Source: an uncultured Alphaproteobacteria bacterium (GTDB taxonomy: Bacteria > Pseudomonadota > Alphaproteobacteria > Rhodobacterales > Rhodobacteraceae). Taken from it: DNA of 64,000 bases. The position numbers were made by a program, and so were the translations under genes. The notes under the pieces were generated by a model, which searched no databases, was not told the DNA's origin, and worked only from the letters and a program-made list of their open reading frames with translations. Where the stretch lies: contig CAWCLQ010000020.1 in NCBI GenBank assembly GCA_963796445.1, forward strand, positions 55,455 through 119,454, given 5' to 3'. This document shows positions 1 through 64,000 of this stretch, piece by piece (positions within the stretch are counted from its first letter, which is position 1; each line of letters starts with the position of its first letter).

Positions 1-1
1 T

Positions 2-763
2 ATGGATGAAAACTACGCCTACATCTCAACCGAGATGGAAGGCTATGTGGGCAACATACTTGTGATTTACGATCTCGCGGACCCATCAAACCCGACAGAA
101 GTGTCGCGATGGCACATGCCAGGCCAACATGTGGCCGCTGGTGAGACCCCAACAGGTGTTGGCTATAGCCACCGCCTGCATCACGCGATGCGGGTGGGTG
201 ATGAATTCTGGGCTGCCGTCTGGCACGCAGGGCTTCGGGTGCTTGATGCGTCAGACATTTCCAAGCCGCAGCAGATCGGGAGCTATGTCTGGCCAAAAGC
301 CATCCCCGAGCCCACACATACGGTCATGCCGTTGGAACAAGCGATTAACGGTCGCCGTTATGCTGTAGCCATTGACGAAGAACACGCGCACCAGCCCGGG
401 CGCTTGCATGGCTTCGTCTGGGTAATGGATGTAACTGATATTGAAAACATGGAACCGGTTGCCGCGTGGGACCTGTCCGAGCGCGCCTGCCCATTCATCG
501 GCGAAGAAGGTGTGCGTTTTGGCGCACACCAGTTCCGCGAAAAGCTCGACAGCACACTGGTCTATTGCACATGGTTCGCGGGCGGTTTGCGCGTGCTGGA
601 TCTGGCCGATCCTTTGCTTCCCGAAGAGGTTGCGTACTTCATGCCGAACCGTGGACCGGGCGGTATGGCACCTCAATCAAACGACGTTGATGTGGGCGAG
701 GATGGCCGCATCTATTTGCTAGACCGTGTGAGCGGTCTCGATATTCTGGAGTTGAAAATATGA
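2..763 (+). CDS. LVIVD-repeat (beta-propeller) family protein, possibly N-terminally truncated by the window edge
   Basis: Repeated motif G-x-hhhhD-x-sD-xxxP (GNILVIYDLADPSNP, GLRVLDASDISKP, GFVWVMDVTDIENMEP, GGLRVLDLADPLLP). The stop overlaps the next start (ATGA at 760-763). Confidence 0.55.
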   Translation: MDENYAYISTEMEGYVGNILVIYDLADPSNPTEVSRWHMPGQHVAAGETPTGVGYSHRLHHAMRVGDEFWAAVWHAGLRVLDASDISKPQQIGSYVWPKAIPEPTHTVMPLEQAINGRRYAVAIDEEHAHQPGRLHGFVWVMDVTDIENMEPVAAWDLSERACPFIGEEGVRFGAHQFREKLDSTLVYCTWFAGGLRVLDLADPLLPEEVAYFMPNRGPGGMAPQSNDVDVGEDGRIYLLDRVSGLDILELKI

Positions 764-1248
764 ACGACCAATCAGCCGACCTTCTGCCACCAAGCGTCGA
801 TCCCAACAAAAAAGCTATTGGAATCCGCCGCGTGACCATGCGAAACGAGGCGTCAACACGCTCGGTAATGATGGTGCGCGATCATGTTGTCATCACTGAC
901 GAGAAAGAAAGCAACACAGGCCCGACGCCGCTTGAGATGACGCTATCGTCACTATGCGGCTGCGAGGGTGTCATCATCAACCGCTGTGCGGAGGCGATGA
1001 AGTTCGACTATTCCGCCGTGGATATCGAAGCGGATGGCGAAGTTGACCAGCGTGGGAGCCGTGGTGTGCAAGGCGTTCGGCCCTACTTTACGTCGGTTAA
1101 AATGCGCATCCGTATCCACACAGAAGAAAGCGACGAACGGCTTGATCGTCTGCGCCGGAATGTTGAATACCGTTGCCCCGTGATGAACTTGTTTTCGTCG
1201 GCGGATGTAGACCTTGACGTGACATGGGAGAAAGTTGCGCCGTGCTAA
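760..1248 (+). CDS. OsmC/Ohr family protein
   Basis: 162 aa. OsmC-like paired Cys context (LSSLCGCEGV ... YRCPV). 4-nt overlap with the upstream ORF. Confidence 0.7.
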   Translation: MNDQSADLLPPSVDPNKKAIGIRRVTMRNEASTRSVMMVRDHVVITDEKESNTGPTPLEMTLSSLCGCEGVIINRCAEAMKFDYSAVDIEADGEVDQRGSRGVQGVRPYFTSVKMRIRIHTEESDERLDRLRRNVEYRCPVMNLFSSADVDLDVTWEKVAPC

Positions 1249-1700
1249 GTCTGTCGGTCAATGGCCATGAGGTGCAGGTTGTCTCTGACCCTGACACACC
1301 GCTGGCCTACGTGTTGCGGAATGAATTACAGCTCAAAGGCACGAAAATCGGCTGCGGGCTCGAACAATGCGGCGCCTGCACTGTTCTGGTGGAGGGGCAG
1401 GCCGTACAAAGCTGTGTCACCCCTGTTGCGGTCTTTGCAGATCAAGAGATCACGACTGTTGAGGGCCTGGCAGATACCGAAGACGGGCGCCGCGTTCAGG
1501 AAGCATTTAAATCGGCGCGTGCCGCCCAATGTGGCTATTGTACTGCCGGTCTTGTCGTCAAGGTCACCGCCTTGGCGCGTGCAAAAACGACCGCCGAACG
1601 GGACAGCCTGAAAGATGCTCTAACGGGCCACCTTTGCAGATGCGGTAGCCACCCAAGGGTTTTACAAGCCGCGGAGGCGGTTCTGGGACCCAAAACGTGA
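1224..1700 (+). CDS. (2Fe-2S)-binding small subunit of a molybdenum hydroxylase (IorA/CoxS-like)
   Basis: Cys clusters CGLEQCGACTV, QCGYCTAG and CRCGSH. The true start may be the GTG at 1242, overlapping the OsmC stop. Confidence 0.85.
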   Translation: MGESCAVLSLSVNGHEVQVVSDPDTPLAYVLRNELQLKGTKIGCGLEQCGACTVLVEGQAVQSCVTPVAVFADQEITTVEGLADTEDGRRVQEAFKSARAAQCGYCTAGLVVKVTALARAKTTAERDSLKDALTGHLCRCGSHPRVLQAAEAVLGPKT

Positions 1701-3814
1701 GCATCGACGCCTACACGCTTGTGACTGATTGGATCCGCGTGGAACGCGGGTGTTTGCTCTTGAGGACGGGCAAGGTCGACCTTGGGCAGCGTATTTCCAC
1801 CGCACTGGTCCGGATTGCGACCGAAGAGCTTTCGGTCCCAGTTGCCAATATTGACGTAGCCGCTGTGCGCACGGACCGCTCCCCGGATGAAGGGATCACA
1901 TCGGGTAGCAATTCAATCGAGCAGTCTGGTGCAGCGCAACGTCTGGCCTGCGCCACAGCCCGGGAATGGATGATGGCGCGGGCGGCAGAACAGCTTGAGG
2001 CGCAAACAGATGCGCTGGTTTTGGAAGACGGCAATATCACGCACCGTGCCACCAACAAGAAGATTGCTGTTCTTGATCTGCTGTCAGAACTGCCTGCTGA
2101 TTTGGCCATCGATCCAGCGGCGCCGGCGCGCGACCTCTCGGCACCTCTGGCTGACATGCTCCCGCGTGGTCTGGATGCTATGGTAACGGGGCGTTTTGTC
2201 TATGTGCATGATCTCGAAATGCCGGGGATGCTGCATGCGCGTATTGTTTGCCCGCCCAAGACTGATGCTGTCCTGAAAGAGGTGGATCAGGACGTCATTT
2301 CGCGGCTCTCGCAAAAGGGGATGTCTGTTGTGCGCGATGGCTCCTTTCTGGCCGTCGCGGGGCCAGATGAATGGTCCGTGGTGCGTGCGGCAACTGCATT
2401 GGGCAATGCTTGCGATTGGGACATCGGCGCAGGGCTGCCAACCGGCGATATATTCGACATTATGGCTGGCAAGGAAGCACAACGCTTTGCCGTTATAGAT
2501 GGTAAACCTGATCCGGCAGTAGATGTTCCGATGCAATTGGATGCGCCCGCCTATGCAGAGGTTTTCGAACGGCCATACACACTGCACGGGGCGCTTGGGC
2601 CGTCGGCCGCATTAGCAACTTTTTCAGGTGGAAAGCTGGAAATCCTGACCCATAGCCAAGGTATCTACTTTCTGCGCGACAGCATCGCCGACAGCCTGGG
2701 GATGGCGCCTGAGCACGTTGTGTTAGAGCATGTGCCGGGATCGGGGTGTTATGGGCACAATGCAGCGGACGATGCAGCTTTTGAAGCCGCACTTGTTGCC
2801 AAGGCACACCCTGACACGCCCATCCTGTTAAAGTATTCGCGGACGGACGAACATGGGCGCGAGCCTGTAAGCACGGCGATGGCGGTTAGGGTAGAAGCAC
2901 ACAAAAACGCAGCAGGGGACATTTCACATCTGTGGATGGAGACGCGCGGGGACACTCATCGCGGACGTCCCCGTGCAGGTGCCAACAGGGCTGGCCCAGC
3001 ACGCCTTGCTGCAAATGCCGCGCGCGATTGTGATGTGCCGCGATTTGTGCCCGAACCCAATATGAACCGACACGCTGGACTGCACCGAAACCTCGATCCG
3101 ATCTACCGGTTTTCAGAAAAGCGTCTGGTCAAAGCGTTGGTGCCCGATCTTCCTCTTAGACCCTCGGCACTGCGCTGTCTGGGTGCGCCAGCCAATGTGT
3201 TGGCAATCGAGAGCATGATGGATGAATGCGCATGCGCGGCCGGTCAGGACCCGATTGCCTACAGACTGCGTCATCTGGACGACCCCCGTGCCAGCGCAGT
3301 TCTAGAGAAACTGAGCGACATTCTGAAAGCGGCTGACCCATGCCCTGACGGGATGGGGCGCGGGATCGCCTATGCGCAGTATAAAAATGCAATGACCCGT
3401 GTGGCAGTCGCGGTGGATTTGGCTGTGGCAGACACAGGCGCAGTTCTGTTGAACCATGTGCGCCTTGTTGCCGACGCAGGCCGTGTTGTGGACCCTGATG
3501 GTCTGGCAGCCCAACTTGAGGGCGGCGTGCTGCAGGGGGCAAGCTGGGCGTTGTATGAGCAGGTCGTTTGGGGGCGTGACGGGCGCGAAAGTCTCGATTG
3601 GGACAGCTATCCGGTGCTGCGGTTTGACAACGTGCCAACCATTGACGTCACGATCATCGGGTCAGAGCACGAGCGGTCGGTCGGCGCGGGTGAAGCCAGC
3701 CCCGGACCCACAGTTGCTGCGATTGCAAATGGCGTTTATGCGGCTACCGGGTTGCGTTTGCGGCGCCTGCCATTCGATGCAGATGCGGTCCTGACGGCGG
3801 CTTTGCAGGCATAA
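1697..3814 (+). CDS. Molybdopterin-binding large subunit of an aldehyde oxidase/xanthine dehydrogenase-family oxidoreductase (IorB-like)
   Basis: 705 aa with a GTG start overlapping the small-subunit stop. Size, operon partner and conserved stretches (GSGCYGHNAADDAA, VGAGEASPGPT) fit the family. Confidence 0.75.
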   Translation: MSIDAYTLVTDWIRVERGCLLLRTGKVDLGQRISTALVRIATEELSVPVANIDVAAVRTDRSPDEGITSGSNSIEQSGAAQRLACATAREWMMARAAEQLEAQTDALVLEDGNITHRATNKKIAVLDLLSELPADLAIDPAAPARDLSAPLADMLPRGLDAMVTGRFVYVHDLEMPGMLHARIVCPPKTDAVLKEVDQDVISRLSQKGMSVVRDGSFLAVAGPDEWSVVRAATALGNACDWDIGAGLPTGDIFDIMAGKEAQRFAVIDGKPDPAVDVPMQLDAPAYAEVFERPYTLHGALGPSAALATFSGGKLEILTHSQGIYFLRDSIADSLGMAPEHVVLEHVPGSGCYGHNAADDAAFEAALVAKAHPDTPILLKYSRTDEHGREPVSTAMAVRVEAHKNAAGDISHLWMETRGDTHRGRPRAGANRAGPARLAANAARDCDVPRFVPEPNMNRHAGLHRNLDPIYRFSEKRLVKALVPDLPLRPSALRCLGAPANVLAIESMMDECACAAGQDPIAYRLRHLDDPRASAVLEKLSDILKAADPCPDGMGRGIAYAQYKNAMTRVAVAVDLAVADTGAVLLNHVRLVADAGRVVDPDGLAAQLEGGVLQGASWALYEQVVWGRDGRESLDWDSYPVLRFDNVPTIDVTIIGSEHERSVGAGEASPGPTVAAIANGVYAATGLRLRRLPFDADAVLTAALQA

Positions 3815-3933
3815 AGGCGCTCAAAACAGGCAATATGCCATTCAATATGGCAAAATGCGCAAGTCAAACTCGCTATTCATTCTTAAGTCATGTATGCTGC
3901 GCTGCAGAAAAACAGACTCAGAAAGAGTTTTAT

Positions 3934-4566
3934 ATGACTGGACGCATCATCACAGTCGCACAGCAAAAGGGCGGTTCCGGTAAAACAACCGTCACCGTTA
4001 ATCTGGCCACTGCGTTGCTGGCGCAAGGAAAATCGGTCGCACTTCTGGACACAGACCCGCAAGGCAGCTTGGGAAAATGGTTCATGAAACGGGTTGAAAC
4101 CTACGGCGATGACCCGAACCTGCGATTCTCAACAGCTACCGCATGGGGCATCAACTATGAGCTAAGGTCGCTTAGCTCTCAGGTGGATTTTGTGATCGTA
4201 GACACCCCGCCAAAAGCAGATAGCGACCTCAGGCCGGCCCTGCGCGCTGCCGATCTGGTGCTTGTGCCGCTTTCTGCCAGCCACGTCGATATTTGGGCTA
4301 CGCAAGATGTCCTTGATCTGGCAGACCGCGCAAGCAAGCGTGCCTGTATCGTGATGAACCGAACACGCTCGGGCACACGGCTCGGTGCTGAGGTCGTGCA
4401 GGCTGTGAGCGAACTTGAAGCGGACGTGCTGAAGACCAGCCTTGGAAACCGGATTTTATTTGCGGAATCCCTTGGGCAGGGGCTTGGTGCCATTGAAAGC
4501 CAGAAAAATAGTGTTGCCGCTGCCGAAGTCAGATCGCTTGTGGAAGAGGTTTCGCAGATACTTTAG
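3934..4566 (+). CDS. ParA/MinD-like P-loop ATPase (orphan, no ParB partner adjacent)
   Basis: Deviant Walker A (QQKGGSGKTTVTVNLA) and DTDPQGS motif. The internal ATG at 3934 fits family N-termini better than the ORF-track start at 3835. Confidence 0.85.
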   Translation: MTGRIITVAQQKGGSGKTTVTVNLATALLAQGKSVALLDTDPQGSLGKWFMKRVETYGDDPNLRFSTATAWGINYELRSLSSQVDFVIVDTPPKADSDLRPALRAADLVLVPLSASHVDIWATQDVLDLADRASKRACIVMNRTRSGTRLGAEVVQAVSELEADVLKTSLGNRILFAESLGQGLGAIESQKNSVAAAEVRSLVEEVSQIL

Positions 4567-4603
4567 CTTGATGAGCCCCGTGCTGAACAGGACCCGACAG
4601 GCT

Positions 4604-5380
4604 TCAGATGTCTGAAATCTGCCATGCGCTGATTGCTTTCAAGCCCTCTTCAATAGGACAGACCGAGGCAATTCCCAGCGTGTCCTTACAGGCGACGATA
4701 AGAACTTTATCCTCAGAAATCGGGATAGCGACACCTGTTGCATCTTGCGCTGCTTGGAATTTGGCGGTTTTGGAGCCTGAAAGTTCACCAGTCAATCGTT
4801 CAGCGTGAGATTGCAATAAGGGATGCCATGCCTCTGCGCCCGAAAATACGTGCTTGGCCGGATCGCTGCTCCACGTCATTTGCGCCAAAGCAGTTGCTTC
4901 CAGCAAATCTGCAAGATGCGCGATATCGCAAGGTCGGTCATCGATTACAAGCGCGCCGCGCAGCGCCGAGACAGAACAACTGTTTCCTGTATCGGAAATC
5001 TGTGACGGATCATCGATGGTCCGGGTTGTCAGTGCAGTTGCGCGTTTTGATAGCTCAAGTAGCTGTGCTGCGAAAACTCTGGCGTCTGCATCGGGTGCAA
5101 AAGACTGATCCTGTTTAGGGCTGGTGATCGCATATAAGCGGCGGCTCGACACAGTAAGAGTAGCCAGCGTTTCACCCTTGGCCGTCAGTTCAATGCGGCG
5201 CGGCAAAACCGTTTCGCTGATCTCGCGCAGCAGTACTTCCAATTGAGCACGGGGCGCTTCCGGCAGTGTTTGCCGCTCAGCGGCAAGCCATGCGGATTTT
5301 GTCGAAAACCTATGTAATACCTCTTTGAGGTTTACCGTTTCGCCTGTGCTTTCCTGAGATGATAAATTCGCTGATGTCAC
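4604..5380 (-). CDS. Hypothetical protein, last gene of the kinase-dynamin operon
   Basis: 258 aa with a GTG start. Start/stop overlap GTGA (5377-5380) with the upstream gene. I recognise no motif. Confidence 0.5.
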   Translation of the reverse strand: MTSANLSSQESTGETVNLKEVLHRFSTKSAWLAAERQTLPEAPRAQLEVLLREISETVLPRRIELTAKGETLATLTVSSRRLYAITSPKQDQSFAPDADARVFAAQLLELSKRATALTTRTIDDPSQISDTGNSCSVSALRGALVIDDRPCDIAHLADLLEATALAQMTWSSDPAKHVFSGAEAWHPLLQSHAERLTGELSGSKTAKFQAAQDATGVAIPISEDKVLIVACKDTLGIASVCPIEEGLKAISAWQISDI

Positions 5381-5760
5381 CTGCCGTTCTCCCCAATTTT
5401 GGACACGGTGTCACGGATTGTATGCAAGGCCTGTTCCACGTCCTGAGCGCTGTCGATCACGGCACAGGTCACGTCATCAGCCGCAAGATCAGGACGGCCA
5501 AATACAAAAGACTGCCCCGGCGTAAACATGATAGCTGTCTGGCCGTAGTGACCATTTTTGGTCAATTCTGCAGCGGTATCGCTATCGAGAATGGAAAAGC
5601 AGGTGACTGCCTTGGCGCAAAGGCTATCAAGCACTTCGCGCGGGCAATGTGCGGCAGAGCTTGAGCGTAAGATCAGCTTGGAGGATAAATCCCCAAATGC
5701 TGTTAGTTGACAGCCCGCTGTCTTTTGCCGAAGCGCGTCAAGATGTGTTTGTATCGTCAT
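5377..5760 (-). CDS. Putative roadblock/LC7 (MglB-like) domain protein
   Basis: 127 aa. The alternating alpha/beta hydrophobic pattern (LDALRQKTAGCQLTAFGDLSSKLILRS ... GQTAIMFTPGQSFVFGRP ... VTCAVIDSAQDVEQALHTIRDTV) resembles Robl_LC7. This assignment is by eye only. Confidence 0.4.
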   Translation of the reverse strand: MTIQTHLDALRQKTAGCQLTAFGDLSSKLILRSSSAAHCPREVLDSLCAKAVTCFSILDSDTAAELTKNGHYGQTAIMFTPGQSFVFGRPDLAADDVTCAVIDSAQDVEQALHTIRDTVSKIGENGR

Positions 5761-5782
5761 TCCAGGTACCTTTTAAACATAA

Positions 5783-5850
5783 TCGACACGGACAATTCTT
5801 CTTCGCGCGGTCGAGCAGTCCCGCGTAAAGTCGTCAATTGTCCGTGTCGA
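5783..5850 (-). promoter_or_regulatory. 15-bp perfect inverted repeat (TCGACACGGACAATT / AATTGTCCGTGTCGA) with a 38-nt spacer, in the only sizeable intergenic gap of the operon
   Basis: Arms at 5783-5797 and 5836-5850. The spacer contains a second small palindrome (CGCGG...CCGCG). Confidence 0.4.
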
Positions 5851-5866
5851 AACCTAAACAAAAAAT

Positions 5867-6760
5867 TTATCCTCCAAAGCCGGCGATATCTTGTGGAGCC
5901 GAGCGCCTGCGCACGTTCGTACCAGCACCGCTTGCCACACGGCGTGGCATGATGCGCGGCTCTGTTTCGGTCACTTCTTCAGGCTCGGGCATAACGGACG
6001 GGTGCCGTAGATCCTTGCCGTGCACCGGTGTGGGGGCAAAAGAGGTTTCCGCACTTGGCGCGTCATCGCCGCTCAACACACGGATTACATGTTCGGAAAA
6101 AGCAGCAACGCCGCTTTCTTGCCAAATCGTCTCGTCTTCGCCAGCGCGAAGGGCTGACAAAAGCGATACAGGGTAGATGGCATCAAACAGGCCTTCGGTT
6201 TCTTTCTCAACGCGTTTTCTGACACGCATCTTGTCACGATCATTCTGCAATTTGTCGAACTGCGTAATCAACAACAGGTTTGTGCCTGAACTTTGCGGGC
6301 GCAGGATGTTCCAAATCGCGGCTTCGGATTGACGCCATGCCTGGGTCGCATGGGTGCACCATATTACGCAGTCACGTGAGGAGATCACATTTTCCCACAT
6401 CTCCGGCGGCATGTTGGGATCTGAAATACCCGGCATATCCAAAATATCGCATAGCTCTAGCGCTTCGGCTTCCATATGCACTTCGATCATCGCGGTTTCG
6501 TCCATACAGACGTTTTCGAGACTGTCGAGAGCGATCGCCGTTTTGGTGCCGTCCAGACCAACAGCAAACGCGGCAGGCGCTCCATACGAAATCTGCACGG
6601 GCGGCAGACGCGTTGCGGTCACTTTCATCGGCAGGGGTTGGCTGTCGAGGATAATGTTCGTCAGCGTGCTTTTGCCCGCGCTGAATTCACCCATCAACAC
6701 CAGACGCGGCTTCACCGCTTCTTGAGGGGCTGTCTCCTCGATCATGTATTCGTCATCCAT
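5867..6760 (-). CDS. Dynamin-family small GTPase (297 aa)
   Basis: G1 GEFSAGKSTLTN, G3 DMPGISD, G4 TQFD. The start at 6760 gives an ATGGATGA overlap with the upstream stop at 6753; the ORF-track start at 6811 is less likely. Confidence 0.7.
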   Translation of the reverse strand: MDDEYMIEETAPQEAVKPRLVLMGEFSAGKSTLTNIILDSQPLPMKVTATRLPPVQISYGAPAAFAVGLDGTKTAIALDSLENVCMDETAMIEVHMEAEALELCDILDMPGISDPNMPPEMWENVISSRDCVIWCTHATQAWRQSEAAIWNILRPQSSGTNLLLITQFDKLQNDRDKMRVRKRVEKETEGLFDAIYPVSLLSALRAGEDETIWQESGVAAFSEHVIRVLSGDDAPSAETSFAPTPVHGKDLRHPSVMPEPEEVTETEPRIMPRRVASGAGTNVRRRSAPQDIAGFGG

Positions 6761-8849
6761 TGGGTTGTCCTTCCCATTTTGTCTCGGCTGAGTAGTGCTT
6801 GAGGTTGGCAATTACGCCGTCAATCTGCTCCAGCCTTTTGCTTTCTTCTTTTCCAAGGCAAATCCGCTGCAACCCATCGGCGTCACCGGTCGAACTGCTG
6901 ATCTCAATCATGATGTCGCGGTTCTGTTCAAAGAAGGCGTCCAGTGTTTCGGTCAATTGCTCTTGAATCTGAGATGTCTGAACGGTTTTGAGCTGGTTCA
7001 TGAAGTCTTCGGTCTCGGCTGAGACCAAATCATGAAACTGCTTGGCAAAGGCTTTGTATCCGCGCGTGCGGCGCCACCACGACACCCACCAGCTGTCATT
7101 GAAATCAAGCGCGATGGTTTGAGCAATTGTAACCGGTGCCGGAAATTCCTGCACTTCGGGCACATTAAGCTCGATGCCATCAACCGCAGTGCCGAACGCG
7201 TTATAGTATAGCTGGGCAATATCAACGACCGCGGTTTCATAGTGGTCCTTTGCAGAACGCTGTGCGCGGACTGCAAAGACTGAATAGGCAGATTTTAACA
7301 ACATCCGCAGACCCGTCGGGTCATAGCTCCAGACTTTGGTGTCGCCCTTGCTTTCAAGGTGCGTGATAAGCGAATGTGTGGCGCGTTCGATAAAGTTGAT
7401 GTGCGCGCGGTCGGCGCGTGCACGATAGCTTTGAATGATCTCGCCTGTTTTTTCCGCCAATTCGGCGCGGTGCCGTTCGGCCAGCTTTGTAAGCTCGCCG
7501 CGCACTTCGTGCATGCTCATCGTGAGTTGCTTATGATCGCCCTCAACGCGCACTTTGTTGGCGGCCTGCTGGCCGCTGGCAATGCTGATCGCCGAAGAGG
7601 CAATTCTGGTCAGCGTGGGATCGCCTAGCTTTTTGACGATCCGCTCGGAGATGCAGCGGTTAAGCTCGGGCATGCCAGACATATGCCAGATGATTTCTTC
7701 TGGTGGGCAGTCGCGTAACTGAACATCATCCTTTTCGTCAGCCCATTGCATCAGCGCATCTGTGCTGGCGCTGTGGATACTTTTTATGTCATCGGCGAGA
7801 ACCATATTCGCCCAATACGCACTGCCAAAAACGATCTGCGCATCCTCCGGACCTTTATGGTCGGCCAAGACCTGCCGGATGCTGTTTTCGATTTCCGGAA
7901 TCTGTACGGCCGGGTCGCTCAATTCGTCGATCCGGTTTACAAAGATAATGACATCTCTGGACTGCAAGCTCGATATCATGCGGATCAGTGCCATATCGAC
8001 TGACGTCAATGCTTGATGCGCTGACAGAACAACAACACATAGTTTGCTGGCGCGCACGGCGTTGATCGTCACCTGCTCGCGCATCATGAAGGTATCATTT
8101 ACGCCCGGCGTGTCGCGCAGGCACATCCGAAACGGTTTGCTGTTGCTGCACAAAAACAGATCGGCCGACCGGGTAATGTCGGCAAAACGCCCTTGATTTT
8201 CAACATCCGCCGGCGTCTCTTCTTCGTCATAGAAATCGTCACCGATGCAAATGTACCGTTCCAGCAGATTTTTGTCGAAGTACCCGTAGTCGTGCTCCTG
8301 TCCCAGCAAAAGCTCGAATTTACGGCCCAGACGTCGGCGGGATTTATCGCGCAGCGCCTCGATCTGCTCGCGGATGTTGTTGAGTTCGCTGTCTGAACCC
8401 GCGCGTCCGGCAAGTTCGCCCAAACGGCCGCCTTTTTGCACTAACCGGTCCCATTCGTCTTCTTCCATCATTTGGAAGCGTGCACTGATGTCTTTCTTCT
8501 CGGTGCCTGGGCTTAGGTGGAGCGAGGTGATGACCGATGTCCATGGATTTACATCCGCAGGCAACAGATCCGACCATCCCGCCATGGAATTTACGAGCGT
8601 TGTTTTGCCGGACTTTACCTGTCCCAGGAAAGTCACTGATGGCTCGAATGCGTCAAGTTCCTTGATAAGACGCGTGACGGCGCGTGACGCAGCAGCGCCG
8701 GTCAGCTCTTCGAGGGCGTCCAATGCATCCTCGACCATCTCGACCCGTTCGGCAAAAGCCTCAAGCGGTTCCAGCCCTGCCTTTAAAAATCTTGGCTGTG
8801 CAAGAACATCGGTCGGTTCATCATAGGGGATTTCTGTCTCAATATTCAT
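6753..8849 (-). CDS. Bacterial dynamin-like protein (BDLP, 698 aa)
   Basis: G1 GQVKSGKTTLVNSM, G3 DTPGVND, G4 NRID. A long helical C-terminal stalk carries a Trp-rich segment (SWWVSWWRR), a candidate membrane paddle. Confidence 0.8.
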   Translation of the reverse strand: MNIETEIPYDEPTDVLAQPRFLKAGLEPLEAFAERVEMVEDALDALEELTGAAASRAVTRLIKELDAFEPSVTFLGQVKSGKTTLVNSMAGWSDLLPADVNPWTSVITSLHLSPGTEKKDISARFQMMEEDEWDRLVQKGGRLGELAGRAGSDSELNNIREQIEALRDKSRRRLGRKFELLLGQEHDYGYFDKNLLERYICIGDDFYDEEETPADVENQGRFADITRSADLFLCSNSKPFRMCLRDTPGVNDTFMMREQVTINAVRASKLCVVVLSAHQALTSVDMALIRMISSLQSRDVIIFVNRIDELSDPAVQIPEIENSIRQVLADHKGPEDAQIVFGSAYWANMVLADDIKSIHSASTDALMQWADEKDDVQLRDCPPEEIIWHMSGMPELNRCISERIVKKLGDPTLTRIASSAISIASGQQAANKVRVEGDHKQLTMSMHEVRGELTKLAERHRAELAEKTGEIIQSYRARADRAHINFIERATHSLITHLESKGDTKVWSYDPTGLRMLLKSAYSVFAVRAQRSAKDHYETAVVDIAQLYYNAFGTAVDGIELNVPEVQEFPAPVTIAQTIALDFNDSWWVSWWRRTRGYKAFAKQFHDLVSAETEDFMNQLKTVQTSQIQEQLTETLDAFFEQNRDIMIEISSSTGDADGLQRICLGKEESKRLEQIDGVIANLKHYSAETKWEGQPNG

Positions 8850-8912
8850 ACTACTACCTGTTTATTTTTATAGCGCCCTGCTTTGACGCGGATGGGTTAC
8901 GGGCAATACGGG

Positions 8913-10127
8913 TCATGCGAAGGCCACCTCCGACATTTCCTTTTTGAGTTGCAACAAGGCACTGACCGCATCGCGTGCGGCTGTGTCTGTGCCTTCAAGT
9001 TGAAGCAACATGATGACTTGTTCACTTTCCAGTACATCTTCACGCATCGCGTTGATCTGCGCGTCGTCGCTGCGTGCATCCATCAACAAGGTGGCAAGCG
9101 CCTGGGCTGCTTGTGCAGAATGGGCCAGTAATTCCTTCGGTTGTGGAGCTGCTGCACTGGTCGAGACCATCTCATCTGCGCAATCCTGCAGAATGGTCAA
9201 AGCGGTATCCAGTGCCTCGTGGCGCTTCATCGGTTCGATGTCCGAAACCTCTTTGGCGACCGGTTCGGTTGTCGCAGCTTCGCTAACGTGCCTTGTCTCT
9301 TTTGGGTCTTTCGGGCTGACATGCGCCAAGAGCATCTGAACATAGTCCAAGTCTGCTTTGCGACCGGTATCTATGTGGTTCAGAACGCTGTCAAACAGCG
9401 CTTTGCCGCCGCTTGCCGCCCATCTGCCTTCGTCGATAGATTCACCGGAACGGGCAGCGATCGCCTGTTTCGTGGCGACAGGGAACAGCCCCAGAAATTC
9501 CTCTGCACAGTCTGCTTCAAACCGTTCGGTCAAAGCGCGCAAAGTGCCTTTCATCTGCAACTGGTCCGCTTTCGTCAGTGCTAGAAAGCTGTGGTCTTTC
9601 AGTTCTTCAGAAAACTGCGCCCACGTGGCTTGTTCACGGGCGTTAAAGTCCTGCGAGCACCAGATCGTGATATCCGTTGTCTCCATGGCCCAGTGCATAG
9701 CACGGGCTTGCATTTCCGGAGCGGCAGTCAAATTGACCTCAGCCAGTGCCATTTCGCCAAGCTCCGGCAGAGGCATTGTCTGGATCACACGGAAAACAGC
9801 AGCGGGTAAATCATGTTGGCTCGCACGGCCTTGATGCTCGGTTCCGATACCATTGTCGGTTTCATAGCGCACACTTTCGGATGTGCCATTGCGCAGTTCA
9901 AAGACAGTTACGCCAACCAGATCAGGCAGGTTTTCCGACCCAAGCATCATCCTCATCAGGCTGGACTTGCCGACGCCGGGATATCCGATAATGGTAACTT
10001 GGGTCGTCTTTTTCAGATGCGACAGCAACTTTTTCCCAACGTTCAAAAGCTCGCCGGTCAACTGCCGGTCCCCGACAGCCTCCTCAAGGCGCTGTATTGT
10101 ACTTTGAGAATCTGCAGTGCGTGTCAT
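8913..10127 (-). CDS. P-loop GTPase with a helical C-terminal domain (404 aa), dynamin/LeoA-like
   Basis: G1 GYPGVGKSSLMRMM, G4 TKAD. The start at 10127 gives an ATGA overlap with the PP2C stop at 10124. Confidence 0.65.
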   Translation of the reverse strand: MTRTADSQSTIQRLEEAVGDRQLTGELLNVGKKLLSHLKKTTQVTIIGYPGVGKSSLMRMMLGSENLPDLVGVTVFELRNGTSESVRYETDNGIGTEHQGRASQHDLPAAVFRVIQTMPLPELGEMALAEVNLTAAPEMQARAMHWAMETTDITIWCSQDFNAREQATWAQFSEELKDHSFLALTKADQLQMKGTLRALTERFEADCAEEFLGLFPVATKQAIAARSGESIDEGRWAASGGKALFDSVLNHIDTGRKADLDYVQMLLAHVSPKDPKETRHVSEAATTEPVAKEVSDIEPMKRHEALDTALTILQDCADEMVSTSAAAPQPKELLAHSAQAAQALATLLMDARSDDAQINAMREDVLESEQVIMLLQLEGTDTAARDAVSALLQLKKEMSEVAFA

Positions 10128-10993
10128 CTTTCTTGTCTCCGCAGTTCGTCTGGTTCGGGGCCAACATATCCGTTTGGTACAAACACCTCTTCTGTGCTCT
10201 TGGTCCGGTCGGCCACTTTCAGAATGCACAATGAAACGTTGTCTTGTTCTGGATCATCCAATTCGACGATGGATTGCAGCAACCTCGAGCCGATATCAGC
10301 GCTTGGCTGATTTCGTGTTTCAAATACGACGCGAGCGATTTCCTGTTCTCCGATGAATTGAAGGCCATCGCTGGCCGCAATCAGGATGTCGTTGTCACGC
10401 AATTCGATCGGCGTATCACGGCAGTCGATCTCTGGTATACTCTTGCCGATCAGGACAGATGTCAGACAGCTGCGATCGGGATGTTGCTGCGCATCTTCTT
10501 GCGCCATCTCGCCACGTGCGACCATCTTGTCCATGCGGCTGGCAAGAGAATGTTCTTCATTGAGACGGAACAGTCTGCTGCCGCGGAACAGGTAAAGAGG
10601 AGAGTCGCCGACAGAAACCCAGTATAGCCGGTTTCCAAAGATGACCGGAGCAACCAGTGTCGACCCCATACCATGCATCTGGGTCTGTTCTTCTGCTACA
10701 TCTCCGACGCATTTGTTAGCCTCAACGACGGCGCGCTTCAAAATCCCGCCGATGTTGTCTTCCATTTCGACCGGATCATCGGCCAACATTTTGAGTTCGC
10801 TAAAAATTTCCGTGACAACAATCTTGCTGGCGATCTCACCCGCAAGGTGTCCACCCATCCCATCGGCAAGCACGATAAACCCGATGTCAGCACCATCAGC
10901 AAAGTCGATGGCAACTGCATCTTCTTGCTGATCGCGCTGACCCACGCTGATCGCGGGCGCCGCGTCATAGTTGTATTTCACGGTCTCAGGCAT
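10124..10993 (-). CDS. PP2C-family Ser/Thr protein phosphatase
   Basis: Motifs RDQQEDA, LADGMGGHLAGE, AASDGL. The start at 10993 overlaps the FHA gene stop (ATGCCTGA, 10986-10993). Confidence 0.85.
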   Translation of the reverse strand: MPETVKYNYDAAPAISVGQRDQQEDAVAIDFADGADIGFIVLADGMGGHLAGEIASKIVVTEIFSELKMLADDPVEMEDNIGGILKRAVVEANKCVGDVAEEQTQMHGMGSTLVAPVIFGNRLYWVSVGDSPLYLFRGSRLFRLNEEHSLASRMDKMVARGEMAQEDAQQHPDRSCLTSVLIGKSIPEIDCRDTPIELRDNDILIAASDGLQFIGEQEIARVVFETRNQPSADIGSRLLQSIVELDDPEQDNVSLCILKVADRTKSTEEVFVPNGYVGPEPDELRRQER

Positions 10994-12128
10994 GTTTGGC
11001 GACCTGTTCTTCGGACTGTGTCCAGCTGAAATCATCCGCGCAGAATGCGATGAACCGCAAAGTTGTCTCACCAAGACGGATAAGGTCTTTGTCTTTAAGC
11101 TCTTCGGTGCTGAGCAACGGAATATTGTTGACGCGTACCATGTTTGTCTTGCCGCTGTGGCCGATGAAGAACTTGTTCTGCTCTGAATCGAACGCGATCG
11201 AGACATGGTTGTCGCGCGAGATACTATTGTCACCAAAGTTCAGACAGACAGTCTGATCCGTGCCGCGTCCAACGCATGTCACACCGTCTTGAAGAGCAAA
11301 TGAAGCGCCGCGTCCCATTTCCGAGACGACGACCAGCCAGCCTACAGGGAAACTGCTGCCGGAGCTGGATTTCTTCTCGAATGGGTCGTTGCGTTCGATT
11401 GCGCCTGCTGAAAATCCGAGCAGACGTGTCTTCACCCGACCTGATCGACCTGATCCGCGCCCTTTTGCAGGCGATGGCATTTGCATCGGCGCGTCCATTG
11501 CGTCTGCCAAGGGTGTCATCGTGTCAAAAGGTTCTTCTGTGGCGACGGGCTCTGGCTCGGCGGCTTCGACGGGCTCTGGTTCAACTGGCTTTTTGACTGC
11601 TGAATGTGCGACGCTACGCATCGGGCTGACAGTTTTCGATGCTACTGGCTCTGCTTGCAGTGTTTCCCGCAGTTTGTCGAATGGGTCTGGCATATTCAGG
11701 TAGTCTTCGATGTCGTCGCCCGCTGGCTCATCTTCTATTTGGTTTTCTTCGACAAAGTCGTGCTTGGCGTTGGACTTAGCAGCATCTTTACTATCGCCCA
11801 TTGTCGCGGCGACACTGGCAAGGCGTTCGCGGTCGATGGAATCGAGCAATGACTGAACTTCGTCATCGTCGTCGTCATAATCTTCATAGGCGGCAAGCTC
11901 GTCGTCGTCGCTGGCGGTGCTTTTCGCCATGAATGCCTCTTGGGTATCGAGAGGGGGAGGTGTTTCCCCGAGCGGGTTCTGGCGCGCTTCGTCTGCATCA
12001 TCGAATGTCGGTGAATTCAACACGAGCGGTTCTACCGGTGCATCTAGCGCCGTACCTGCTTCGGTGCCATTTGGATCAATGGGCCTGCTGGCGCGTTTCT
12101 CTTTGATGATGTCGCGAATAAATCTCAT
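10986..12128 (-). CDS. FHA domain protein with a long acidic low-complexity N-terminus
   Basis: C-terminal FHA core CVGRGTDQTVCL...SISRDNHVSIAF...GKTNMVRVNN...LGETTLRF. The N-terminal ~270 aa are D/E/P/A-rich. Confidence 0.85.
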   Translation of the reverse strand: MRFIRDIIKEKRASRPIDPNGTEAGTALDAPVEPLVLNSPTFDDADEARQNPLGETPPPLDTQEAFMAKSTASDDDELAAYEDYDDDDDEVQSLLDSIDRERLASVAATMGDSKDAAKSNAKHDFVEENQIEDEPAGDDIEDYLNMPDPFDKLRETLQAEPVASKTVSPMRSVAHSAVKKPVEPEPVEAAEPEPVATEEPFDTMTPLADAMDAPMQMPSPAKGRGSGRSGRVKTRLLGFSAGAIERNDPFEKKSSSGSSFPVGWLVVVSEMGRGASFALQDGVTCVGRGTDQTVCLNFGDNSISRDNHVSIAFDSEQNKFFIGHSGKTNMVRVNNIPLLSTEELKDKDLIRLGETTLRFIAFCADDFSWTQSEEQVAKHA

Positions 12129-12139
12129 CTGGTGTCTCC

Positions 12140-13441
12140 TCAGGAATTTGACGGGGCACTATCAGCGCCATGATTTCTAGAAAAACAACGGTGTATTAGC
12201 CGCGAGATCAGTTTCCCCGCGCGCCCGGTTGTTGGATTGATTTGGTCGGAGTTGGAGGTGGATCCGCTCGAGGCGGAAGCGCGCCGTTCAATTTCTGTTT
12301 CTTGATCGCGTTGCCAGCGGTCGAAGTCGTTGATCGGATTGCCAAAAATGTCTACCAACGGTTTCTTTTCTGGTGGTGCATCCTTCTTGACCCGCGTTCG
12401 GTTTCGTACAGTCAGCTCGCCGCCTGTACCGTTACCGCCCATCTGGGTGTTTGTGATCTCTACGATCCGGGCGATTTCGTTTTCCAGGTTAGGATCAAAC
12501 CTGACCATTGCGCGTGGAAGAGGATGCTTCTTCGGCTGCGCTTCGAGGTCTTCAAGCCATTGTGCTGCTGACTGGTAACGGTTGCGCTGCCGCATTTTCA
12601 GCGCACGGTCGATTGTTACCAAAATATTGTAGTCAAAAGGCCATTCGCCCTCGACAAGCGGTTTATAGGGATCGGCTTTACCGCCGGTCAACGCTTTTAG
12701 ACGTGCCAAACTGTCGGGCGGAGGAGTGCCCGTCACAAGGTAGTGGAATGTGGCCCCGAGCGCGTAGAAATCGCTGGCAAAGTCATGTTTGCTTTTGGGA
12801 GTGTAGAATTCGTAGGGCGAATACCCGTCTTTTACGGCGAACATAGCAGGGCGCGACTGATCCGCGTGCTCTTTTGAGGCTCCAAAATCAATCAGAGTTA
12901 CGTGACCGTTGTCGTCGATCATGATGTTGTCGGGGGACACGTCACGATGTAGCACGTGATTTTGGTGGATAAAGCCAATTGCGGTCAAGCATTGCTGTAG
13001 AGCACTGTGCAAGCAGTCTTTAGTAAGCAGCTCTGGCCGTTCTTCAGAGACGGTCACGAAATCCATGCCGTTGATCTTGTCCAACGCCATGTATGCAGTG
13101 TTGTTTTCTTCAAATACTTGATGCACGGCGACAATGCCGGGGTGAACCAGTTTAGCGAGTTGCCGTGCCTCACGGATAAATTGCGATTTGATGGCGTGAA
13201 AATCCCCGGCGGCCTTCTCCGATGCAGGATAGACCTTTGTTCCTTTGCGGGTGCACAGTCCTGAGGGGAAACACTCTTTGACAACCACTTGCCGTGCCAG
13301 ACTGTCGCGCGCAATGTAGGTCACGCCGAAACCGCCGCTGCGTAGCCTTGACTGAATCAGAAACTGACCGTTCAGAAGCTCTGTTCCGACGGTTAAATCC
13401 TCTGCGTCAGCGAAGTTATTTCCCGCTAGCATATGGTTCAC
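12140..13441 (-). CDS. Hanks-type Ser/Thr protein kinase (cytoplasmic, no TM segment seen)
   Basis: GGFGVTY glycine loop, VVVKE lysine, HRDVSPDNIMI catalytic loop, DFGASK, SPYE. There is an 11-nt gap with a GAGGAG Shine-Dalgarno before the FHA gene. Confidence 0.9.
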   Translation of the reverse strand: MNHMLAGNNFADAEDLTVGTELLNGQFLIQSRLRSGGFGVTYIARDSLARQVVVKECFPSGLCTRKGTKVYPASEKAAGDFHAIKSQFIREARQLAKLVHPGIVAVHQVFEENNTAYMALDKINGMDFVTVSEERPELLTKDCLHSALQQCLTAIGFIHQNHVLHRDVSPDNIMIDDNGHVTLIDFGASKEHADQSRPAMFAVKDGYSPYEFYTPKSKHDFASDFYALGATFHYLVTGTPPPDSLARLKALTGGKADPYKPLVEGEWPFDYNILVTIDRALKMRQRNRYQSAAQWLEDLEAQPKKHPLPRAMVRFDPNLENEIARIVEITNTQMGGNGTGGELTVRNRTRVKKDAPPEKKPLVDIFGNPINDFDRWQRDQETEIERRASASSGSTSNSDQINPTTGRAGKLISRLIHRCFSRNHGADSAPSNS

Positions 13442-13782
13442 TGGTCTCGTCCGATTGCCAAGGTTGCGTTCTGGACAGAAAATCTGCCTTTTAATTCATT
13501 TTTAATATTCTTCTCAGAATGTGCGGATAAAAAGGCAGTCGTTTGTCAGCGATGTGTTGTTTGCATCTGGTAAAAACAGTGTTTCCAACCTGTTTGACCG
13601 TCAGAGATTTTCTGACGGCAGACCGCATTTCCAAAGAGGTGGAATGACAAAAAAATCCCGCAAGGTCTTGTAAAACAGAACTATACGCAGCCTGCATATA
13701 TTCTATGCGTTGCACAATTCATGGTGCTACCAGAAACGTGTGGGTACCCGCGGCACCCGTTCATTTGCGATGGCAAAGGATG

Positions 13783-16167
13783 CTAGTCGAGCAAGCCCCG
13801 CAGTGCCGCGCCTAGGTCATTCAGGCTGTAAGGCTTACGCAGAACGGGGTGGCGTTTGCTATCCTCCACCCTACCGATTTCAGCACCGCTTGCATACCCG
13901 GTAGCAAGTAGGATCTTAAGCGCCGGGTTGATCTGAAGCGCCTCATCCGCCACATCAAACCCGGTCATTCCTCCCGGCATCACCACATCGGAAAGCACAA
14001 GATTGATCTCAGTGTTGCTGCGCAGAATTGCCAACGCGGCAGGTCCGTTTTCAGCCGCCAGTGTTTTGTAGCCTAGATTTTCCAACCGGGTTACTGTCAA
14101 CCGCTGGACACGCGCATCATCTTCGACAACCAGAATGGTTTCGTTTCGAGATGGTGGAATACCGTTCTCAGTGGGTGGCTCTGTATCTGGTTGGTCTGTT
14201 GGGGAGGGCGGCAGATACAACGTGACTGTGGTGCCCACGCCTTCCTCGCTATAGATTGCGACATGGCCGCCCGATTGCTTGGCGAATCCATAGACCATGC
14301 TGAGGCCGAGGCCAGACCCCGCGCCAACACCTTTGGTCGTGAAAAATGGCTCGAATGCGTGCGCAATTACGTCGCCAGACATGCCAAGCCCGGTATCGGT
14401 GACGGACAACGCGGCATAGGCACCCGGCTCGACATCCACTTGGGTCGCAGCATAGTCTGCATCGAGAACGACGTTTCTTGTTTCAATCGTAAGAGAGCCA
14501 CCTTCGGGCATCGCATCGCGCGCGTTAATGGCGAGGTTCAGAATGGCGTTTTCGACCTGACCGGGGTCGGTTAGCGTCTGCTTCAGATCATCTGCAAGAC
14601 TGGTATCGACAAATATGTCATCGCCAAGCGTCCGGATCAAAAGCGGTGTGATCGACAGCACAAGTTCGTTCAACGAGATAACGGTGGGATCAAGCGCCTG
14701 TTTGCGAGAAAAGGCCAGCAGTTGCGTGGTCAGTTTTGCGCCAAGATCTGAAGCTTCCAGCGCTTCGGTCAACAGCTCTTTCTTCGGAAACTCACCAAGC
14801 TGCATTTCAAGCAGTTCCAGATTGCCGATAATCACCGTAAGCAGGTTGTTGAAGTCATGCGCCAACCCGCCGGTAAGCTGACCAACTGCCTCCATCTTTT
14901 GTGCGCGCTGCAACGCGTCGCGGCTTTTCATATCCTCCGTCAGATCATGTATGATTCCGGTGAAATTGCGTTCACCGTCTATCCACCATTCGGCAACGGT
15001 CAACCTGATCGGCACATCCGATCCATCCTTGTGGCGCGCGCTCATCTCGCGCCCGATGCCGATGATCCTTTTCTCGCCAGTTTCAATGTAGCGTGACATG
15101 TAATCGTCATGCTTTTCTTGATGTGGTGCAGGCATCAACATTTTCACATTCTGGCCCACCACCTCGTCTGATCTAAAACCAAGAATAGTCTTTGCCGCAG
15201 GGCTGTAACTGGTCACAACGCCAGTTTCGTTAATCGTGATAATCGCCTCGGGGGCCGCATCAAGAATGGCACTGAGCCGCGCTTCGCGGTCTTTCAACCC
15301 ATGCGCTATTTCGATCTGGTCGGTGACATCTTCCAAGGCAAGCAGAATGAATTTACTGCCGTGGCTATCGTCTAGTACGGCGCGGGCGTTCACCAGCATT
15401 GACCGGGTGTCTTCATTGCCCAGGTCGACAGTGATCTCGTGATCTTTGACAATGGTTTTATCGGGCAAGATTTTTTCCAGAAGGTTACGGAACGCAGACT
15501 GGGCCCACTGGCCGTCTTGCAACTCATATAGCGCCTTGCCTTCGGTATCTTCGGGTGTTGTCCGAAAGGTTGTCAGAAAGGACCGGCTGGCCTTGACCAC
15601 GTGCAGATCCTTGTTCAGCACCAGCATCGGTTCGCGCACTGTGCCGACAATGGCTTCTGCAAACTTTTGCGCCACCTGCGAGGCTTGTTCCAGCACTTTC
15701 AACTCGGTCACATCAGAGAAGGTAATGACCACACCTTCGATTTTCCTATCCTGTGTTTGGTAGGGCAAGATGCGTCGGATAAACCATTTGTTGTCTTCCG
15801 CCTGCACTTGCGCCTCGATCGGCTTTAAATTCTCCAGAACCGACGCCGCATCCGCAAGCAAAGCGGGGTCACAAATTTTCCCGGTGATGTCGCTGAAGGG
15901 CCGGCCCACATCTTTTGCGACTACATTGAACAAATCGCGGGTGGATGGGGTGAACCGCATGATCTGCAAATCGCGGTCCAGAAATAAAGTGGCGATCCCG
16001 GAACTCGATAGTAGGTTGTTCAGATCGTCGGTTAGACGGCGTTCGTCTTCGATCTTTTGTTGAAGTTGAATGTTAAGCGTTGTCAGCTTTTCGTTCAGCG
16101 AGTGCAGTTCTTCCTTGGATGTCTCCAGCTGCTCATTGGTCGATTGGAATTCTTCGTTCATCGACAT
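13783..16167 (-). CDS. Hybrid sensor histidine kinase/response regulator (PAS-PAS-HisKA-HATPase-REC), the intact 3' remnant ORF of the decayed megagene
   Basis: 794 aa. NEELxS coiled-coil linker at the N-terminus, H-box GGLAHDFNNLLTVI, G-boxes DTGLGM / GSGLGLS, C-terminal receiver (ILVVEDD ... LSDVVMPGG ... LRKP). Confidence 0.75.
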   Translation of the reverse strand: MSMNEEFQSTNEQLETSKEELHSLNEKLTTLNIQLQQKIEDERRLTDDLNNLLSSSGIATLFLDRDLQIMRFTPSTRDLFNVVAKDVGRPFSDITGKICDPALLADAASVLENLKPIEAQVQAEDNKWFIRRILPYQTQDRKIEGVVITFSDVTELKVLEQASQVAQKFAEAIVGTVREPMLVLNKDLHVVKASRSFLTTFRTTPEDTEGKALYELQDGQWAQSAFRNLLEKILPDKTIVKDHEITVDLGNEDTRSMLVNARAVLDDSHGSKFILLALEDVTDQIEIAHGLKDREARLSAILDAAPEAIITINETGVVTSYSPAAKTILGFRSDEVVGQNVKMLMPAPHQEKHDDYMSRYIETGEKRIIGIGREMSARHKDGSDVPIRLTVAEWWIDGERNFTGIIHDLTEDMKSRDALQRAQKMEAVGQLTGGLAHDFNNLLTVIIGNLELLEMQLGEFPKKELLTEALEASDLGAKLTTQLLAFSRKQALDPTVISLNELVLSITPLLIRTLGDDIFVDTSLADDLKQTLTDPGQVENAILNLAINARDAMPEGGSLTIETRNVVLDADYAATQVDVEPGAYAALSVTDTGLGMSGDVIAHAFEPFFTTKGVGAGSGLGLSMVYGFAKQSGGHVAIYSEEGVGTTVTLYLPPSPTDQPDTEPPTENGIPPSRNETILVVEDDARVQRLTVTRLENLGYKTLAAENGPAALAILRSNTEINLVLSDVVMPGGMTGFDVADEALQINPALKILLATGYASGAEIGRVEDSKRHPVLRKPYSLNDLGAALRGLLD

Positions 16168-17773
16168 CGCCTCTTGGTTCGCTGCCTTTAATACCTCGGT
16201 CGAGCGTTCGCATCCCCGAATGGTATTTTGTAACTCATGGCGCGTGGTGTCCAGCTATTGTTCCAGTGGTGAGCGCTGTCTTTGGCATCTGCGTCAGAGA
16301 CGGTGTCTGCTTTGTTGACCGGTTAATCGACAAAGGTGACAAGAACCAGTTTTACCCCGTCCACTTCCATCGCGGAGGCGCCTATTGTGACGGGTACGCT
16401 GCCAACCCAAGAAACAGCAAACCGTCATCATTCAGTGCAAAGTGGAACATCTGGATGACCCGTTCCTGCGCCTCAGCGTTCAGGTAAATCAACAGATTCC
16501 GGCACAAAATCAGGTCGCGTTTCGACAACGGCGCATCGGCCAGAATATTCTGGTTGTCAAAGACGACGGCATCGCGCAATTCTGGTTTGACGCGATAAGA
16601 ATGGTCTTCCTCGTCGAAAAAACGTCTGAGCCGTTCGGATGATAGATCGCCTACAATGGCGTCGGGATACACACCGGCACGTACTATTGCCAAGGCTTGT
16701 TCGGCCACATTGGATGCAAAAACCGGATTTTGACGCGTTTGCGCAAAGTCTGAATTTTTTCAATTAACAGCATTGCCAGTGAATAAGCTTCCTCTCCGGT
16801 GGCACAGGCAGGTACCCAGATGCGGATCGGCTGACCTGATGCACAATTCAGAACCAGATCGCGAATGACATGATCGGCCAGATAGGTGAACGCTTCTGCG
16901 TCACGGAAAAACGATATCACGCAGATCAGCAAGTCTGCGCACAGCTTTTCTGCCCCATCGGGTGAATCCCTAAGTAAGCTCATGTAATCGGTTGAACTTT
17001 CCATGTGGCGCAGGGCCATGCGCCGTTCTGTCCGGCGCAGTAGCGTGCCTTCTTGTAGTACTCAAAGTTGATTGGGGTGTGCGCTTTGAGGACTGCGATG
17101 ATCTGGGGCAACGCGCCACGCGCATTGTCACCTCAAACCTTTATGGTGCGTCCCTGCGCGATAAACGGATGTGCCGTGTAGTCGGGCAATGCCCTTGGGC
17201 ATTTTTGCGACCGGCAAAATATGATCGACCGCTCCTGACGAATTCGTGCTGCGGGGCATTCCGTCGTGTGCGGCTTCCTTGGGGTCCTGCACCAGAATTA
17301 TACCACCACTTTTCTTGACGCTGCGTATTCCTGCTGTGCCATCCCCACCTGTCCCAGGTAGAATGACGGCAACCGCATTCTCCGCCGTTCCGTAGGTTCG
17401 GTGAGGCGTCGCGCACCCTTTTCGATGCTAAAAAAGCGTTTGGCGGAATGATATAGACATGATCCGGCGCGATTGGCGTGCCCTCTTGTGCCAATGCGAC
17501 GGTCATTTTGGAATGTTTCGCAAGAAGATCGGCCATCAGGTTTTTATGATCGGGATCAACGTGATGGATTGCGACGAAGGCCATGCCGGTCTTATCGGGC
17601 AACGCTTCAAAGAAATCCGTAAACGCCTGCACTCCACCGGCAGAGGCACCAAGACCAACCACAGGGATTTTGGCCGAAACCGTGTTGGTCTCGGATATCT
17701 TCGCTTTCGTCGTGGGTTCTGACGGCGTTTTCGCAGACGCCTCTGTAGATGGCTTCTTAGCCTGTCGTGCCAT
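13783..17773 (-). pseudogene. CheB-CheR-PAS-histidine kinase-REC multidomain gene, broken by multiple frameshifts in its 5' 1.6 kb
   Basis: CheB GLGASAGGVQAF (ORF 17141-17773) continues as AVAVILPGTGGDGTAGIRSVKKSGGIILVQDP in another frame. CheR motifs: KKGTLLRRTERRMAL / FFRDAEAF / IRIWVPACATGEEAYSLAMLL (16684-17019) and LILCRNLLIYLN (16382-16708). There are at least four frame changes. Confidence 0.75.
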
Positions 17774-18033
17774 CAGTGTGTCTTCTGGTGTTCGATATAG
17801 CGCGTTCAGTTTTAGAAAGTTTCACCGCACTTGGCCAGTACCAACACGCGGCCACCTACGCCGGGTATCGGTCGGGAGCAAAGCTGGATTTTGGATGTTG
17901 GCAAATGAACCGCCATGGCCTTGCGCAGTGCGCAATTACGCCCCAAGCAATTAAGCCATTGCTTGGGGGCGCAGAACACCTGAAATCGCTACTACAATGC
18001 CTTATAGTTTAGTACGATATTGCAGTGGTTGCG

Positions 18034-18047
18034 TTGATTTTTGTCAA
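18034..18047. promoter_or_regulatory. FNR/FixK-like box TTGATTTTTGTCAA (1 mismatch)
   Basis: Lies about 260 nt upstream of the decayed cheB start, so its target is unclear. Confidence 0.3.
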
Positions 18048-18239
18048 CAATCAGCGGTTGAGAAGGAGGCCAGGAAGCAGCGTGCGGGATCGTAGCCGCT
18101 GCCGCACGGAGGCCGACGGTAGTTCGATCGTTGCACTCCTTACCGCAGCGCGAAGGATACCGTCAAAAGTACCAGCAACGCGCCGGTCAGCGTGACTGTC
18201 CACCAGATCCGTCGCTCCTGAGTTTGATGCCAGAACCAT

Positions 18240-19580
18240 TTAATCATATTGAAATTTCTCCAACAGAATCCGGTTCGCCTCAACCCCGCGCTGCAAAAGC
18301 GTTCTTTCAACTCCTGTCATCATTGCAGGCGGACCGCACAGTACGAAAAGCCAGGTGTCAAACTGAGATGTGTCGAACACTTCGTTGATCAATGCGCCAT
18401 CAACAAAACCGCGCTTTCCGGTCCAGTCGTGCGGCGGTTCGTGCAAGACATGGATGACTTCGAGGTCACCCGCGTCTGATAAGGCGTCCAGTTCATCACG
18501 GAAAACAATCTGTTCCTCGGCGCGGTTGCCATAGATCAGAAGAGCTTTGCGCGGATCTTCACGCAATTGCATTTCGCGCAAAATACTCAGCATTGGTGCC
18601 ACGCCGACACCTCCTGCGATCAGGGCAACACCAGGTTCGGTCCTGCCCTCCAGGGTTAGTGTGCCGTGGGGGCCGTCGAGGTAGGCTTTGTCACCAACTT
18701 CGATCTGGTCCAGATGTGATGTGAAGTCGCCAAGTTCCTTAATGACAAAACTCAATGCAGCGCCTCCACTTGGGGCCGAACTGATCGAAAAAGGGTTCTC
18801 GTTCAATGAAAAAGGCGTGTGACCGATGTTGAGCCAGACGAATTGCCCTGCTTTATACTCAAGACCAGTATGCCCGTCTGGTGCTATGGTTAGTCCCCAT
18901 TGTCGAGGGGAGAGACGGTCGACCGCCGTGACGCGCCATCTGTGTGCGATTTGATACACAGGCTTTAGCACATAGACGGCGATCAGTGAAAATACGGCGA
19001 TCACGGTCATCGTGCCCCACATCCAGACCAGCATGGGGTCTGCACTGTAGCGGCCTGCTTGTAAGGCGTGATGCAAAAGCAAGCCCGCGATCAGCAATGC
19101 ACCCAACCCGTGCATAAAGCGCCATACTTCGTAGCGATACTCCAGATCGTCATGTTTCATCGATACTGCGATGAAGGCTGGGAGCAACAGAAAGGCTGCG
19201 ATGCCACTCCAAAGTGCAGAAAAATCGGTGGTGAGCGTCAGTTGACGCGTTGGATCCCAAGGGCGCGGCGGCCCCGGCAGCCATTGATACATAAAGGGAT
19301 GCAAGAGCGCGAAGACAAGAGCAGTGCGCGCAGCCAGTTGGTGAAAACGTATAGTGATGTCCAACCCGACCTCGCCCGAGATAATCCGGAAACGACCAGA
19401 CAGCACGAACTCTGACAGGATCATAGAAAAAGCCAAAAGGCCCAATCCCGATGCGATTTCATTGCGAAAGGAACGTGGTTCCATCCCCAGAAACCAAGCG
19501 AGCAAGACAGGCAGGGATACGACTGCCAAATAGAGACACACAAGACCTACAGGGCCCAGAAATACTCGACGCAATTGCAC
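18240..19580 (-). CDS. Ferric-reductase-like transmembrane domain fused to an FAD/NAD(P)-binding FNR-like module (bacterial NOX/Fre-like flavocytochrome)
   Basis: Six N-terminal TM helices with paired His (HQLAARTALVFALLHPF; HGLGALLIAGLLLHH). FAD motif PFSISS, NAD motif IAGGVGVAPMLS, CGPPAMM. The GTG start shares 1 nt with the upstream stop. Confidence 0.75.
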   Translation of the reverse strand: MQLRRVFLGPVGLVCLYLAVVSLPVLLAWFLGMEPRSFRNEIASGLGLLAFSMILSEFVLSGRFRIISGEVGLDITIRFHQLAARTALVFALLHPFMYQWLPGPPRPWDPTRQLTLTTDFSALWSGIAAFLLLPAFIAVSMKHDDLEYRYEVWRFMHGLGALLIAGLLLHHALQAGRYSADPMLVWMWGTMTVIAVFSLIAVYVLKPVYQIAHRWRVTAVDRLSPRQWGLTIAPDGHTGLEYKAGQFVWLNIGHTPFSLNENPFSISSAPSGGAALSFVIKELGDFTSHLDQIEVGDKAYLDGPHGTLTLEGRTEPGVALIAGGVGVAPMLSILREMQLREDPRKALLIYGNRAEEQIVFRDELDALSDAGDLEVIHVLHEPPHDWTGKRGFVDGALINEVFDTSQFDTWLFVLCGPPAMMTGVERTLLQRGVEANRILLEKFQYD

Positions 19581-20362
19581 TAAACTCCCTTCTCAACGGG
19601 CAGGCTTAGCATTGCCGTGCTGAGTATCTCGTCAGCGGTGGCTTGCGATTGCGCGCCAAACACCATCACTGGACAACGGGCAGCGCCTATAACCCGAGCA
19701 AGGTCACTTGCGCTGTGGACAGGCCCCTGGTCCAAGTCCAAAAGCACAACCAGACTGTTCATTCGGGCAATCGCATGCAAACAGTCGTCTAGCGTTTCAA
19801 ACCGACGGCATCTAGTGCTTTGGGCGGTCTTGGTCAGTGGCGCGACCGATAAGGCAACGCGGTCCGCTGAAAACTTGTCCGATAGTCTGTCAGCGACAGT
19901 ATCCATCGTATCACCTGAAGTGTTCTCATCCTTGAGCACGACGACTTTACCGGTTTTTGGGTGAACCCGCCGGTACCCCATCAAAAGCACATCCCACCCT
20001 TTGGCTGCACGCAAGGATGTGGCAATCAGATCGCCCCGATCTTCGGCAAAAGCCCAGCCTGCATTGGCCGTTTGGGCGGTCTTCGAAACTGCGCGCTCGA
20101 AGGCGCGCGCGTCGGCGCGCAACAGTAGTTTTATTTGCGCCACTGTCGGTGCCAATGTCCTGATACCACTTGGCAATACGACTTGTTGATGTGGCATCTG
20201 GCAGGCTGTGAACATATCTGTTTCTTCGATGAATAATCCACCAAGCCCGGAAAAAAGGGAACTTGGAAATCCTTCGATTATCCTTAGCGCCGCAGCCGCG
20301 TCGGTAAATGATCCTGCTCCGACGAGGATGCGCAGATCAAGGTGGCTCGCCGCAGCCATCAT
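19580..20362 (-). CDS. Hypothetical protein (weak Usp-like C-terminal half)
   Basis: 260 aa. ATGA overlap with the Lon-like gene stop (20359-20362). The C-terminus ...AARCPVMVFG resembles Usp-fold ends. Confidence 0.5.
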   Translation of the reverse strand: MMAAASHLDLRILVGAGSFTDAAAALRIIEGFPSSLFSGLGGLFIEETDMFTACQMPHQQVVLPSGIRTLAPTVAQIKLLLRADARAFERAVSKTAQTANAGWAFAEDRGDLIATSLRAAKGWDVLLMGYRRVHPKTGKVVVLKDENTSGDTMDTVADRLSDKFSADRVALSVAPLTKTAQSTRCRRFETLDDCLHAIARMNSLVVLLDLDQGPVHSASDLARVIGAARCPVMVFGAQSQATADEILSTAMLSLPVEKGV

Positions 20363-22827
20363 GACAGCTCTCCGTTTTGTGGCTTGGCCATCTGCATCCC
20401 AAATTGTCGACGCGTGTCCGCGAAGGCCCGCAGTTGTGCTTCAACGCGATGGTTCAGAGTATTTTTCGGGAATTGCCCGTCGCTGCCACGTTGACCGGCA
20501 GAGATACCGGTGAGCGCTTGAATACCCTGGTTAATCGTTTTGATCGGGATCACGCGAAAGGTGCCCGCAGCAACTGCTTTGACGATGTCCGGGCGCACCA
20601 TCAGGTGAGAGATATTTGCATGAGGGATCAGAACACCCTGCTTTCCTGTTAGGCCGCGGTCGGCGCAGATATCGAAAAAACCTTCAATTTTTTCGTTTAC
20701 GCCGCCTATGGCTTGCACCTCTCCGTTCTGGTTCACAGAGCCAGTCACAGCCAATCCTTGCCGTATCGGTACCCCTGAAAGCGCAGACAGCAACGCATAT
20801 AGCTCCGCCGACGAGGCACTATCGCCATCTATGCCCCCATAGCTTTGTTCGAACACAAGGCTCGCATGCAGTGACATCGGCACATCAAGCGCGTAGTGAG
20901 ATGCCAGATAGCTGCCCAGGATCAGAACACCTTTTGAGTGGAAAGGTCCACCCAAGTCGACTTCACGTTCGATATCAACCAGTTTGCCGGACCCCATCCG
21001 CACGCGGGCCGTGATGCGGGACGGCCGCCCGAAACGGGTTTTTCCGTACCCCAGAACCGCTAACCCGTTGATCTGCCCGACAGCATGACCATCTGTATCA
21101 ATCAGAACGGTTTTGCGCGAAATAGCTTCCTGCATCCGTTCTTTGATCCGGGATGCGCGGTGCTCGGCTTGGCTGATGGCCTGCTCGATATGATCGGCCG
21201 AAATCCGGTCGCTCTTTTGGCCCGCCGCATAAAAGTCCGCCTCACGCATAACGTCGGCAAGCGCCCCCAGTTCCAGCGTGAATTTTTTGGAATCGTCAGC
21301 AAGTCTTACGCCATGGTCCAGCAATCGGGCCATCGCGACCGCGCTCATCGGGCGAAGGTCGTAATTGCCAGCACAATCCGCCACGATCCGCGCGAGGGCC
21401 CGCATGTTCCTGGCTGAGCGTGGGAGATCGTCTTCAAAGTCAGCCTGAATTTTGAAAAGCTGACCGAACTCCGGATCAAGAAGCTCTAACAGCATGCAAA
21501 GCCTTCGGTTGCCGATCAGAATGATCCGCACGTCGAGCGGAATAGGATCGGGCTCGAGCGTCACTGTCGAGGATAAGCTAAGGCGTTCGGCTAAAGACGT
21601 GATCGATATCTGACCGCTCTGCAAACAGCGTTTCAGCGCATCCCAAGCGTATGGCTCGGACAATATCCTGCGGGCATCCAGTATCAGGTACCCGCCATTC
21701 GCACGATGCAAGGCGCCCGGTTTGACCAGGCTGAAGTTGGTCGAAAGCGTCCCCATCTCTGACACATGATCGATCCGGCCGGTCAGATGGTCAAGCGAGG
21801 GCAAATCTTCCGTAATAACGGGCGCACAGGACGGCGTTGCATCGTGGGACACCATGATGTTCACCGCATATCTGTCGAAACGGGCGTCCTGATGGTATTT
21901 GCGGATCACGTCTGGAAAAGGGCCGTCGTTCCTGTCTTCCGCGGGCATCAGAAACAGCTCAGCATTCGAGATCATATCGACACGAACAAGGTCCAGATAT
22001 TCAAGGACACGCCTGTTTTCGTCAAAGTCCTTTTCGATCTCGCGTACCCTTGCCGATACTGCGCGCTCTGCCATCGCTGCGTGGAGGGTTTCAACCCTTT
22101 GCCTGTGCTCTTTCTCTAATTCGGGGCCCTGTTTAAGGATGTCTGACAATTTATTCTGGAGTATCTCTATCTTGGCGTCTATTTCCTCCTGCTGCTCAGG
22201 TGACAGTGCCTCATATGTTTCGGGCTTGATAGGCTTGCCGTCTACAATCGCCGATAGCATGAAGCCCATGGGGGTGCGCAGCAAAGCGACTTCTGCCGCT
22301 GCGGCCTGTTCAGAAAACTCGGCGATCGGTTCTTCGTGCCTTTGGCCGAATTCTTCTTCGATTGCACGACGTTGCGTCTGGTATTCCTCGGACTCAAAAA
22401 GAGCGGGTATTTCGTTGGCCAAGTCGTCAACCAAGCGCTGCATCGCCTGTTTCAAGACTGCTGCAGTGCCGGGGCGCATTTTTATGGCATGTGGCTGGTG
22501 GGGCGCGTCAAAATTGTTGACGTAAATCCAGTCACACGGCACTGGCCGCTGCTTTGCGGCTTGTGAAAGCAGACGCGCAACAGCAGTGTGGCGCCCCGTT
22601 CCTTCGCGGCCCAGAACATACAAGTTGAAGTCTTTCTGAGTGGTTCCGGCCGAGAGTTTGATGGCGTCGATTGCACGGTCCTGACCCACAAAACCACGCA
22701 ACGGCTTGAGCTGCTCGGTTGTCTCGAACCCCAGTTGCGCAGGATCACAGGTCAGACGTAGTTTTTGGGCGGGCAGGCCTTTTGGCAAGGCCGCTTTTTG
22801 AGGGCTCTCACGCGGCATGGAATGCAT
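20359..22827 (-). CDS. Lon-related ATP-dependent protease (LonB/COG1067-like)
   Basis: 822 aa. N-terminal AAA-like region (LYVLGREGTGRHTAV). C-terminal Lon protease domain with catalytic Ser context GGIDGDSASSAELYALLSAL and Lys context GVNEKIEGFF. Confidence 0.8.
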   Translation of the reverse strand: MHSMPRESPQKAALPKGLPAQKLRLTCDPAQLGFETTEQLKPLRGFVGQDRAIDAIKLSAGTTQKDFNLYVLGREGTGRHTAVARLLSQAAKQRPVPCDWIYVNNFDAPHQPHAIKMRPGTAAVLKQAMQRLVDDLANEIPALFESEEYQTQRRAIEEEFGQRHEEPIAEFSEQAAAAEVALLRTPMGFMLSAIVDGKPIKPETYEALSPEQQEEIDAKIEILQNKLSDILKQGPELEKEHRQRVETLHAAMAERAVSARVREIEKDFDENRRVLEYLDLVRVDMISNAELFLMPAEDRNDGPFPDVIRKYHQDARFDRYAVNIMVSHDATPSCAPVITEDLPSLDHLTGRIDHVSEMGTLSTNFSLVKPGALHRANGGYLILDARRILSEPYAWDALKRCLQSGQISITSLAERLSLSSTVTLEPDPIPLDVRIILIGNRRLCMLLELLDPEFGQLFKIQADFEDDLPRSARNMRALARIVADCAGNYDLRPMSAVAMARLLDHGVRLADDSKKFTLELGALADVMREADFYAAGQKSDRISADHIEQAISQAEHRASRIKERMQEAISRKTVLIDTDGHAVGQINGLAVLGYGKTRFGRPSRITARVRMGSGKLVDIEREVDLGGPFHSKGVLILGSYLASHYALDVPMSLHASLVFEQSYGGIDGDSASSAELYALLSALSGVPIRQGLAVTGSVNQNGEVQAIGGVNEKIEGFFDICADRGLTGKQGVLIPHANISHLMVRPDIVKAVAAGTFRVIPIKTINQGIQALTGISAGQRGSDGQFPKNTLNHRVEAQLRAFADTRRQFGMQMAKPQNGELS

Positions 22828-22874
22828 CCAATTATTGTTCCTGCCTGAGTTTGGCAGGCTTGGGTCGGATGCGA

Positions 22875-22888
22875 TTGATACGTGTCAA
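22875..22888. promoter_or_regulatory. FNR/FixK-like box TTGATACGTGTCAA (1 mismatch)
   Basis: Centred about 55 nt upstream of both divergent starts (22827 minus, 22937 plus). Confidence 0.45.
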
Positions 22889-22936
22889 TCGGGCGGAAAA
22901 GCACCCGGTTAGTCTAATCTGACAAAGGAGAAACAA

Positions 22937-23671
22937 ATGTGCTGGAGCGCTGAGGCATCGGTTGCGATGACCGGACTTGGGGTGGTTGCAACTGTAATCA
23001 CATACCGTCGCGGTGCAGCGCCCGCCATCTGGTGCACGCTGGGGTTCTTTTCTCTGATGGAGGCACTTCAGGTTTGGGGATACGCAACTTTGGATCAGTG
23101 CGGCACCACATCTAACCGCACCGTCACGATCCTGTCTTACTTACACATCGCTATACAGCCGTTCTTTATAAATGCCTTTGCGATGGAACTGGTACCAGCG
23201 GCTGTGAAACGCCGTGTTCAACGTGGGGTTTACGGCGCATGCGCGGTTTCAACGCTCGTCATGTTGGCACAGATCGCCCCGGTTGCAGCGTTTGGAGCGT
23301 GTTTGCCGGGCAGCCCGCTCTGTGCCAACGCCTGGTGCACAGTAGCGGGCGACTGGCACATCGCTTGGGATGTCCCTTACAATGGGTTCATGGTACCGTT
23401 TGAACGCTTTTTTGGGGTTGTTTCAGGCTTTCCTACCTACATGATTGCCGCGTTCCTTCTCCCTTTGGCCTACGGCGCGTGGCGGTTTGTTTTAATGCAT
23501 GCATTGGCAGGGCCGGTTCTGGCTGCAAATCTGACAAGCAATCCTAACGAGATGCCTGCGATCTGGTGCCTCTTTTCCATCGCAATTTTGTTGATCGCAC
23601 TTAGCGAGCCGGTGAAACAAGGGGTTACGGCTAAGGGCTGGTGGGGGCGACCAGTTTCTGACACCGCCTGA
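22937..23671 (+). CDS. Integral membrane protein, unknown family
   Basis: 244 aa with about seven hydrophobic helices. AAAGGAG Shine-Dalgarno upstream. Confidence 0.55.
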   Translation: MCWSAEASVAMTGLGVVATVITYRRGAAPAIWCTLGFFSLMEALQVWGYATLDQCGTTSNRTVTILSYLHIAIQPFFINAFAMELVPAAVKRRVQRGVYGACAVSTLVMLAQIAPVAAFGACLPGSPLCANAWCTVAGDWHIAWDVPYNGFMVPFERFFGVVSGFPTYMIAAFLLPLAYGAWRFVLMHALAGPVLAANLTSNPNEMPAIWCLFSIAILLIALSEPVKQGVTAKGWWGRPVSDTA

Positions 23672-23865
23672 AATGCGAAGGTTTTGTTCGCAATGCAGGC
23701 CGCCATAAAACTTGCGCGTGTCTGCTGCGGTCACATCAGCAGATATCCCGCTGAAAAGTTGTGCAAGGCCCGAAGCGTGCAAAATGTAAGTGTGGTGATT
23801 GATGCGCGTCAATCCTTCTGCCCAAGAATGCCGCACCTTGGCGCAAAGTCAGGAAAGGACAAAAA

Positions 23866-24075
23866 ATGAAAAAGCATACAACAGACACATCTCCGAACAA
23901 AACGCCGGACGAAGTGCCAAAGCCCGCTGATCCAAAACCCGAGCCGCCCACGCCAGAGTCCCCGCAGCCGGCAGACCCTGCAGTGCCGCCTGACAGTCCT
24001 GAGGTTCCCGAACCTTCAACTCCGGTGGAAGACCCTGCATCTGACCCGTTTGATAACGGGAGTTTCCCTGTTTAG
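23866..24075 (+). CDS. Small Pro/Asp/Glu-rich protein (speculative)
   Basis: 69 aa, PxP-rich low complexity, weak Shine-Dalgarno (AAGGA). Confidence 0.3.
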   Translation: MKKHTTDTSPNKTPDEVPKPADPKPEPPTPESPQPADPAVPPDSPEVPEPSTPVEDPASDPFDNGSFPV

Positions 24076-24115
24076 CGTATCGGGCCACAGGGAAAAACGC
24101 CGCTTCGCATTGCCC

Positions 24116-24961
24116 CTAATGTGCTAGGAAAACGGGCAGGTCGGTTTGCTCCATCATCGAGCGCGTGGTGCCGCCCAAAACTGTCTGGACCACTCTTGCA
24201 CGGCCATAGGCGCCCATCACGACCAATTCGGCGCCGACTTCCCGCGCGTGGTCAATGATGCATTCAGAAACCGGGCGGCCGCCGCTGGGGAACTGTGACA
24301 CCGTCACGCGACATCCATGGTGGCTTAGCCAATTTGCGACATCGGTACCCGGGTCTTGGCCATCCCGATCCGCGTGCATGACCGGATCAATGCAGCCTAT
24401 GACAACTTCTGCAGCCGCTGTCAGATATGGAAGCGCCGCATGCACAGCAGCCGAGGCCGCTTCGCTACTGTCCCATGCTACAAAAACACAGGCGGGCGTC
24501 TTGTCTGCTGCAAAGTTGATCTGAAAGCCGATTGGCGAATGAAACAGAATGCCGGATGCGGCCTCGCGCAAGAACTCCGGCGCATCCCTTAGACTGTCTG
24601 CCAGAATTGCTTCATCGCTGACACGCGCGCATTGCGCGACATAGTGCTTGGCATCCATTGTTGCCGTCAGTGTCGCCAGCACCTGACCGGACGCATTGCT
24701 CTTGGCGAGAAACTTCTCGACCTCATCTACACGGGCGTTCTGCCGACGTTCAGCCTCTCTGACGATCTCCACCCAATCTTCGGGGATACTAACCGACCCA
24801 TAGGGCGGCACGCCATAAGCATAAGTCGGCAGCGGCGGTCCCGCGTCAACAAGCAGGCAAAGCAGATGGTCATTCTGCTTTGCCGCCCTCTCTACGATAC
24901 CAGAGATCTCTTGGTCAGATGTTTGCGTGTTCATCACGTAAAGGATTGTTCGGCTGTTCAT
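24116..24961 (-). CDS. Tandem universal stress protein (UspA family)
   Basis: 281 aa with two Usp halves. C-terminal GAELVVMGAYGRARVVQTVLGGTTRSMMEQTDLPVFLAH. Confidence 0.8.
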   Translation of the reverse strand: MNSRTILYVMNTQTSDQEISGIVERAAKQNDHLLCLLVDAGPPLPTYAYGVPPYGSVSIPEDWVEIVREAERRQNARVDEVEKFLAKSNASGQVLATLTATMDAKHYVAQCARVSDEAILADSLRDAPEFLREAASGILFHSPIGFQINFAADKTPACVFVAWDSSEAASAAVHAALPYLTAAAEVVIGCIDPVMHADRDGQDPGTDVANWLSHHGCRVTVSQFPSGGRPVSECIIDHAREVGAELVVMGAYGRARVVQTVLGGTTRSMMEQTDLPVFLAH

Positions 24962-25041
24962 GGTGGTCTCCGTTCTTCGGGGCGCCCGGCTTTTAACCGG
25001 GGCGGTTCAAGGGAAAATTGCACAGTAACTGATAGGACTGA

Positions 25042-25055
25042 CTGATAAAGATCAA
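25042..25055. promoter_or_regulatory. FNR/FixK-like box CTGATAAAGATCAA (1 mismatch)
   Basis: 81-94 nt upstream of the usp start at 24961. Confidence 0.4.
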
Positions 25056-25202
25056 CGACGCACCGGCCGAGCCGTTGCTACTTTGACGAAAAACGGCTTG
25101 CGAATGGCAGGCGTCGGGCCAAAGATTTCCGGGGTTCTACAAAAATTGTTCTGACCTGAAATCGGTCTCACATGCGGCGCGCATCCCGACCCACGTCTCA
25201 AA

Positions 25203-26042
25203 CTACGTGCTGAACAAAACCGGTATCTTTTGGTTCCGTAGCAGACCATAGCTGGTTGCCCCGATGAAAAGATCGTATGTCTTCGAGTGCCCGAAGGCAC
25301 CGGTTACAATCAAATCAGCCCCTTTTTCGAAGGCGACGCTGTCCAGTACTTCTGACACGCTTTGGCCAGCAGTATTCCTGTGCTCCAGCGTGGGCTTAAC
25401 CCCGTGACGGGCAAACATTTCGGTCATATCGATGGCGGTTGTGTCTTTTGTAGCCTCTCTTGCAGTATTCCCAACGCGCAAGACCGTAAGCTGTGCGCCG
25501 GCATCAGCAACGCCTAACAGGTCATGCGCTGCACGCGCGGCTTCTCTGGTGTCGCTCCATCCCAAAACAATGTTCTGGCCGATCTCGGGGCCGTCATAGT
25601 CCAGCGGCACCACGATCACGGGTCGGCCACTTTCACGTATGACATGCGTTTGTGCATGGCGTTGGTCGTACCGGTCACTATCTGTATCCTCATGCGCCAT
25701 AATAACCAGATCTGCCGCGCGGGCACTTTCAATCATGCGCTCTGATGCGGTCTCGGATTCTGCACGGACCAGCCGGAATTCACTGATGAAGTCTTCGTTT
25801 TTGGTGTATTGAGAGAACACCTTTTTGATCGCTGCCGCCTCTTCTTTTTGACTCTGGTTGAAAGCGGCGAAGGCACTGTCAGGCACATGCATCGCGATCC
25901 CGGGGTAGACTACAAGCGCTTCAATGGTGTGCAGCCCTGTGAGATGCGCGCCGTGTTTTCGCGCCAAGGGAACCGCCACTTTCATCAAGGTTTCCGCGTG
26001 GTCCGGTGTGGTCAGACAGATCAGAATTGTTTTCGGGCTCAT
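25203..26042 (-). CDS. Tandem universal stress protein (UspA family)
   Basis: 279 aa. GADLIVTGAFGHSKTYDLFIGATSYGLLRNQKIPVLFS. Confidence 0.8.
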   Translation of the reverse strand: MSPKTILICLTTPDHAETLMKVAVPLARKHGAHLTGLHTIEALVVYPGIAMHVPDSAFAAFNQSQKEEAAAIKKVFSQYTKNEDFISEFRLVRAESETASERMIESARAADLVIMAHEDTDSDRYDQRHAQTHVIRESGRPVIVVPLDYDGPEIGQNIVLGWSDTREAARAAHDLLGVADAGAQLTVLRVGNTAREATKDTTAIDMTEMFARHGVKPTLEHRNTAGQSVSEVLDSVAFEKGADLIVTGAFGHSKTYDLFIGATSYGLLRNQKIPVLFST

Positions 26043-26143
26043 TTTGTAGGTCCTTCCTCTCGTGGGTCACAACCAGTTTCTTTTTCAAATGAAGCACACC
26101 TGTCTGTGCCACTTGTGACTTAGCAAACCACGCAGTTTTCCAA

Positions 26144-26157
26144 TTGATTTCCGTCAA
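26144..26157. promoter_or_regulatory. FNR/FixK-like box TTGATTTCCGTCAA (1 mismatch)
   Basis: In the divergent intergenic region between usp (start 26042) and the 26218 gene. Confidence 0.45.
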
Positions 26158-26217
26158 TCAACTCGCCTGCTTCCGACTTAGACTGTTCCGGCGCAAGCTG
26201 CAGAAAGGAGCGTCCGG

Positions 26218-27399
26218 ATGCACAAGATCATAAAAGCAATGGCCTTTGCTTTCACTTTTGGATGCTGTGGTACGGCGTTTGCCGATAGCGCGTCTTTATT
26301 GCATGGCGGCGATACTTTTGTGGCAGGTGCCCAGGTGAGCGAGACAGTTCACTCAGGCGGTGACGCATTCTTGGCGGGCCGCACCGTGGATGCACGCGGC
26401 TCTACTGGCGGTGATCTGCACGTGTCGGGCTTTGATATATCGATCAGTGCCGATGCTAAGGGTGATCTTTACGCCGCCGGTGCGACAGTCATCATGCGCG
26501 GCACTGTTGCGGAAGACCTGACAGCGGTTGGTTTTTCGCTGCGGACCGAAAAGGGCGCTGAAACACGCGGCAACGCGCGGCTTTTTGGCAACTCCATAAT
26601 CATCGAGGGGCCCGTCGAAGGTGCGCTTATAGCGACCGGCCGCGACGTGATCCTGAACGCCACAGTTATAGGGGATGCGCGCATTCTGGCGCAGTCGCTT
26701 ACGTTTGGCCCTAATGCGCAGATTAATGGTACGTTCACCTATTCCGCGGCGGAAAAGTTGGCGGTTCCCGACCGTGTCGCCCCCGCTGACCGTGTTGTGT
26801 TCCAAGCTCTTTCAGGCCGTGAGGTTTGGGGTGAATGGGACAGGATCGGTAAGGAAATGCCTGCTCTGCCGACATTCGCGTCACTGTTTTTCAGCTTTGT
26901 TATTTCGCTTTTGTTTTTTGTGGTTCTGGGCGCTGTAATTTTGGGTTTCATGCCCAAACGTCTTGCACGATTGCGCCACAGCATTGCCGATGCGCCGGGG
27001 CAGACAATACTTTTGGGAGTAATTGGTCTTTCGATGCTGTTCGGGATGGTGCCGATTACCGCTCTTACAATCGTGGGCATACCATTCGTTCCCGTTGTGG
27101 TGCTCTCAATTATTGTTTTCTGGACCCTTGGATACGCGTTGGGGGCATACGGGGTGGCTATGCGGGTCTGGTCCGCTTTTTGCGGCGAAGATGATCCCGG
27201 CAACGCCGCGCGGTTGCTGGTTTTTGCGGCAGCTCTCATCTTTATCGGGCTGTTGAACTTCATTCCTTTTGTTGGATGGGTCGCCAACTTCACGTTGGTT
27301 CTGCTGGGTGTCGGCGCAATCAGCCGTGGGCTTTTCCAGTGGATTGCCGGCAATCCTAGTGTTGCCCTCGATATGGATATGAAACCAATTAAAGACTGA
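26218..27399 (+). CDS. Secreted/membrane protein with N-terminal beta-helical (bactofilin-like) repeats and C-terminal TM helices
   Basis: Signal-like N-terminus (AFAFTFGCCGTAFA). Repeated GGDxFxAGxxV / GDLxxxG units, then four to five hydrophobic helices. Confidence 0.5.
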   Translation: MHKIIKAMAFAFTFGCCGTAFADSASLLHGGDTFVAGAQVSETVHSGGDAFLAGRTVDARGSTGGDLHVSGFDISISADAKGDLYAAGATVIMRGTVAEDLTAVGFSLRTEKGAETRGNARLFGNSIIIEGPVEGALIATGRDVILNATVIGDARILAQSLTFGPNAQINGTFTYSAAEKLAVPDRVAPADRVVFQALSGREVWGEWDRIGKEMPALPTFASLFFSFVISLLFFVVLGAVILGFMPKRLARLRHSIADAPGQTILLGVIGLSMLFGMVPITALTIVGIPFVPVVVLSIIVFWTLGYALGAYGVAMRVWSAFCGEDDPGNAARLLVFAAALIFIGLLNFIPFVGWVANFTLVLLGVGAISRGLFQWIAGNPSVALDMDMKPIKD

Positions 27400-27401
27400 G
27401 C

Positions 27402-27851
27402 GTGGAAAGGAAAATCAAAGTGGGATCTGAAGGTTTGGACGTGATCGAGCATAGTGTGCATCTGGCACATGACTGGGTAAATGAACTGACAGGACGGCTG
27501 GACTGGTCGTCAAAACGCAGCGCGTTGCGGCTGATGAGAGTTACCATGCATCACATACGCGACCATTTGCCCGTCGACGAATTGGCACAGTTTTCGGCAC
27601 AATTGCCGGTGCTTGTGCGCGGTTTCTTCTTCGAGGGCTGGGTGCCCAAACGCACTCCAATCAAAGAGCGTCATGAATATGAATTTATCGCCTACATTGA
27701 TGAACAAATGGCGGACACGGAAGAATATCGTGGGCGCGAAGATATCAAATGCGTGTTCGATTTACTGAATGCGCGACTGAGCCGAGGCGAGATTGAAGAC
27801 GTGCGTGCCTGCTTGCCCGCAGACCTTCGCGACATTTGGACCGCACCATGA
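27402..27851 (+). CDS. DUF2267 domain protein
   Basis: GLDVIEHSVHLAHDWVNELTGRL...LRVTMHHIRDHLPVDELAQFSAQLPVLVRGFFFEGW matches the DUF2267 pattern. The start is a GTG at 27402 or 27420, 2 nt after the upstream stop. Confidence 0.65.
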   Translation: MERKIKVGSEGLDVIEHSVHLAHDWVNELTGRLDWSSKRSALRLMRVTMHHIRDHLPVDELAQFSAQLPVLVRGFFFEGWVPKRTPIKERHEYEFIAYIDEQMADTEEYRGREDIKCVFDLLNARLSRGEIEDVRACLPADLRDIWTAP

Positions 27852-27861
27852 CCCATAAGAA

Positions 27862-27888
27862 AAGGCCGCGCGATCCACGCGCGGCCTT
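27862..27888. terminator. GC-rich hairpin between convergent genes (bidirectional terminator candidate)
   Basis: AAGGCCGCGCG-ATCCA-CGCGCGGCCTT. Confidence 0.55.
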
Positions 27889-27915
27889 ACGATGTTAGTT
27901 ACAAGTTCCTAAGGG

Positions 27916-28590
27916 TTAGTCCCGATCACCTTGCGACAGGCTCAACAGCGCCGTCGGCCTCTGAATTGTAATGGAATAGCTGTTTTCGATCGCTATAATC
28001 TTGCTTTTTCTGAGTTGCGTAAACGTCCGGCTGACGGTTTCCGTGGTCAGACCCAGAAAATCAGCGATGTCGGATCGGCTCATTGGCAGGGTGAATTGCA
28101 TATGGTCGCCCACGCTGACGCCAACGCGCTCAGACAGGACGCACAGGAATGACGCCAGCTTTTCCACCGCCGACTTGCGCCCGAGCATCATGAAGTGATC
28201 TTGCATCGCGCTGATCTCGCGCAGCGCTGCTTGTAATAGTGCGCTGTGAAGGGCGGGATCACCTTCGCCGCTTTCAAGATGTGCACGGCGGTAGGGTTGC
28301 AAACGCGCTTCAGTCAGACTTTCGCAATCTGTGTGATGCAGCCCATCGGCGGGAAAGCCGATAATGTCGCCGGGGTAGCCAAAAGCGATGACTTGTCTAC
28401 GGCCATCTGACAGCAGCCGCGTCAAACGGACAACGCCGCTGGTAATTTGGTATAGCCATTCAACCTCGTCCCCCTCAAGGTAGAGATACGCGCCGGGTTT
28501 CAGACGTGTTTCGGCGGTTGTTGGCGCGCGGCAGATCGCGGCGGGGTAGGGGGTGTCAAAATGGTGTTCTGTGGGAATCGTGACGTACAT
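27916..28590 (-). CDS. Crp/Fnr-family transcription regulator (FixK/Dnr-like; no N-terminal Cys cluster)
   Basis: cNMP-binding-like beta-roll. The C-terminal HTH has the E--SR recognition motif (TTETVSRTF) typical of regulators binding TTGAT-N4-ATCAA. Confidence 0.85.
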   Translation of the reverse strand: MYVTIPTEHHFDTPYPAAICRAPTTAETRLKPGAYLYLEGDEVEWLYQITSGVVRLTRLLSDGRRQVIAFGYPGDIIGFPADGLHHTDCESLTEARLQPYRRAHLESGEGDPALHSALLQAALREISAMQDHFMMLGRKSAVEKLASFLCVLSERVGVSVGDHMQFTLPMSRSDIADFLGLTTETVSRTFTQLRKSKIIAIENSYSITIQRPTALLSLSQGDRD

Positions 28591-28712
28591 CGGCTAGCCT
28601 CCCTTTTCATGTTGGGGCCAACTTGAATGCCGATTGTAATATGCATTATTGTGAATACGAATCTTTTTGTATCATTATGTAATCCCCGAAACGACGACGC
28701 TGAGCTACCCCT

Positions 28713-29537
28713 TTGTACCGGAACTGCGATCTGGTATGTGAGGCAGAGAAAGAGGCCAATTTGACTGAGCAGACCGTCTTAATCGTGGATGATGACCCGA
28801 AAATCCGAACCCTTTTGCGCAATGTGCTGGAGAGTGATGGATTTGCGGTGCAAGAAGCGGAAGCGGCCGATGGTGTGCATCAGGCGTTGTCTCAAGGTCA
28901 TATCTCGCTCATCACTTTAGATATCCATTTGGGCAAGGAAAACGGGGTCGATCTGGCGCGTGACATTCGACGTACCTCTAACGTGCCGATTATAATGGTC
29001 ACGGGCAAGGACGACGTGATCGACCGTATTGTGGGGCTAGAGGTTGGTGCAGATGACTATATCACCAAGCCATTTCATGTGCGCGAAGTCACGGCGCGTA
29101 TTCGCAGTGTCTTGCGGCGGACAAAAGACCATGCAGCTGTGCAACCACAAGAGCATGCCGCGCCAGAGCCGCAAGACACAAAACGCAGCCGTCACTATTG
29201 TTTTGACGGAATGACGGCAATTCCGGACGAACTTCACCTGATGGATCGAAACAATCGGGAATGCGTGTTGACCAGCGGTGACTTCAAACTGCTGACCGTG
29301 TTTTTGGAGCGCCCCAAGCGCGTGCTGTCGCGCGACCAACTGATGAGCCACATAGGTGGCATAGATTGGAACCCGCTGGACCGAACGATCGATAACCAGA
29401 TAGCGCGCTTGCGCAAGAAAATCGAACGCGACCCTTCAAACCCGAAAATCATCAAGACCGTGCGCGGTGTTGGCTATACGCTTGCATGTGACATAACAAT
29501 TAACGATCCCTCAGTGTCGCCCGGAAAACGGGCCTAA
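28713..29537 (+). CDS. OmpR-family response regulator (REC + winged helix)
   Basis: VLIVDDDPKIR, ITLDIHLG, IIMVTGK. wHTH: LTSGDFKLLTVFLERP...IKTVRGVGYTL. The true start is possibly downstream of 28713. Confidence 0.85.
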   Translation: MYRNCDLVCEAEKEANLTEQTVLIVDDDPKIRTLLRNVLESDGFAVQEAEAADGVHQALSQGHISLITLDIHLGKENGVDLARDIRRTSNVPIIMVTGKDDVIDRIVGLEVGADDYITKPFHVREVTARIRSVLRRTKDHAAVQPQEHAAPEPQDTKRSRHYCFDGMTAIPDELHLMDRNNRECVLTSGDFKLLTVFLERPKRVLSRDQLMSHIGGIDWNPLDRTIDNQIARLRKKIERDPSNPKIIKTVRGVGYTLACDITINDPSVSPGKRA

Positions 29538-29680
29538 AATCGCAGCGCCGTTTGTGGCGGGCGGAGCGTTTCACATTCACTGATCTGGCGGGGACAAATA
29601 CGCATATTTTAAGATGCTGTATGGTGGCTAGGTTTTTTTGTTGATCCGCTAAAGCCGCGCGTCACACCTTCAGTGGTCGA

Positions 29681-29694
29681 TTGATTTTCATCAA
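29681..29694. promoter_or_regulatory. Perfect FNR/FixK box TTGATTTTCATCAA
   Basis: 14/14 match to TTGAT-N4-ATCAA, 42-55 nt upstream of the host-attachment-protein ORF. Confidence 0.6.
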
Positions 29695-29735
29695 CGGGTC
29701 TGGGGGTTGTTTATGACAAACTGCCACGACCAAAG

Positions 29736-30185
29736 ATGGAGTTTACAATGAAACCAGTGGTAACGTGGGTCGTCTTGGCGAATACAAGGTCCGCCAAGGT
29801 TTTGGAACATCGCGGGCCGGGTAAGGGGCTGGCCGAGTTGCATCAACAAACCTGGGCCGCGCCCGAGGCAGGTGTGCCACAAGACAGCGCGGGTGTAGGC
29901 CACAGTATCGCGGGACCCGGGCGTGCTGCGGTGGATCAAACAGATCCACAGGATGTGGTCGACGCCAAGTTCGCCAAGATCATTATTCACGATTTGTCGA
30001 AAGCGCTGTCCGCAAAACGGTTCGATAGGCTGATCCTGATTGCCGGACCCCATATGCTTGGCTTGCTGCGTTCGTATACTGGCAACGCGCTACATGGCGC
30101 GATTGTAGGAGAACTGCCAAAGGATCTATCAAACCAACCAATGGACGCGGTTGAAAGCCATCTTGGGGATTTGATCGCCGTGTAA
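29736..30185 (+). CDS. Host attachment protein family (Host_attach) protein
   Basis: WVVLANTRSAKVLEH ... FAKIIIHDLSKALSAKRFDRLILIAGPHMLGLLR fits the family pattern. The start is at 29736 or 29748. Confidence 0.6.
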   Translation: MEFTMKPVVTWVVLANTRSAKVLEHRGPGKGLAELHQQTWAAPEAGVPQDSAGVGHSIAGPGRAAVDQTDPQDVVDAKFAKIIIHDLSKALSAKRFDRLILIAGPHMLGLLRSYTGNALHGAIVGELPKDLSNQPMDAVESHLGDLIAV

Positions 30186-30362
30186 GCCCGTGCAGTGGTA
30201 TTCAGATCGGAAAAGCCAAGCGTAACGTGGTGCGTCGTAGGTAGCGCTTGTCCGGTGTGCCAAAGGCACGACCGCGGCGAAATGTGCGCGCTTTGCTTTG
30301 CCGGTGTTGTGGGCCGCTGGCTGAACGGAAACGTCCAAGAAGTCTGCCAGCATTGATTATTG

Positions 30363-31508
30363 TCAGCGCGATGCCTGTCGTATCTGCTGGCCTTGTTCGC
30401 GTGCATGCAAATACTGGGTCAGATCGGATAGGGTGATTACCCCCAAAAGATCATGATCGGATACTACCATGAATTTGCGGCGTCCTGTGGCCGTGATTTG
30501 TTCAAGCAAATCCTGAACCGGCATGTCTGCGCCAATCATGATGTCGGTGTCCAAACCCACAAATACATCACCGACCCGCGTGGTGGCCCAGTTTTCACGT
30601 TCAATACTGGCAAGAACTGATGCATCAATGTGACCGAGCAAAACGTCGTTTTCAGTTACGGGGACAAAAGTTACATGCGCCTGTAGCATGATTTGGTTCA
30701 CAAAATCAGACAGCATTATGTCTGGGCTGACAGTGACCGGGTTTCGGGTCATCAAGGCTTCTACCGCCCGGCCTTCGAAAGCCGTTTTCGCGAGCTCCTG
30801 AGTATAGCTCGCGCGCGATGCGAGCAGAACGAACGTACCGATCATGATTTGCCACATGCCTGATGCCATTGCGCCTTGGAACAGGGTTATCACCCCCATG
30901 CTCATCAGCAGATACGCTAGAAACGTACCCGAGCGTGCCGCTGTCCGGGTCGCGCCCAATATATCACCTGTTTTGTGCCATAATATCGCGCGCAAAACAC
31001 GGCCACCATCCAATGGAAAGGCAGGAATAAGATTGAACAAAGCGAGCACCAGATTGACGATTGCAAGATAGGAAAGAAGCTCAACCGGTGCCATGGGGCT
31101 GCCTGACGAAGCGGCAAAGTGCTTGAGTATCCAGAACGCAAAGGCAAGACACAGTGACATCGCAGGGCCTGCAACTGCGATCCAGAATTCTACGCGGGCT
31201 GAGGTTGGTTCTTGTTCAAGCTCAGCCACGCCGCCAAACAAAAACAGTGTAATGCTCTTAATCTGTACTCCGAAATGGCGTGCCACGACAGAATGAGCCA
31301 GCTCGTGCAGCAACAGCGATGCAAAGAGACCCAGCATCGCCAAAATGGCGATCGTCAGATACAGCGTCGCATCCGCTCCGGGCAGGACATGCGGGAAATA
31401 CTGGCGGGACAAGCTCCATGTAATGAGCGCGGCCAAGAGCAGCCAACTGGGGTCGACCTTGATATCAAACTTGTTGAGTGAAAAGATTTTTACAGCATTT
31501 CCGAACAT
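30363..31508 (-). CDS. Site-2 protease (M50 family) with a C-terminal CBS pair
   Basis: HELAHSVVARHFG (HExxH), NLIPAFPLDGGRVL, then the CBS region. The start at 31508 (MFGNAVKIF) is preferred over the ORF-track start at 31634. Confidence 0.8.
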   Translation of the reverse strand: MFGNAVKIFSLNKFDIKVDPSWLLLAALITWSLSRQYFPHVLPGADATLYLTIAILAMLGLFASLLLHELAHSVVARHFGVQIKSITLFLFGGVAELEQEPTSARVEFWIAVAGPAMSLCLAFAFWILKHFAASSGSPMAPVELLSYLAIVNLVLALFNLIPAFPLDGGRVLRAILWHKTGDILGATRTAARSGTFLAYLLMSMGVITLFQGAMASGMWQIMIGTFVLLASRASYTQELAKTAFEGRAVEALMTRNPVTVSPDIMLSDFVNQIMLQAHVTFVPVTENDVLLGHIDASVLASIERENWATTRVGDVFVGLDTDIMIGADMPVQDLLEQITATGRRKFMVVSDHDLLGVITLSDLTQYLHAREQGQQIRQASR

Positions 31509-31557
31509 GACGAACTCATCGTTTTTCACCAAGATAGCAAAGCTTTTTGCGGACTGA

Positions 31558-31571
31558 TTGATATGCCTCAA
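31558..31571. promoter_or_regulatory. FNR/FixK-like box TTGATATGCCTCAA (1 mismatch)
   Basis: 50-63 nt upstream of the preferred S2P start at 31508. Confidence 0.45.
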
Positions 31572-31866
31572 ACCGTATGGGGAAGGACGGCGCTTCCCAT
31601 AGATCATGAGCTGAGTGAAAATTACTGTCTGCAACAGTCAACACGCACGGTGCCGGTAAAAAGTTGTAAGGCAGGACGAAGGACCAGCCTTTGCAAAAGC
31701 TTCTGGTGTTCGCTCTTTTTGCAGAATGGGGCAACCGAAACAGCAACCGGCATGAGCCTTAAGACTGTGATGCCACCCTGTGTCATGCACACAGCCTGTA
31801 CCGTTCACGCTAAATGCTATTGAGCGATGTCAAAGGGCAGTTTGGCTTGTTTGCTATTCATTTGCT

Positions 31867-32904
31867 ATGCAAATTCCCGCCACCACCCTACTTCAAAGTA
31901 CCTTGTGTTTTGTGCTCTGCGCGACGGTGATCTGGATCGCCGGAGCGCGGCTGGCCTATATGGCGGATAGTCTTGCGGATCGGTACAAGCTTGCGAAGTC
32001 TCTGGTTGGATTGTTGTTTCTGTCACTCGCAACATCCTTACCTGAAGTCGCGACAACACTCACCGCAGCGGTGGGGCAGGCGCGTGACCTTGTTCTCAAC
32101 AATCTGTTCGGGGGAATCACTTTGCAAACGGCCATTTTAGCCATGTCAGACTTTTGGGCGCGCGGGCCCATCACGAATTATCCACGCAATGCCACACACG
32201 CACTTGAGGCAACGCTACTCGTTTTATTGCTCTCTTTGGCGTTGATCATCACAAGCCTCGGGGAGACGTTTGTAATTGGTGGGGTCGGTTTGGGAAGCGT
32301 TTGCATTGCGGTATTTTACGTTGGGGCCATCTGGTTGCTTCGTAAATATGACAACAGAAGTGACTGGGTCCCCGTTGATCTACCAGATCCCGACCCGCTT
32401 GCATTCCCCGCGCCTACGGGGTTAACGCAGGCGACTGATGCCTCATTGATCTGGCAATCGGTTGCAGCCTGTGCGGCGATTTTGTTGTTTGGTCTTTTGT
32501 TGGTGCTCTTTGCCGATAGAATTGCAGACCAATCCGGCCTTGGAACCGGTTTTATCGGGGTGACATTATTGGCGGCAGCGACATCGCTGCCGGAGCTTAC
32601 GACCAGTATCGCCGCTGTGCGTATCGGCGCCTACACAATGGCCATTTCCAATATTTTCGGCAGCAATTTGATCATGCTTGTGCTGGTTTTTCCTGCAGAT
32701 ATTCTTTTCCGCAGCGGCCCCATTCTTCAGCAGACGTCCCAGACCGTCAGCTTGGCTCTGGCGTTTGGTCTGGCCGTTACAGCGATCTATCTGACCGGGC
32801 TGATCGTGCGGCGAAAGCCAAAAATCGGTGTCTTCGGCTTGGATTCAATCCTTGTGCTTGTCACCTTTCTGGCAAGCCTCGCGGCCTACTACTATGTGCG
32901 TTGA
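31867..32904 (+). CDS. Cation:proton/calcium antiporter (CaCA family)
   Basis: Two alpha-repeats, LSLATSLPEV and LAAATSLPEL. About 10 TM helices. The internal ATG at 31867 is preferred. Confidence 0.7.
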   Translation: MQIPATTLLQSTLCFVLCATVIWIAGARLAYMADSLADRYKLAKSLVGLLFLSLATSLPEVATTLTAAVGQARDLVLNNLFGGITLQTAILAMSDFWARGPITNYPRNATHALEATLLVLLLSLALIITSLGETFVIGGVGLGSVCIAVFYVGAIWLLRKYDNRSDWVPVDLPDPDPLAFPAPTGLTQATDASLIWQSVAACAAILLFGLLLVLFADRIADQSGLGTGFIGVTLLAAATSLPELTTSIAAVRIGAYTMAISNIFGSNLIMLVLVFPADILFRSGPILQQTSQTVSLALAFGLAVTAIYLTGLIVRRKPKIGVFGLDSILVLVTFLASLAAYYYVR

Positions 32905-35468
32905 CCCTTAAGGCGCAGCGTTTTGAGAACCTCAGGCAGGATGATGATTGGTAAGGCGAACAGACCGATCAGTAACCATTGATCTACCCCCATAGGCACG
33001 GTGCGCAACATGGTCTGTAACGGGGCCCAATAGATGGCGAGCACCTGCGCGCCAATCGTCAAGGCGAGGGCTGCCAGCAAGAACGGATTGCTGAACCATC
33101 CGATGCGCCATCCGGGAAGATGCAACGACCGGAATGCGAAAACGCTGACTTTTTCAAAAACCACCATGGCCGTGAAACCTGTGGTTCTCGCCAAATCCAC
33201 CCCTTGATCCATCAGATGAAAGAATATCCACAGGCTGGACAGCCCGGTGTATGTGCCCAGCAAGACGATGGTCACAATGCCATTGGTTCCCAAAATCGCC
33301 GTTTCTTTATCGCGCGGAGCTTGCTGCATCTGATCTGGTTCCGACTTTTCCAAGCCAAGCGCTACGGCTGTCACGCCATCAGTCACAAGATTCATCCACA
33401 AGATTTGAGTGGCGAGGAACACCAGCGGCCCGCCAATGGCGATGTTCACAACCAGCGCAATGACTTCGCCCGCGTTTGATGACAACAGGTAGCGGACAAA
33501 CTTTTGTACATTCGCAAACTGGCGGCGGCCTTCACGGATGGCACGAACGATCGTGGCAAAGTTGTCGTCAAGCAGAACGAGATCGGAAGCATCCCGCGCG
33601 ACATCGGTGCCTCTGATGCCCATTGAAACCCCGATATCGGCTTGTCGAAGGGCGGGCGCGTCATTTACCCCGTCGCCGGTCATCGCAACGATCTGCCCTT
33701 GTGCTTGCAAGGCGGAAACGATGCGCATTTTTTGTTCGGGCTTGGTCCGGGCAAAAAGAACGTCACCCTGCAAAACTGCGGAAAGTGCGTCATCATCCAA
33801 TGCGTCCAGATCGTGCCCTGTCAGTTCCCGTGACACACCCAAGGACAACTGTTTCGCGATAGCTCCGGCGGTAATCGGGCTGTCACCGGTAATCATGACA
33901 ACCTTGATGCCTGCAGCCCGCGCCATGGCAATGGCATCCGCAACTTCCGCACGCGGCGGGTCAATGAGACCAACAAGCCCCAGGAACGTCATGGACCCCT
34001 CTACGATCTGTTCATCCGGCGCTGGGCGGCACGCCATCGCAATGATGCGCAATCCTTGCTGAGCGAGCTGCGCATAGGCTGCCGAAATCCGATCCTGGTC
34101 TGCTCCGTTCATTGTGCGAACGCCGTCCTGCGTCATCACCTGAGTACATATTTCAAGCACTTGTTCGGGTGCGCCCTTGGTCAGCACCATGCATTCGGTG
34201 TTCGACCGGTACAAAACGCTCATGCGTTTGCGCGCACTGCTGAATGGAATTTCGGCCAGCAGCCCGCGATCGTCGGGCAAATCACACCACCCTTTGTACC
34301 CAAGCGTGATAAGCGCCCCTTCGGTCGGTGCACCGGTCATATGCCAGTGCCCATCCAGCTGTGTGAGCCGGGCATGGCTGCAGTACAGTCCGGCTTGTAA
34401 CACGGCTTTCAGAACCTCATCATCTGCCGCGCGCACCCGTGCCCCCTTCAGCGCAATGTGCCCCGCTGGATCATAGCCCGTACCCGTCACATTGTAGTCA
34501 TGCTCCAGAGTCCAGATATGCGTTGCGGTCATCTTGTTTTCGGTCAAAGTCCCGGTTTTGTCCGTGCAAATGACGGATGCGGCCCCCAATGTCTCAACAG
34601 CTTGCAAACGACGCGCCAGCGCCTTTTGCCGAACCATTGCTGTCGCGCCCAATGCAAGTGTAATCGTTACCACCGCTGGTAGCCCTTCAGGCACCATCGC
34701 CACGGACAGCGAAAGGCCTGTCATGACCATCTCGATCACGTCACGACCTACCGCCAGCCCGAGCACAGCCACGCCCGATGCTAAAAAAAGTGCGGCAATG
34801 CCAAGTTGTCGAGCGAGATGACCGAGCTTTACCTGCAGGTTGGTGATTTTGGCTTCAACAGAGCCGGTGAGCACCGCAATTTTCCCAAACTCGGTGCGCG
34901 CGCCTGTTGCAGTGACCTGCGCCTCTGCGCGCCCGGCTGTTACGGATGTGCCTGCAAAGATCTGAGAGTCACCCGCATCAAGGCTCTTGGCAACTGTTAC
35001 GGATTCCCCGGTAAGAACGCTTTCGTCAACCGCAAGTTCGGCAGATCGGATTAGGGTGGCATCTGCTGCCACCCTGTCTCCTGGTGACAGAACCAGAATG
35101 TCCCCCGGTACGATTTCTTTCGCTGGAACAACCTGTTCCTGGCCATCTCGCAGTACCATCGCTTGTGGCGACATCAGCTTACGTAAAGCACTAAGCGCTG
35201 TCTCGGCTTTCCACTCTTGTACGAACCCCAGACCGGCGTTCAGCAAGACCACTAAACCAATTGTCGCCGCATCCACCTTTTCACCAAGGACCAGCGCGAC
35301 AACAGCGGCAACAATCAGGATCAACACTAGAAAACTGGAGAACTGCCGTAAAAAAACCCGCCATGGCCCTGTCTGCTTCACGGTTGGTAATTCGTTCCAG
35401 CCATATTGGGCACGCGCCGCCAGCACGTCACGGGGTGTCAGACCTTTTTGCCGCGCTTCTTCAAACAC
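32892..35468 (-). CDS. Cation-transporting P-type ATPase (P2, Ca2+/Mg2+-type)
   Basis: ICTDKTGTLT, MITGDSPITA, MTGDGVNDAPAL. 858 aa. The 3' end overlaps the convergent antiporter gene by 13 nt. Confidence 0.9.
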   Translation of the reverse strand: MFEEARQKGLTPRDVLAARAQYGWNELPTVKQTGPWRVFLRQFSSFLVLILIVAAVVALVLGEKVDAATIGLVVLLNAGLGFVQEWKAETALSALRKLMSPQAMVLRDGQEQVVPAKEIVPGDILVLSPGDRVAADATLIRSAELAVDESVLTGESVTVAKSLDAGDSQIFAGTSVTAGRAEAQVTATGARTEFGKIAVLTGSVEAKITNLQVKLGHLARQLGIAALFLASGVAVLGLAVGRDVIEMVMTGLSLSVAMVPEGLPAVVTITLALGATAMVRQKALARRLQAVETLGAASVICTDKTGTLTENKMTATHIWTLEHDYNVTGTGYDPAGHIALKGARVRAADDEVLKAVLQAGLYCSHARLTQLDGHWHMTGAPTEGALITLGYKGWCDLPDDRGLLAEIPFSSARKRMSVLYRSNTECMVLTKGAPEQVLEICTQVMTQDGVRTMNGADQDRISAAYAQLAQQGLRIIAMACRPAPDEQIVEGSMTFLGLVGLIDPPRAEVADAIAMARAAGIKVVMITGDSPITAGAIAKQLSLGVSRELTGHDLDALDDDALSAVLQGDVLFARTKPEQKMRIVSALQAQGQIVAMTGDGVNDAPALRQADIGVSMGIRGTDVARDASDLVLLDDNFATIVRAIREGRRQFANVQKFVRYLLSSNAGEVIALVVNIAIGGPLVFLATQILWMNLVTDGVTAVALGLEKSEPDQMQQAPRDKETAILGTNGIVTIVLLGTYTGLSSLWIFFHLMDQGVDLARTTGFTAMVVFEKVSVFAFRSLHLPGWRIGWFSNPFLLAALALTIGAQVLAIYWAPLQTMLRTVPMGVDQWLLIGLFALPIIILPEVLKTLRLKGQRT

Positions 35469-35526
35469 CTGTATCGCCCTGTTTTGGAAGTTCTGTTACC
35501 GTATCAGCGCAATTCAAATGTGAGTA

Positions 35527-35540
35527 TTGAGCAATATCAA
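35527..35540. promoter_or_regulatory. FNR/FixK-like box TTGAGCAATATCAA (1 mismatch)
   Basis: In the divergent region between the P-type ATPase (start 35468) and the phasin-like gene (35601). Confidence 0.45.
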
Positions 35541-35600
35541 CCGGCCACGCACATCGGGGCGCACAATTGGGCAAAAATGTCTCGGATTCGAGGAACTCGA

Positions 35601-35961
35601 ATGGGCAATACATCTTCAATAAGGGCCACATCCAGCTCTGACACTGCAAAACCAGCTGATAAAATGGCCAACCTTCAACGGGCAAATTTGGGCAGCATGA
35701 TGGGTTTGGGGGGGCGTGTGTATGGAAGCCATCAGTGACATGGGCGCGGAGGTCGCAAGCTTCATAGCCGAGCGCATCAGGGAGGCTGTCAAAGCCCAAC
35801 ACGCAATCCTGAACTGTAAAACCGCTGCTGATCTTCAACATGTTCAGGCGGCTTTCGTGCAAAAAGCGGTGGCGGAGTATCAGGCTGAAACGGGCAAACT
35901 ACTGCAAATGGGCACAGAAGCCCTTGCCGCACAGACGGAGTGGAAAACCGGCAAGTGCTAG
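35601..35961 (+). pseudogene. Phasin-family protein interrupted by a frameshift in a G7 run
   Basis: Frame 1 reads ...MANLQRANLGSMMGLGG. Frame 2 continues CMEAISDMGAEVASFIAERIREAVKAQHAILNCKTAADLQHVQAAFVQKAVAEYQAETGKLL. The switch coincides with GGGGGGG at 35708-35714. Confidence 0.55.
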
Positions 35962-36199
35962 TGGCGCTCTTTAGCGCCGTCGCACCACGCGCTGTGACTG
36001 TACACTTGCTGAGCAGGCTTGCTCGAAACCTCCGTGTCTCTGAAACACAGGGTTCTAACAAGTTTAACAGCGCAACTTTGGAGCATTCCCGAGGCGCGTC
36101 AAGTGAGGGGGCAGAGAGTGCCTGCAACGTGTTTATCGCCCAAAGCTGGACGCCTGCTGTGGTTGTGCGCTTGGGCGTTCCGTTTCATGTGGCGTATGC

Positions 36200-36808
36200 T
36201 TGTGTCTGATGTACATCTTTATTTTTGACAAAAATCAATTGGAAGCGGTTGGGCCGGGGTATTTTCCAACGAAACTGAAAAAAGTAGTTTCGAGGCAAAC
36301 CATTTTGACAAACAGTATTCCAAGCTTTTACGGCCTGTCGCCAGAGCTGACCAATTTGCTTTCAAGTCACACGAGCTCCGTTTATTTCGAACGGGGTGCC
36401 AGTATTTTTGACATGGGAAAGCCGGTCCAGCCCTTTTTGTTGCTGGTCTCTGGTGCCATGCGGGTCCAGTCTGTGTCCGACATGGGCAGCGAAGTCCTGC
36501 TCTGCCGCGTTAATGCAGTCAAAGGCTGCATCTTGGTGCCGACGTGTTCTTTCGTGGAAACTGGCCATGCGGCAGAGGGCATCGCAGAGACCGACATCGA
36601 AGCAGTTTTGATCCCCGAAAAGACGTTCAACGATATTTTGGCGGTCTCCAGGGAATTCAGAGCTATGGTGTTTGCCGCGTATGCAAACCGGATGACAGAT
36701 GTTTTCAATGCTATCGAGCACGCCGCGTTCGAGCATGCAGACACTTGGGGGTTTCTACAGCAGGGCGAGTTGAATCACCCTATTGGACCTGTTCACATCA
36801 GGCACTGA
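36200..36808 (+). CDS. Crp/Fnr-like cyclic-nucleotide-binding-domain protein, probably degenerate (HTH region out of frame)
   Basis: Beta-roll-like region (GASIFDMGKPVQPFLLLVSGAMRV). An HTH-like remnant (EKLAIERFVSERRLL) lies in the next frame (36783-37052). The FNR-like box at 36225 implies a start downstream of 36200. Confidence 0.45.
   Translation: MCLMYIFIFDKNQLEAVGPGYFPTKLKKVVSRQTILTNSIPSFYGLSPELTNLLSSHTSSVYFERGASIFDMGKPVQPFLLLVSGAMRVQSVSDMGSEVLLCRVNAVKGCILVPTCSFVETGHAAEGIAETDIEAVLIPEKTFNDILAVSREFRAMVFAAYANRMTDVFNAIEHAAFEHADTWGFLQQGELNHPIGPVHIRH
36225..36238. promoter_or_regulatory. FNR/FixK-like box TTGACAAAAATCAA (1 mismatch)
   Basis: Immediately upstream of the conserved part of the Crp-like ORF. 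Confidence 0.4.
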
Positions 36809-37970
36809 AAAACTGGCGATTGAACGATTTGTTTCAGAGCGCCGACTTCTGACATCCTTCAAGGCACCGGATCATGATGAATGTGTGATGAAGTGGCAGT
36901 ATATAGCCGTAGAAATTGCGTGTGCCCCATCAAAGTGTGTTGCCTTTGCCAGCGACGAGAACCCATTGTCGTGGTCAGGCAAAGATCTAAACGAAATGCG
37001 CAACAAACCGCAGGGAAGATTTGAGCACTCAAATATAACAATAAAAACATAAATTTACGGGGTAATTTGTGTCATTAAAACGTGCAATGTAGTTGATGGT
37101 TTTTTCTAGCAAAAAATGGTTTTGGTCTGCAAATGCTGTGGTCAGCGGTGAAAGTACTTTTGCTTCTCACCTCGGTGCCTTGGTTGCGGTCGCAATTGAA
37201 GCTGCTTCTGGAACTGCACCTTGCGCAATGGGAAGATAGGTTTCCTACAAGCATTTGGCGCGGTTTGCATGCGACTTGAAAGCTTGTTTGAAAGATCACC
37301 TGTCATGCGCCACCTAAGTCAGTGCGGCGTGGATTTTGCGTCCATTGGTGGAAACCTCCAAGATGCGAAACAGCATAGCCGTCGCATGGGGCGTTCGTGT
37401 AGGCAAGTCGGAACCCAGAAAACAAACGTTATTGCAAAGCCTTTGGCGCGCCGATAGGCACCGACAAACACACTGAAACCGAGCTGCATTCGGCAAAGGC
37501 CAAAGCCTTAAACAAGTATATGCGCAGCCTTCTGCACAGCGGTGTGAAGGCCATTGATGCGTTTTGATGGACGGATCCGTGCATTTGCACGCCGGTATTT
37601 CGTTTGGGTCCTGCAGGCAACAGTTCTGTCTCAAAGCCCGCTAAAATTTATCATACCTGCAATTTTGGGTTGTCCCGATCCGGACGCTAGGTAAATTTAG
37701 TACCGAGAACCCTCCTACGGTTCTGGTCTTTTACGAGTGCCCGTCACGGGTTTGGTCAACTCCCGGCCGGCATGATCTGTACTGCGCATCTCTCGGCCAG
37801 TATGTGCCGGCCGGATCGCCCGTCTATTGAACAGACTGGTTCGCAACACGGTCGATAGCTCTTCACATTCCACCGCGTGCGTTGCCTTAGTGCATCGGTC
37901 GCGCGCCCTTTTGGGCATTGCCCGGCGCAGTGCGTTGCAAAGCACGACTGTTAAATTTTATTCTTATTGA

Positions 37971-38096
37971 ATGAAGAGAGGCTATTTGTCCTTTGCTATC
38001 CTAGAACGGATATTGGTTGGCTTGGCTGTCGCCTTGGCCCTCGTTGCCTTCTTTGCAGCGGGCAGTATCGTTCTTGACGCTTTGTTTAGTGCCTGA
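37971..38096 (+). CDS. Candidate 41-aa single-TM peptide
   Basis: MKRGYLSFAILERILVGLAVALALVAFFAAGSIVLDALFSA. Paralogous in pattern to the ORF at 38203. No clear Shine-Dalgarno. Confidence 0.3.
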   Translation: MKRGYLSFAILERILVGLAVALALVAFFAAGSIVLDALFSA

Positions 38097-38202
38097 CCCC
38101 CTATCGTTCTCGTTGCTTGCGCGGCCCGAGTTTTTGTTGCCGAAATCGTCACTCTCCACTAGGATGTGCCTTACGAGCAGGTAAAAAAAATGGTTCAAAA
38201 AC

Positions 38203-38340
38203 ATGAGCAGCAATCCAAACATCGTGCCACGGCCGGTGTCTGTTATCGAAAAAACGGTTTTCATCGGTTTATTTCTGGCGGGCCTGGCCTGTCTTTTCAC
38301 TGCGGGTATTCTCGTTCTGAGCGCGTATCTGATCGGGTAA
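38203..38340 (+). CDS. Candidate 45-aa single-TM peptide
   Basis: MSSNPNIVPRPVSVIEKTVFIGLFLAGLACLFTAGILVLSAYLIG. Same charged-head/IxE(K/R)/TM layout as the ORF at 37971. Confidence 0.3.
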   Translation: MSSNPNIVPRPVSVIEKTVFIGLFLAGLACLFTAGILVLSAYLIG

Positions 38341-38598
38341 GTCGTTGATCTTTATCTAGTTTGACGCCAGAAGGCCCTTAGTGATGCCGTCTGCGTTGTT
38401 TCGCGTGTGAAACAGGCGTTCGCTGATTTTGAAGTGGTTACGGGGCCAACTGCGGCACCAAAATCAATCTAGTGGTGCAAAACCGAACGCTGCATTTATT
38501 GTGCCTGCTGTCGTCCTTTCCAAGGCAACGTCGACTTTCAACGCATGTGATGCGAACGTGACCCCACGCACGTTCAATAGTCGACAAGGAGAAGCGCA

Positions 38599-39999
38599 AT
38601 GGGTCCAATCTGGCAGATGACAGCGAGTGAGATCGCGGCGGCAGTACGATCAAAACAGGTTTCTGCAACTGAAGTTGCCAGCGCACATCTGACACGCCTC
38701 GACGCCGTAAACCCCAAGATCAACGCTGTAGTCCAGGACTGCCGCGAGGACGCACTGCAGGCTGCCCGAAAGGTCGACGAAGCCATCGCTCGCGGTGAGG
38801 ATGCGGGCAGTTTGTGCGGTGTCCCCGTGACAATCAAGGTCAATGTGGATCAGGAGGGATATGCGACCACCAACGGCTTGCGCCTGCTCGAAAACCAGGT
38901 GGCGCAAGATGACAGCCCGGTGGTGTCGAATATTCGCAAGGCGGGGGGCGTGATTATCGGACGAACGAATACACCTGCATTCTCATTGCGATGGTTTACG
39001 AAGAACAGCCTGCATGGGCAAACACTGAACCCGCGCAACAAAGACGTAACGCCGGGTGGGTCTTCCGGCGGTGCAGCCGCAGCAGTTGCTGCGGGCATTT
39101 GTGCCTTGGGTCACGGTACCGATATCGCAGGGTCCATCCGGTTTCCTGCCTATGCGTGCGGCCTGCATGGATTGCGGCCTTCTCTTGGTCGGGTCCCCGC
39201 GTATAACTCGAGCGCTGCGGAGCGATATATCGGCGCGCAGCTTATGGCTGTTTCCGGTCCTATTGCGCGCAGCATCTCAGACATCGCAATCTCGCTGACG
39301 GCCATGGCAGCGCCCGATCCGCGCGACCCCTGGTATGTGCCGGCCCCTCTTGGGCAGCAGGACTTCCCGAAGCGGGCAGCACTTGTCGTCGCTCCGGACG
39401 GCATGCATGTGGCAGAACAGGTCCGCGCGGCTTTGATTGATGCCGCAGACAAGCTCAAAGCGGCGGGTTGGACCATTGACGAGGTAGACTGTCCGCCGCT
39501 GCGGCCTGCAGCAGAGATAAATGCGCAGCTTTGGATGGCAGAAACACTGTTCAGTGCAAAAGATCTCATGCGCCAAGAGGCAGACCCGGATGCGCAGTTT
39601 GTGTTTGCCCAGATGTTGAAAGATGTCGGAGATATCAATCTCGATAGTTTAATGAAGGCGCTGCAAGCGCGCGCCGGATTGGTCAGGGAATGGGCAGTGT
39701 TCTTGCGTGACTATCCGATTGTTATCTGCCCCGTGTCAGGGGAATTGCCCTTCGTTCAACAGTTGGATGTGCAGTCAGAGGACGCTTTCGCCAAAGTCTT
39801 TGAAGCGCAACTCACACAAAGGGCGCTGCCCGTGATCGGTGTGCCCTGTCTTTCAGTTGCCACAGGCGAAATACATGGCCAGCCTGTTGGCGTTCAGTTG
39901 ATTGCTCCGGATTATCGCGAAGATATACTCTTGGCTGCGGGCTTAGATCTGGAAGCCGCGGGGGAGCCCATCCGGGTCGCGGAACCGAGTTGGGACTGA
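38599..39999 (+). CDS. Amidase (amidase-signature family)
   Basis: GVPVTIKVN, GGSSGGAAAAVAAG, GTDIAGSIRFPA. 466 aa. Confidence 0.9.
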   Translation: MGPIWQMTASEIAAAVRSKQVSATEVASAHLTRLDAVNPKINAVVQDCREDALQAARKVDEAIARGEDAGSLCGVPVTIKVNVDQEGYATTNGLRLLENQVAQDDSPVVSNIRKAGGVIIGRTNTPAFSLRWFTKNSLHGQTLNPRNKDVTPGGSSGGAAAAVAAGICALGHGTDIAGSIRFPAYACGLHGLRPSLGRVPAYNSSAAERYIGAQLMAVSGPIARSISDIAISLTAMAAPDPRDPWYVPAPLGQQDFPKRAALVVAPDGMHVAEQVRAALIDAADKLKAAGWTIDEVDCPPLRPAAEINAQLWMAETLFSAKDLMRQEADPDAQFVFAQMLKDVGDINLDSLMKALQARAGLVREWAVFLRDYPIVICPVSGELPFVQQLDVQSEDAFAKVFEAQLTQRALPVIGVPCLSVATGEIHGQPVGVQLIAPDYREDILLAAGLDLEAAGEPIRVAEPSWD

Positions 40000-40318
40000 C
40001 GGCAGTGCTTTGCTACTTATGACCCAAGCATGCCCATGAAGCGTGGGGATGGTTGATACGGGTTCAAAACAGGCTTTATGTCGTTCCTATGAGAAAAACT
40101 TGGTCGGGGCCAAGCTGTTGTGTGCGATGCGCTTGATATACAATTATTATAGATTTGATATAAAATATTTCCGTGCAAGAGTGTTGAAACAGGGCCGCAG
40201 ATGTAACGGGTCGGTGTTTTTAGATTTGCATTATTGATCAACTGGCCTGCAGCGGGTTCGGCTCAGGATACGCAGGTGTTCGCTGGGGCTGATTATTTTT
40301 TCCCGCGAATTACTGACG

Positions 40319-41364
40319 ATGGGAGAATTTGCGCAAGAGTATAGGCGTGGTGCGGTCTCTGCGGGAGCAGTCGGCCGCATGTCAAACTTTGAATACTCAC
40401 TGTCTCTGACGGCTACGGACGATGATCGAGATGAGCAAGAACTGCGGCTTGACCACAGCAAGATCGAGTTTTCAGCGGCTGGGTGGCAACTAGGATTTGG
40501 GCAGGTGGCACGACGCTGTCGGCCATCCCGGCATACCTCTCTTATTCTCGGTATCAATGCCCACCCGCTACCTTCGCTCTATGGCGCGTTGGAGCATGAG
40601 AAGAAATCCCAGAACACTTGGTTGTCTTGGCTGGGGCCATGGCGCCTCGATACGTTTCTAGGCGATATGGGGGGCGCACGCGACGTCAACAATCCGCTTT
40701 TATTTGGCGCGCGGTTCGAAGCCTCCCCCACCGTGAACCTCAGTATCGGTTTGAACTTTACAGGCCAGTTCGGGGGCGAGGGGTATGAAAATGGATTTGG
40801 TGCATTTTGGGATATGCTGTTTGAAGTCAGCTATGACTTGCCCGAGGGTTTATGCCTATGCGATTTTACATAAAGGCCATCGCAGAGGACGAAGCGGGCA
40901 ACCTGCCCAGCAGCTGGATGTATATGGCGGGCGTCGCGTTTGATGGTGAAGTAGGTGTGTTGCCATTGCCTCTGGCAGCGGAGTTTGTTGAACCGGGTAT
41001 ATCTGGCTGTGTGGATTGTGCGTATAAAAACGGCGCATATCCTTCCTGCTATACCTACAGGGGGCGGACGCTGGAGGCCGCATTCGATACAGCCGGACAA
41101 GCGCTGCAAGTTCACGGGGCACTGCAACCGCGCGAGATGGAAGTTCTGTGCACCGGTCGTTTGTACGATGTAAACCGGACATCAGTCTCCGATCACAGTC
41201 TGTCGAGCGTGAATGTCGAAGGCGTGCTATTTGCTGTTACAGAAAATCACCAGGTAAGAGGCGCAGAGGTGCATTTGGGTTTGAACTGTCAAAGCTTTGA
41301 TCTGGATCGAGCCGGAATAGACGGCGGTTTGGAGCTTCACTTGAGGTTTAGTAGCCGGTTCTGA
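40319..41364 (+). pseudogene. Capsule-assembly Wzi-like outer-membrane protein remnant (frameshifted, N-terminus missing or degenerate)
   Basis: SLILGINAHPLPSL, GPWRLDTFLG, NPLLFGARFEASP in ORF 40319-40873. YPSCYTYRGRTLEAAFD and the terminal ...RF in ORF 40852-41364. Family call is by eye. Confidence 0.4.
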
Positions 41365-41398
41365 TGCCTGCGGCCCCCATGCCAATTCGATGCAACAC

Positions 41399-42082
41399 TC
41401 AGTCGCGTGCGTTGTCTTCAATGACTTCTACAATTTTCCGACCAATCAAGGCTGATCCCTCGACCGATGGATGGGTTTTGTCACGGTCCAAAAGCGCGGG
41501 CTTAAGCGGATTAAAAAAGGTCTCGGCGTCCAGAAAAAAGACGCGGTCGTCTGATCCGGCAAGCCATGCAATTCGCCGCTCGATCTCAACCAGACCGGGG
41601 CGACATCCTTCGAAGGATGTTGTTTCGGGCGCCCGATAGTATCCAAGCCAAAGGACTTGAGCATTCTGCGCAAGGGCTTGTGTAATTAAATCAGGGATAT
41701 AGCCTGTCTGACCATCTCCGGAAATTAAAGTGTCGATTGCATCGTCGCAATTCGTGCATCCACAGGTAAACCCAAGATCATTTGCCCCGCCATTTGCCAC
41801 GACCCAGTTCCAACGCCCCGGCGGTAGTTGGGCAGGGATGCTGAGGCCGAGAAGCCTGGCAAAGCTATTCGCGCGGATTTGTGCGCCAAAGGCGGCACGG
41901 TTAAGAACGGGTCTGTTGAGTTTGGCGCCGATCACGCTGCCAACATCTCTGCCCTCTGCTCGATTCCACGCCATGACTAAATCGCCGATGACCAGTATGT
42001 CATCTTGTTGCGAGGGTATGTGCACACAACCCGCGACCAGTGAGACAAAAAGGGCGACGATAAAGGCGATAAAGACGCGCAT
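41399..42082 (-). CDS. SGNH/GDSL-fold lipoprotein with block-I Ser replaced by Leu
   Basis: Lipobox LVAGC. Block I ILVIGDLVMAW (expected GDS), block III GGANDLG, block V DKTHPS. Confidence 0.7.
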   Translation of the reverse strand: MRVFIAFIVALFVSLVAGCVHIPSQQDDILVIGDLVMAWNRAEGRDVGSVIGAKLNRPVLNRAAFGAQIRANSFARLLGLSIPAQLPPGRWNWVVANGGANDLGFTCGCTNCDDAIDTLISGDGQTGYIPDLITQALAQNAQVLWLGYYRAPETTSFEGCRPGLVEIERRIAWLAGSDDRVFFLDAETFFNPLKPALLDRDKTHPSVEGSALIGRKIVEVIEDNARD

Positions 42083-42257
42083 GGTGGCTCTCAGGTTGTA
42101 CCAGATGCGGGGTTTTGATGAACACCACATATAGCCGCCCCTCAGAGATCGTCAGCCCCGCCGCAGCAGCTGTCTTGGTATTGCGATATTTGCTGTCTGG
42201 GGAAACAGAATGACCAAAGGCAATTTCTTTTCCGTCTCAAAGGCGTTGAATTGCTGT

Positions 42258-42497
42258 TTATTGACCAGCTTTGGTCACCGCCTGTTTTTTTGCGCTGCGG
42301 CGTGTTGGTGACTTTGTTTCTATTGGTGTGTGTGCATCTCTCTCAAGACGCGCTTTGCGCAAACGCGCCATTTTGACCTGTCGCTGTTCCGCTTCGCCAT
42401 CAGAGATTTCACGCACGATCCGCGTCGTCTTGTCCATGGCCGTCTCGGCAACTGGTTTTGAGAATTTGAAAAGGGAGTCTTCGGTAGGTTTTGGCAT
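42258..42497 (-). CDS. Small basic hypothetical protein (79 aa)
   Basis: Strong Shine-Dalgarno (AAGGAGGA) 7 nt upstream of the ATG. Lys/Arg-rich. Confidence 0.5.
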   Translation of the reverse strand: MPKPTEDSLFKFSKPVAETAMDKTTRIVREISDGEAEQRQVKMARLRKARLERDAHTPIETKSPTRRSAKKQAVTKAGQ

Positions 42498-42638
42498 GGG
42501 GTATCCTCCTTGAGGGAATCGTCATTTCGATGATTTCGCAGGTGCACCGGAAACTGCCGTTTCGCGCAGGCTGTCTTACCAGGTCCTTGTCAAAGACCTG
42601 CGTTATTCGATGACCAACACTTGCGCAGTGCTTACACT

Positions 42639-42671
42639 AAAAAACGGGCGTCTCGTAACCGATCCGCCCGT
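42639..42671 (-). terminator. Rho-independent terminator of cspA copy 1
   Basis: On the minus strand: ACGGGCG-N14-CGCCCGT followed by TTTTTT. Homologous to the hairpin after cspA copy 2. Confidence 0.7.
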
Positions 42672-42712
42672 TCAAATCATCTATTCCACACCCTTAAAAC
42701 AGGGTGGGTAGC

Positions 42713-42919
42713 TTAAGCCAACGCGATGTTGGCAGCACTTTCGCGGCCATCACGGCCAGCTTCAATGTCAAAAGTGACTTTTTGATCGTCCGCAAGGCCG
42801 GTCAGGCCCGCACGCTCAACGGCAGAGATATGTACAAACACATCTTTGCTGCCGCCATCGGGCGCAATAAATCCAAAACCTTTAGTCGAGTTAAACCATT
42901 TGACGGTGCCAGTAGCCAT
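42713..42919 (-). CDS. cspA: Cold-shock protein, CspA family
   Basis: [34 protein letters not shown] with the RNP1/RNP2 motifs. 68 aa. Confidence 0.95.
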
Positions 42920-43026
42920 CGTCGTTCTCCTTTTTTTAAATGCCCGCAGGATGCGGCATATCGGCTAGGTCAGTACAAGATCGAAAGACTGAGCCGTAAG
43001 GAGCAGTGAGGTCGATAGAGGTAACG
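42920..43026 (-). promoter_or_regulatory. Conserved ~105-nt cspA 5' leader (copy 1)
   Basis: CGTTACCTCTATCGA...CTCAGT...CGATCT...ACTGAC.TAGCCGA..TGCCGCAT...AAAGGAGAAC.ACGATG is shared with 51605-51707. Confidence 0.55.
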
Positions 43027-43316
43027 TCGCGCTATACACATGGCGCTTATAGCGGGTAATTGCAAGTACCCTTCTATTAAAGAACTTCTTTGCCGTGTCG
43101 CGTCTTCTGGTAAACCAGCATGAAAAAGCTAACGGTTTTGGATCACTAGCCCTTATTAAGGCGTGAATATCCAACGCTGACCGTAGCTGCCGCTTAGCAT
43201 TTCGATCTTAAAGTCGGCCTCTAAAGCATGCTTTCCAAGCAGATTGGCTTTGCATGTTCTGACCCCCCTTAAAAACAAGGCTGGCTAAACCCTGGCAATT
43301 CGTCCATTGTCGATCG

Positions 43317-43565
43317 ATGTTGGAAAAGCTTAGCGTTTCAATTGATAAAGTTCGGATCCCTGCCAAACGCGCGCGGACGCTGGACGAAACGAAGCTTGAG
43401 CGTATTGCCGAAGATATGATTGAGACAGGCCAAAAAACGCCAATCCAGGTGCGGATTGATGGCGATGGCTACATTCTCATTGAGGGCCTGCACAGGCTTG
43501 AAGCTCTTCGAGCGCTTGGAGAGACGAATGTCGAAGCTTACATCGTCCAAGCACGCATGCACTAA
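43317..43565 (+). CDS. Stand-alone ParB/Srx N-terminal-domain protein (82 aa)
   Basis: KTPIQVRIDGDGYILIEGLHRLEALRALG matches the ParB N-terminal core. Confidence 0.65.
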   Translation: MLEKLSVSIDKVRIPAKRARTLDETKLERIAEDMIETGQKTPIQVRIDGDGYILIEGLHRLEALRALGETNVEAYIVQARMH

Positions 43566-43645
43566 TTGACCGCAGCACAGTTGCTCTGCTGAAAGTGTCA
43601 TCGGTAAGACGGATATTTTTGCTTGCCTCTCGCGGGCTCCTCGCG

Positions 43646-43681
43646 AAAAAAAGGCACCGGTGCAAACATGCACCCGATGCC
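43646..43681 (-). terminator. Rho-independent terminator after small ORF copy 1
   Basis: On the minus strand: GGCATCGGGTGCA-TGTT-TGCACCGGTGCC followed by TTTTTTT. Confidence 0.7.
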
Positions 43682-43710
43682 TTCCGGTCTTGCGAGGTTT
43701 TGGTCGTGCT

Positions 43711-43812
43711 TTAGTGGTATCCGTTCACGCGTGTCTGGATAGAGTGGCACAGCGCGATGGATTTCACGACTTCTACACTGATTTTGCGGATTGTTTTGAT
43801 ACTATAAAGCAT
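43711..43812 (-). CDS. Conserved 33-aa ORF (copy 1), not in the ORF track
   Basis: MLYSIKTIRKISVEVVKSIALCHSIQTRVNGYH. AGGAGG lies 9 nt upstream of the ATG and a terminator lies downstream. The paralog is at 48896-48997. Confidence 0.55.
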   Translation of the reverse strand: MLYSIKTIRKISVEVVKSIALCHSIQTRVNGYH

Positions 43813-43973
43813 GTTTCTCATCCTCCTTATGCCAACGACACTACCCTGTGCTGCGCCGGCTGACTGTGAAGAAGGTTACACTCTTGAAACTTTTTTGAAA
43901 CTTTTCCGGACCTGTGAGCGATGTGCGCAAGCTCGGCTTCAATCCGCACTCATGGTGTGCGGTGACCGCATCT

Positions 43974-44933
43974 TCAAGCGGACCGCAGTGCGTTCTCTTC
44001 CTGCTTCAAAAACCAGTCATAAGTCTGTTGTATCCCGTCTGTGAGCGGTGTTTTGGCGGTCCATCCCATGCGGGCGAGGCGGCTGATGTCCATGAGTTTG
44101 CGCGGGGTGCCATCGGGTTTGCTGGCGTCAAAGGTCAGTCGGCCCTTGAAGCCTGTGACCTCGGCAATCGTTTCTGCCAGTTCGCGGATGGTGACGTCGG
44201 TGCCAGAGCCCACGTTGATGTGGCTGAGCATCGGGTCGGTTTCACGGTCGTAGGTTGCTTTGTCGAGGTTCAGGACGAACAACGACGCTTCCGCCATGTC
44301 ATCCACATGCAAAAATTCCCGCATCGGCGTGCCGGAGCCCCAGACGGTGACCTCTTGGGTGCCCGCTTGAGCGGCCTCGTGGAAGCGGCGCATCAGCGCG
44401 GGCAACACATGGCTGTTTTCGGGGTGGAAGTTGTCACCGGGCCCATACAGGTTCGTCGGCATGACCGATCGGTAATCAACATCATACTGCCGGTTATAGC
44501 TTTCGCACAGCTTGATGCCGGCGATCTTGGCGATGGCGTAGGGCTCGTTGGTCGGCTCCAGCGTGCCGGTCAGCAGCGCGTCTTCGCGCATCGGCTGCGC
44601 GGCCAGCTTGGGGTAAATGCAAGACGAGCCAAGAAAGAGAAGCCGTTGAACTCCTGCCTCAAAGGCCTGATGAATGACATTGGCCTGCATCATCAGGTTC
44701 TCGTAGATGAACGCGGCGGGGTAGGTGTTATTGGCATGAATGCCACCGACTTTTGCGGCCGCCAGAATAACCGTGTCGGGCCTTTTCGCTTGCATGAAGT
44801 CACGCACCGCAGACTGGTCCGTCAGGTCGAGTTCTGCATGCGTTCGGGTGACCGTCGGCACACCTGCTTTTTGGAGCCTGCGCAGAATGGCGCCCCCGAC
44901 CATGCCGCGATGCCCAGCTACATATGTGGTCAT
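43974..44933 (-). CDS. fcl: GDP-L-fucose synthase
   Basis: [15 protein letters not shown] Rossmann motif, [14 protein letters not shown], and conserved family length (319 aa). Directly downstream of gmd. Confidence 0.9.
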
Positions 44934-44940
44934 CGCGCGC

Positions 44941-46062
44941 TTAACCTTCCAGAGACACGGGCAGATCTAACCCGTGTTCTTTCAAAAGTGCGTAGCGTTT
45001 GGCTGATTTGAGGTCTTCCTCGACCATTTCGGCGCACATCTCGCGCGCGGTGATCTCAGGCTCCCAGCCAAGCCTGCTTTTGGCCTTGGCGGGATCACCG
45101 AGCAGTGTTTCAACCTCGGCGGGTCGGAAGTAGCGCGGATCGATGCGCATAATGACATCGCCGGATTTGACCGCAGGGGCGCTGTCGCCGGTTACAGTTT
45201 CCGCGATGGCTTTCTCGTCCACGCCGCGGCCTTCGAACCTCAGCGTAATCCCGAGATCACTGGCCGCCCAGGTGATAAACTCCCGCACCGAGTATTGCTT
45301 GCCCGTTGCGATGACAAAGTCCTCGGCCACGTCCTGCTGCAGCATCATCCACTGCATCCGCACGTAGTCTTTGGCATGGCCCCAGTCGCGCAGCGCGTCG
45401 ATGTTGCCCATATAAAGGCAGTCTTCCAAGCCTTGCGCGATATGCGCCAGACCGCGGGTGACTTTGCGGGTCACAAAGGTTTCGCCACGCCGCGGGCTTT
45501 CGTGGTTAAAGAGAATACCGTTGCAGGCATACATCCCATAGGCCTCGCGGTAGTTCACCGTGATCCAATAGGCGTACATCTTGGCGACCGCATAGGGGCT
45601 GCGCGGATGGAAGGGTGTGGTCTCGGTCTGCGGGGTTTCCTGCACCAGCCCGTAAAGCTCGGAGGTGGAGGCTTGATAGAAGCGCGTGGTCTTTTCCAAC
45701 CCCAGAAAGCGGATTGCCTCCAGCAGCCGCAACGTGCCTGTCGCATCCACATCTGCGGTGTATTCAGGGGCTTCAAAACTGACAGCGACGTGGGACTGTG
45801 CGCCGAGGTTATAGACCTCATCCGGACGGACTTCGGACAGAATACGCGTCAGGTTCGAGCTGTCCGTGAGATCTCCGTAGTGCAGCTTTAGCCGTCGGTT
45901 GCTTTCATGCGGGTCCTCGTAAATGTGGTCGATCCGCTGGGTGTTAAAAAGCGACGCGCGGCGTTTGATGCCATGTACGTGGTATCCCTTTTCCAGCAAA
46001 AACTCCGCCAGATAAGAGCCGTCCTGACCCGTGATGCCGGTGATAAGCGCCGTCTTCGTCAT
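44941..46062 (-). CDS. gmd: GDP-mannose 4,6-dehydratase
   Basis: [52 protein letters not shown]. Confidence 0.95.
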
Positions 46063-46820
46063 TTAATGTCTCGTTTCTTCAATCTGAATTGCTTGAGTTT
46101 GCTGAAATTTTTTTGCGCCAAGGCACCGATGCCACCGACGTTGTTGCGTCTCAGCGCACGATAGTCCTCTCGGCTTTTCTGCACAATCCTTCCCAGTGAA
46201 CGGTTGCTTTCACCACCCACCCGCATCTTGACCATCACCTCGGGGATATAGGCAGGCCGCAGGTTATGCGTCCACAGCCAGCGCAGCATTGCGTCATAGT
46301 CCGCGGCGATCTGGAACGAAGTGTCATAGGCACCGTGTTGCTCCAGAAGCGACCGGCGGATGTAGAAGGTCGGGTGCGGTGGCATCCATCCCCGGGGGAG
46401 CAGGTCGCGCGTATAAGCGCCAGATGTCCAATGCCGGATCACCCGTGTGGTATCATCAGCCGCGACATACTGTAGATCGCCGTAAACGCAATCAATGTCA
46501 GGATTGGCGAAAGCGTCTGCGACCTGTTCAAGAACGCCGTCATGCGCAAACATATCGTCCGAGTGCATGAGGCCAACGACGTCCCCTGTCGCGCGGGCTT
46601 TGCCGCGGTTTATCGCGTCATAAATGCCGCCGTCGCGTTCACTCAGCAGCGTCATGCGCGGATCCTCATGACGCTCAAGAATGTCGAGCGTTCCATCCGT
46701 CGAGCCGCCGTCCTGCAGCACATGTTCGATATCTTGGTAGCTTTGTGACTGCACCGACGCCAAGGCCTCGCCCACGGTGGTGGCACGATTGTAGACGGCT
46801 GTGACAACGGATATTTTCAT
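46059..46820 (-). CDS. Family-2 glycosyltransferase
   Basis: [19 protein letters not shown]..., [13 protein letters not shown] (DxD-like). 4-nt overlap with gmd. Confidence 0.8.
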
Positions 46821-47280
46821 ATAGGTAAAGCAATTTTTTTGCGGTTATGCAGTCTGCAGGGGCCTGCGTTAATTGAAGCTATGCTTTTGGGGCGGAAGGT
46901 GTGACGGTAAAATTATCTCTATGCGGTTTTGTAGATGCAACACGATAGCAGGAAAAACAAGATCCAACGACGTTCTACGGCATTGGCACCACGAATGATA
47001 CGTCTGGAACATGTTGCGTTTGATGCTTCAAGCACAAACTCACGCCGCACCGTGTCCGCGTAAGAGCTGCTTTGTGCTGCCTATGGATGGTGCGATGATC
47101 ATGCTGGCCCTCGAAATAGTCGGCCAATATTTCTGGATGGCATGCGGAAATGGCACAGCACTGTGTTTGGTCCAGGACATCTGTCTAAGCGGACCCTTGC
47201 GACGAACGCTCCCGTGATAGCTGCGCAGGTGTTTCGGAAACGGGAAAACAGGAGCAGCGGTAAAAGGGGCAGGTCTTGCG

Positions 47281-47410
47281 TTATCGGGCATTTGCAGGGG
47301 GAGACGTCTTGAGCAGAGAAAAATAGACGTCAAAATATTAATATAAATCAATAAATTAGATGTAATTTTTAAGTAAATTATTCAACCAATAGTAGAAATT
47401 GGGTTCGTTT
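47281..47410. repeat. Conserved AT-rich tail of the duplicated module (copy 1)
   Basis: TTATCGGGC.TTTGC.GGGG...GTCTTGAG.AGAGAAAAATAGACGTCAAAA.ATTAAT...ATCAAT...TTATTCAACC...GAA.TTGGGTTCGTTT is shared with 52728-52851. Confidence 0.8.
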
Positions 47411-47984
47411 CGTGTTTTTGATATTTTCTCTTCAGAAATCCAGATCCGCAGCGCTTTTCTGCGGCGCGCGTCGGCCTCGCGACGGTATCGCGCAAGATGC
47501 TTCAACTTTGCGCGTCGTGCTGCAGGTCGGTTTGGAGCGGCTTTTTTCAATATCTTTAACGTTTCTATCATCTCCGGGTCCGTCTTGCGCGTCAGCAGAA
47601 AGTTGATCGTGTCGACATCATCGAGATCAAGTTCAGCCATCACCTCCACGAATTCTTGTACCGTGCCCTTTTTGCGCAGCGTTCTGACACTCTCCTCAAA
47701 AATATACTCCCGTTCGGCCTGCGCGGCACGGTGTAGACTGGCTTCCGCTTCAGCGAGAGCAAGAGCCGCCCGCGTTTGCGCGTCCGTTGCACTCGGGTCA
47801 GGCCGGCGTCTGCGTCCTCGACAATGATCCTGTAGAACCTCGTCACTTGCGTCCAGTCCGGCAGCCCGTTCAGGCCATGCGTGACAGCATTCTGCGCCGC
47901 CTTGGCCTTGCCCGCGGCCGATTTTGGCCCGGTGCTTTTTTGCGCGTTGGCCTTATTGGCGGCTGCCTGCTTCCTGGTGGTCAT
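47356..47984 (-). pseudogene. Frameshifted paralog of the 52860-53408 gene (ANKANAQKSTGP...HGL N-terminal motif family)
   Basis: N-terminus MTTRKQAAANKANAQKSTGPKSAAGKAKAAQNAVTHGL (ORF 47640-47984). C-terminus ...KHLARYRREADARRRKALRIW (ORF 47356-47649) aligns with the C-terminus of the intact copy. Confidence 0.55.
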
Positions 47985-48615
47985 GTTTCCTCAATCAGGA
48001 CGGCATCCTCGACAGGTTTTGCGGCGGCGGCTTTCAGACGATAATAGTCCTCACGGAGCTTGCGGCGCTTCGTCTCGAGGTCTGCAATCTTGCTTCATGG
48101 GAGGCCACCGGCGCTGCAACTGATGTATAGGCTTTGGCGACAAGCTCGTCGATGGAGATCCCTTGCGCGGTGAGTTCTGACAGGGCGTGTTGTTGTTTGG
48201 CCTCGTCTTCGCCGACAAGGTCGGCCCCCAATTGTTCGGCCTCACTGTTCTTTGTAAAAACATCGAACGTCCCGATTTTGCCATCGTGGAACGCGCCCTG
48301 AGAGAGCTGTCGTGTACCTGCGCGGATCAGCGCATCACGATAACGGCGGTGACCGAGGCTGTCGCACAGGATGTTGAAAAAATCCTCGGCGAGAACATGT
48401 TGCAGCGGAGTGGAAGGGGCGAGTTCCAAAAGGAGCGCCGCGTGCAGATCTTCCAGTTGCACGGGGTCTTCTCCCGGTAAAGGTTTACGTTTTGGTATCA
48501 GGTTTAAGAGCTCAGCGGCTCTTTGATTTTGAAGTGTCTTGACTGTTGTCCGGCATCTCTGTGTCCTTTTCTGCGGTGTGTGGCCCTCCCAAGCTTGATC
48601 TAGGATTAATACCAC
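47981..48615 (-). pseudogene. Paralog of the 53402-53983 gene with a 3'-proximal frameshift
   Basis: The ORF-track product ends aberrantly at 48034. An alternative frame reads IADLETKRRKLREDYYRLKAAAAKPVEDAVLIEET with its stop overlapping the next ATG (ATGA at 47981-47984). This matches the C-terminus of the intact copy. Confidence 0.45.
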
Positions 48616-48831
48616 ATGCAGGTCAGTTGTCCTAGAGCAACCACAACATCTGGGTAAAACTCAACTTAAGGTGTATCCAGGTCCCGCGAGAGGTCCTAGG
48701 AGGTCAGTAACACGCCGTGTCCTGCTACACAGTGCAACTTGAAGCTGTGGTCCGTTCCGCCAAAATACGACGCGGCGCCTCGAAAAGTGATTCGGTTTCT
48801 GAGCATGCGGCCGGGCGTCTCTCCTGAAATT

Positions 48832-48866
48832 AAAAAAGGCACCGGTGCAGTTCTGCACCCGATGCC
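48832..48866 (-). terminator. Rho-independent terminator after small ORF copy 2
   Basis: On the minus strand: GGCATCGGGTGCA-GAAC-TGCACCGGTGCC followed by TTTTTT. Confidence 0.7.
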
Positions 48867-48895
48867 TCTCGGTCTTGCGAGGTTTTGGTCGTGGT

Positions 48896-48997
48896 TTAGT
48901 GGTACCCGTTCACGCGTGTCTGGATGGAGTGGCACAGCGCGATGGATTTCACGATTTCAACACTGATTTTGCGGATTGTTTTGATACCTGACAGCAT
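48896..48997 (-). CDS. Conserved 33-aa ORF (copy 2), not in the ORF track
   Basis: MLSGIKTIRKISVEIVKSIALCHSIQTRVNGYH. AGGAGG Shine-Dalgarno. Seven nt differences from copy 1, of which four are synonymous. Confidence 0.55.
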   Translation of the reverse strand: MLSGIKTIRKISVEIVKSIALCHSIQTRVNGYH

Positions 48998-49306
48998 GTC
49001 TCACGTCCTCCTTGTACGCGTCACACTAGCAGGGGCGGTGCGGCCTGACTGTGAAGAAGGTTACATTGCTGTAATTTTTGTGGGGGTTTGCAGTCCGACG
49101 TTGTCGCATTGGGCAGCAGGCCTTGTGTCAACGCACATGCCACTGCACTGCACGACGTCGTCCGGCCCTTCTGAGGTGTTCATACCGACAACGGACCACG
49201 CGGCGCGTTCGTCGGGTTCTCAAGCTGAATGGGATCGGCATTCTTGCCCGACCTATTTGCAGAAAGCGCTCGTGCGCCGAAAATCTAAATGATTGTGGTT
49301 TTCCAG

Positions 49307-50279
49307 TTAAACAACAGTGAGATCGGGGAGTAGTTTTTCAAAGTAGGCTATGGTGCGGTTCAAACCCTGCTCCAATTAGAATCTCCGGTGCCCACCCGAG
49401 GGTGTTCTGCGCATGAGAGATATCCGGTTGCCTTTGCTTCGGGTCATCCTGCGGCATTGCCTCATAGATGATTTCGGATTTAGAACGAGTCAATTCGATC
49501 ACTTTTTGCGCCAGTTCCAGAATGGTGAATTCTTCAGGATTGCCGAGGTTAACCGGGCCTGTGATGTCGTCACTGGAGTTCATCAGTCGAATGAAGCCCT
49601 CCACGAGATCATCGACATAGCAAAATGAGCGTGTCTGCGCCCCCTCGCCAAACACGGTAATTGGCTCCCCGCGCAAGGCTTGCACGATAAAATTCGACAC
49701 AACCCGTCCATCTGCGTGGTGCATGCGGGGGCCATAGGTGTTGAAGATGCGTGCGACCTTGATCTGCAGATTATGCTGGCGGTGATAGTCGAAGAACAGG
49801 GTTTCGGCGCAGCGTTTCCCCTCGTCATAACAGGAGCGAATGCCGATCGGGTTCACGTTGCCCCAATAGCTCTCTGGTTGCGGGTGTACACTGGGGTCGC
49901 CGTAGACCTCACTGGTGGAGGCTTGGAAAATCTTGCAGTTGAGCCGCTTCGCCAGTCCGAGCATATTGATGGCACCGTGCACCGATGTCTTTGTCGTTTG
50001 TACAGGGTCGTGCTGGTAGTGGATCGGTGATGCTGGGCACGCCAGATTATAGATCTCGTCCACTTCGATGTAGAGAGGGAAGGTTACGTCGTGACGCATG
50101 AACTCGAAGCGCGGGTTCGTGTGTAAATGGTCGATATTGCGTTTCGAACCCGTGAAGAGGTTGTCTGCACAAATCACCTCATGCCCCTGGTCAAGCAGAA
50201 TGTCTGTCAGGTTCGAGCCAAGAAAACCAGCGCCGCCAGTTACGAGAATGCGTTTGCGGCTGTCATATAGTCTGGCCAT
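49307..50279 (-). CDS. UDP-glucuronate decarboxylase (UDP-xylose synthase), with an apparent 1-nt frameshift about 20 codons before the end
   Basis: [32 protein letters not shown]. After ~49375 the family-typical C-terminus [15 protein letters not shown] is in another frame, ending at 49307. Confidence 0.8.
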
Positions 50280-50693
50280 GAGAATCCTTAGAATTTTGAA
50301 AGTAATCGGGTAGATCACTTGTCCGAACGTTCGAGATGTCGCGTTTATTGTCAACGCAAATGCGGCCCCATTTAGACGTGAGGGGATAAAAAATGTTGTA
50401 AACCTGGTCGCTACCTTCTCGGTTCTAAAAGGCTGTTGTCGCGTTTGACGCTTGGAGGCTCACCGCCCATCATTGTGTTACATGCACGTAAAGGCGTGTG
50501 CGTGGGTTCAGAATGTTGCTGAAAATCCCCCCTGGTCATGGTCACTCGGAAGCTTGAGCAGGAGACGTCTTGCATTAACGGAAACAGATCGGGTTCCGTC
50601 TCGCACCCAAAATTTGGCTCTGCCCTCTGCAGGCTTGCGGAGGCTTTGGATCGAGCGCATGCTGCAGGTATCCTCAAAAATGGAGACGCGGGA

Positions 50694-51463
50694 ATGTCAC
50701 AATATGATCTGGATGGCCGTGTTGTCTTCGTCACCGGTGGTGCAACAGGTATCGGCAAGGCAACGGCGCAAGAGTGCGCTGCAAACGGCGCGCGCGTTGT
50801 CATATCCGAAAACCGCATGTCCCGGCTTGAACCGTCGCTGAAGAAATCTCCGCGCGTGGTGGCACAGTTCGAGCGGTCCAGTGCGATGTCACGCGCTCCG
50901 AGGACATCGCGCGGGCCGTGGCTTTTACGGTCGAGGCATTCGGGCGGCTCGACGGGGCCTTCAACTCTGCGGGCATCGCGCAAAACCTATCCGACCCGTC
51001 GAGCGCCTTAACTGAAGAGGAATGGGACAGCGTGATTGCCATCAATTTAAAGGGTGTGTGGCTGTCAATGAAGCACCAGATTGCCCAGATGCTTGAGCAG
51101 GGCGACGGAGGTTCTATCGTGAATGCGTCTTCCGTCGCAGGATTGGTTGGCACACGTGTTGGGCTGGCCTATTCTGCGAGCAAGCATGGCGTGACCGGCC
51201 TGACCAAGTCAGCCGCCCTGGAACAGGCCCAGACCGGCATTCGGGTCAACGCCGTTTGCCCGGGGTGGGTGGAGACGCCAATGACTAAACCGATCACAGA
51301 TGCCAACCCGGACTTTCTGCAGTTGTTGATCTCTCGCCACCCGATTGGGCGCGTTGGCCAAGCGCCCGAAATTAGTGGGCTTGTGGCGTGGTTGTTGTCG
51401 GATGCATCGAGCTTCATGACGGGCACGGCGATACCTATGGATGGCGGGCTGACCGCCCAGTAG
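50694..51463 (+). pseudogene. Short-chain dehydrogenase/reductase (SDR) with a frameshift near 50830
   Basis: VVFVTGGATGIGKA (frame 1). TVAEEISARGGTVRAVQCDVTRSEDI...NASSVAG...YSASKHGVTGLTK (frame 2). The shift is consistent with one missing base at CTTGAA/ACC. Confidence 0.7.
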
Positions 51464-51604
51464 GGGCGCCTCGAGGTTTGTGGTGCGCCTGGAACAGGCG
51501 CGGTTTTGTGCAAGGATGGGAGCCGCAGAACGTGGTCTTCTGAGTCCGATAGAGCGGATAAAGCTTGCTTAATTGTACGTGAGGCTCTAAGCGGCCTCTT
51601 GTTA

Positions 51605-51707
51605 CGTTACCTCTATCGATCCATCTGCTCCTCACGGCTCAGTGTCCCGATCTAGCACTGACATAGCCGACCTGCCGCATTCCGTGGGCAGCAAAAGGAG
51701 AACTACG
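51605..51707 (+). promoter_or_regulatory. Conserved cspA 5' leader (copy 2)
   Basis: Aligns with the reverse complement of 42920-43026. Confidence 0.55.
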
Positions 51708-51914
51708 ATGGCCAATGGCACCGTAAAATGGTTTAATTCTACAAAAGGTTTTGGATTTATCGCCCCTGAAGGCGGCAGCAAAGATGTGTTTGTGCACATC
51801 TCGGCAGTTGAGCGCGCTGGCTTGACCGGCTTGAACGACGACCAGAAAGTTACTTTTGATATCGAGTCCGGCTGCGATGGTCGCGAGAGCGCAGCCAATC
51901 TGGCCCTGGCTTAA
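51708..51914 (+). CDS. cspA: Cold-shock protein, CspA family (second copy)
   Basis: [40 protein letters not shown] Shine-Dalgarno. The ORF-track start at 51642 is rejected. Confidence 0.95.
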
Positions 51915-51950
51915 GGCTGTTCCCCGTAAGGGGTACTGCTGACAAACATT

Positions 51951-51983
51951 GGCGGGTGGATCGGGGACGATGCGCCCGCTTTT
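51951..51983 (+). terminator. Terminator hairpin after cspA copy 2
   Basis: GGCGGGTG-N14-GCGCCCGC followed by TTTT. Homologous to the copy-1 terminator. Confidence 0.5.
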
Positions 51984-52225
51984 AAATTCCCATGCAGAGG
52001 CTTGGGCGTTTTTCAGGCAGTCAGTTCCGCGGTACGGACTAAGTTTATCCGCTATCACGCCGGCAAACCGCCACGAGCGCAGTCATGATCCCTTGCGACA
52101 CATCATCTCGTGAATTGGATATGCCCCCGCTTGGGTCGCCCGAAAACTGCGCAATTGGTCGTGCAACACTGCGGCGTGCGCGCCTCCAGCTCCCGCATCA
52201 CAAAAAAGTAAGAGATCAAGAATAC

Positions 52226-52614
52226 ATGAAAAACTCTGATCGAGATCGTTTTGACGGACGTCTCAAAAACGCGTCTGACGCCAAACAGAACCGGCTTGAA
52301 CGCTTCAAAGCAGCAGCCGGTAGACCCGGAGAGACTGGCAAAGCGCACCAGACGAGATGAAGAAAACGCCGCCCGAAAAGCAGAGCGACAGGCGAAGGCG
52401 GCAAAGCTGCTCCAGCAAAAAGAAGACCTCGAACAGCAGAAATTTCAGGATGCCAAGCGCGCAGAAGAGCAAGCCGCGTTGCGCGCAGCAGAGCTTGACG
52501 CGGAAGCGGCGGTGACTGCCGATCAAAGCGATGGCGCAGACGACCGCGCGTGAAGCGGAGCGCAAGGCGGAACGAGACCGACGCTATGCTGCTAGACAAA
52601 ATCGCAAGCGCTGA
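52226..52614 (+). pseudogene. Small Lys/Glu/Ala-rich protein (DUF6481-like by eye) broken by two frameshifts
   Basis: MKNSDRDRFDGRLKNASDAKQNRLERFKAAA, then PERLAKRTRRDEENAARKAERQAKAAKL, then EAERKAERDRRYAARQNRKR, in three successive frames. Confidence 0.35.
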
Positions 52615-52727
52615 TTGGGCCAAAAAACGCCGCTCACAGACAATCAGAGTGCGCTGAAACACGGGCTCTATACGGCCGAGGCGAAGACGGTGATGCCATG
52701 ATCTGGGGTGCGGGGTCCGGGGAAGCG

Positions 52728-52851
52728 TTATCGGGCCTTTGCTGGGGGATCGTCTTGAGAAGAGAAAAATAGACGTCAAAACATTAATTAAAATCAATGG
52801 TATAGGTCTTTTTAGGTCATTTATTCAACCTGAAATAGAATTTGGGTTCGT
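52728..52851. repeat. Conserved AT-rich tail of the duplicated module (copy 2)
   Basis: Aligns with 47281-47410. Confidence 0.8.
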
Positions 52852-52859
52852 TTTATTTT

Positions 52860-53408
52860 TTATGTTTCGGTCCATGTCTTCAGTGCTTTCCGGCGGCGTG
52901 CTTCAGCTTCTCGTCTATAACGGGTGATCCGTTTCAGGGATTTGATATCTGCACCGCGGCTTGCGGTGGGGCCGGGTCCGTACAGCTCAAGCGGTTCTTG
53001 TGCCTGCGGATTCCCGGACTGTGCCAACTGAGCCTCGAGCGCGGCGGAACCGCTCAAACCGGCATCTTCGCTGCCAGAATACCGGGCATGTCTGTGGCGC
53101 ACCGTTCTATCTGTCATCTGTTTTAGATGCGTCTGTTCTGCACGGGCAGCCCGGGTGCGGCGCGCTTCCGTTTCGGCGAGGCGAAATGCGGCCAAATGCT
53201 TCGGATCGGCCGAAAACAGATCAGGCACTGCCTTAGCGTCATCAAGAATGATCCTGTACCAGTAGATCATCGCATCTTGGTCCGGGGGCATATTGAGCCC
53301 GTGCTGTGTTGCATTGCGCGATGAGCGGGCTTTACCTTGTCTGGTCCTGGGACCGGTACTCTTTTGCGCATTGGCCTTGTTTGCACGTTTTTGGCGGTCT
53401 GTTACCAT
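52860..53408 (-). CDS. Hypothetical protein with N-terminal ANKANAQKSTGP-x10-NA-x-HGL motif (intact copy)
   Basis: 182 aa. MVTDRQKRANKANAQKSTGPRTRQGKARSSRNATQHGL. C-terminal RYRREAEARRRKAL. The start overlaps the upstream stop (ATGGTAA). Confidence 0.6.
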   Translation of the reverse strand: MVTDRQKRANKANAQKSTGPRTRQGKARSSRNATQHGLNMPPDQDAMIYWYRIILDDAKAVPDLFSADPKHLAAFRLAETEARRTRAARAEQTHLKQMTDRTVRHRHARYSGSEDAGLSGSAALEAQLAQSGNPQAQEPLELYGPGPTASRGADIKSLKRITRYRREAEARRRKALKTWTET

Positions 53409-53983
53409 GTGTCTTGCTCAAGCTCCAATATGTTACCAATTGTTTTTGCAGCCTCCGCTTTTACTCTCTCTAAATCGTCGCGCAAGCGCCGCCGTCGAGG
53501 CTCTGCCTCCGCAATCTGACGGTCGAAATATTCCAACTGTAGGACAATTGCGCAGTACGCCCGAGCTTGCAGATCCTGATCCTTGATCCCCATCGTTGCG
53601 AGCTTTTCCTGTGCCGGAACGTGACGCTCCGGGTCGCTATGAAAAAGGTCGTCGGCAAACTTCAGGGCTTCGTGGTTGTTTCCGAGTACATCCTCGAGTC
53701 CCACCTCTGCCATGTAAAAAGCGTCGGCGGCCTGTCTTTTCATTCCATCCGCGATCAGGCTGGCGCGCATAGTTTTCATGCGCCTGGTTTCCCACTCCAG
53801 TTGTATGATGTTCTCCACCAAACTGCGTTGATAGGGGCCGCCTTGTCCCAAATCTGCAAGTGTTTCTTCCTGCAAGCTTTTGAACAGCGCCTCGTCTTCA
53901 CCAAGCCAGAATTGCATCTCGTGAAACGTATCCAGCAGATCCGGGCCAACTAAAATTTCTTGTGTTTTTGTTGAGTCTGTCAT
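53402..53983 (-). CDS. Hypothetical helical protein, first gene of the duplicated module (intact copy)
   Basis: 193 aa. Its paralog at 47981-48615 is of the same length. Coiled-coil-like C-terminus. Confidence 0.6.
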   Translation of the reverse strand: MTDSTKTQEILVGPDLLDTFHEMQFWLGEDEALFKSLQEETLADLGQGGPYQRSLVENIIQLEWETRRMKTMRASLIADGMKRQAADAFYMAEVGLEDVLGNNHEALKFADDLFHSDPERHVPAQEKLATMGIKDQDLQARAYCAIVLQLEYFDRQIAEAEPRRRRLRDDLERVKAEAAKTIGNILELEQDTW

Positions 53984-54669
53984 GGGGTGCTCCTGTTCTC
54001 TGTGTTACTGCATTTTCCACGGGTCATTGGTATCAGGCTACGGCTATGCGGGTCATCTCTACGGGTCGCTCCAAGCAGTTTCACGACAAAACGATACCTA
54101 TAGGGGATATGACGGGATATGACGCATGACGGGTCGGTCGCGGAGCCCTGAAATGTTCGGTTTGTGGTCTCGGTATGGCTTATTTTTATTCCCCGCCGAT
54201 TCCGGGCGTCCGGAAACGGGTCTGTGTGTCACAACGTTTTCAGTGTACATGATACGTACCTCCAGATAATTGGCTCCCTCGGTCTCCAGTTATGCTGTCG
54301 GTGGGCTTGTCTCGTACCAAATTTATGGTGGTAGTGTCAAGCGGCGCTACTATATGCGGTGTTGCAGGGTGCTTACGCGAAACTTTAGAGTTGCTCGGCT
54401 TTCCATTCTTGCGGGCATGTTCATATGCGCATAAAAGGGAGTGAAACTGGGTGGCCGTTCAGAGACGCTGCTGTCTGCGCAAGTCATAAATGCCACCATG
54501 ACCGCTGACGGGCGTGGGCTGGACCAGCACGGCCGCTTTGACCTGGCGAAGCAGCGTGCGATCGTGCTCAAATGTCACGCCCGAAACAATATGTCCGATC
54601 AGGCCATATTCTCACCCAAAAAAGGCTTATACTCAAAGGCTTGAGATGAGGTAGTTTGAACTCTGCACG

Positions 54670-57600
54670 ATGAACAGCGCTGCACCCATACGACGGTCGA
54701 ACATTCTGGATCGATGTATTTCCATCGATCTGGAGGTTGACCCCGATAAGGCAAGGATTTTCGCATTTGCCGCCGTTGGCCGCGATGTCGACAAAGGTGC
54801 CCTCGTCGCCAGAGGAAATGTTGGCGCGATGTTTCCCCAATTGGACGCCTACAGCCGGAGTTTCGATCACGTCATCGGGCACAATATTCTGCGCCACGAC
54901 TTGCCGCACCTCGCCGCCGCCTCATCGACGTTTGCACGACTGGCAGAGGCCCCGATTGACACTCTGTGGCTCAACCCGCTGGCGTTTCCGCGCAACCCTT
55001 ATCATCACCTCGTCAAGCACTACCAGGACGGCCGGCTGCAAACCGGTCACGTCAATGATCCCGAATTTGACGCGCGACTGGTGTTCGACGTTCTGCAGAA
55101 CCAGATTAGCGCGTTCCAGGAGCTCAATGCGGCGTCGCCGGATGCTCTGACCGCCTATCACTTCCTGTGCTGCCGGTCGCCCCGTAGCGACGGGTTCGAC
55201 AAGCTTTTTGCAGAGATCCGGAACGCGGAAAAACCAGACCGGGGCGCGGCAGAGAGAGCGATCCGCCGACTAATCGGATCGGAAGCATGCTCCGAGATGC
55301 TCGACCAAACGCTCAACGACCTGAATGATACCGCGCTTTCCTGGCCCATGGCCTATGCGTTGTCGTGGATTTCGGTGGCGGGGGGTGACTCTGGTGATGC
55401 CACCTTGGGTCCGAGCGCAGTTCCGCGACGCATCGCGCATTGTAAAAACCCTCAGGGACTCCAATTGCGGGAACCCGGGCTGTGAATACTGCAGCAAACA
55501 CAACGACCCGAAGGTGGCGTTGGAAAAGTGGTTCGGATTTGAAGATTTCCGGCCCGAACCGATCGACGAATTCGGGCGACCGCTTCAAGAGCGGATCGTC
55601 GAAAGTGCCATGCGCGGGGACAGCCTCTTGGGCATTCTGCCCACCGGCACCGGCAAGTCTATCTGCTACCAAATTCCGGCTCTCTCGCGCTTTGACAAGA
55701 CCGGTGCGCTGACGGTCGTCATATCGCCGCTCGTTGCCCTGATGGCGGACCAGGTGCAGGGGCTGGCGCGCGCAGGCATCTCATCAGCCGTCACGATCAA
55801 TGGCATGCTGTCCCTGCCCGAGCGACAGGATGCTCTGGACAAGGTGCGCATGGGCGATGCGGCCATCCTGCTGATTTCGCCGGAGCAGTTGCGGAGCACC
55901 TCGGTGCGGTCTGTTCTGGCGCAGCGCGACATAGGACTTTGGGTGCTGGACGAGGCCCACTGTGTCTCCAAGTGGGGGCACGATTTCCGCCCCGACTATC
56001 GATACGTCGGCCGCTTCATCAAGGAACGCTCGGGCGAGGAGGTCGCCCCGGTCCTCTGCCTGACAGCTACGGCCAAGCCCGAAGTCGTTCAGGATATCCG
56101 AGGGCATTTTCACGAGCGTCTGGGCCTCGAGCTCATTCTGCTCGACGGCGGTGCATCCCGGTCCAATTTGAGCTTCGAGGTGCTGCCCACCCAGCGCTCT
56201 ACCAAAATGGCCGATATCCTTGACCGTCTGGAGGAGCATTTGCCGACCACAGGGGCCTCCGGCGCAATCGTCTACTGTGCAACCAAACGGTCGACGGAGC
56301 GTGTGGCAGAATTTCTAAAGCAGCAGGGAATGTCGGCTGACTACTATCATGCCGGACGCACCCCCGACGAAAAGCGTGACATCCAGGAGGCCTTCCGCTC
56401 CGGTCATCTGCGTGTCATCGCTGCAACCAACGCCTTCGGCATGGGGATCGACAAACCCGACATCCGCCTCGTCGTCCACGGCGATGTGCCGGGGTCGCTG
56501 GAAAACTACTTGCAGGAAGCGGGCAGGGCGGGGCGCGATCGCAACCCTGCGCATTGCGCTCTTCTCTACAACACAGAGGACGTGGACAAGCAATTTGACT
56601 TGAGCGCGCGCTCGCGTCTGGCCCGCCACGAGATTGTCGCGATCCTGAAGGCCGTTCGCCGGCTCGACAGCAGGATGCGCAAGGACGGCGAGGTCGTCGC
56701 CACGTCGGGCGAAATTGTGAAAGAGGAACTGGATCGCGAGTTCCAGCGCGACAGCACGACCGACGACACCCGGGTTAAAACGGCCGTTGCCTGGCTCGAA
56801 GAGGCGAAGCTCCTCAGGCGCGAGGAGAACCGGGTGCAGGTCTTCCCGGCGTCACTGTCTGGTGCGCGATCTCGAGCAGGCCAAAGCATTCTCGACAAGG
56901 CCGACATCACGCAAGCGCGCCGGACAGCAGCTCTTGAGTATCGTTCGCCACATCATCAACGCGCCTGCCGAAGAGGGGATCTCGACCGATGTCCTGGCGG
57001 GGGCCAGCGGCCTCTCGGCGGCGGCGCTGCGCAAGGCGCTGACCGATCTCGAAGCGCTCGGGATCGCCAATGACGACACGAACATCACGATCTTCGTCCA
57101 TGTCGGCGTGGAGAAGGCGTCGCGAGCGCGGATTGACAAAGCGTCGAGACTGGAAGCCGACCTCATCGCCAGATTGCGGGAAGACGCGCCAGACGCCGAC
57201 AGCGGCGAGCCGATGCCGCTTAATCTGGCCGCGACCTGCCAGATGCTGCGGGAAGCGGGGCATGCATCCGTTCGACCGGATATCGTCGAAGGCTTGCTCC
57301 GCGGCATGGCGCAAGACGGCCGGGACATGGAGGGCGGACGCGGAAATCTGCATGTCCGAAAAGTCGCGCGCGGCAGCTTGCTGGTGCGCCTGCAACGCTC
57401 CTGGCCGGTCGTTGACAAGACGGCAGTGCTCCGACGTGATGGCGCGGGGAGGCTTCTGTCGCACTTGGTAGGTGCGATCCCGGAAGGGGTGAGGGGCAAG
57501 GATATCCAGGTCGAAACAACGCTGGGCGGGCTGCTCGGCGTCGATCACCGGCGATGCAATGCTGCGCGCGGCAGTCCACGACCCCAACAAATTGATGGAC

Positions 57601-59496
57601 CGCGCGCTGCTGTGGCTGCACGAACAGCAGGTCGTGACACTGGGCAAGGGACTGTCGGTGTTTCGTCCCGCGATCACTTTGCGCCTTGCCCCCAAGGGAG
57701 GCTCGTTCACGCTTCAGCATTTCGCCCCGCTCGAAGAGCACTACACCGAGCAGACGATCCAGACCCATGTGATGGCGGCCTATGCCGAGAAGGGGCTCGA
57801 CAGCATCGACGAGGCCGAGCGACTGGCGGAGGACTATTTCGTGCTGGAGCGGGACGCCTTCATGCGCCGCTGGATTCCCGGCCGCGGCACCGAGTTTCGC
57901 CGGCAGGCAACGGGTAAAGCCTGGCGCCGCATCGTGGATGCGCTCGGCAACAAGACACAGGAGCAGATCGTGCGCGACGACCGCGAGCAGACCAATGTGC
58001 TCGTGCTGGCCGGGCCCGGCTCCGGCAAGACCCGCGTGCTGGTGCACCGCATCGCCTATCTCGTGCGGATCCGGCGCGAAGACCCGCGCGGCATTCTGGT
58101 GCTGGCCTACAACCGCCACGCCGCCGCCGAGATCCGCGAGCGACTGCGACGTCTGATCGGCGAGGAGCGCGCGTTCGTCACCGTCTCGACAATCCATGCC
58201 CTCGCCATGCGTCTGGTCGGGGCCAGCTTTGCAGGGACTGATGTGGCAGAGAAGCCGGATTTCGACACGCTCCTGATGGATGCGGTGCGGCTTCTGCGCG
58301 GCGACGGTCTGGACAAGCCCGAGGCTGAAGGCGTTGCGCGAAGACGCTGATTCAGGGCTACCGCTGGATGCTGGTCGACGAATATCAGGACGTGGGCCCG
58401 GAGGAATATGCTCTGATCTCGGCGGTTGCAGGCCGCAGCCTCGATGATCCGGATCTGCGCATCAGCCTCTTCGCGGTCGGAGACGACGACCAGAACATCT
58501 ATGCCTTTGCCGGCGCCTCGATCCGCCACATCCGTCAGTTCGAGGAGGACTATTCCGCCAAACCAGTCTTTCTGACCGAAAACTACCGCTCCACGGGCAA
58601 CATCATTTCCGCGGCGAATGCCGTGATCGAACACGCCGCAGACCGGATGAAAACCGGGCACGACATCACCGTCAACAAGGCGCGGCGCAACGCGCCCCCG
58701 GGGGCGAGATGAAAGCCTCGATCCGGTGGTACAGGGCCGCGTGCAAATCCTTGCCTGCCCCGCGGGCAACGATGCCCAGGCCATGGCTGCGATCGACGAG
58801 CTGGTGCGACTGTCACAGCTGATCCCGGGGTGGACGTGGTCCGCTGCCGTGATCTCGCGCGACTGGCGGCGCCTCGCCCCGGTACGCGATTTTGCCGAGG
58901 CCTCGGGATACCGGTCGATGGTGCGAGCGACCGGCTGCCGGGGCTGTGGCGGATGCGCGAGATGCAAGCCTTCATCGTGCTGCGACCGGGCCAAACCCGC
59001 ATGGTGTCCGTGGCGGACCTGACGGATGTGCTGAACACAATCCCAAGTCCCGCTGGACCGACCGGATCGGCGAAGGACTGGGCCTGCTCGCCCGCGAGAT
59101 TAACGAACGTCGCTCCCCGCGACCGACATCATCGAATGGTTTGCCGAATGGGCTCGCGACTCCTGGGGCGAACAGCGCGGTTTAAAGCTCTTGACCGCCC
59201 ACCGCGCCAAGGGGCTCGAGTTCGACGACGTGGTCATCCTCGACGGCGGCTGGGAACGCCCCTCGCGAGAAGAGGACCAGGATGCGCCCAGACGGCTGTT
59301 CTACGTCGCCATGACCCGCGCGCGCCGCAGTCTCGCCGTGATGTCGAACGACAATCACGAGTATTTGCCAACAAAATCCCCTGCGATCGTCAGCCGGACT
59401 GTCGTGCCTAATCTTCGTCCTTCCCGGGCCCCAGACGCTATTTCCAGTCTGCGGAGGCCCGTCTGGTGGATGTTGTCCTTCGGCGGCCGGCAATAA
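54670..59496 (+). pseudogene. Giant DEDD-type exonuclease - RecQ helicase - UvrD/PcrA-like helicase fusion gene, broken by at least seven frameshifts
   Basis: Exonuclease: ISIDLEVD, GHNILRHDLPHL, HVNDPEFDA. RecQ: LPTGTGKSICYQIPAL, LDEAHCVSKWGHDFRPDY, VIAATNAFGMGIDKPDIRLVVH, QEAGRAGRD. UvrD: VLAGPGSGKTRVLVHRIAYL, MLVDEYQDV, AVGDDDQNIYAFAGA, TENYRS, LTAHRAKGLEFDDVVIL, LFYVAMTRAR. The successive ORFs occupy frames 1,2,3,1,3,1,3,1. Confidence 0.8.
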
Positions 59497-59535
59497 CCCC
59501 CTGTTCTGTATCCGTCCGGTCTGACTGGTGTTGAC

Positions 59536-61100
59536 TTATTCTGGGGTCCAGTTCCAGGGCATGAGTTCGTCGAGGCGGGTCATTTTGTGGTCTGCGACGC
59601 GGGCGAGGACCCAAGTCAGCCACGCTTCGGGATCGACCTTGTTCATGCGACAGGTTTCAATAAGGGTGTAGGCAATGGCCGCAGTATCGCCGCCGCCCTT
59701 TGATCCCATGAACAGATAATTTTTCCGCCCCAAAGTCACCGGTCTGATTGATCGCTCGCAGATATTGTTGTCCAACTCAAGCGTACCGTTTTCGAGATAT
59801 GCCCGCGCCTTGGGCATGCGGCCGAGGGCGTATCGGATGGCCGCAGCCAGCGCTGATTTACCCGATATCTTGGGGAGTTGCAGCGCGAGCCAGGCCTCTA
59901 GGTCGTCAAAGATCGGCTTTGCCTTTGCCAGCCGCAGGGCCACGCGGTCTTCAGCGGGCTTGTAGCGCGCCTCTTTTTCCACAGCATACAGAGCGGCGAT
60001 GCGCTTGATGGCTTCTTCGGCGATGGAGGAGCCTTCGCTTTCGTAAACATCAACGAACTTTCGACGCACATGCACCATGCAGGCCTGCTCGCTGGCGCGA
60101 TCTGCCCCAAACAAACCGTTGAAGCCGGTGAATCCATCAGCATGGATCACGCCCTTATATCCCTTGAGGTGGGATGAGGGGTGCTCACCTTTACGGTCCA
60201 CGCTGAACTGATACCACGCACAAGACGGGGCTTGTCCGCACCATGGCCGCTCATCTCGAACGTAGCTCCACAACCGGGCGGTTTGCGCCTTGGCTTTGGC
60301 CTGCATCTTGACGGGTGTGTCATCCGCGAACAGCGCAGGCCCGGCGCGCACCAGTTTGCCGATGTGGGCGGCTAAAGGTTCCAACAGGGCCGTGGAACGG
60401 CCTACCCAATCGGTCAGCGTGGAGCGATGCAGGTTGACCTTTTCGCGGGCGTAGATCTCGGACTGGCGATATAATGGCAGGTGATCGCAATACTTCCCGA
60501 CCAGAACATGCGCCAGCAAACCTGGCCCCGGGCGTCCGCGGGTGATCGGGCGTGACGGCAGTTCGGCCTGAACAAAGGCCTCGCAACAGGTGCAGGTCAT
60601 GCGGGGCCGCACGATGCGCTTTACGACAAAATGACCGGGGACGTATTCCAACTCTTGCGTCACATCCTCGCCGAGTTGCTTGAGCGCGCCGCCACACTCA
60701 AAGCAGGCATCACCGGGCGACAGGATCTCTTCTTGTCGCTCAAGGTGGTCAGGTAGCGGTGCGCGATTGTGGGTGCGCTTGGCGTGGGTGGTCTCATCCG
60801 CGTCGTCATTGGATGCCGTCATTTTGGGTGGCGGCTTCAATCTCAATGTCTTCCTGCAGATCGAAACGCCAGCTGATCCATGGCCTCGGATTTGGCTCCA
60901 AAACGCGCCTTGCGATGTCCCGCCAATTCCTTCTTCAGCTTCTCGATCTGATAGGCTTGCGACTTCACCTCAGCGGCCAAAAGCTCGCTGACCGCCCGCA
61001 GTTCGGCGGGGTCTTCAGGCAGGGATTTGAAGGTCTCGCGCATGGGTAATTTATATCCGCTCGGCCCCTCAAACGGAACGGAAAAAGTGCAAAACCCCAT
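59536..61100 (-). pseudogene. tnpC: IS66 transposase TnpC, interrupted by about two frameshifts near 60.81-60.87 kb
   Basis: The N-terminal leucine-zipper part (ORF 60843-61100: ...[22 protein letters not shown]) is separated from the catalytic body (59536-60846: CFECGG...DDTPV...LWSYV...HADGFTGF...). Confidence 0.8.
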
Positions 61101-61111
61101 GTTTTATTGGC

Positions 61112-61459
61112 TTATCCGGCCTGCGTTGGCCGCCATGTTCGTTGTGGCGTGCGCCAGTCAATGCCTTCCAGTAGCATCGACAGTTGCGCCGCCGTCAGGT
61201 GCACTTTGCCATCCTTGGCAGCGGGCCAGACAAACCGACCCTTCTCAAGGCGCTTCATGAACAGGCATGCACCTTGCGTGTCCCACCAGATGATCTTCAA
61301 CAGATCCCCGCGACGGCCACGGAACACGAACAGATGTCCCGAATACGGGTCCTCGGCCAGCTCCCTTTCAGTCTGCGCCGCCAGCGTATTGAACCCGCGC
61401 CGCATATCCGTCACGCCAGCGGCCAGCCAAACCCGCGTATTGCTCGGCACCGGGATCAT
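61112..61459 (-). CDS. tnpB: IS66 Orf2 (TnpB)
   Basis: [29 protein letters not shown]...[24 protein letters not shown] overlap with tnpA. Confidence 0.85.
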
Positions 61460-61887
61460 GCCGTCAGCCCATGGATCAGGCCCACAACCGAAGACAACGC
61501 CGTCGGGCCTTCCACCAGAATACGCCGTCCATCCGACAGGGTGATGTCCACGCGCTGCGCGCTGACGGCGCAACAAGGGGGATCCTCTGCGTCATGCGCA
61601 GGCGCAGGACCGCCGCTCTCCAGCGGTGGCGCTTCAATCTCGACAGGGAGAAAAATGCTCTCAACCACGGCTTCAGCGGCAGATGCGCCACTCTCCACAG
61701 GGGCAAATCGAGGGTCTTTCAGCCATTTGAAAATCAGGTTCGCGTTCATGGAATAGCGCCGCGCAACCTGTGCAACCGAAACGCCCGGCGTCAGCGTCTG
61801 CGCGCAAATCGTGCGCTTCTCGTCATCCGACCAGACACGCTTCTTCAAACCCTTCTTCCCCGCCATAACCAACCTCAAGATGTCCAC
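61456..61887 (-). CDS. tnpA: IS66 Orf1 (TnpA, HTH)
   Basis: [43 protein letters not shown]. The start may be at 61866. Confidence 0.8.
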
Positions 61888-62002
61888 TATCGATAGTGGA
61901 CACTATCACCCACTCCATCGCGCAGGCAGGGCAGTCACACCGGACGGATACACTTGTACCCGAGGCCTCCAATGATCCATCCCAACATGCCTTTCTATGT
62001 CA

Positions 62003-62874
62003 GCGTAATTGCCGATGCGCCAAGTTTATGGCAGGCCAATTCGCCGTCTCTGTCTCGATCAAACTTCCTATCCAGTTGTTCTTCCGCTTCCGCACAACGG
62101 TTGTCAAAGGTTAGGAGCATTTCATCTGAAAATGGCTCCATCCGAGCGCGCTCGGCGTGCTCGTTCATTTAGTTGGTGAGCCGCTCGACGTGCAGAAAAA
62201 TGGAAGCTCATCATATAGTTAAGCGCGGGTTCTTTGCCCTCTTTTAAAATATCCCTAGCGGATACTGTAAGTTCGTGTAAGGACCGCCATCTTGCCAAGG
62301 CGCCATCAGGATAACCACCCTTCAAAAGACAAATGATTTCCTGAGCCACGATAAGCGCCTTCGGGAATATTTGGGAAATCGCACCCATAACGATGTGTGT
62401 GTCTTGTGGGCTCTCTAAATCGAAATCTATTGAATGTGCTTCACCCAACTCCTGGGCGATTTGCCACATCATTTCAAGATGATCGAAAGCTGGCTTCCAG
62501 CGTTTGAAGGTACGATTTTCAAACCCCTTGGTCTCAATTCGAATTTTATGCAGCGTTTTTGCAGCAGTCGTGCGGTAGCTTCGTAAGCTGCTAGTCACGC
62601 AATCATCAATTGTTTCTTGTATTAGCTTTGGCAAACCCTCTTCTAAGAAGTCGTTCGCAATCTTGAGGATTTCCTCGCCATCTTGATCTGTCAATTCGAT
62701 GACTATCTCTTCCTCTGCGCCGTCATCCCATTCGTACTCGCCATCTTCTTCAGAAAGAATGTGTTCCACGATCGCGCCAATCGTTTTCTTGTCCTCAATT
62801 CCTTTTTCTGCGAGCTTATTTGTTAATGCGGAACGTAAGAAGTTGCGCGGAGATTTTCTCAATCTCCGTCTCAA
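62003..62874 (-). pseudogene. DUF5677-like protein with a frameshift near 62165 (family call by eye)
   Basis: ORF 62122-62874 contains ...AQEIICLLKGGYPDGALARWRSLHELTV.... After ~62165 another frame continues NEHAERARMEPFSDEMLLTFDNRCAEAEEQLDRKF... to a stop at 62003. Low GC. Confidence 0.4.
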
Positions 62875-63357
62875 GTACTCTCATCATCTTGTCCATTGAG
62901 TGGTTCCTAAGTACCTGACCAGCGACTTCTTTATAGCGACCTTTGCAATGGTGTAGCAGAGGTCACTTGGTGCAAGCCAACGTATTCTGAAAGCTTCGCT
63001 TTCTGCGCCTTGGAGACCTTCGTGCTGGCTGCAGCAGACGACAGCTTTGGGCCGTGAGCTGATTCACCTGTATTTGTGCTGCCCTAACATGATGCTGCGA
63101 AGCGGAGCAACCAGCTACGTCGGAGCCCTCTTTACCAATTTTCTGCACCGCAACGAACGTCCGTTAGGCTTTGGGGAGTTACCGACGTGCGGCGGAATGA
63201 GGCCCTAGACACGCCTACCTTTAGCTATGCTGCCCACGGATTGGCGGGACTGGACATTGAGCACCGCGAAGCCGATCTTAGGAATGTAACCGGACCTACC
63301 AACCGAGAATTAGTGGCCCTTTCAGCTTGGCTCAGTAGTTAATCGCAGGAACCTACA

Positions 63358-64000
63358 TTGCTTACAGACATTTTCGCATTTCGATATGCAAACAGTAAAA
63401 TTTGGGACGCATATAGCGCCAAAGAAAGTCGCCTATTGGTTCAGGCATTTTCTGTGGTGAAGGACATGAACCCTTATTAGACTCCAAGGGTAGTGAAAAC
63501 TCAGTTGGGAAGGCATTTTGGAAGAGCTTACACGATAGAATAGCGGTTGAGCTTGGACTTCAAAAACTCTCACAAACGGCATTTAGTTATCAAACGATGT
63601 ATCAGGGGAAGCAATCAAGCTTCACCCATTCGCATACTTGGCTGGCTGTCTGCGAAAACTGGTTGATACAAAGCCCGACTGGAAACGACGATATTGACGC
63701 ATTTATCAAAGAACGACTTAGTCTGATTGAGGTGGCACTGCGCGATAAAGAGTTAGCCGTATCGAAGGCGAATGCTGAGTTGCCCCAGAAGATTTTGGAT
63801 GCAAAATTGAATGCCAAGAGGCGTCCACCCAGCGGAGTTATTAGGATTCCGGGTGACCCGGAAATAGGTCTCCGGGCTTGGAACAAGAAACTAAATGAGG
63901 CCTTTCAGGTTCGCGTCGATGAGTTGAATACTCGGTTTCGCCAAGCCGGTTGCAAACTGCATTATCACAATGGGTTTATTCAAGTTTCAGAAGACGCATT
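63358..64000 (+). pseudogene. Partial orphan gene running off the window, with a frameshift near 63475; not in the ORF track
   Basis: Frame 1 (63358-63480) reads LTDIFAFRYANSKIWDAYSAKESRLLVQAFSVVKDMNPY-stop. An open frame from 63417 to the window end reads ...LLDSKGSENSVGKAFWKSLHDRIAVELGL...DELNTRFRQAGCKLHYHNGFIQVSEDA. Low GC. Confidence 0.35.

Follow-up and report, generated by a model that had tools for sequence, protein, structure and literature searches.

An eight-gene cassette of Roseobacter-group bacteria combines a kinase/FHA/PP2C triad with three dynamin-type GTPases and two predicted Roadblock-fold proteins

We identified, in a 64-kb window (the whole stretch of DNA that was analysed), an eight-gene cassette that combines a kinase/FHA/PP2C switch with three dynamin-type GTPases and two proteins that model as Roadblock-fold regulators (Table 1). 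A literature search for such a gene cluster returned no description of this wiring, and PADLOC gave only weak partial LeoA/LeoBC matches. This agrees with the first-pass annotation, which knew of no catalogued system with the same architecture; its account of composition and wiring was also right, apart from the G3 motif of GTPa, the status of p258 and two uncoupled gaps. Judged by sequence, the cassette is conserved among marine Roseobacter-group bacteria. The reading that we prefer, with about even confidence, is that of a phosphothreonine-gated, Roadblock-regulated membrane-remodelling machine.

Table 1. Features of the cassette, in window coordinates
Feature	Length	Position	Strand	Basis
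Presumed promoter (upstream intergenic region)		13442..13782	-	sequence reading
Hanks-type Ser/Thr kinase, soluble	433 aa	12140..13441	-	Pkinase 4.8e-30 (Pfam)
FHA protein	380 aa	10986..12128	-	FHA 2.6e-6 (Pfam)
PP2C-type Ser/Thr phosphatase	289 aa	10124..10993	-	PP2C_2 1e-9 (Pfam)
GTPa	404 aa	8913..10127	-	dynamin-type G domain, family profile and GTPc paralogy
DLP, full-length bacterial dynamin-like protein	698 aa	6753..8849	-	Dynamin_N 4.4e-12 (Pfam)
GTPc, short dynamin-type GTPase	297 aa	5867..6760	-	Dynamin_N 7.3e-10 (Pfam)
RNA hairpin, perfect 15-bp inverted repeat		5783..5850	-	inside the 106-nt GTPc-p127 gap
p127, Roadblock/LC7-fold protein	127 aa	5377..5760	-	AF2 model and Foldseek
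p258, Roadblock/longin-like protein (predicted)	258 aa	4604..5380	-	AF2 model and Foldseek

Direct reading of the window ORFs and their junctions confirmed eight minus-strand ORFs at 4604-13441. The kinase gene, for which an alternative start is the ATG at 13432, is separated by 11 nt from the FHA gene, with a GGAG 5′ of the FHA ATG. The PP2C ATG overlaps the FHA stop (ATGCCTGA, 10986-10993), and start/stop overlaps also join PP2C to GTPa (ATGA, 10124-10127), DLP to GTPc (ATGGATGA, 6753-6760) and p127 to p258 (GTGA, 5377-5380). Because the GTPa-DLP and GTPc-p127 junctions (gaps of 63 and 106 nt) are uncoupled, the cassette consists of three coupled blocks of 4, 2 and 2 genes; the single coupled operon proposed initially has to be given up, while its ORFs, overlaps and 11-nt gap stand. 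Among related loci, 4-nt overlaps occur at PP2C/GTPa in 48 of 76 and at DLP/GTPc in 34 of 78, and the GTPa-DLP gap has a median of 118 nt. The hairpin of the 106-nt gap folds with a dG of -40.6 kcal/mol (z = -4.0; none of 200 shuffles was equally stable) and has no second copy across the window or 86 fetched loci; owing to this gap, genes 7 and 8 could be transcribed separately from the others in this genome. A TTAA-N7-TTAA box at 13491-13505, 5′ of the kinase gene, is the sole one in the window and occupies this place in 1 of 70 orthologous loci; a sigma-70 scan of the region gave no signal above chance.

The motifs quoted for the products were all present in the sequence and are conserved across orthologues (68 to 77, depending on the protein). 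The Pfam match and hydropathy bear out the description of the first product as a Hanks kinase without transmembrane (TM) segment: no TM-like stretch was detected in any of the eight products (top 19-residue hydropathy 1.58), and the window kinase carries no sensor domain. Its GGFG, VV[IV]KE, HRD and DFG motifs are kept in 73 orthologues. The catalytic loop reads HRD[IVL][SA]PDN, and every variant listed from these orthologues lacks the Lys present in canonical Hanks kinases; because of this absence, kinase activity is only assumed here. The FHA protein consists of a disordered N-terminus (54 D+E versus 19 K+R in residues 1-220), already recognised as acidic in the first-pass annotation, the motif RVKTRLLGF at residues 231-239, and the FHA domain at about 285-353. 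The phosphothreonine-binding positions GR, SxxH and N are conserved in 68 orthologues, and RVKTRLLGF is near-invariant (identical in 57 of the 68). The PP2C assignment is likewise sound: the DGMGGH, GDS, SDG and DN motifs are kept in orthologues, and an NCBIfam Stp1/IreP-type match (9e-43) falls below the model cutoff.

Profile comparisons place the three GTPases, as first proposed, in the dynamin-type G-domain family (Pfam, profiles against PDB, hhalign); one of them, GTPa, lacks the DxxG motif. The DLP family profile reaches Nostoc BDLP 2j68 (5e-8) and the Campylobacter Cj-DLP chain 5owv_A (8e-8). Its G domain contains a large conserved insert, and G1, DTPGVND and NRIDE hardly vary among 77 orthologues. 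The Trp-rich, basic motif D[SG]WWxSWWRRTRGYKAF at residues 585-601, of which WW..WW is conserved among orthologues, lies near the position of the lipid-binding paddle of Nostoc BDLP and is a putative membrane contact. GTPc comprises a G domain and a basic, variable tail in which PRRV is conserved; its profile matches chain 5owv_C (E 1e-16, positions 17-228), and GEFSAGKST, TATRLPP, DMPGISD and TxxDK are kept in orthologues. In GTPa, Pfam recognises the P-loop alone, and the family profile aligns with the whole G domain of 5owv_C (E 1.4e-6, positions 33-220); paralogy with GTPc is detected by hhalign (99.8%, E 8e-29). Behind this G domain, the linker is variable and the C-terminal helical segment conserved. 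The G domain keeps the P-loop GxxxxGK[ST] and the G4 motif LTxAD and has a degenerate G3, EVNL aligning to the DMPG of GTPc. GTPa probably serves a regulatory purpose as a pseudo- or slow GTPase.

Apart from the Pkinase, FHA, PP2C_2, Dynamin_N and P-loop matches, a Pfam search at E <= 0.1 assigned no family to any product; DUF742 was among those without a match. The proposal that p127 is roadblock-like is nevertheless confirmed by both its AF2 model (pLDDT 84.6, pTM 0.79) and Foldseek, whose top matches are all Roadblock/LC7, MglB, MglC or LAMTOR (E ~1e-6, probability 1.0, TM ~0.7), though Pfam is silent. The p258 protein, previously taken for an orphan, gave a model of moderate confidence (pLDDT 74, pTM 0.50) that Foldseek puts among Roadblock/longin-like proteins: Mon1-Ccz1 (E 5e-4) and, as single-domain matches, LAMTOR, the Rag C-terminal domain, MglC and MglB (probability ~1.0). 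It appears to hold one such domain and probably a second. The motifs LLxEIDETVLPR and VSNRRL are conserved in p258, and its overlap with the upstream gene is usually 4 nt; both proteins keep their positions across loci. Since p258 models as Roadblock/longin-like, the cassette would encode two Roadblock-fold regulators.

Five genes (kinase, PP2C, GTPa, DLP and GTPc) were tracked by tblastn through the related Rhodobacterales loci with enough flank, and they are collinear on one strand in 65 of 65; the flanks vary from genome to genome. The association is not chance, since dozens of genomes carry the same genes. The triad co-travels with the GTPases, a point that the first-pass annotation had proposed to test, also in rearranged loci. 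On a plasmid of Leisingera sp. S132 the set is divided into two convergent operons, and a 439-aa gene corresponds to GTPa (hhalign probability 100%). On a plasmid of Ruegeria sp. AD91A, four dynamins lie beside Roadblock (96.6%) and p258 (93.5%) homologues, and the kinase, FHA and PP2C genes come next. This kinase has the same HRDISPDN signature together with a TM-like segment that is followed by about 300 residues, and after PP2C come two genes annotated as transporter substrate-binding-domain proteins. More distant loci retain Roadblock (97.6-97.7%), DLP and a second short Dynamin_N gene, of GTPc type (99.9%) in the one locus tested. There a PTP-type phosphatase adjoins the DLP genes, and no kinase, FHA or PP2C gene was called within the fetched stretch.

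We propose that the cassette produces a self-contained cytoplasmic machine, probably working at a membrane. Its engine would be the DLP/GTPc pair; this pair also occurs bare or doubled in the same DLP family elsewhere in Rhodobacterales and resembles Campylobacter DLP1/DLP2 and LeoA/LeoBC. In the tandem pairs (C. jejuni DLP1/DLP2, PDB 5owv; Nostoc BDLP, 2j68; ETEC LeoA/LeoB/LeoC), as here, a full-length DLP is followed immediately by a different dynamin-type gene, and in LeoABC one partner is likewise reduced to little beyond the G domain. The cassette differs in having three dynamin-type genes, one without G3 and two of only 297 and 404 aa without a full stalk, and in adding the Roadblock-fold proteins and the triad, which are unreported for those pairs. 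The G domains would be activated by nucleotide-dependent dimerisation, as in other dynamin-superfamily proteins. GTPa, with P-loop and G4 but without DxxG, is therefore likely a non- or slow-hydrolysing partner that would cap or prime a catalytic G domain. Together, p127 and p258 would sit as a platform on at least one G domain and, in the role of GAP, GEF or scaffold, control its nucleotide state; MglB, MglC, Ragulator and Mon1-Ccz1 act on small GTPases in this way. We are not aware of any case in which Roadblock proteins regulate dynamin-type instead of Ras-like GTPases. The kinase would phosphorylate a threonine on a cassette component, candidates being that of RVKTRLLGF or those of the GTPase tails; the FHA domain would read this mark, leading to complex assembly or release, and PP2C would reset it. 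As output, the inner membrane would be remodelled, repaired, fused or split with GTP as the driving force.

This gating recalls the PpkA/Fha1/PppA threonine-phosphorylation pathway of the Pseudomonas aeruginosa H1-T6SS, where a Hanks kinase, an FHA adaptor and a PP2C are similarly encoded beside the machine presumably gated. Here the machine is a dynamin set and not a T6SS, the kinase loop lacks the canonical Lys, and the window kinase is soluble without a periplasmic domain, whereas the Ruegeria variant has its TM-like segment.

Phage surveillance, suggested at the outset alongside membrane remodelling, would imply a system like Eleos (LeoA/LeoBC) that acts against phages or by abortive infection: infection would be sensed by the kinase, and the dynamins would either shield the membrane or give it up. 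We consider this unlikely. The cassette does act like an accessory element, with varying flanks, a plasmid location in Leisingera and signalling genes that differ between variants, as is usual for conflict systems. In Bacillus, a two-dynamin operon protects against jumbo phages and DynA delays lysis (bioRxiv 10.1101/2022.05.11.491447). Furthermore, consecutive dynamin-like genes are common to both systems, PADLOC matched DLP weakly to LeoA (2.3e-9) and LeoBC (1.1e-8), and the kinase matched the PD-T4-6 and MADS kinase models. However, the Leo scores (33-35 bits) amount to dynamin-family similarity and the kinase matches to a generic kinase domain. PADLOC found nothing among ten flanking window proteins, the genes that recur beside the cassette at 70 loci are of quorum-sensing, two-component, transporter and LysR type and belong to no defence family, and the cassette lacks nuclease, protease, TIR and other classical effectors. 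The published Eleos operon is spread over many phyla and adjoins known defence systems in 60% of cases (bioRxiv 10.1101/2022.05.11.491447), while the cassette shows no such proximity, has six extra conserved genes and has so far been seen only in Rhodobacterales-like genomes. Membership in Eleos was rejected; the cassette lies in no recognisable defence island, and no relative occurs on viral contigs.

Improbable in our view is a spatial or polarity switch, in which the GTPases and Roadblock proteins would position a division, budding, flagellum or holdfast machine in an MglA/MglB-like manner tuned by Thr phosphorylation. MglB and MglC are the closest structural matches of both Roadblock-fold proteins, GTPa resembles a switch-type, hydrolysis-impaired G protein, and a ParA/MipZ-like ATPase gene adjoins the cassette in the window. 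This neighbour is, however, not kept in other loci, no motility, division or polarity gene recurs beside the cassette (70 loci), and the length and Trp-rich motif of DLP are as expected for a membrane-active BDLP. Like MglA/MglB(/MglC), Ragulator and Mon1-Ccz1, the cassette encodes its Roadblock-fold proteins beside GTPases, but these are of Dynamin_N type and not Ras-like MglA, Rag or Rab, and sequence-level similarity is absent. The Streptomyces conservons CvnA-D (histidine kinase, Roadblock, DUF742, small GTPase) are likewise operons in which the genes of a signalling kinase, a Roadblock protein and a GTPase stand together with that of another small partner protein; the cassette has instead a Ser/Thr kinase with FHA and PP2C, dynamin-type GTPases and no DUF742 match.

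Finally, that the triad regulates something else and adjoins the dynamin genes by accident is close to refuted: the GTPa-DLP gap and the existence of bare DLP pairs without any kinase would favour two unrelated units, but the tracked genes stay collinear although their flanks are unrelated, the triad remains beside DLP genes after inversion or reshuffling in the Leisingera and Ruegeria variants, and GTPa, a GTPc paralogue, overlaps the PP2C stop codon, which links the triad block directly with a dynamin-type gene.

Three of the eight products of the cassette carry dynamin-type G domains, as the first-pass annotation had proposed, but one of them is without a DxxG motif. Pfam Dynamin_N recognised the 698-aa bacterial dynamin-like protein (DLP) at 4.4e-12 and the 297-aa G protein (GTPc) at 7.3e-10. 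The DLP family profile matched the Nostoc BDLP 2j68 (5e-8) and chain 5owv_A of the Campylobacter DLP complex (8e-8), and the GTPc family profile matched chain 5owv_C at 1e-16. Both proteins have intact G1, G3 (DxxG) and G4 motifs, near-invariant in 77 orthologues. The stretches NPWTS, DTPGVND and NRIDE of DLP are near-invariant together with its G1, and so is a Trp-rich, basic motif, D[SG]WWxSWWRRTRGYKAF (residues 585-601), which is a candidate membrane-binding element. None of the eight cassette products contains a TM-like segment. The 404-aa protein (GTPa) has the G motifs in part. Pfam recognised its P-loop alone, and a profile built from 37 orthologues covers the G domain of 5owv_C in full (E 1.4e-6). 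Profile-profile comparison identifies GTPa as a paralogue of GTPc (99.8%, E 8e-29, 206 columns). Because the DMPGISD of GTPc faces EVNLTAA of GTPa in this alignment, GTPa has lost the DxxG switch-II motif, and it has kept G1 (GxxxxGK[ST]) and G4 (LTxAD).

The products of genes 7 and 8, of 127 aa (p127) and 258 aa (p258), were resolved only by structure models. Pfam, NCBIfam and PADLOC scans returned nothing for either protein, and neither Pfam on 37 orthologues nor a family profile run against PDB sequences gave a match. The AlphaFold2 model of p127 (pLDDT 84.6) has the strand-and-helix order of a Roadblock domain, and every one of its top PDB matches is a Roadblock/LC7, MglB, MglC or LAMTOR protein (E ~1e-6, TM ~0.7), among them 3kye, MglB (3t1s, 1j3w, 3t12) and MglC (7ct3). 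The roadblock-like character guessed for p127 is thus borne out by the structure model, not by sequence search. The model of p258 is of moderate quality (pLDDT 74, pTM 0.50); along its length it aligns with Mon1-Ccz1, individual domains align with LAMTOR, Rag C-terminal domains, MglC and MglB, and the helix and strand order of its C-terminal half is that of a canonical Roadblock domain. On this model p258, previously regarded as an orphan, resembles Roadblock/longin-like proteins and is read as having one, probably two, such domains. The window is from a bacterium of the Roseobacter group, and its p258 is identical in sequence to one encoded by a Roseobacter sp. MAG.

Pfam matches to Pkinase (5e-30), FHA (3e-6) and PP2C_2 (1e-9) upheld the identities proposed for the Hanks kinase, the FHA protein and the PP2C phosphatase. 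Motif conservation across the cassette products was judged on 68-77 orthologues per protein. The catalytic and phosphothreonine-binding residues of this pathway are present with one deviation, in the catalytic loop of the kinase. Across 73 kinase orthologues GGFG, VV[IV]KE, HRD and DFG are kept, and the catalytic loop (residues 165-172) reads HRD[IVL][SA]PDN in every variant listed; therefore the canonical Lys of HRDxKxxN is missing family-wide and is replaced by Ser or Ala. RIO and Bud32 kinases have Ser or Thr at the catalytic-Lys position, yet they are active. Activity of the cassette kinase is plausible, and it is assumed here. The metal-binding motifs of PP2C are conserved, as are the phosphothreonine-binding positions GR, SxxH and N of the FHA protein. 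The latter has an acidic, variable N-terminus, and between this region and the FHA domain lies the near-invariant RVKTRLLGF (residues 231-239), identical in 57 of 68 orthologues, whose Thr stands out as a possible phospho-site or an auto-regulatory pseudo-ligand. The combination of Hanks kinase, FHA protein and PP2C resembles the Thr-phosphorylation pathway of type VI secretion systems; however, scans of the cassette products and of flanking proteins recovered no type VI secretion family.

The eight ORFs were confirmed from the sequence, together with each of the gene overlaps and the 11-nt gap on which a single translationally coupled unit had been proposed. However, two junctions, GTPa/DLP (63 nt) and GTPc/p127 (106 nt), are uncoupled, so that the cassette is composed of three translationally coupled blocks of four, two and two genes and not of one unbroken chain. 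Within the 106-nt gap lies a perfect 15-bp inverted repeat, the only one found in a repeat search of the region, which as RNA forms a long hairpin (-40.6 kcal/mol, z = -4). A T-run does not come after it, and further copies are absent from the window and from 86 fetched related loci; a role in transcript stabilisation or attenuation, peculiar to this genome, is conceivable. Scans for sigma-70 promoters and terminators between 4300 and 14000 gave nothing above shuffled expectation, and an Rfam scan of the cassette region gave zero matches. A CtrA-box-like TTAA-N7-TTAA looked promising because it is the sole such box in the 64-kb window; it was found upstream of the kinase gene in one of 70 orthologous loci only and is therefore not a family feature.

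Coordinates of sequence features in and beside the cassette
Feature	Position	Strand	Remark
Eight cassette ORFs	4604-13441	minus	
Kinase/FHA junction		minus	11-nt gap, GGAG upstream of FHA ATG
FHA/PP2C junction	10986-10993	minus	ATGCCTGA
PP2C/GTPa junction	10124-10127	minus	ATGA
DLP/GTPc junction	6753-6760	minus	ATGGATGA
p127/p258 junction	5377-5380	minus	GTGA
Kinase catalytic loop	12926-12949	minus	
RVKTRLLGF of FHA protein	11412-11438	minus	
Perfect 15-bp inverted repeat	5783-5797 and 5836-5850	minus	inside GTPc/p127 gap; hairpin 5783-5850
TTAA-N7-TTAA box	13491-13505		~50 nt upstream of kinase start
794-aa hybrid histidine kinase	within 13783-17773	minus	directly upstream of cassette; three PAS-type domains, HisKA/HATPase, receiver
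210-aa ORF	within 13783-17773	minus	beyond hybrid kinase; first half only of CheB methylesterase domain
822-aa Lon-like protease	within 19580-22827		LonC/LonB-type AAA_32 and Lon_C; 4-nt overlap with 260-aa ORF

The same set of genes travels together in other genomes. Homologues of DLP in the protein collection number more than 2,000, and the named ones among the top 120 are all from Rhodobacterales. At least 553 stretches of species-representative genomes contain DLP relatives, of which the best 80 were fetched; all but one of these 80 are titled Rhodobacterales or unclassified Pseudomonadota or bacterial MAGs, the exception being a 1.8-kb fragment from a bin labelled Mycobacterium. Contexts beyond Rhodobacterales-like genomes are represented by a sparse sample only. 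The full cassette is present in 65 of the best 80. Wherever the flank was long enough, in 65 of 65 loci, the genes for the kinase, PP2C, GTPa, DLP and GTPc are collinear and share a strand, which bears out in other genomes the synteny of the signalling genes with the GTPases. The FHA gene, where tblastn detected it, always sits between those for the kinase and PP2C. Genes 7 and 8 are fast-evolving; they are in place in nearly all loci, usually with a 4-nt overlap. Such an overlap also recurs at the PP2C/GTPa (48 of 76 loci) and DLP/GTPc (34 of 78) junctions. The flanks vary from genome to genome, and the cassette of Leisingera is plasmid-borne; megablast of the whole cassette against plasmids gave no match, but a protein-mode search did give plasmid relatives. 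The cassette is a self-contained, relocatable module. At ~0.53-0.54 its G+C content falls below the 0.56-0.58 of the left flank within positions 1-13500, in mild agreement with acquisition as an accessory module.

Variant architectures are the strongest argument that the genes are functionally linked. On a plasmid of Leisingera sp. S132 (L084) the set is divided into two convergent operons. The first comprises DLP and GTPc followed by genes of 121 and 262 aa; the second opens with the kinase and continues with two genes whose annotation is transporter substrate-binding-domain protein, then FHA, PP2C and GTPa, the last identified with an hhalign probability of 100%. On a plasmid of Ruegeria sp. 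AD91A (L083/L085) four dynamin genes surround homologues of the Roadblock protein (96.6%) and of p258 (93.5%), followed by kinase, FHA and PP2C genes and two substrate-binding-domain genes. The first gene of this cluster (140 aa) and a 136-aa gene of another locus, L087, were considered as Roadblock homologues and are not homologous. The Ruegeria kinase shares HRDISPDN with the window and has in addition a TM-like segment and ~300 further C-terminal residues, from which we infer a receptor form. The occurrence of kinases having a TM-like segment with substrate-binding-domain genes suggests that these versions sense a signal outside the cytoplasm. The kinase of the window, unlike them, is soluble and without a recognisable sensor.

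Two distant loci, L088 (7313-13709) and L090 (3767-10545), encode a Roadblock protein (97.7% and 97.6%, respectively), DLP and then a short Dynamin_N protein, which in L088 matches GTPc at 99.9%. A phosphatase of the PTP or dual-specificity type is also encoded in both; gene calls in the fetched stretches included no kinase, FHA or PP2C. In L090 the proteins of 326 and 406 aa correspond by position only to p258 and GTPa, hhalign (8% and 29%) giving no support for homology. In Rhodobacter sp. CZR27 four dynamin genes adjoin a histidine kinase and a UbiB-type kinase, and the DLP family also has bare or doubled DLP/short-DLP pairs. What these variants have in common is therefore a core, the DLP/short-DLP pair. 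The window carries an elaborated form, in which this core is joined by Roadblock regulators, an extra degenerate G protein and one of several alternative phospho-signalling gene sets.

The analysis shows composition, folds, motifs and co-inheritance; in the mechanism that we infer, with all of its contacts, membrane activity and physiological role, the DLP/GTPc pair would be the engine, probably acting on the inner membrane, with GTPa as a hydrolysis-impaired partner. The Roadblock protein and p258 would form a platform setting the nucleotide state, and the kinase, FHA protein and PP2C would act as a reversible phosphothreonine gate. That the cassette is instead a defence system like Eleos, the anti-phage pair LeoA and LeoBC, is rather unlikely; the reading is retained on account of the accessory nature of the module and the variation in its signalling genes. 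Partial LeoA/LeoBC matches, for which a PADLOC check had been suggested, do exist but are weak: DLP matches LeoA with 34.9 bits over profile positions 107-335 of 559 and LeoBC with 32.7 bits, and GTPc matches at the P-loop only (E 4e-4 and 0.014), against the strong, near-full-length matches expected of Eleos. The published two-dynamin operon adjoins known defence systems in 60% of cases (bioRxiv 10.1101/2022.05.11.491447), an adjacency not seen for the cassette. PADLOC matched none of ten flanking window proteins, the recurrent neighbours in 70 loci do not include defence families, and a scan of viral contigs found no relative. A polarity switch is a distinctly improbable reading; the cassette has in common with MglA/MglB-type modules a Roadblock/LC7-fold protein, as modelled for p127, but its GTPases are all dynamin-type and none matches the Ras family. 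Coincidental adjacency of the triad and the dynamin genes is essentially refuted.

Each part of the cassette belongs to a known family; the wiring, above all Roadblock-fold proteins encoded with dynamin-type GTPases, appears to be undescribed. The first-pass annotation knew of no system wired in this way, and no such cluster was found in the literature on dynamins with FHA, PP2C, kinase, Roadblock, Rhodobacterales or roseobacter genera, in which subscription journals were thinly covered; PADLOC and NCBIfam have no model for it. We tentatively raise the possibility that this is the first prokaryotic system in which a Roadblock/longin-type platform controls dynamin-superfamily, not Ras-like, GTPases under a Ser/Thr phospho-switch. 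Large membrane-remodelling GTPases with a pseudo-GTPase partner, Roadblock regulators and kinase/FHA/phosphatase control form a combination otherwise associated with eukaryotic membrane traffic. If the mechanism holds, an alphaproteobacterial lineage would have a eukaryote-like combination whose adjoining signalling genes differ by variant (a soluble kinase, a kinase having a TM-like segment with two substrate-binding-domain genes, or a PTP-type phosphatase), and the partners of the Roadblock fold would extend beyond Ras-like GTPases. Bacterial dynamin-like proteins are widespread, and how they are switched on is largely unknown; we know of no dedicated regulator described for one. The cassette sets a candidate GAP/GEF platform, a candidate pseudo-GTPase and a full phosphothreonine switch beside a DLP pair. 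Bare pairs, doubled pairs and pairs with differing signalling genes are natural comparison sets, which make the regulation of bacterial dynamins directly testable. The work also flags an uncharacterised accessory module in Roseobacter-group bacteria, which are ecologically important in the sea.

The neighbours in the window (a ParA/MipZ-like protein, the PAS-containing hybrid histidine kinase, the CheB-like ORF and the Lon-like protease) were considered as partners and are not conserved beside the cassette in other genomes; the 260-aa ORF downstream of the protease is without a Pfam or PADLOC match. In about 22 of 70 related loci, among them L001, L007, L010-L014, L017, L020, L023, L032, L036, L038 and L059, one to three of four gene types immediately adjoin the cassette, in varied order and on one or the other side: a LuxI-type autoinducer synthase, a ~380-aa response-regulator protein, a CHASE5 histidine kinase and a cytochrome P450. 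These neighbours could reflect a link to quorum sensing or a co-travelling accessory locus.

Follow-up and report, generated by a model that had tools for sequence, protein, structure and literature searches.

Two diverged gene pairs with conserved AT-rich tails in a rhodobacterial polysaccharide island: candidate parts of a site-specific recombination module

The window analysed here, a stretch of 64,000 nucleotides from an uncultured alphaproteobacterium of the Rhodobacteraceae, carries two copies of a gene pair, A and B, each followed by an AT-rich tail. On balance, we consider it probable that each of them represents the integrase-distal portion of a small module for site-specific recombination that occurs in marine Rhodobacterales and some Hyphomicrobiales; such a module residing in polysaccharide islands is the likeliest reading of the data. 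The window holds two diverged modules that would have been acquired separately and are now without a cognate integrase in this stretch. The initial annotation had suggested, among other readings, a recombination-prone mobile-element remnant with a cis-acting tail, and this part of its interpretation is supported by the co-occurrence of the genes in other genomes, the recombinase that is often adjacent, the tandem arrangement of the units and the breaks in synteny at one of the two tail motifs. The association gives an uncharacterised protein family of very large size a concrete setting: a tyrosine recombinase, a defined pair of DNA motifs and, in marine Rhodobacterales, a swapping of modules on plasmids and in polysaccharide islands.

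An intact and a decayed copy

The genes of the two copies are as follows.

53402-53983 (-): gene A of copy 1, intact open reading frame of 193 aa
52860-53408 (-): gene B of copy 1, intact open reading frame of 182 aa
about 47981-48556 (-): gene A of copy 2 (A'), pseudogene, from three-frame translation, tblastn and HMM
47356-47984 (-): gene B of copy 2 (B'), pseudogene with one frameshift near 47805

The intact pair had been described correctly from the outset: the stop codon of A overlaps the start codon of B (ATGGTAA), as read directly in the sequence. The HMM of the A family matches positions 1-191 of the copy 1 protein (E 1.8e-80), and copy 1 may still be capable of expression. Copy 2 (47356-48556, minus strand) has the gene order of copy 1 and, as also noted at the outset, both of its genes are frameshifted; it is dead. 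Reading A' requires two frameshifts, one N-terminal and one C-terminal; its match is split in tblastn, and its HMM match is spread over two frames. The HMM match of B' breaks at model positions 69 and 61, and the start of B' overlaps the stop codon of A' (ATGA).

The label "duplicated" given to the module is misleading. The A protein of copy 1 is only 29% identical to A', and the B protein only 41% identical to B', and with values this low the copies are no recent duplication; the two have diverged as much as copies from different genera. Apart from the tails, self-BLAST found a single nucleotide match between the copies, 35 bp at 83% identity, in the segment coding for the N-terminal motif of B. 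A' shares 47-57% identity with the A protein from a locus in another genome (L004; L numbers designate the loci outside the window), and copy 2 is nearer to L004 than to copy 1. A simple local segmental duplication, one copy of which then decayed without any mobile or recombinational meaning, would fit the like order and orientation of copies lying 5.4 kb apart. We regard this explanation as practically untenable. It is refuted by the divergence figures, since the proteins have drifted so far apart while the tails are 80% identical, and the closeness of copy 2 to L004 and the recurrence of the module across genera also argue against it.

The tails and their two motifs

The tails and the motifs within them map as follows.

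52725-52867 (-): tail 1, from self-BLAST
52844-52853 (-): M1 core of tail 1, AAACGAACCC, 7 nt past the B stop codon
52725-52742 (-): M2 of tail 1, GCAAAGGCCCGATAACGC, at the outer edge, weight-matrix score 26.8
47278-47426 (-): tail 2, from self-BLAST
47401-47410 (-): M1 core of tail 2, within the open frame, where it is read as NEPN
47278-47295 (-): M2 of tail 2, GCAAATGCCCGATAACGC, weight-matrix score 28.9

In self-BLAST the two tails are 79.9% identical over 149 bp, and the early observation that they are better conserved than the genes was borne out by the comparison with the proteins (about 80% versus 29% and 41%). Their GC content is 0.30 and 0.35, against 0.55 for the window. Each tail carries two nucleotide motifs, M1 at the 3' end of B and M2 (CAAAtgCCCGATAACGC) at the outer edge, with an AT-rich spacer between them in both. 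We propose that the tails have been retained or homogenised in the window because they would be the cis-acting part of the module. Similarity over whole tails inside one genome is seen in the window and is not seen on L001, a point against the module reading.

M1 lies inside the B open reading frame in nine cases, three of them in frame 0, five in frame 1 and one in frame 2, and 6-184 nt past the B stop codon in eleven others. A distant relative of B that is a single chain is likewise followed by M1, and two to three copies of the motif are present on L009 and L013. Judged from this pattern, M1 is a nucleotide-level element whose reading frame is not fixed. The AT-rich tail of the initial annotation is real and the cis-acting role ascribed to it is supported, with the amendment that its M1 part (ACGAACCCAA) codes in other members of the family. 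When searched for in metagenomes, M1 gave 54 matches, most of them with neither M2 nor a B gene; most are probably chance, and the matches to an M1 17-mer in viral contigs resemble chance as well.

M2, defined as a weight-matrix score of at least 13, follows B at a distance of at most 400 nt in both window copies and in 13 of 21 outside pairs, for a chance expectation of about 0.006 matches per site as estimated from the background rate. In two more outside pairs it lies at 2.7-3 kb, behind cargo genes. Conservation is confined to the left part of the motif (CAAAnnCCCGATAACG), and the 25 nt on its right have nothing in common among 15 sites; M2 bounds the unit on the outside. Tails with both motifs also occur without A-B: after RelE cassettes (L038, L058, L061), after a Doc cassette (L029) and after a 615-aa gene.

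Two structural candidates were considered for the tail and rejected. Some stems of a hairpin after M1 seemed to covary among 18 sequences, but of 500 shuffles 93 attained the covariation score and 167 the percentage paired. An attC-like fold, computed as DNA for both strands of both tails, gave z-scores of -1.64, -0.93, +0.58 and +0.61, no better than shuffles. Rfam 15 produced no gathering-score matches within the window and none in the tails or in a repeat designated R2; at E values up to 1, between 42 and 55 kb of the window, cspA leaders were the sole matches.

Module order, polysaccharide context and exchange at M2

In every one of the 21 independent pairs outside the window A immediately precedes B; these pairs come from 20 independent loci or plasmids (B alone is visible on the truncated contig L059). 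B has 49 homologues; a word-based homology search for A returned almost only A, and A homologues were taken from the loci instead. The hosts are Rhodobacterales and some Hyphomicrobiales, and the cultured carriers include Marivita geojedonensis and Sulfitobacter sp. OXR-159. The three findings that the initial annotation had named as refuting it did not arise: the genes co-occur elsewhere, the tail motifs are present at other copies, and no housekeeping family could be assigned.

Upstream of A-B, nine of the 21 outside pairs (L001/L002, L005, L007, L012, L014, L018, L082 twice, and L083) have a divergent XerC/D-like integrase gene and an Xre-type HTH gene. The full order of the module is an integrase gene divergent from the Xre-HTH gene, an optional VanZ-like gene, A, B, M1, the AT-rich spacer and M2. 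A-B is always the integrase-proximal unit, and integrase fragments adjoin intact copies on L001, L014 and L082. There are two head-to-tail units on L082 and two in the window, and three co-oriented M2 sites on L001. Such units collect head to tail, either within gene clusters for surface polysaccharides and toxin-antitoxin cassettes or next to them. In the window, neither the integrase of the module family nor the Xre-type HTH gene was found, and no remnants of integrase, HTH or VanZ genes were detected upstream of either copy (all E above 0.1), which counts against the module reading; repeat R2 and the region upstream of A in copy 1 had no similarity to any of the loci compared.

A comparison of the Sulfitobacter plasmids L082, L087 and L088 places the break in their synteny inside M2. 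L082 and L087 share 93.5% homology over 5.9 kb, and this homology begins inside M2 (L082 position 8693). On the inner side of the motif, L082 carries HTH-VanZ-A-B, L088 carries an inverted pair made of an HGGxSTG gene and a 166-aa gene, and L087 has neither. M2 is a breakpoint where alternative modules swap between otherwise collinear plasmids. On L082, 55 nt separate the end of module I from a truncated fcl gene, which is not a clean site-to-site junction. Five of seven loci show no second M2-like site beyond the integrase, so that the direct repeats of a classical attL/attR pair are not established; L001 and L014 have an inverted one. No conserved motif was found past the integrase stop codon. 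An inverted pair of M2 sites flanks a module on L001 and another on L087.

Polysaccharide genes lie near the module in the window and at most loci, a raw count taken with no formal background. One could envision, by analogy with the functionally similar UpxY/UpxZ pairs of Bacteroides, that A-B would be a locus-specific regulator of acquired surface-polysaccharide operons, with the tail acting as promoter or leader of the operon downstream. Tail 2 is located 458 bp upstream of co-oriented GT2-gmd-fcl genes, an M2-like site lies ahead of GT2-gmd-fcl-manC on L088, a co-oriented Wzz gene comes after the tail on L009, as does, recognised by eye, a Ugd-like N-terminus on L021, and the two diverged paralogous pairs of the window are both inside its polysaccharide island. 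Yet many loci have convergent or unrelated genes past the tail (OsmC, RuvB, transposase, CcdAB, a Ca-binding repeat protein), and polysaccharide genes occur on either side of the module. Furthermore, neither NusG/KOW nor HTH domains are present in A and B, and the tails contain no promoter or terminator consensus. A regulatory role of this kind is, in our estimation, unlikely.

The recombination module that we prefer has points in common with several known systems. It may parallel integrons, which include sedentary chromosomal ones rich in toxin-antitoxin cassettes, in the tyrosine recombinase gene that diverges from a candidate co-oriented series of units. It also resembles them in the site closing each unit, whose ends are conserved around a centre that varies in length (about 45-150 bp), in a cargo of toxin-antitoxin, transporter and polysaccharide genes, and in the existence of integrase-less arrays. 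However, the L005 integrase scores only 20.8 bits on the integron-integrase model TIGR02249 (cut-off 265 bits), its best matches being XerD and XerC at 61-67 bits, far under their cut-offs. No hairpin emerges on folding the module tail (z-scores -1.6 to +0.6), the repeats formed by M1 and M2 are direct and not inverted, A-B invariably comes first among the units, and the arrays are short (2-3 units). To our knowledge, classical integrons have not been reported in Alphaproteobacteria. It is conceivable, though the odds are well against it, that the int-HTH-A-B-M1/M2 unit serves these bacteria as an integron-like cassette platform, in which a XerC/D-type recombinase, directed by an A-B heterodimer bound to M1, would swap modules at non-hairpin M2 sites, the exchanged cargo being toxin-antitoxin, transporter and surface-polysaccharide modules. 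Such a platform, if it existed, would drive cell-surface variation in marine roseobacters and would provide the first function for a superfamily of at least 30,000 clusters.

The Xer-dependent dif (pdif) modules of Acinetobacter plasmids are likewise small gene modules, often toxin-antitoxin, which are shuffled between related plasmids and bounded by short recombinase sites; the recombinase of our module is XerC/D-like, and the inverted site pairs around a module on L001 and L087 have their counterpart there. In contrast to pdif sites (two 11-bp arms in inverted orientation around a 6-bp spacer, about 28 bp in all), M2 is a conserved half-site lacking a conserved second arm and spacer, the absent arm being the sole basis of the comparison between M2 and dif. 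The sites of the module are also mostly co-oriented, and a dedicated integrase is encoded alongside. Tandem integrase-bearing islets and integrative mobilisable elements share with the module a core of integrase and Xre-type regulator, tandem units, integrase fragments beside intact copies, and residence in variable islands and plasmids. They differ from it in that the module has no flanking direct repeats or tRNA target and no excisionase, replication or mobilisation genes, and in that its accessory genes A and B are conserved and uncharacterised.

The A and B proteins and their relatives

In copy 1, A is acidic (pI 4.7, net charge -15) and B is basic (pI 10.6, net charge +15). This complementarity recurs, with A/B net charges of -10/+10, -7/+8, -14/+12 and -19/+16 in addition to -15/+15. 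The AlphaFold2 model of A consists of helices only (pLDDT 78) and that of B is all-helical (pLDDT 74); a fold search of both models against the PDB returned generic coiled coils throughout, with best E values of 0.3-0.4. Pfam, NCBIfam, PADLOC and PHROGs contain no match for A or B. PADLOC-DB gave none for the window proteins and one weak match (E 0.007) for an A homologue, and we found no literature mention of the motif strings HGGxSTG, STGPRT or NALKHG.

B starts with the motif ANKANAQKSTGPRTxxGKxxSxxNAxxHGL and ends with RYRREAEARRRKAL. Its N-terminal STGP...NAxKHGL motif is present in about 30,000 clusters at 50% identity. Residues 23-78 of the A profile align to residues 42-97 of the relative P0034 (hhalign probability 93%, E 3.3e-7), in a part of P0034 that comes directly after its own B-type motif. 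A and B are split halves of a protein that is widespread as a single chain. We suppose that the two would join in a heterocomplex, with the basic B binding nucleic acid, most likely M1 beside its own gene, under the control of the acidic A; the complex might aid a recombinase, its own or that of the host, at the tail. Alternatively, it might serve in regulation or maintenance of the module. If A-B were a site-recognition or control factor, this would explain the reshuffling of surface-polysaccharide loci and toxin-antitoxin cassettes in a group not known to have integrons.

Some of these properties are also those expected of an addiction pair, in which acidic A would neutralise basic B and thereby stabilise the island or plasmid segment around the pair, the tail being no more than the cassette end. 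As in type II toxin-antitoxin systems, the two genes overlap and are translationally coupled, they specify partners of matched opposite charge with the acidic one first, and they reside on mobile DNA. True RelE and Doc cassettes are likewise followed by a tail with M1 and M2, the module directly adjoins CcdAB and PIN-type toxin-antitoxin pairs, and a decayed copy beside an intact one is common for such pairs. On the other hand, A and B resemble no toxin-antitoxin or defence family, and at about 190 aa both are unusually large, with predicted all-helical structures devoid of a recognisable toxin fold. Relatives carry both parts fused in a single chain, A-B is always integrase-proximal and not a randomly placed cassette, and M1 is linked to B-family genes even among distant relatives. 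We see an addiction pair as possible but doubtful. The addiction-type or defence-type function entertained in the initial annotation drew no support from the profile databases listed above; only the charges and the gene overlap resemble toxin-antitoxin systems. Were A-B nonetheless an addiction pair, it would represent a new toxin-antitoxin family, and the split-versus-fused relation of A and B offers a handle for biochemistry under either reading.

One further feature abuts the outer side of M2 in tail 1.

52642-52701 (+): HGGxSTG-type gene remnant (NQSALKHGLYTAEAKTVMP, then stop)

This fragment had been listed as a third one with the N-terminal signature of B, but it is no third copy of B and belongs to a different protein family. 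BLAST of the remnant against B of copy 1 gave no match; it corresponds instead to the NQNALKHGNYT motif of L001_88, with 10 of 13 residues in common (E 2e-6, against two sequences), and it sits past the stop codon of a frameshifted DUF6481-like open reading frame. L001_88 is an HGG_STG protein of family NF041373 (46 bits; domain cut-off 29 bits).

A weak match of the NAxKHG motif of the HGGxSTG protein to a phage small-terminase model (E 4.8e-5) raises the question of transfer or packaging. On this view the unit would serve transfer or packaging: B would recognise M1, or the tail as a whole, as its oriT-like or pac-like site, and the adjacent DNA would be carried by conjugative plasmids, phages or gene transfer agents. 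Pac sites lie in or beside the gene of their binding protein, and the candidate cis site here is likewise in or beside the gene of its presumed binding protein. Moreover, a true terS gene abuts the integrase on a Sulfitobacter plasmid, and M1 is repeated two to three times on L009 and L013. We hold such a module to be quite improbable: relatives of B are absent from 2.9 million viral contigs, there is no PHROG match, A and B do not match TerS, B does not match HGG_STG, and the module is linked to neither relaxase nor capsid genes.

B, and also its N-terminal 47 residues alone, failed to match NF041373 at E values up to 1; hhalign of B with the HGGxSTG protein gave a probability of 2.7%, and the Cys/His-rich N-terminus of these proteins is absent from B. 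A was considered as a homologue of the 204-aa HGGxSTG partner and rejected, the similarity not being significant. Like B, however, the HGGxSTG-domain proteins carry an STGP...NAxKHG(L/Y) motif, and their genes, again like B, follow one for a helical protein of about 170-200 aa, beside M2 and the same integrase (L001, L088).

Two diverged copies in the window

The initial annotation described an intact gene pair, a frameshifted second pair and conserved AT-rich tails, and this description is correct save for two amendments.

Features of the two copies
53402-53983, minus strand: gene A, copy 1, intact, 193 aa
52860-53408, minus strand: gene B, copy 1, intact, 182 aa
About 47981-48556, minus strand: gene A', copy 2, broken, one frameshift needed near each end
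47356-47984, minus strand: gene B', copy 2, broken, a single frameshift needed near 47805

In copy 1 the start of B overlaps the stop codon of A within the shared string ATGGTAA; copy 2 lies 5.4 kb away in identical order and orientation. When the window is compared with itself, the tails (47278-47426 and 52725-52867; GC content 0.30 and 0.35; window 0.55) are 79.9% identical over 149 bp, and the only nucleotide match between the genes is 35 bp in the region coding for the N-terminal motif of B. The proteins are just 29% (A) and 41% (B) identical, and copy 2 has more in common with a copy from another genome (L004, 47-62%) than with copy 1. The two copies are diverged members of one family rather than a recent duplication, and this divergence rules out plain local duplication. 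The second amendment concerns a plus-strand "third fragment" (52642-52701) that had been described as sharing the N-terminal signature of B. It does not match B; 10 of 13 residues correspond to the NQNALKHGNYT motif of an HGGxSTG-domain protein (NCBIfam NF041373), and it lies beyond the stop of a DUF6481-like ORF that is itself frameshifted. That ORF (52226-52614, plus) is rich in Lys, Glu and Ala, and its N-terminus weakly resembles DUF6481 (E 1.6e-4, under the Pfam cut-off).

Proteins and tail motifs of the module

Neither A nor B matched a family in Pfam, NCBIfam, PHROG or PADLOC, and their AlphaFold2 models, all-helical with pLDDT of 78 (A) and 74 (B), had no relative in the PDB. A word-based search returned 49 homologues of B, all unnamed and mostly 180-214 aa long. 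With E up to 1e-3 the B profile hit 30,411 cluster representatives, and with E up to 1e-30 just 147; the full-length family is small and the N-terminal motif very widespread. Invariant residues of B are N10, N13, A14, S17, G19, P20, G25, N32, A33, H36 and G37. In three single-chain relatives (P0034, P0045 and P0049) the segment directly after the motif can be aligned with residues 23-78 of the A profile (hhalign probability 93%, E 3.3e-7). A and B thus correspond to a split, reordered form of one protein, which argues that they form a complex and act jointly. The acidic A and the basic B have net charges that are opposite and nearly equal in five of six pairs.

Ten loci with B were fetched from representative genomes, namely Primorskyibacter, Sulfitobacter, Marivita, Maritimibacter (two), Marinosulfonomonas, a Paracoccaceae MAG and the Hyphomicrobiales Roseitalea and Anderseniella; plasmids of Sulfitobacter and Gemmobacter carry B as well. 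Our own HMMs place A immediately 5' of B in every one of the 21 independent outside pairs, which come from 20 independent loci or plasmids; one further, incomplete contig has B alone visible. Nine modules carry, ahead of A-B, an Xre-type HTH gene and, transcribed divergently, a tyrosine recombinase (about 300 aa) with SAM-like and catalytic domains, whose top matches, XerD and XerC at 61-67 bits, are far under the equivalog cut-offs. A small VanZ-like membrane protein is encoded between HTH and A at three loci (L001, L014, L082). Beside the window copies there is no trace of integrase, HTH or VanZ-like gene.

Two conserved nucleotide motifs emerged when the sequences 3' of B were aligned. M1, (A)ATCCCGAAACGAAsCCAAwt, sits at the 3' end of B. 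Its core falls within the B ORF in nine cases, in all three frames (peptides PETNPN, FPKxSQ or NEPN), and 6-184 nt 3' of the stop codon in eleven; its conservation is that of DNA, not peptide. Two or three M1 repeats occur at two loci (L009 and L013), and a distant single-chain relative of B has a 17-nt M1 match 250 nt downstream. A GGTGGCC-type tandem repeat (L085, 6892-7160) separates this distant relative, P0041, from an M1-like site (CGCGAAACGAACCCATTTG). M2, CAAAyn(C)CCGATAACGy, lies 20-370 bp beyond M1, or 2.7-3 kb out with cargo genes in between (L012, L082a). A weight matrix places it downstream of B on the same strand in most loci (chance matches estimated from the background rate at about 0.006 per 400-nt site), and the 25 nt flanking it on the outer side have nothing in common between sites. 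M1 resembles M2 in direct orientation (AAATCCCGA-AACG and AAATGCCCGATAACG). As single-stranded DNA the tail folds no better than shuffled sequence, and covariation gives no support to a small hairpin 3' of M1. Neither an Rfam family nor a promoter or terminator consensus was found in the tails.

M2 as a joint between modules

Three related Sulfitobacter plasmids differ on the inner side of M2. NZ_CP139709.1 carries two complete units, arranged head to tail. One comprises integrase, HTH, A and B, then an MFS transporter and M2, with fcl and manC fragments after it; the next opens with a decayed integrase and continues with HTH, VanZ, A, B, M1 and M2, followed by CcdAB. NZ_CP116424.1 is 93.5% identical to it over 5.9 kb beginning within M2 (position 8693 of L082, part of NZ_CP139709.1), and its inner side has just a degenerate M2-like site, without integrase or A-B. 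At the equivalent place NZ_CP139727.1 has an integrase and then an inverted pair, a 166-aa gene and an HGGxSTG gene. By this comparison M2 is a joint between a common backbone and alternative modules. Other observations fit. At L001 three co-oriented M2 sites bound A-B, a 615-aa repeat-protein gene with its own full M1+M2 tail, and a CcdA/HGGxSTG block. The M1 18-mer had 54 matches in a metagenome scan, with M2 downstream in eight, after A-B (three), a RelE gene (four) or a Doc gene (one). NZ_CP139727.1 also has an M2-like site ahead of GT2-gmd-fcl-manC, the gene triad that follows window tail 2.

Of the possible readings, the evidence best supports a recombinase-associated module with M2 as its outer end, of which the window holds two integrase-less relics, one decayed. 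Such units pile up in tandem within polysaccharide islands and plasmids. A-B may bind the tail and assist or control recombination, as M1 is invariably beside B-family genes, B is strongly basic, and A is related to the segment after the B-type motif in fused relatives. A tail common to RelE and Doc cassettes, together with the charge pattern of A and B, would also suit an addiction pair, and a further rival makes the tail a transfer or packaging site. The recombinase-associated module is similar in organisation to integrons and Acinetobacter dif modules, but its integrase is not IntI-type and its site is neither a hairpin nor two-armed and dif-like. We therefore place it among site-specific recombination modules as a variant of its own, whose accessory proteins are uncharacterised. 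Integrons are not known to occur in Alphaproteobacteria. The papers searched contain no mention of the motif.

NZ_CP116424.1 (S. faviae; L087 5188-5205, minus) has a perfect M2 (score 28.4) in opposite orientation, flanked by genes for an EPS-associated MarR and a nucleotidyltransferase, in a polysaccharide locus that also encodes a NusG-family antiterminator. Inverted M2-like sites adjoining integrase fragments on the integrase side of two modules (L001 1089-1106, minus; L014 about 4461) may be left over from older insertions or from inversion. On NZ_CP139709.1 (L084 2564-3148, minus) a lone gene with the annotation terminase small subunit, no homologue of B, adjoins the 3' end of the module integrase.

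Polysaccharide islands

The window modules sit amid capsule and polysaccharide genes (Wzi fragments, fcl, gmd, GT2 and UXS, the last identified by eye from translation), among many split genes and close to an IS66 transposase; the 40-58 kb stretch looks like a decaying island. Recurrent at outside loci are Wzz/GNVR, Poly_export, YjbH, GDP-mannose dehydratase, GtrA, Bac_transf/PglD/DegT, NeuB, family 4 glycosyltransferases and rfbABCD, along with toxin-antitoxin pairs and transposases. One could envision A-B as a regulator of the adjoining polysaccharide operon. Since these genes occur on both sides of the module and in both orientations, we read the link, seen in raw counts, as shared location in variable islands, not operon regulation.

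Genes apparently split by frameshifts include those for Wzi, a short-chain dehydrogenase and an N-terminally extended RecQ-like helicase (40319-41364, 50538-51463, 54670-57917). The IS66-family transposase lies at 59536-60846 (minus), and after it comes a low-GC block (62000-64000; 0.47-0.49) that holds a DUF5677 protein gene (62122-62874). A small ORF at 43317-43565 (plus, 82 aa) weakly matches the ParB N-terminal domain. A 251-bp direct repeat, R2 (43647-43897 and 48832-49082, 84% identity), without match in Rfam or any fetched locus, has one copy 3' of fcl and the other between UXS and the decayed A gene. Two cspA-like genes with leaders (42713-42919, minus; 51642-51914, plus) form a 316-bp inverted repeat of 80% identity, and both score below threshold against the Rfam cspA thermoregulator (37 and 32 bits; gathering score 78).
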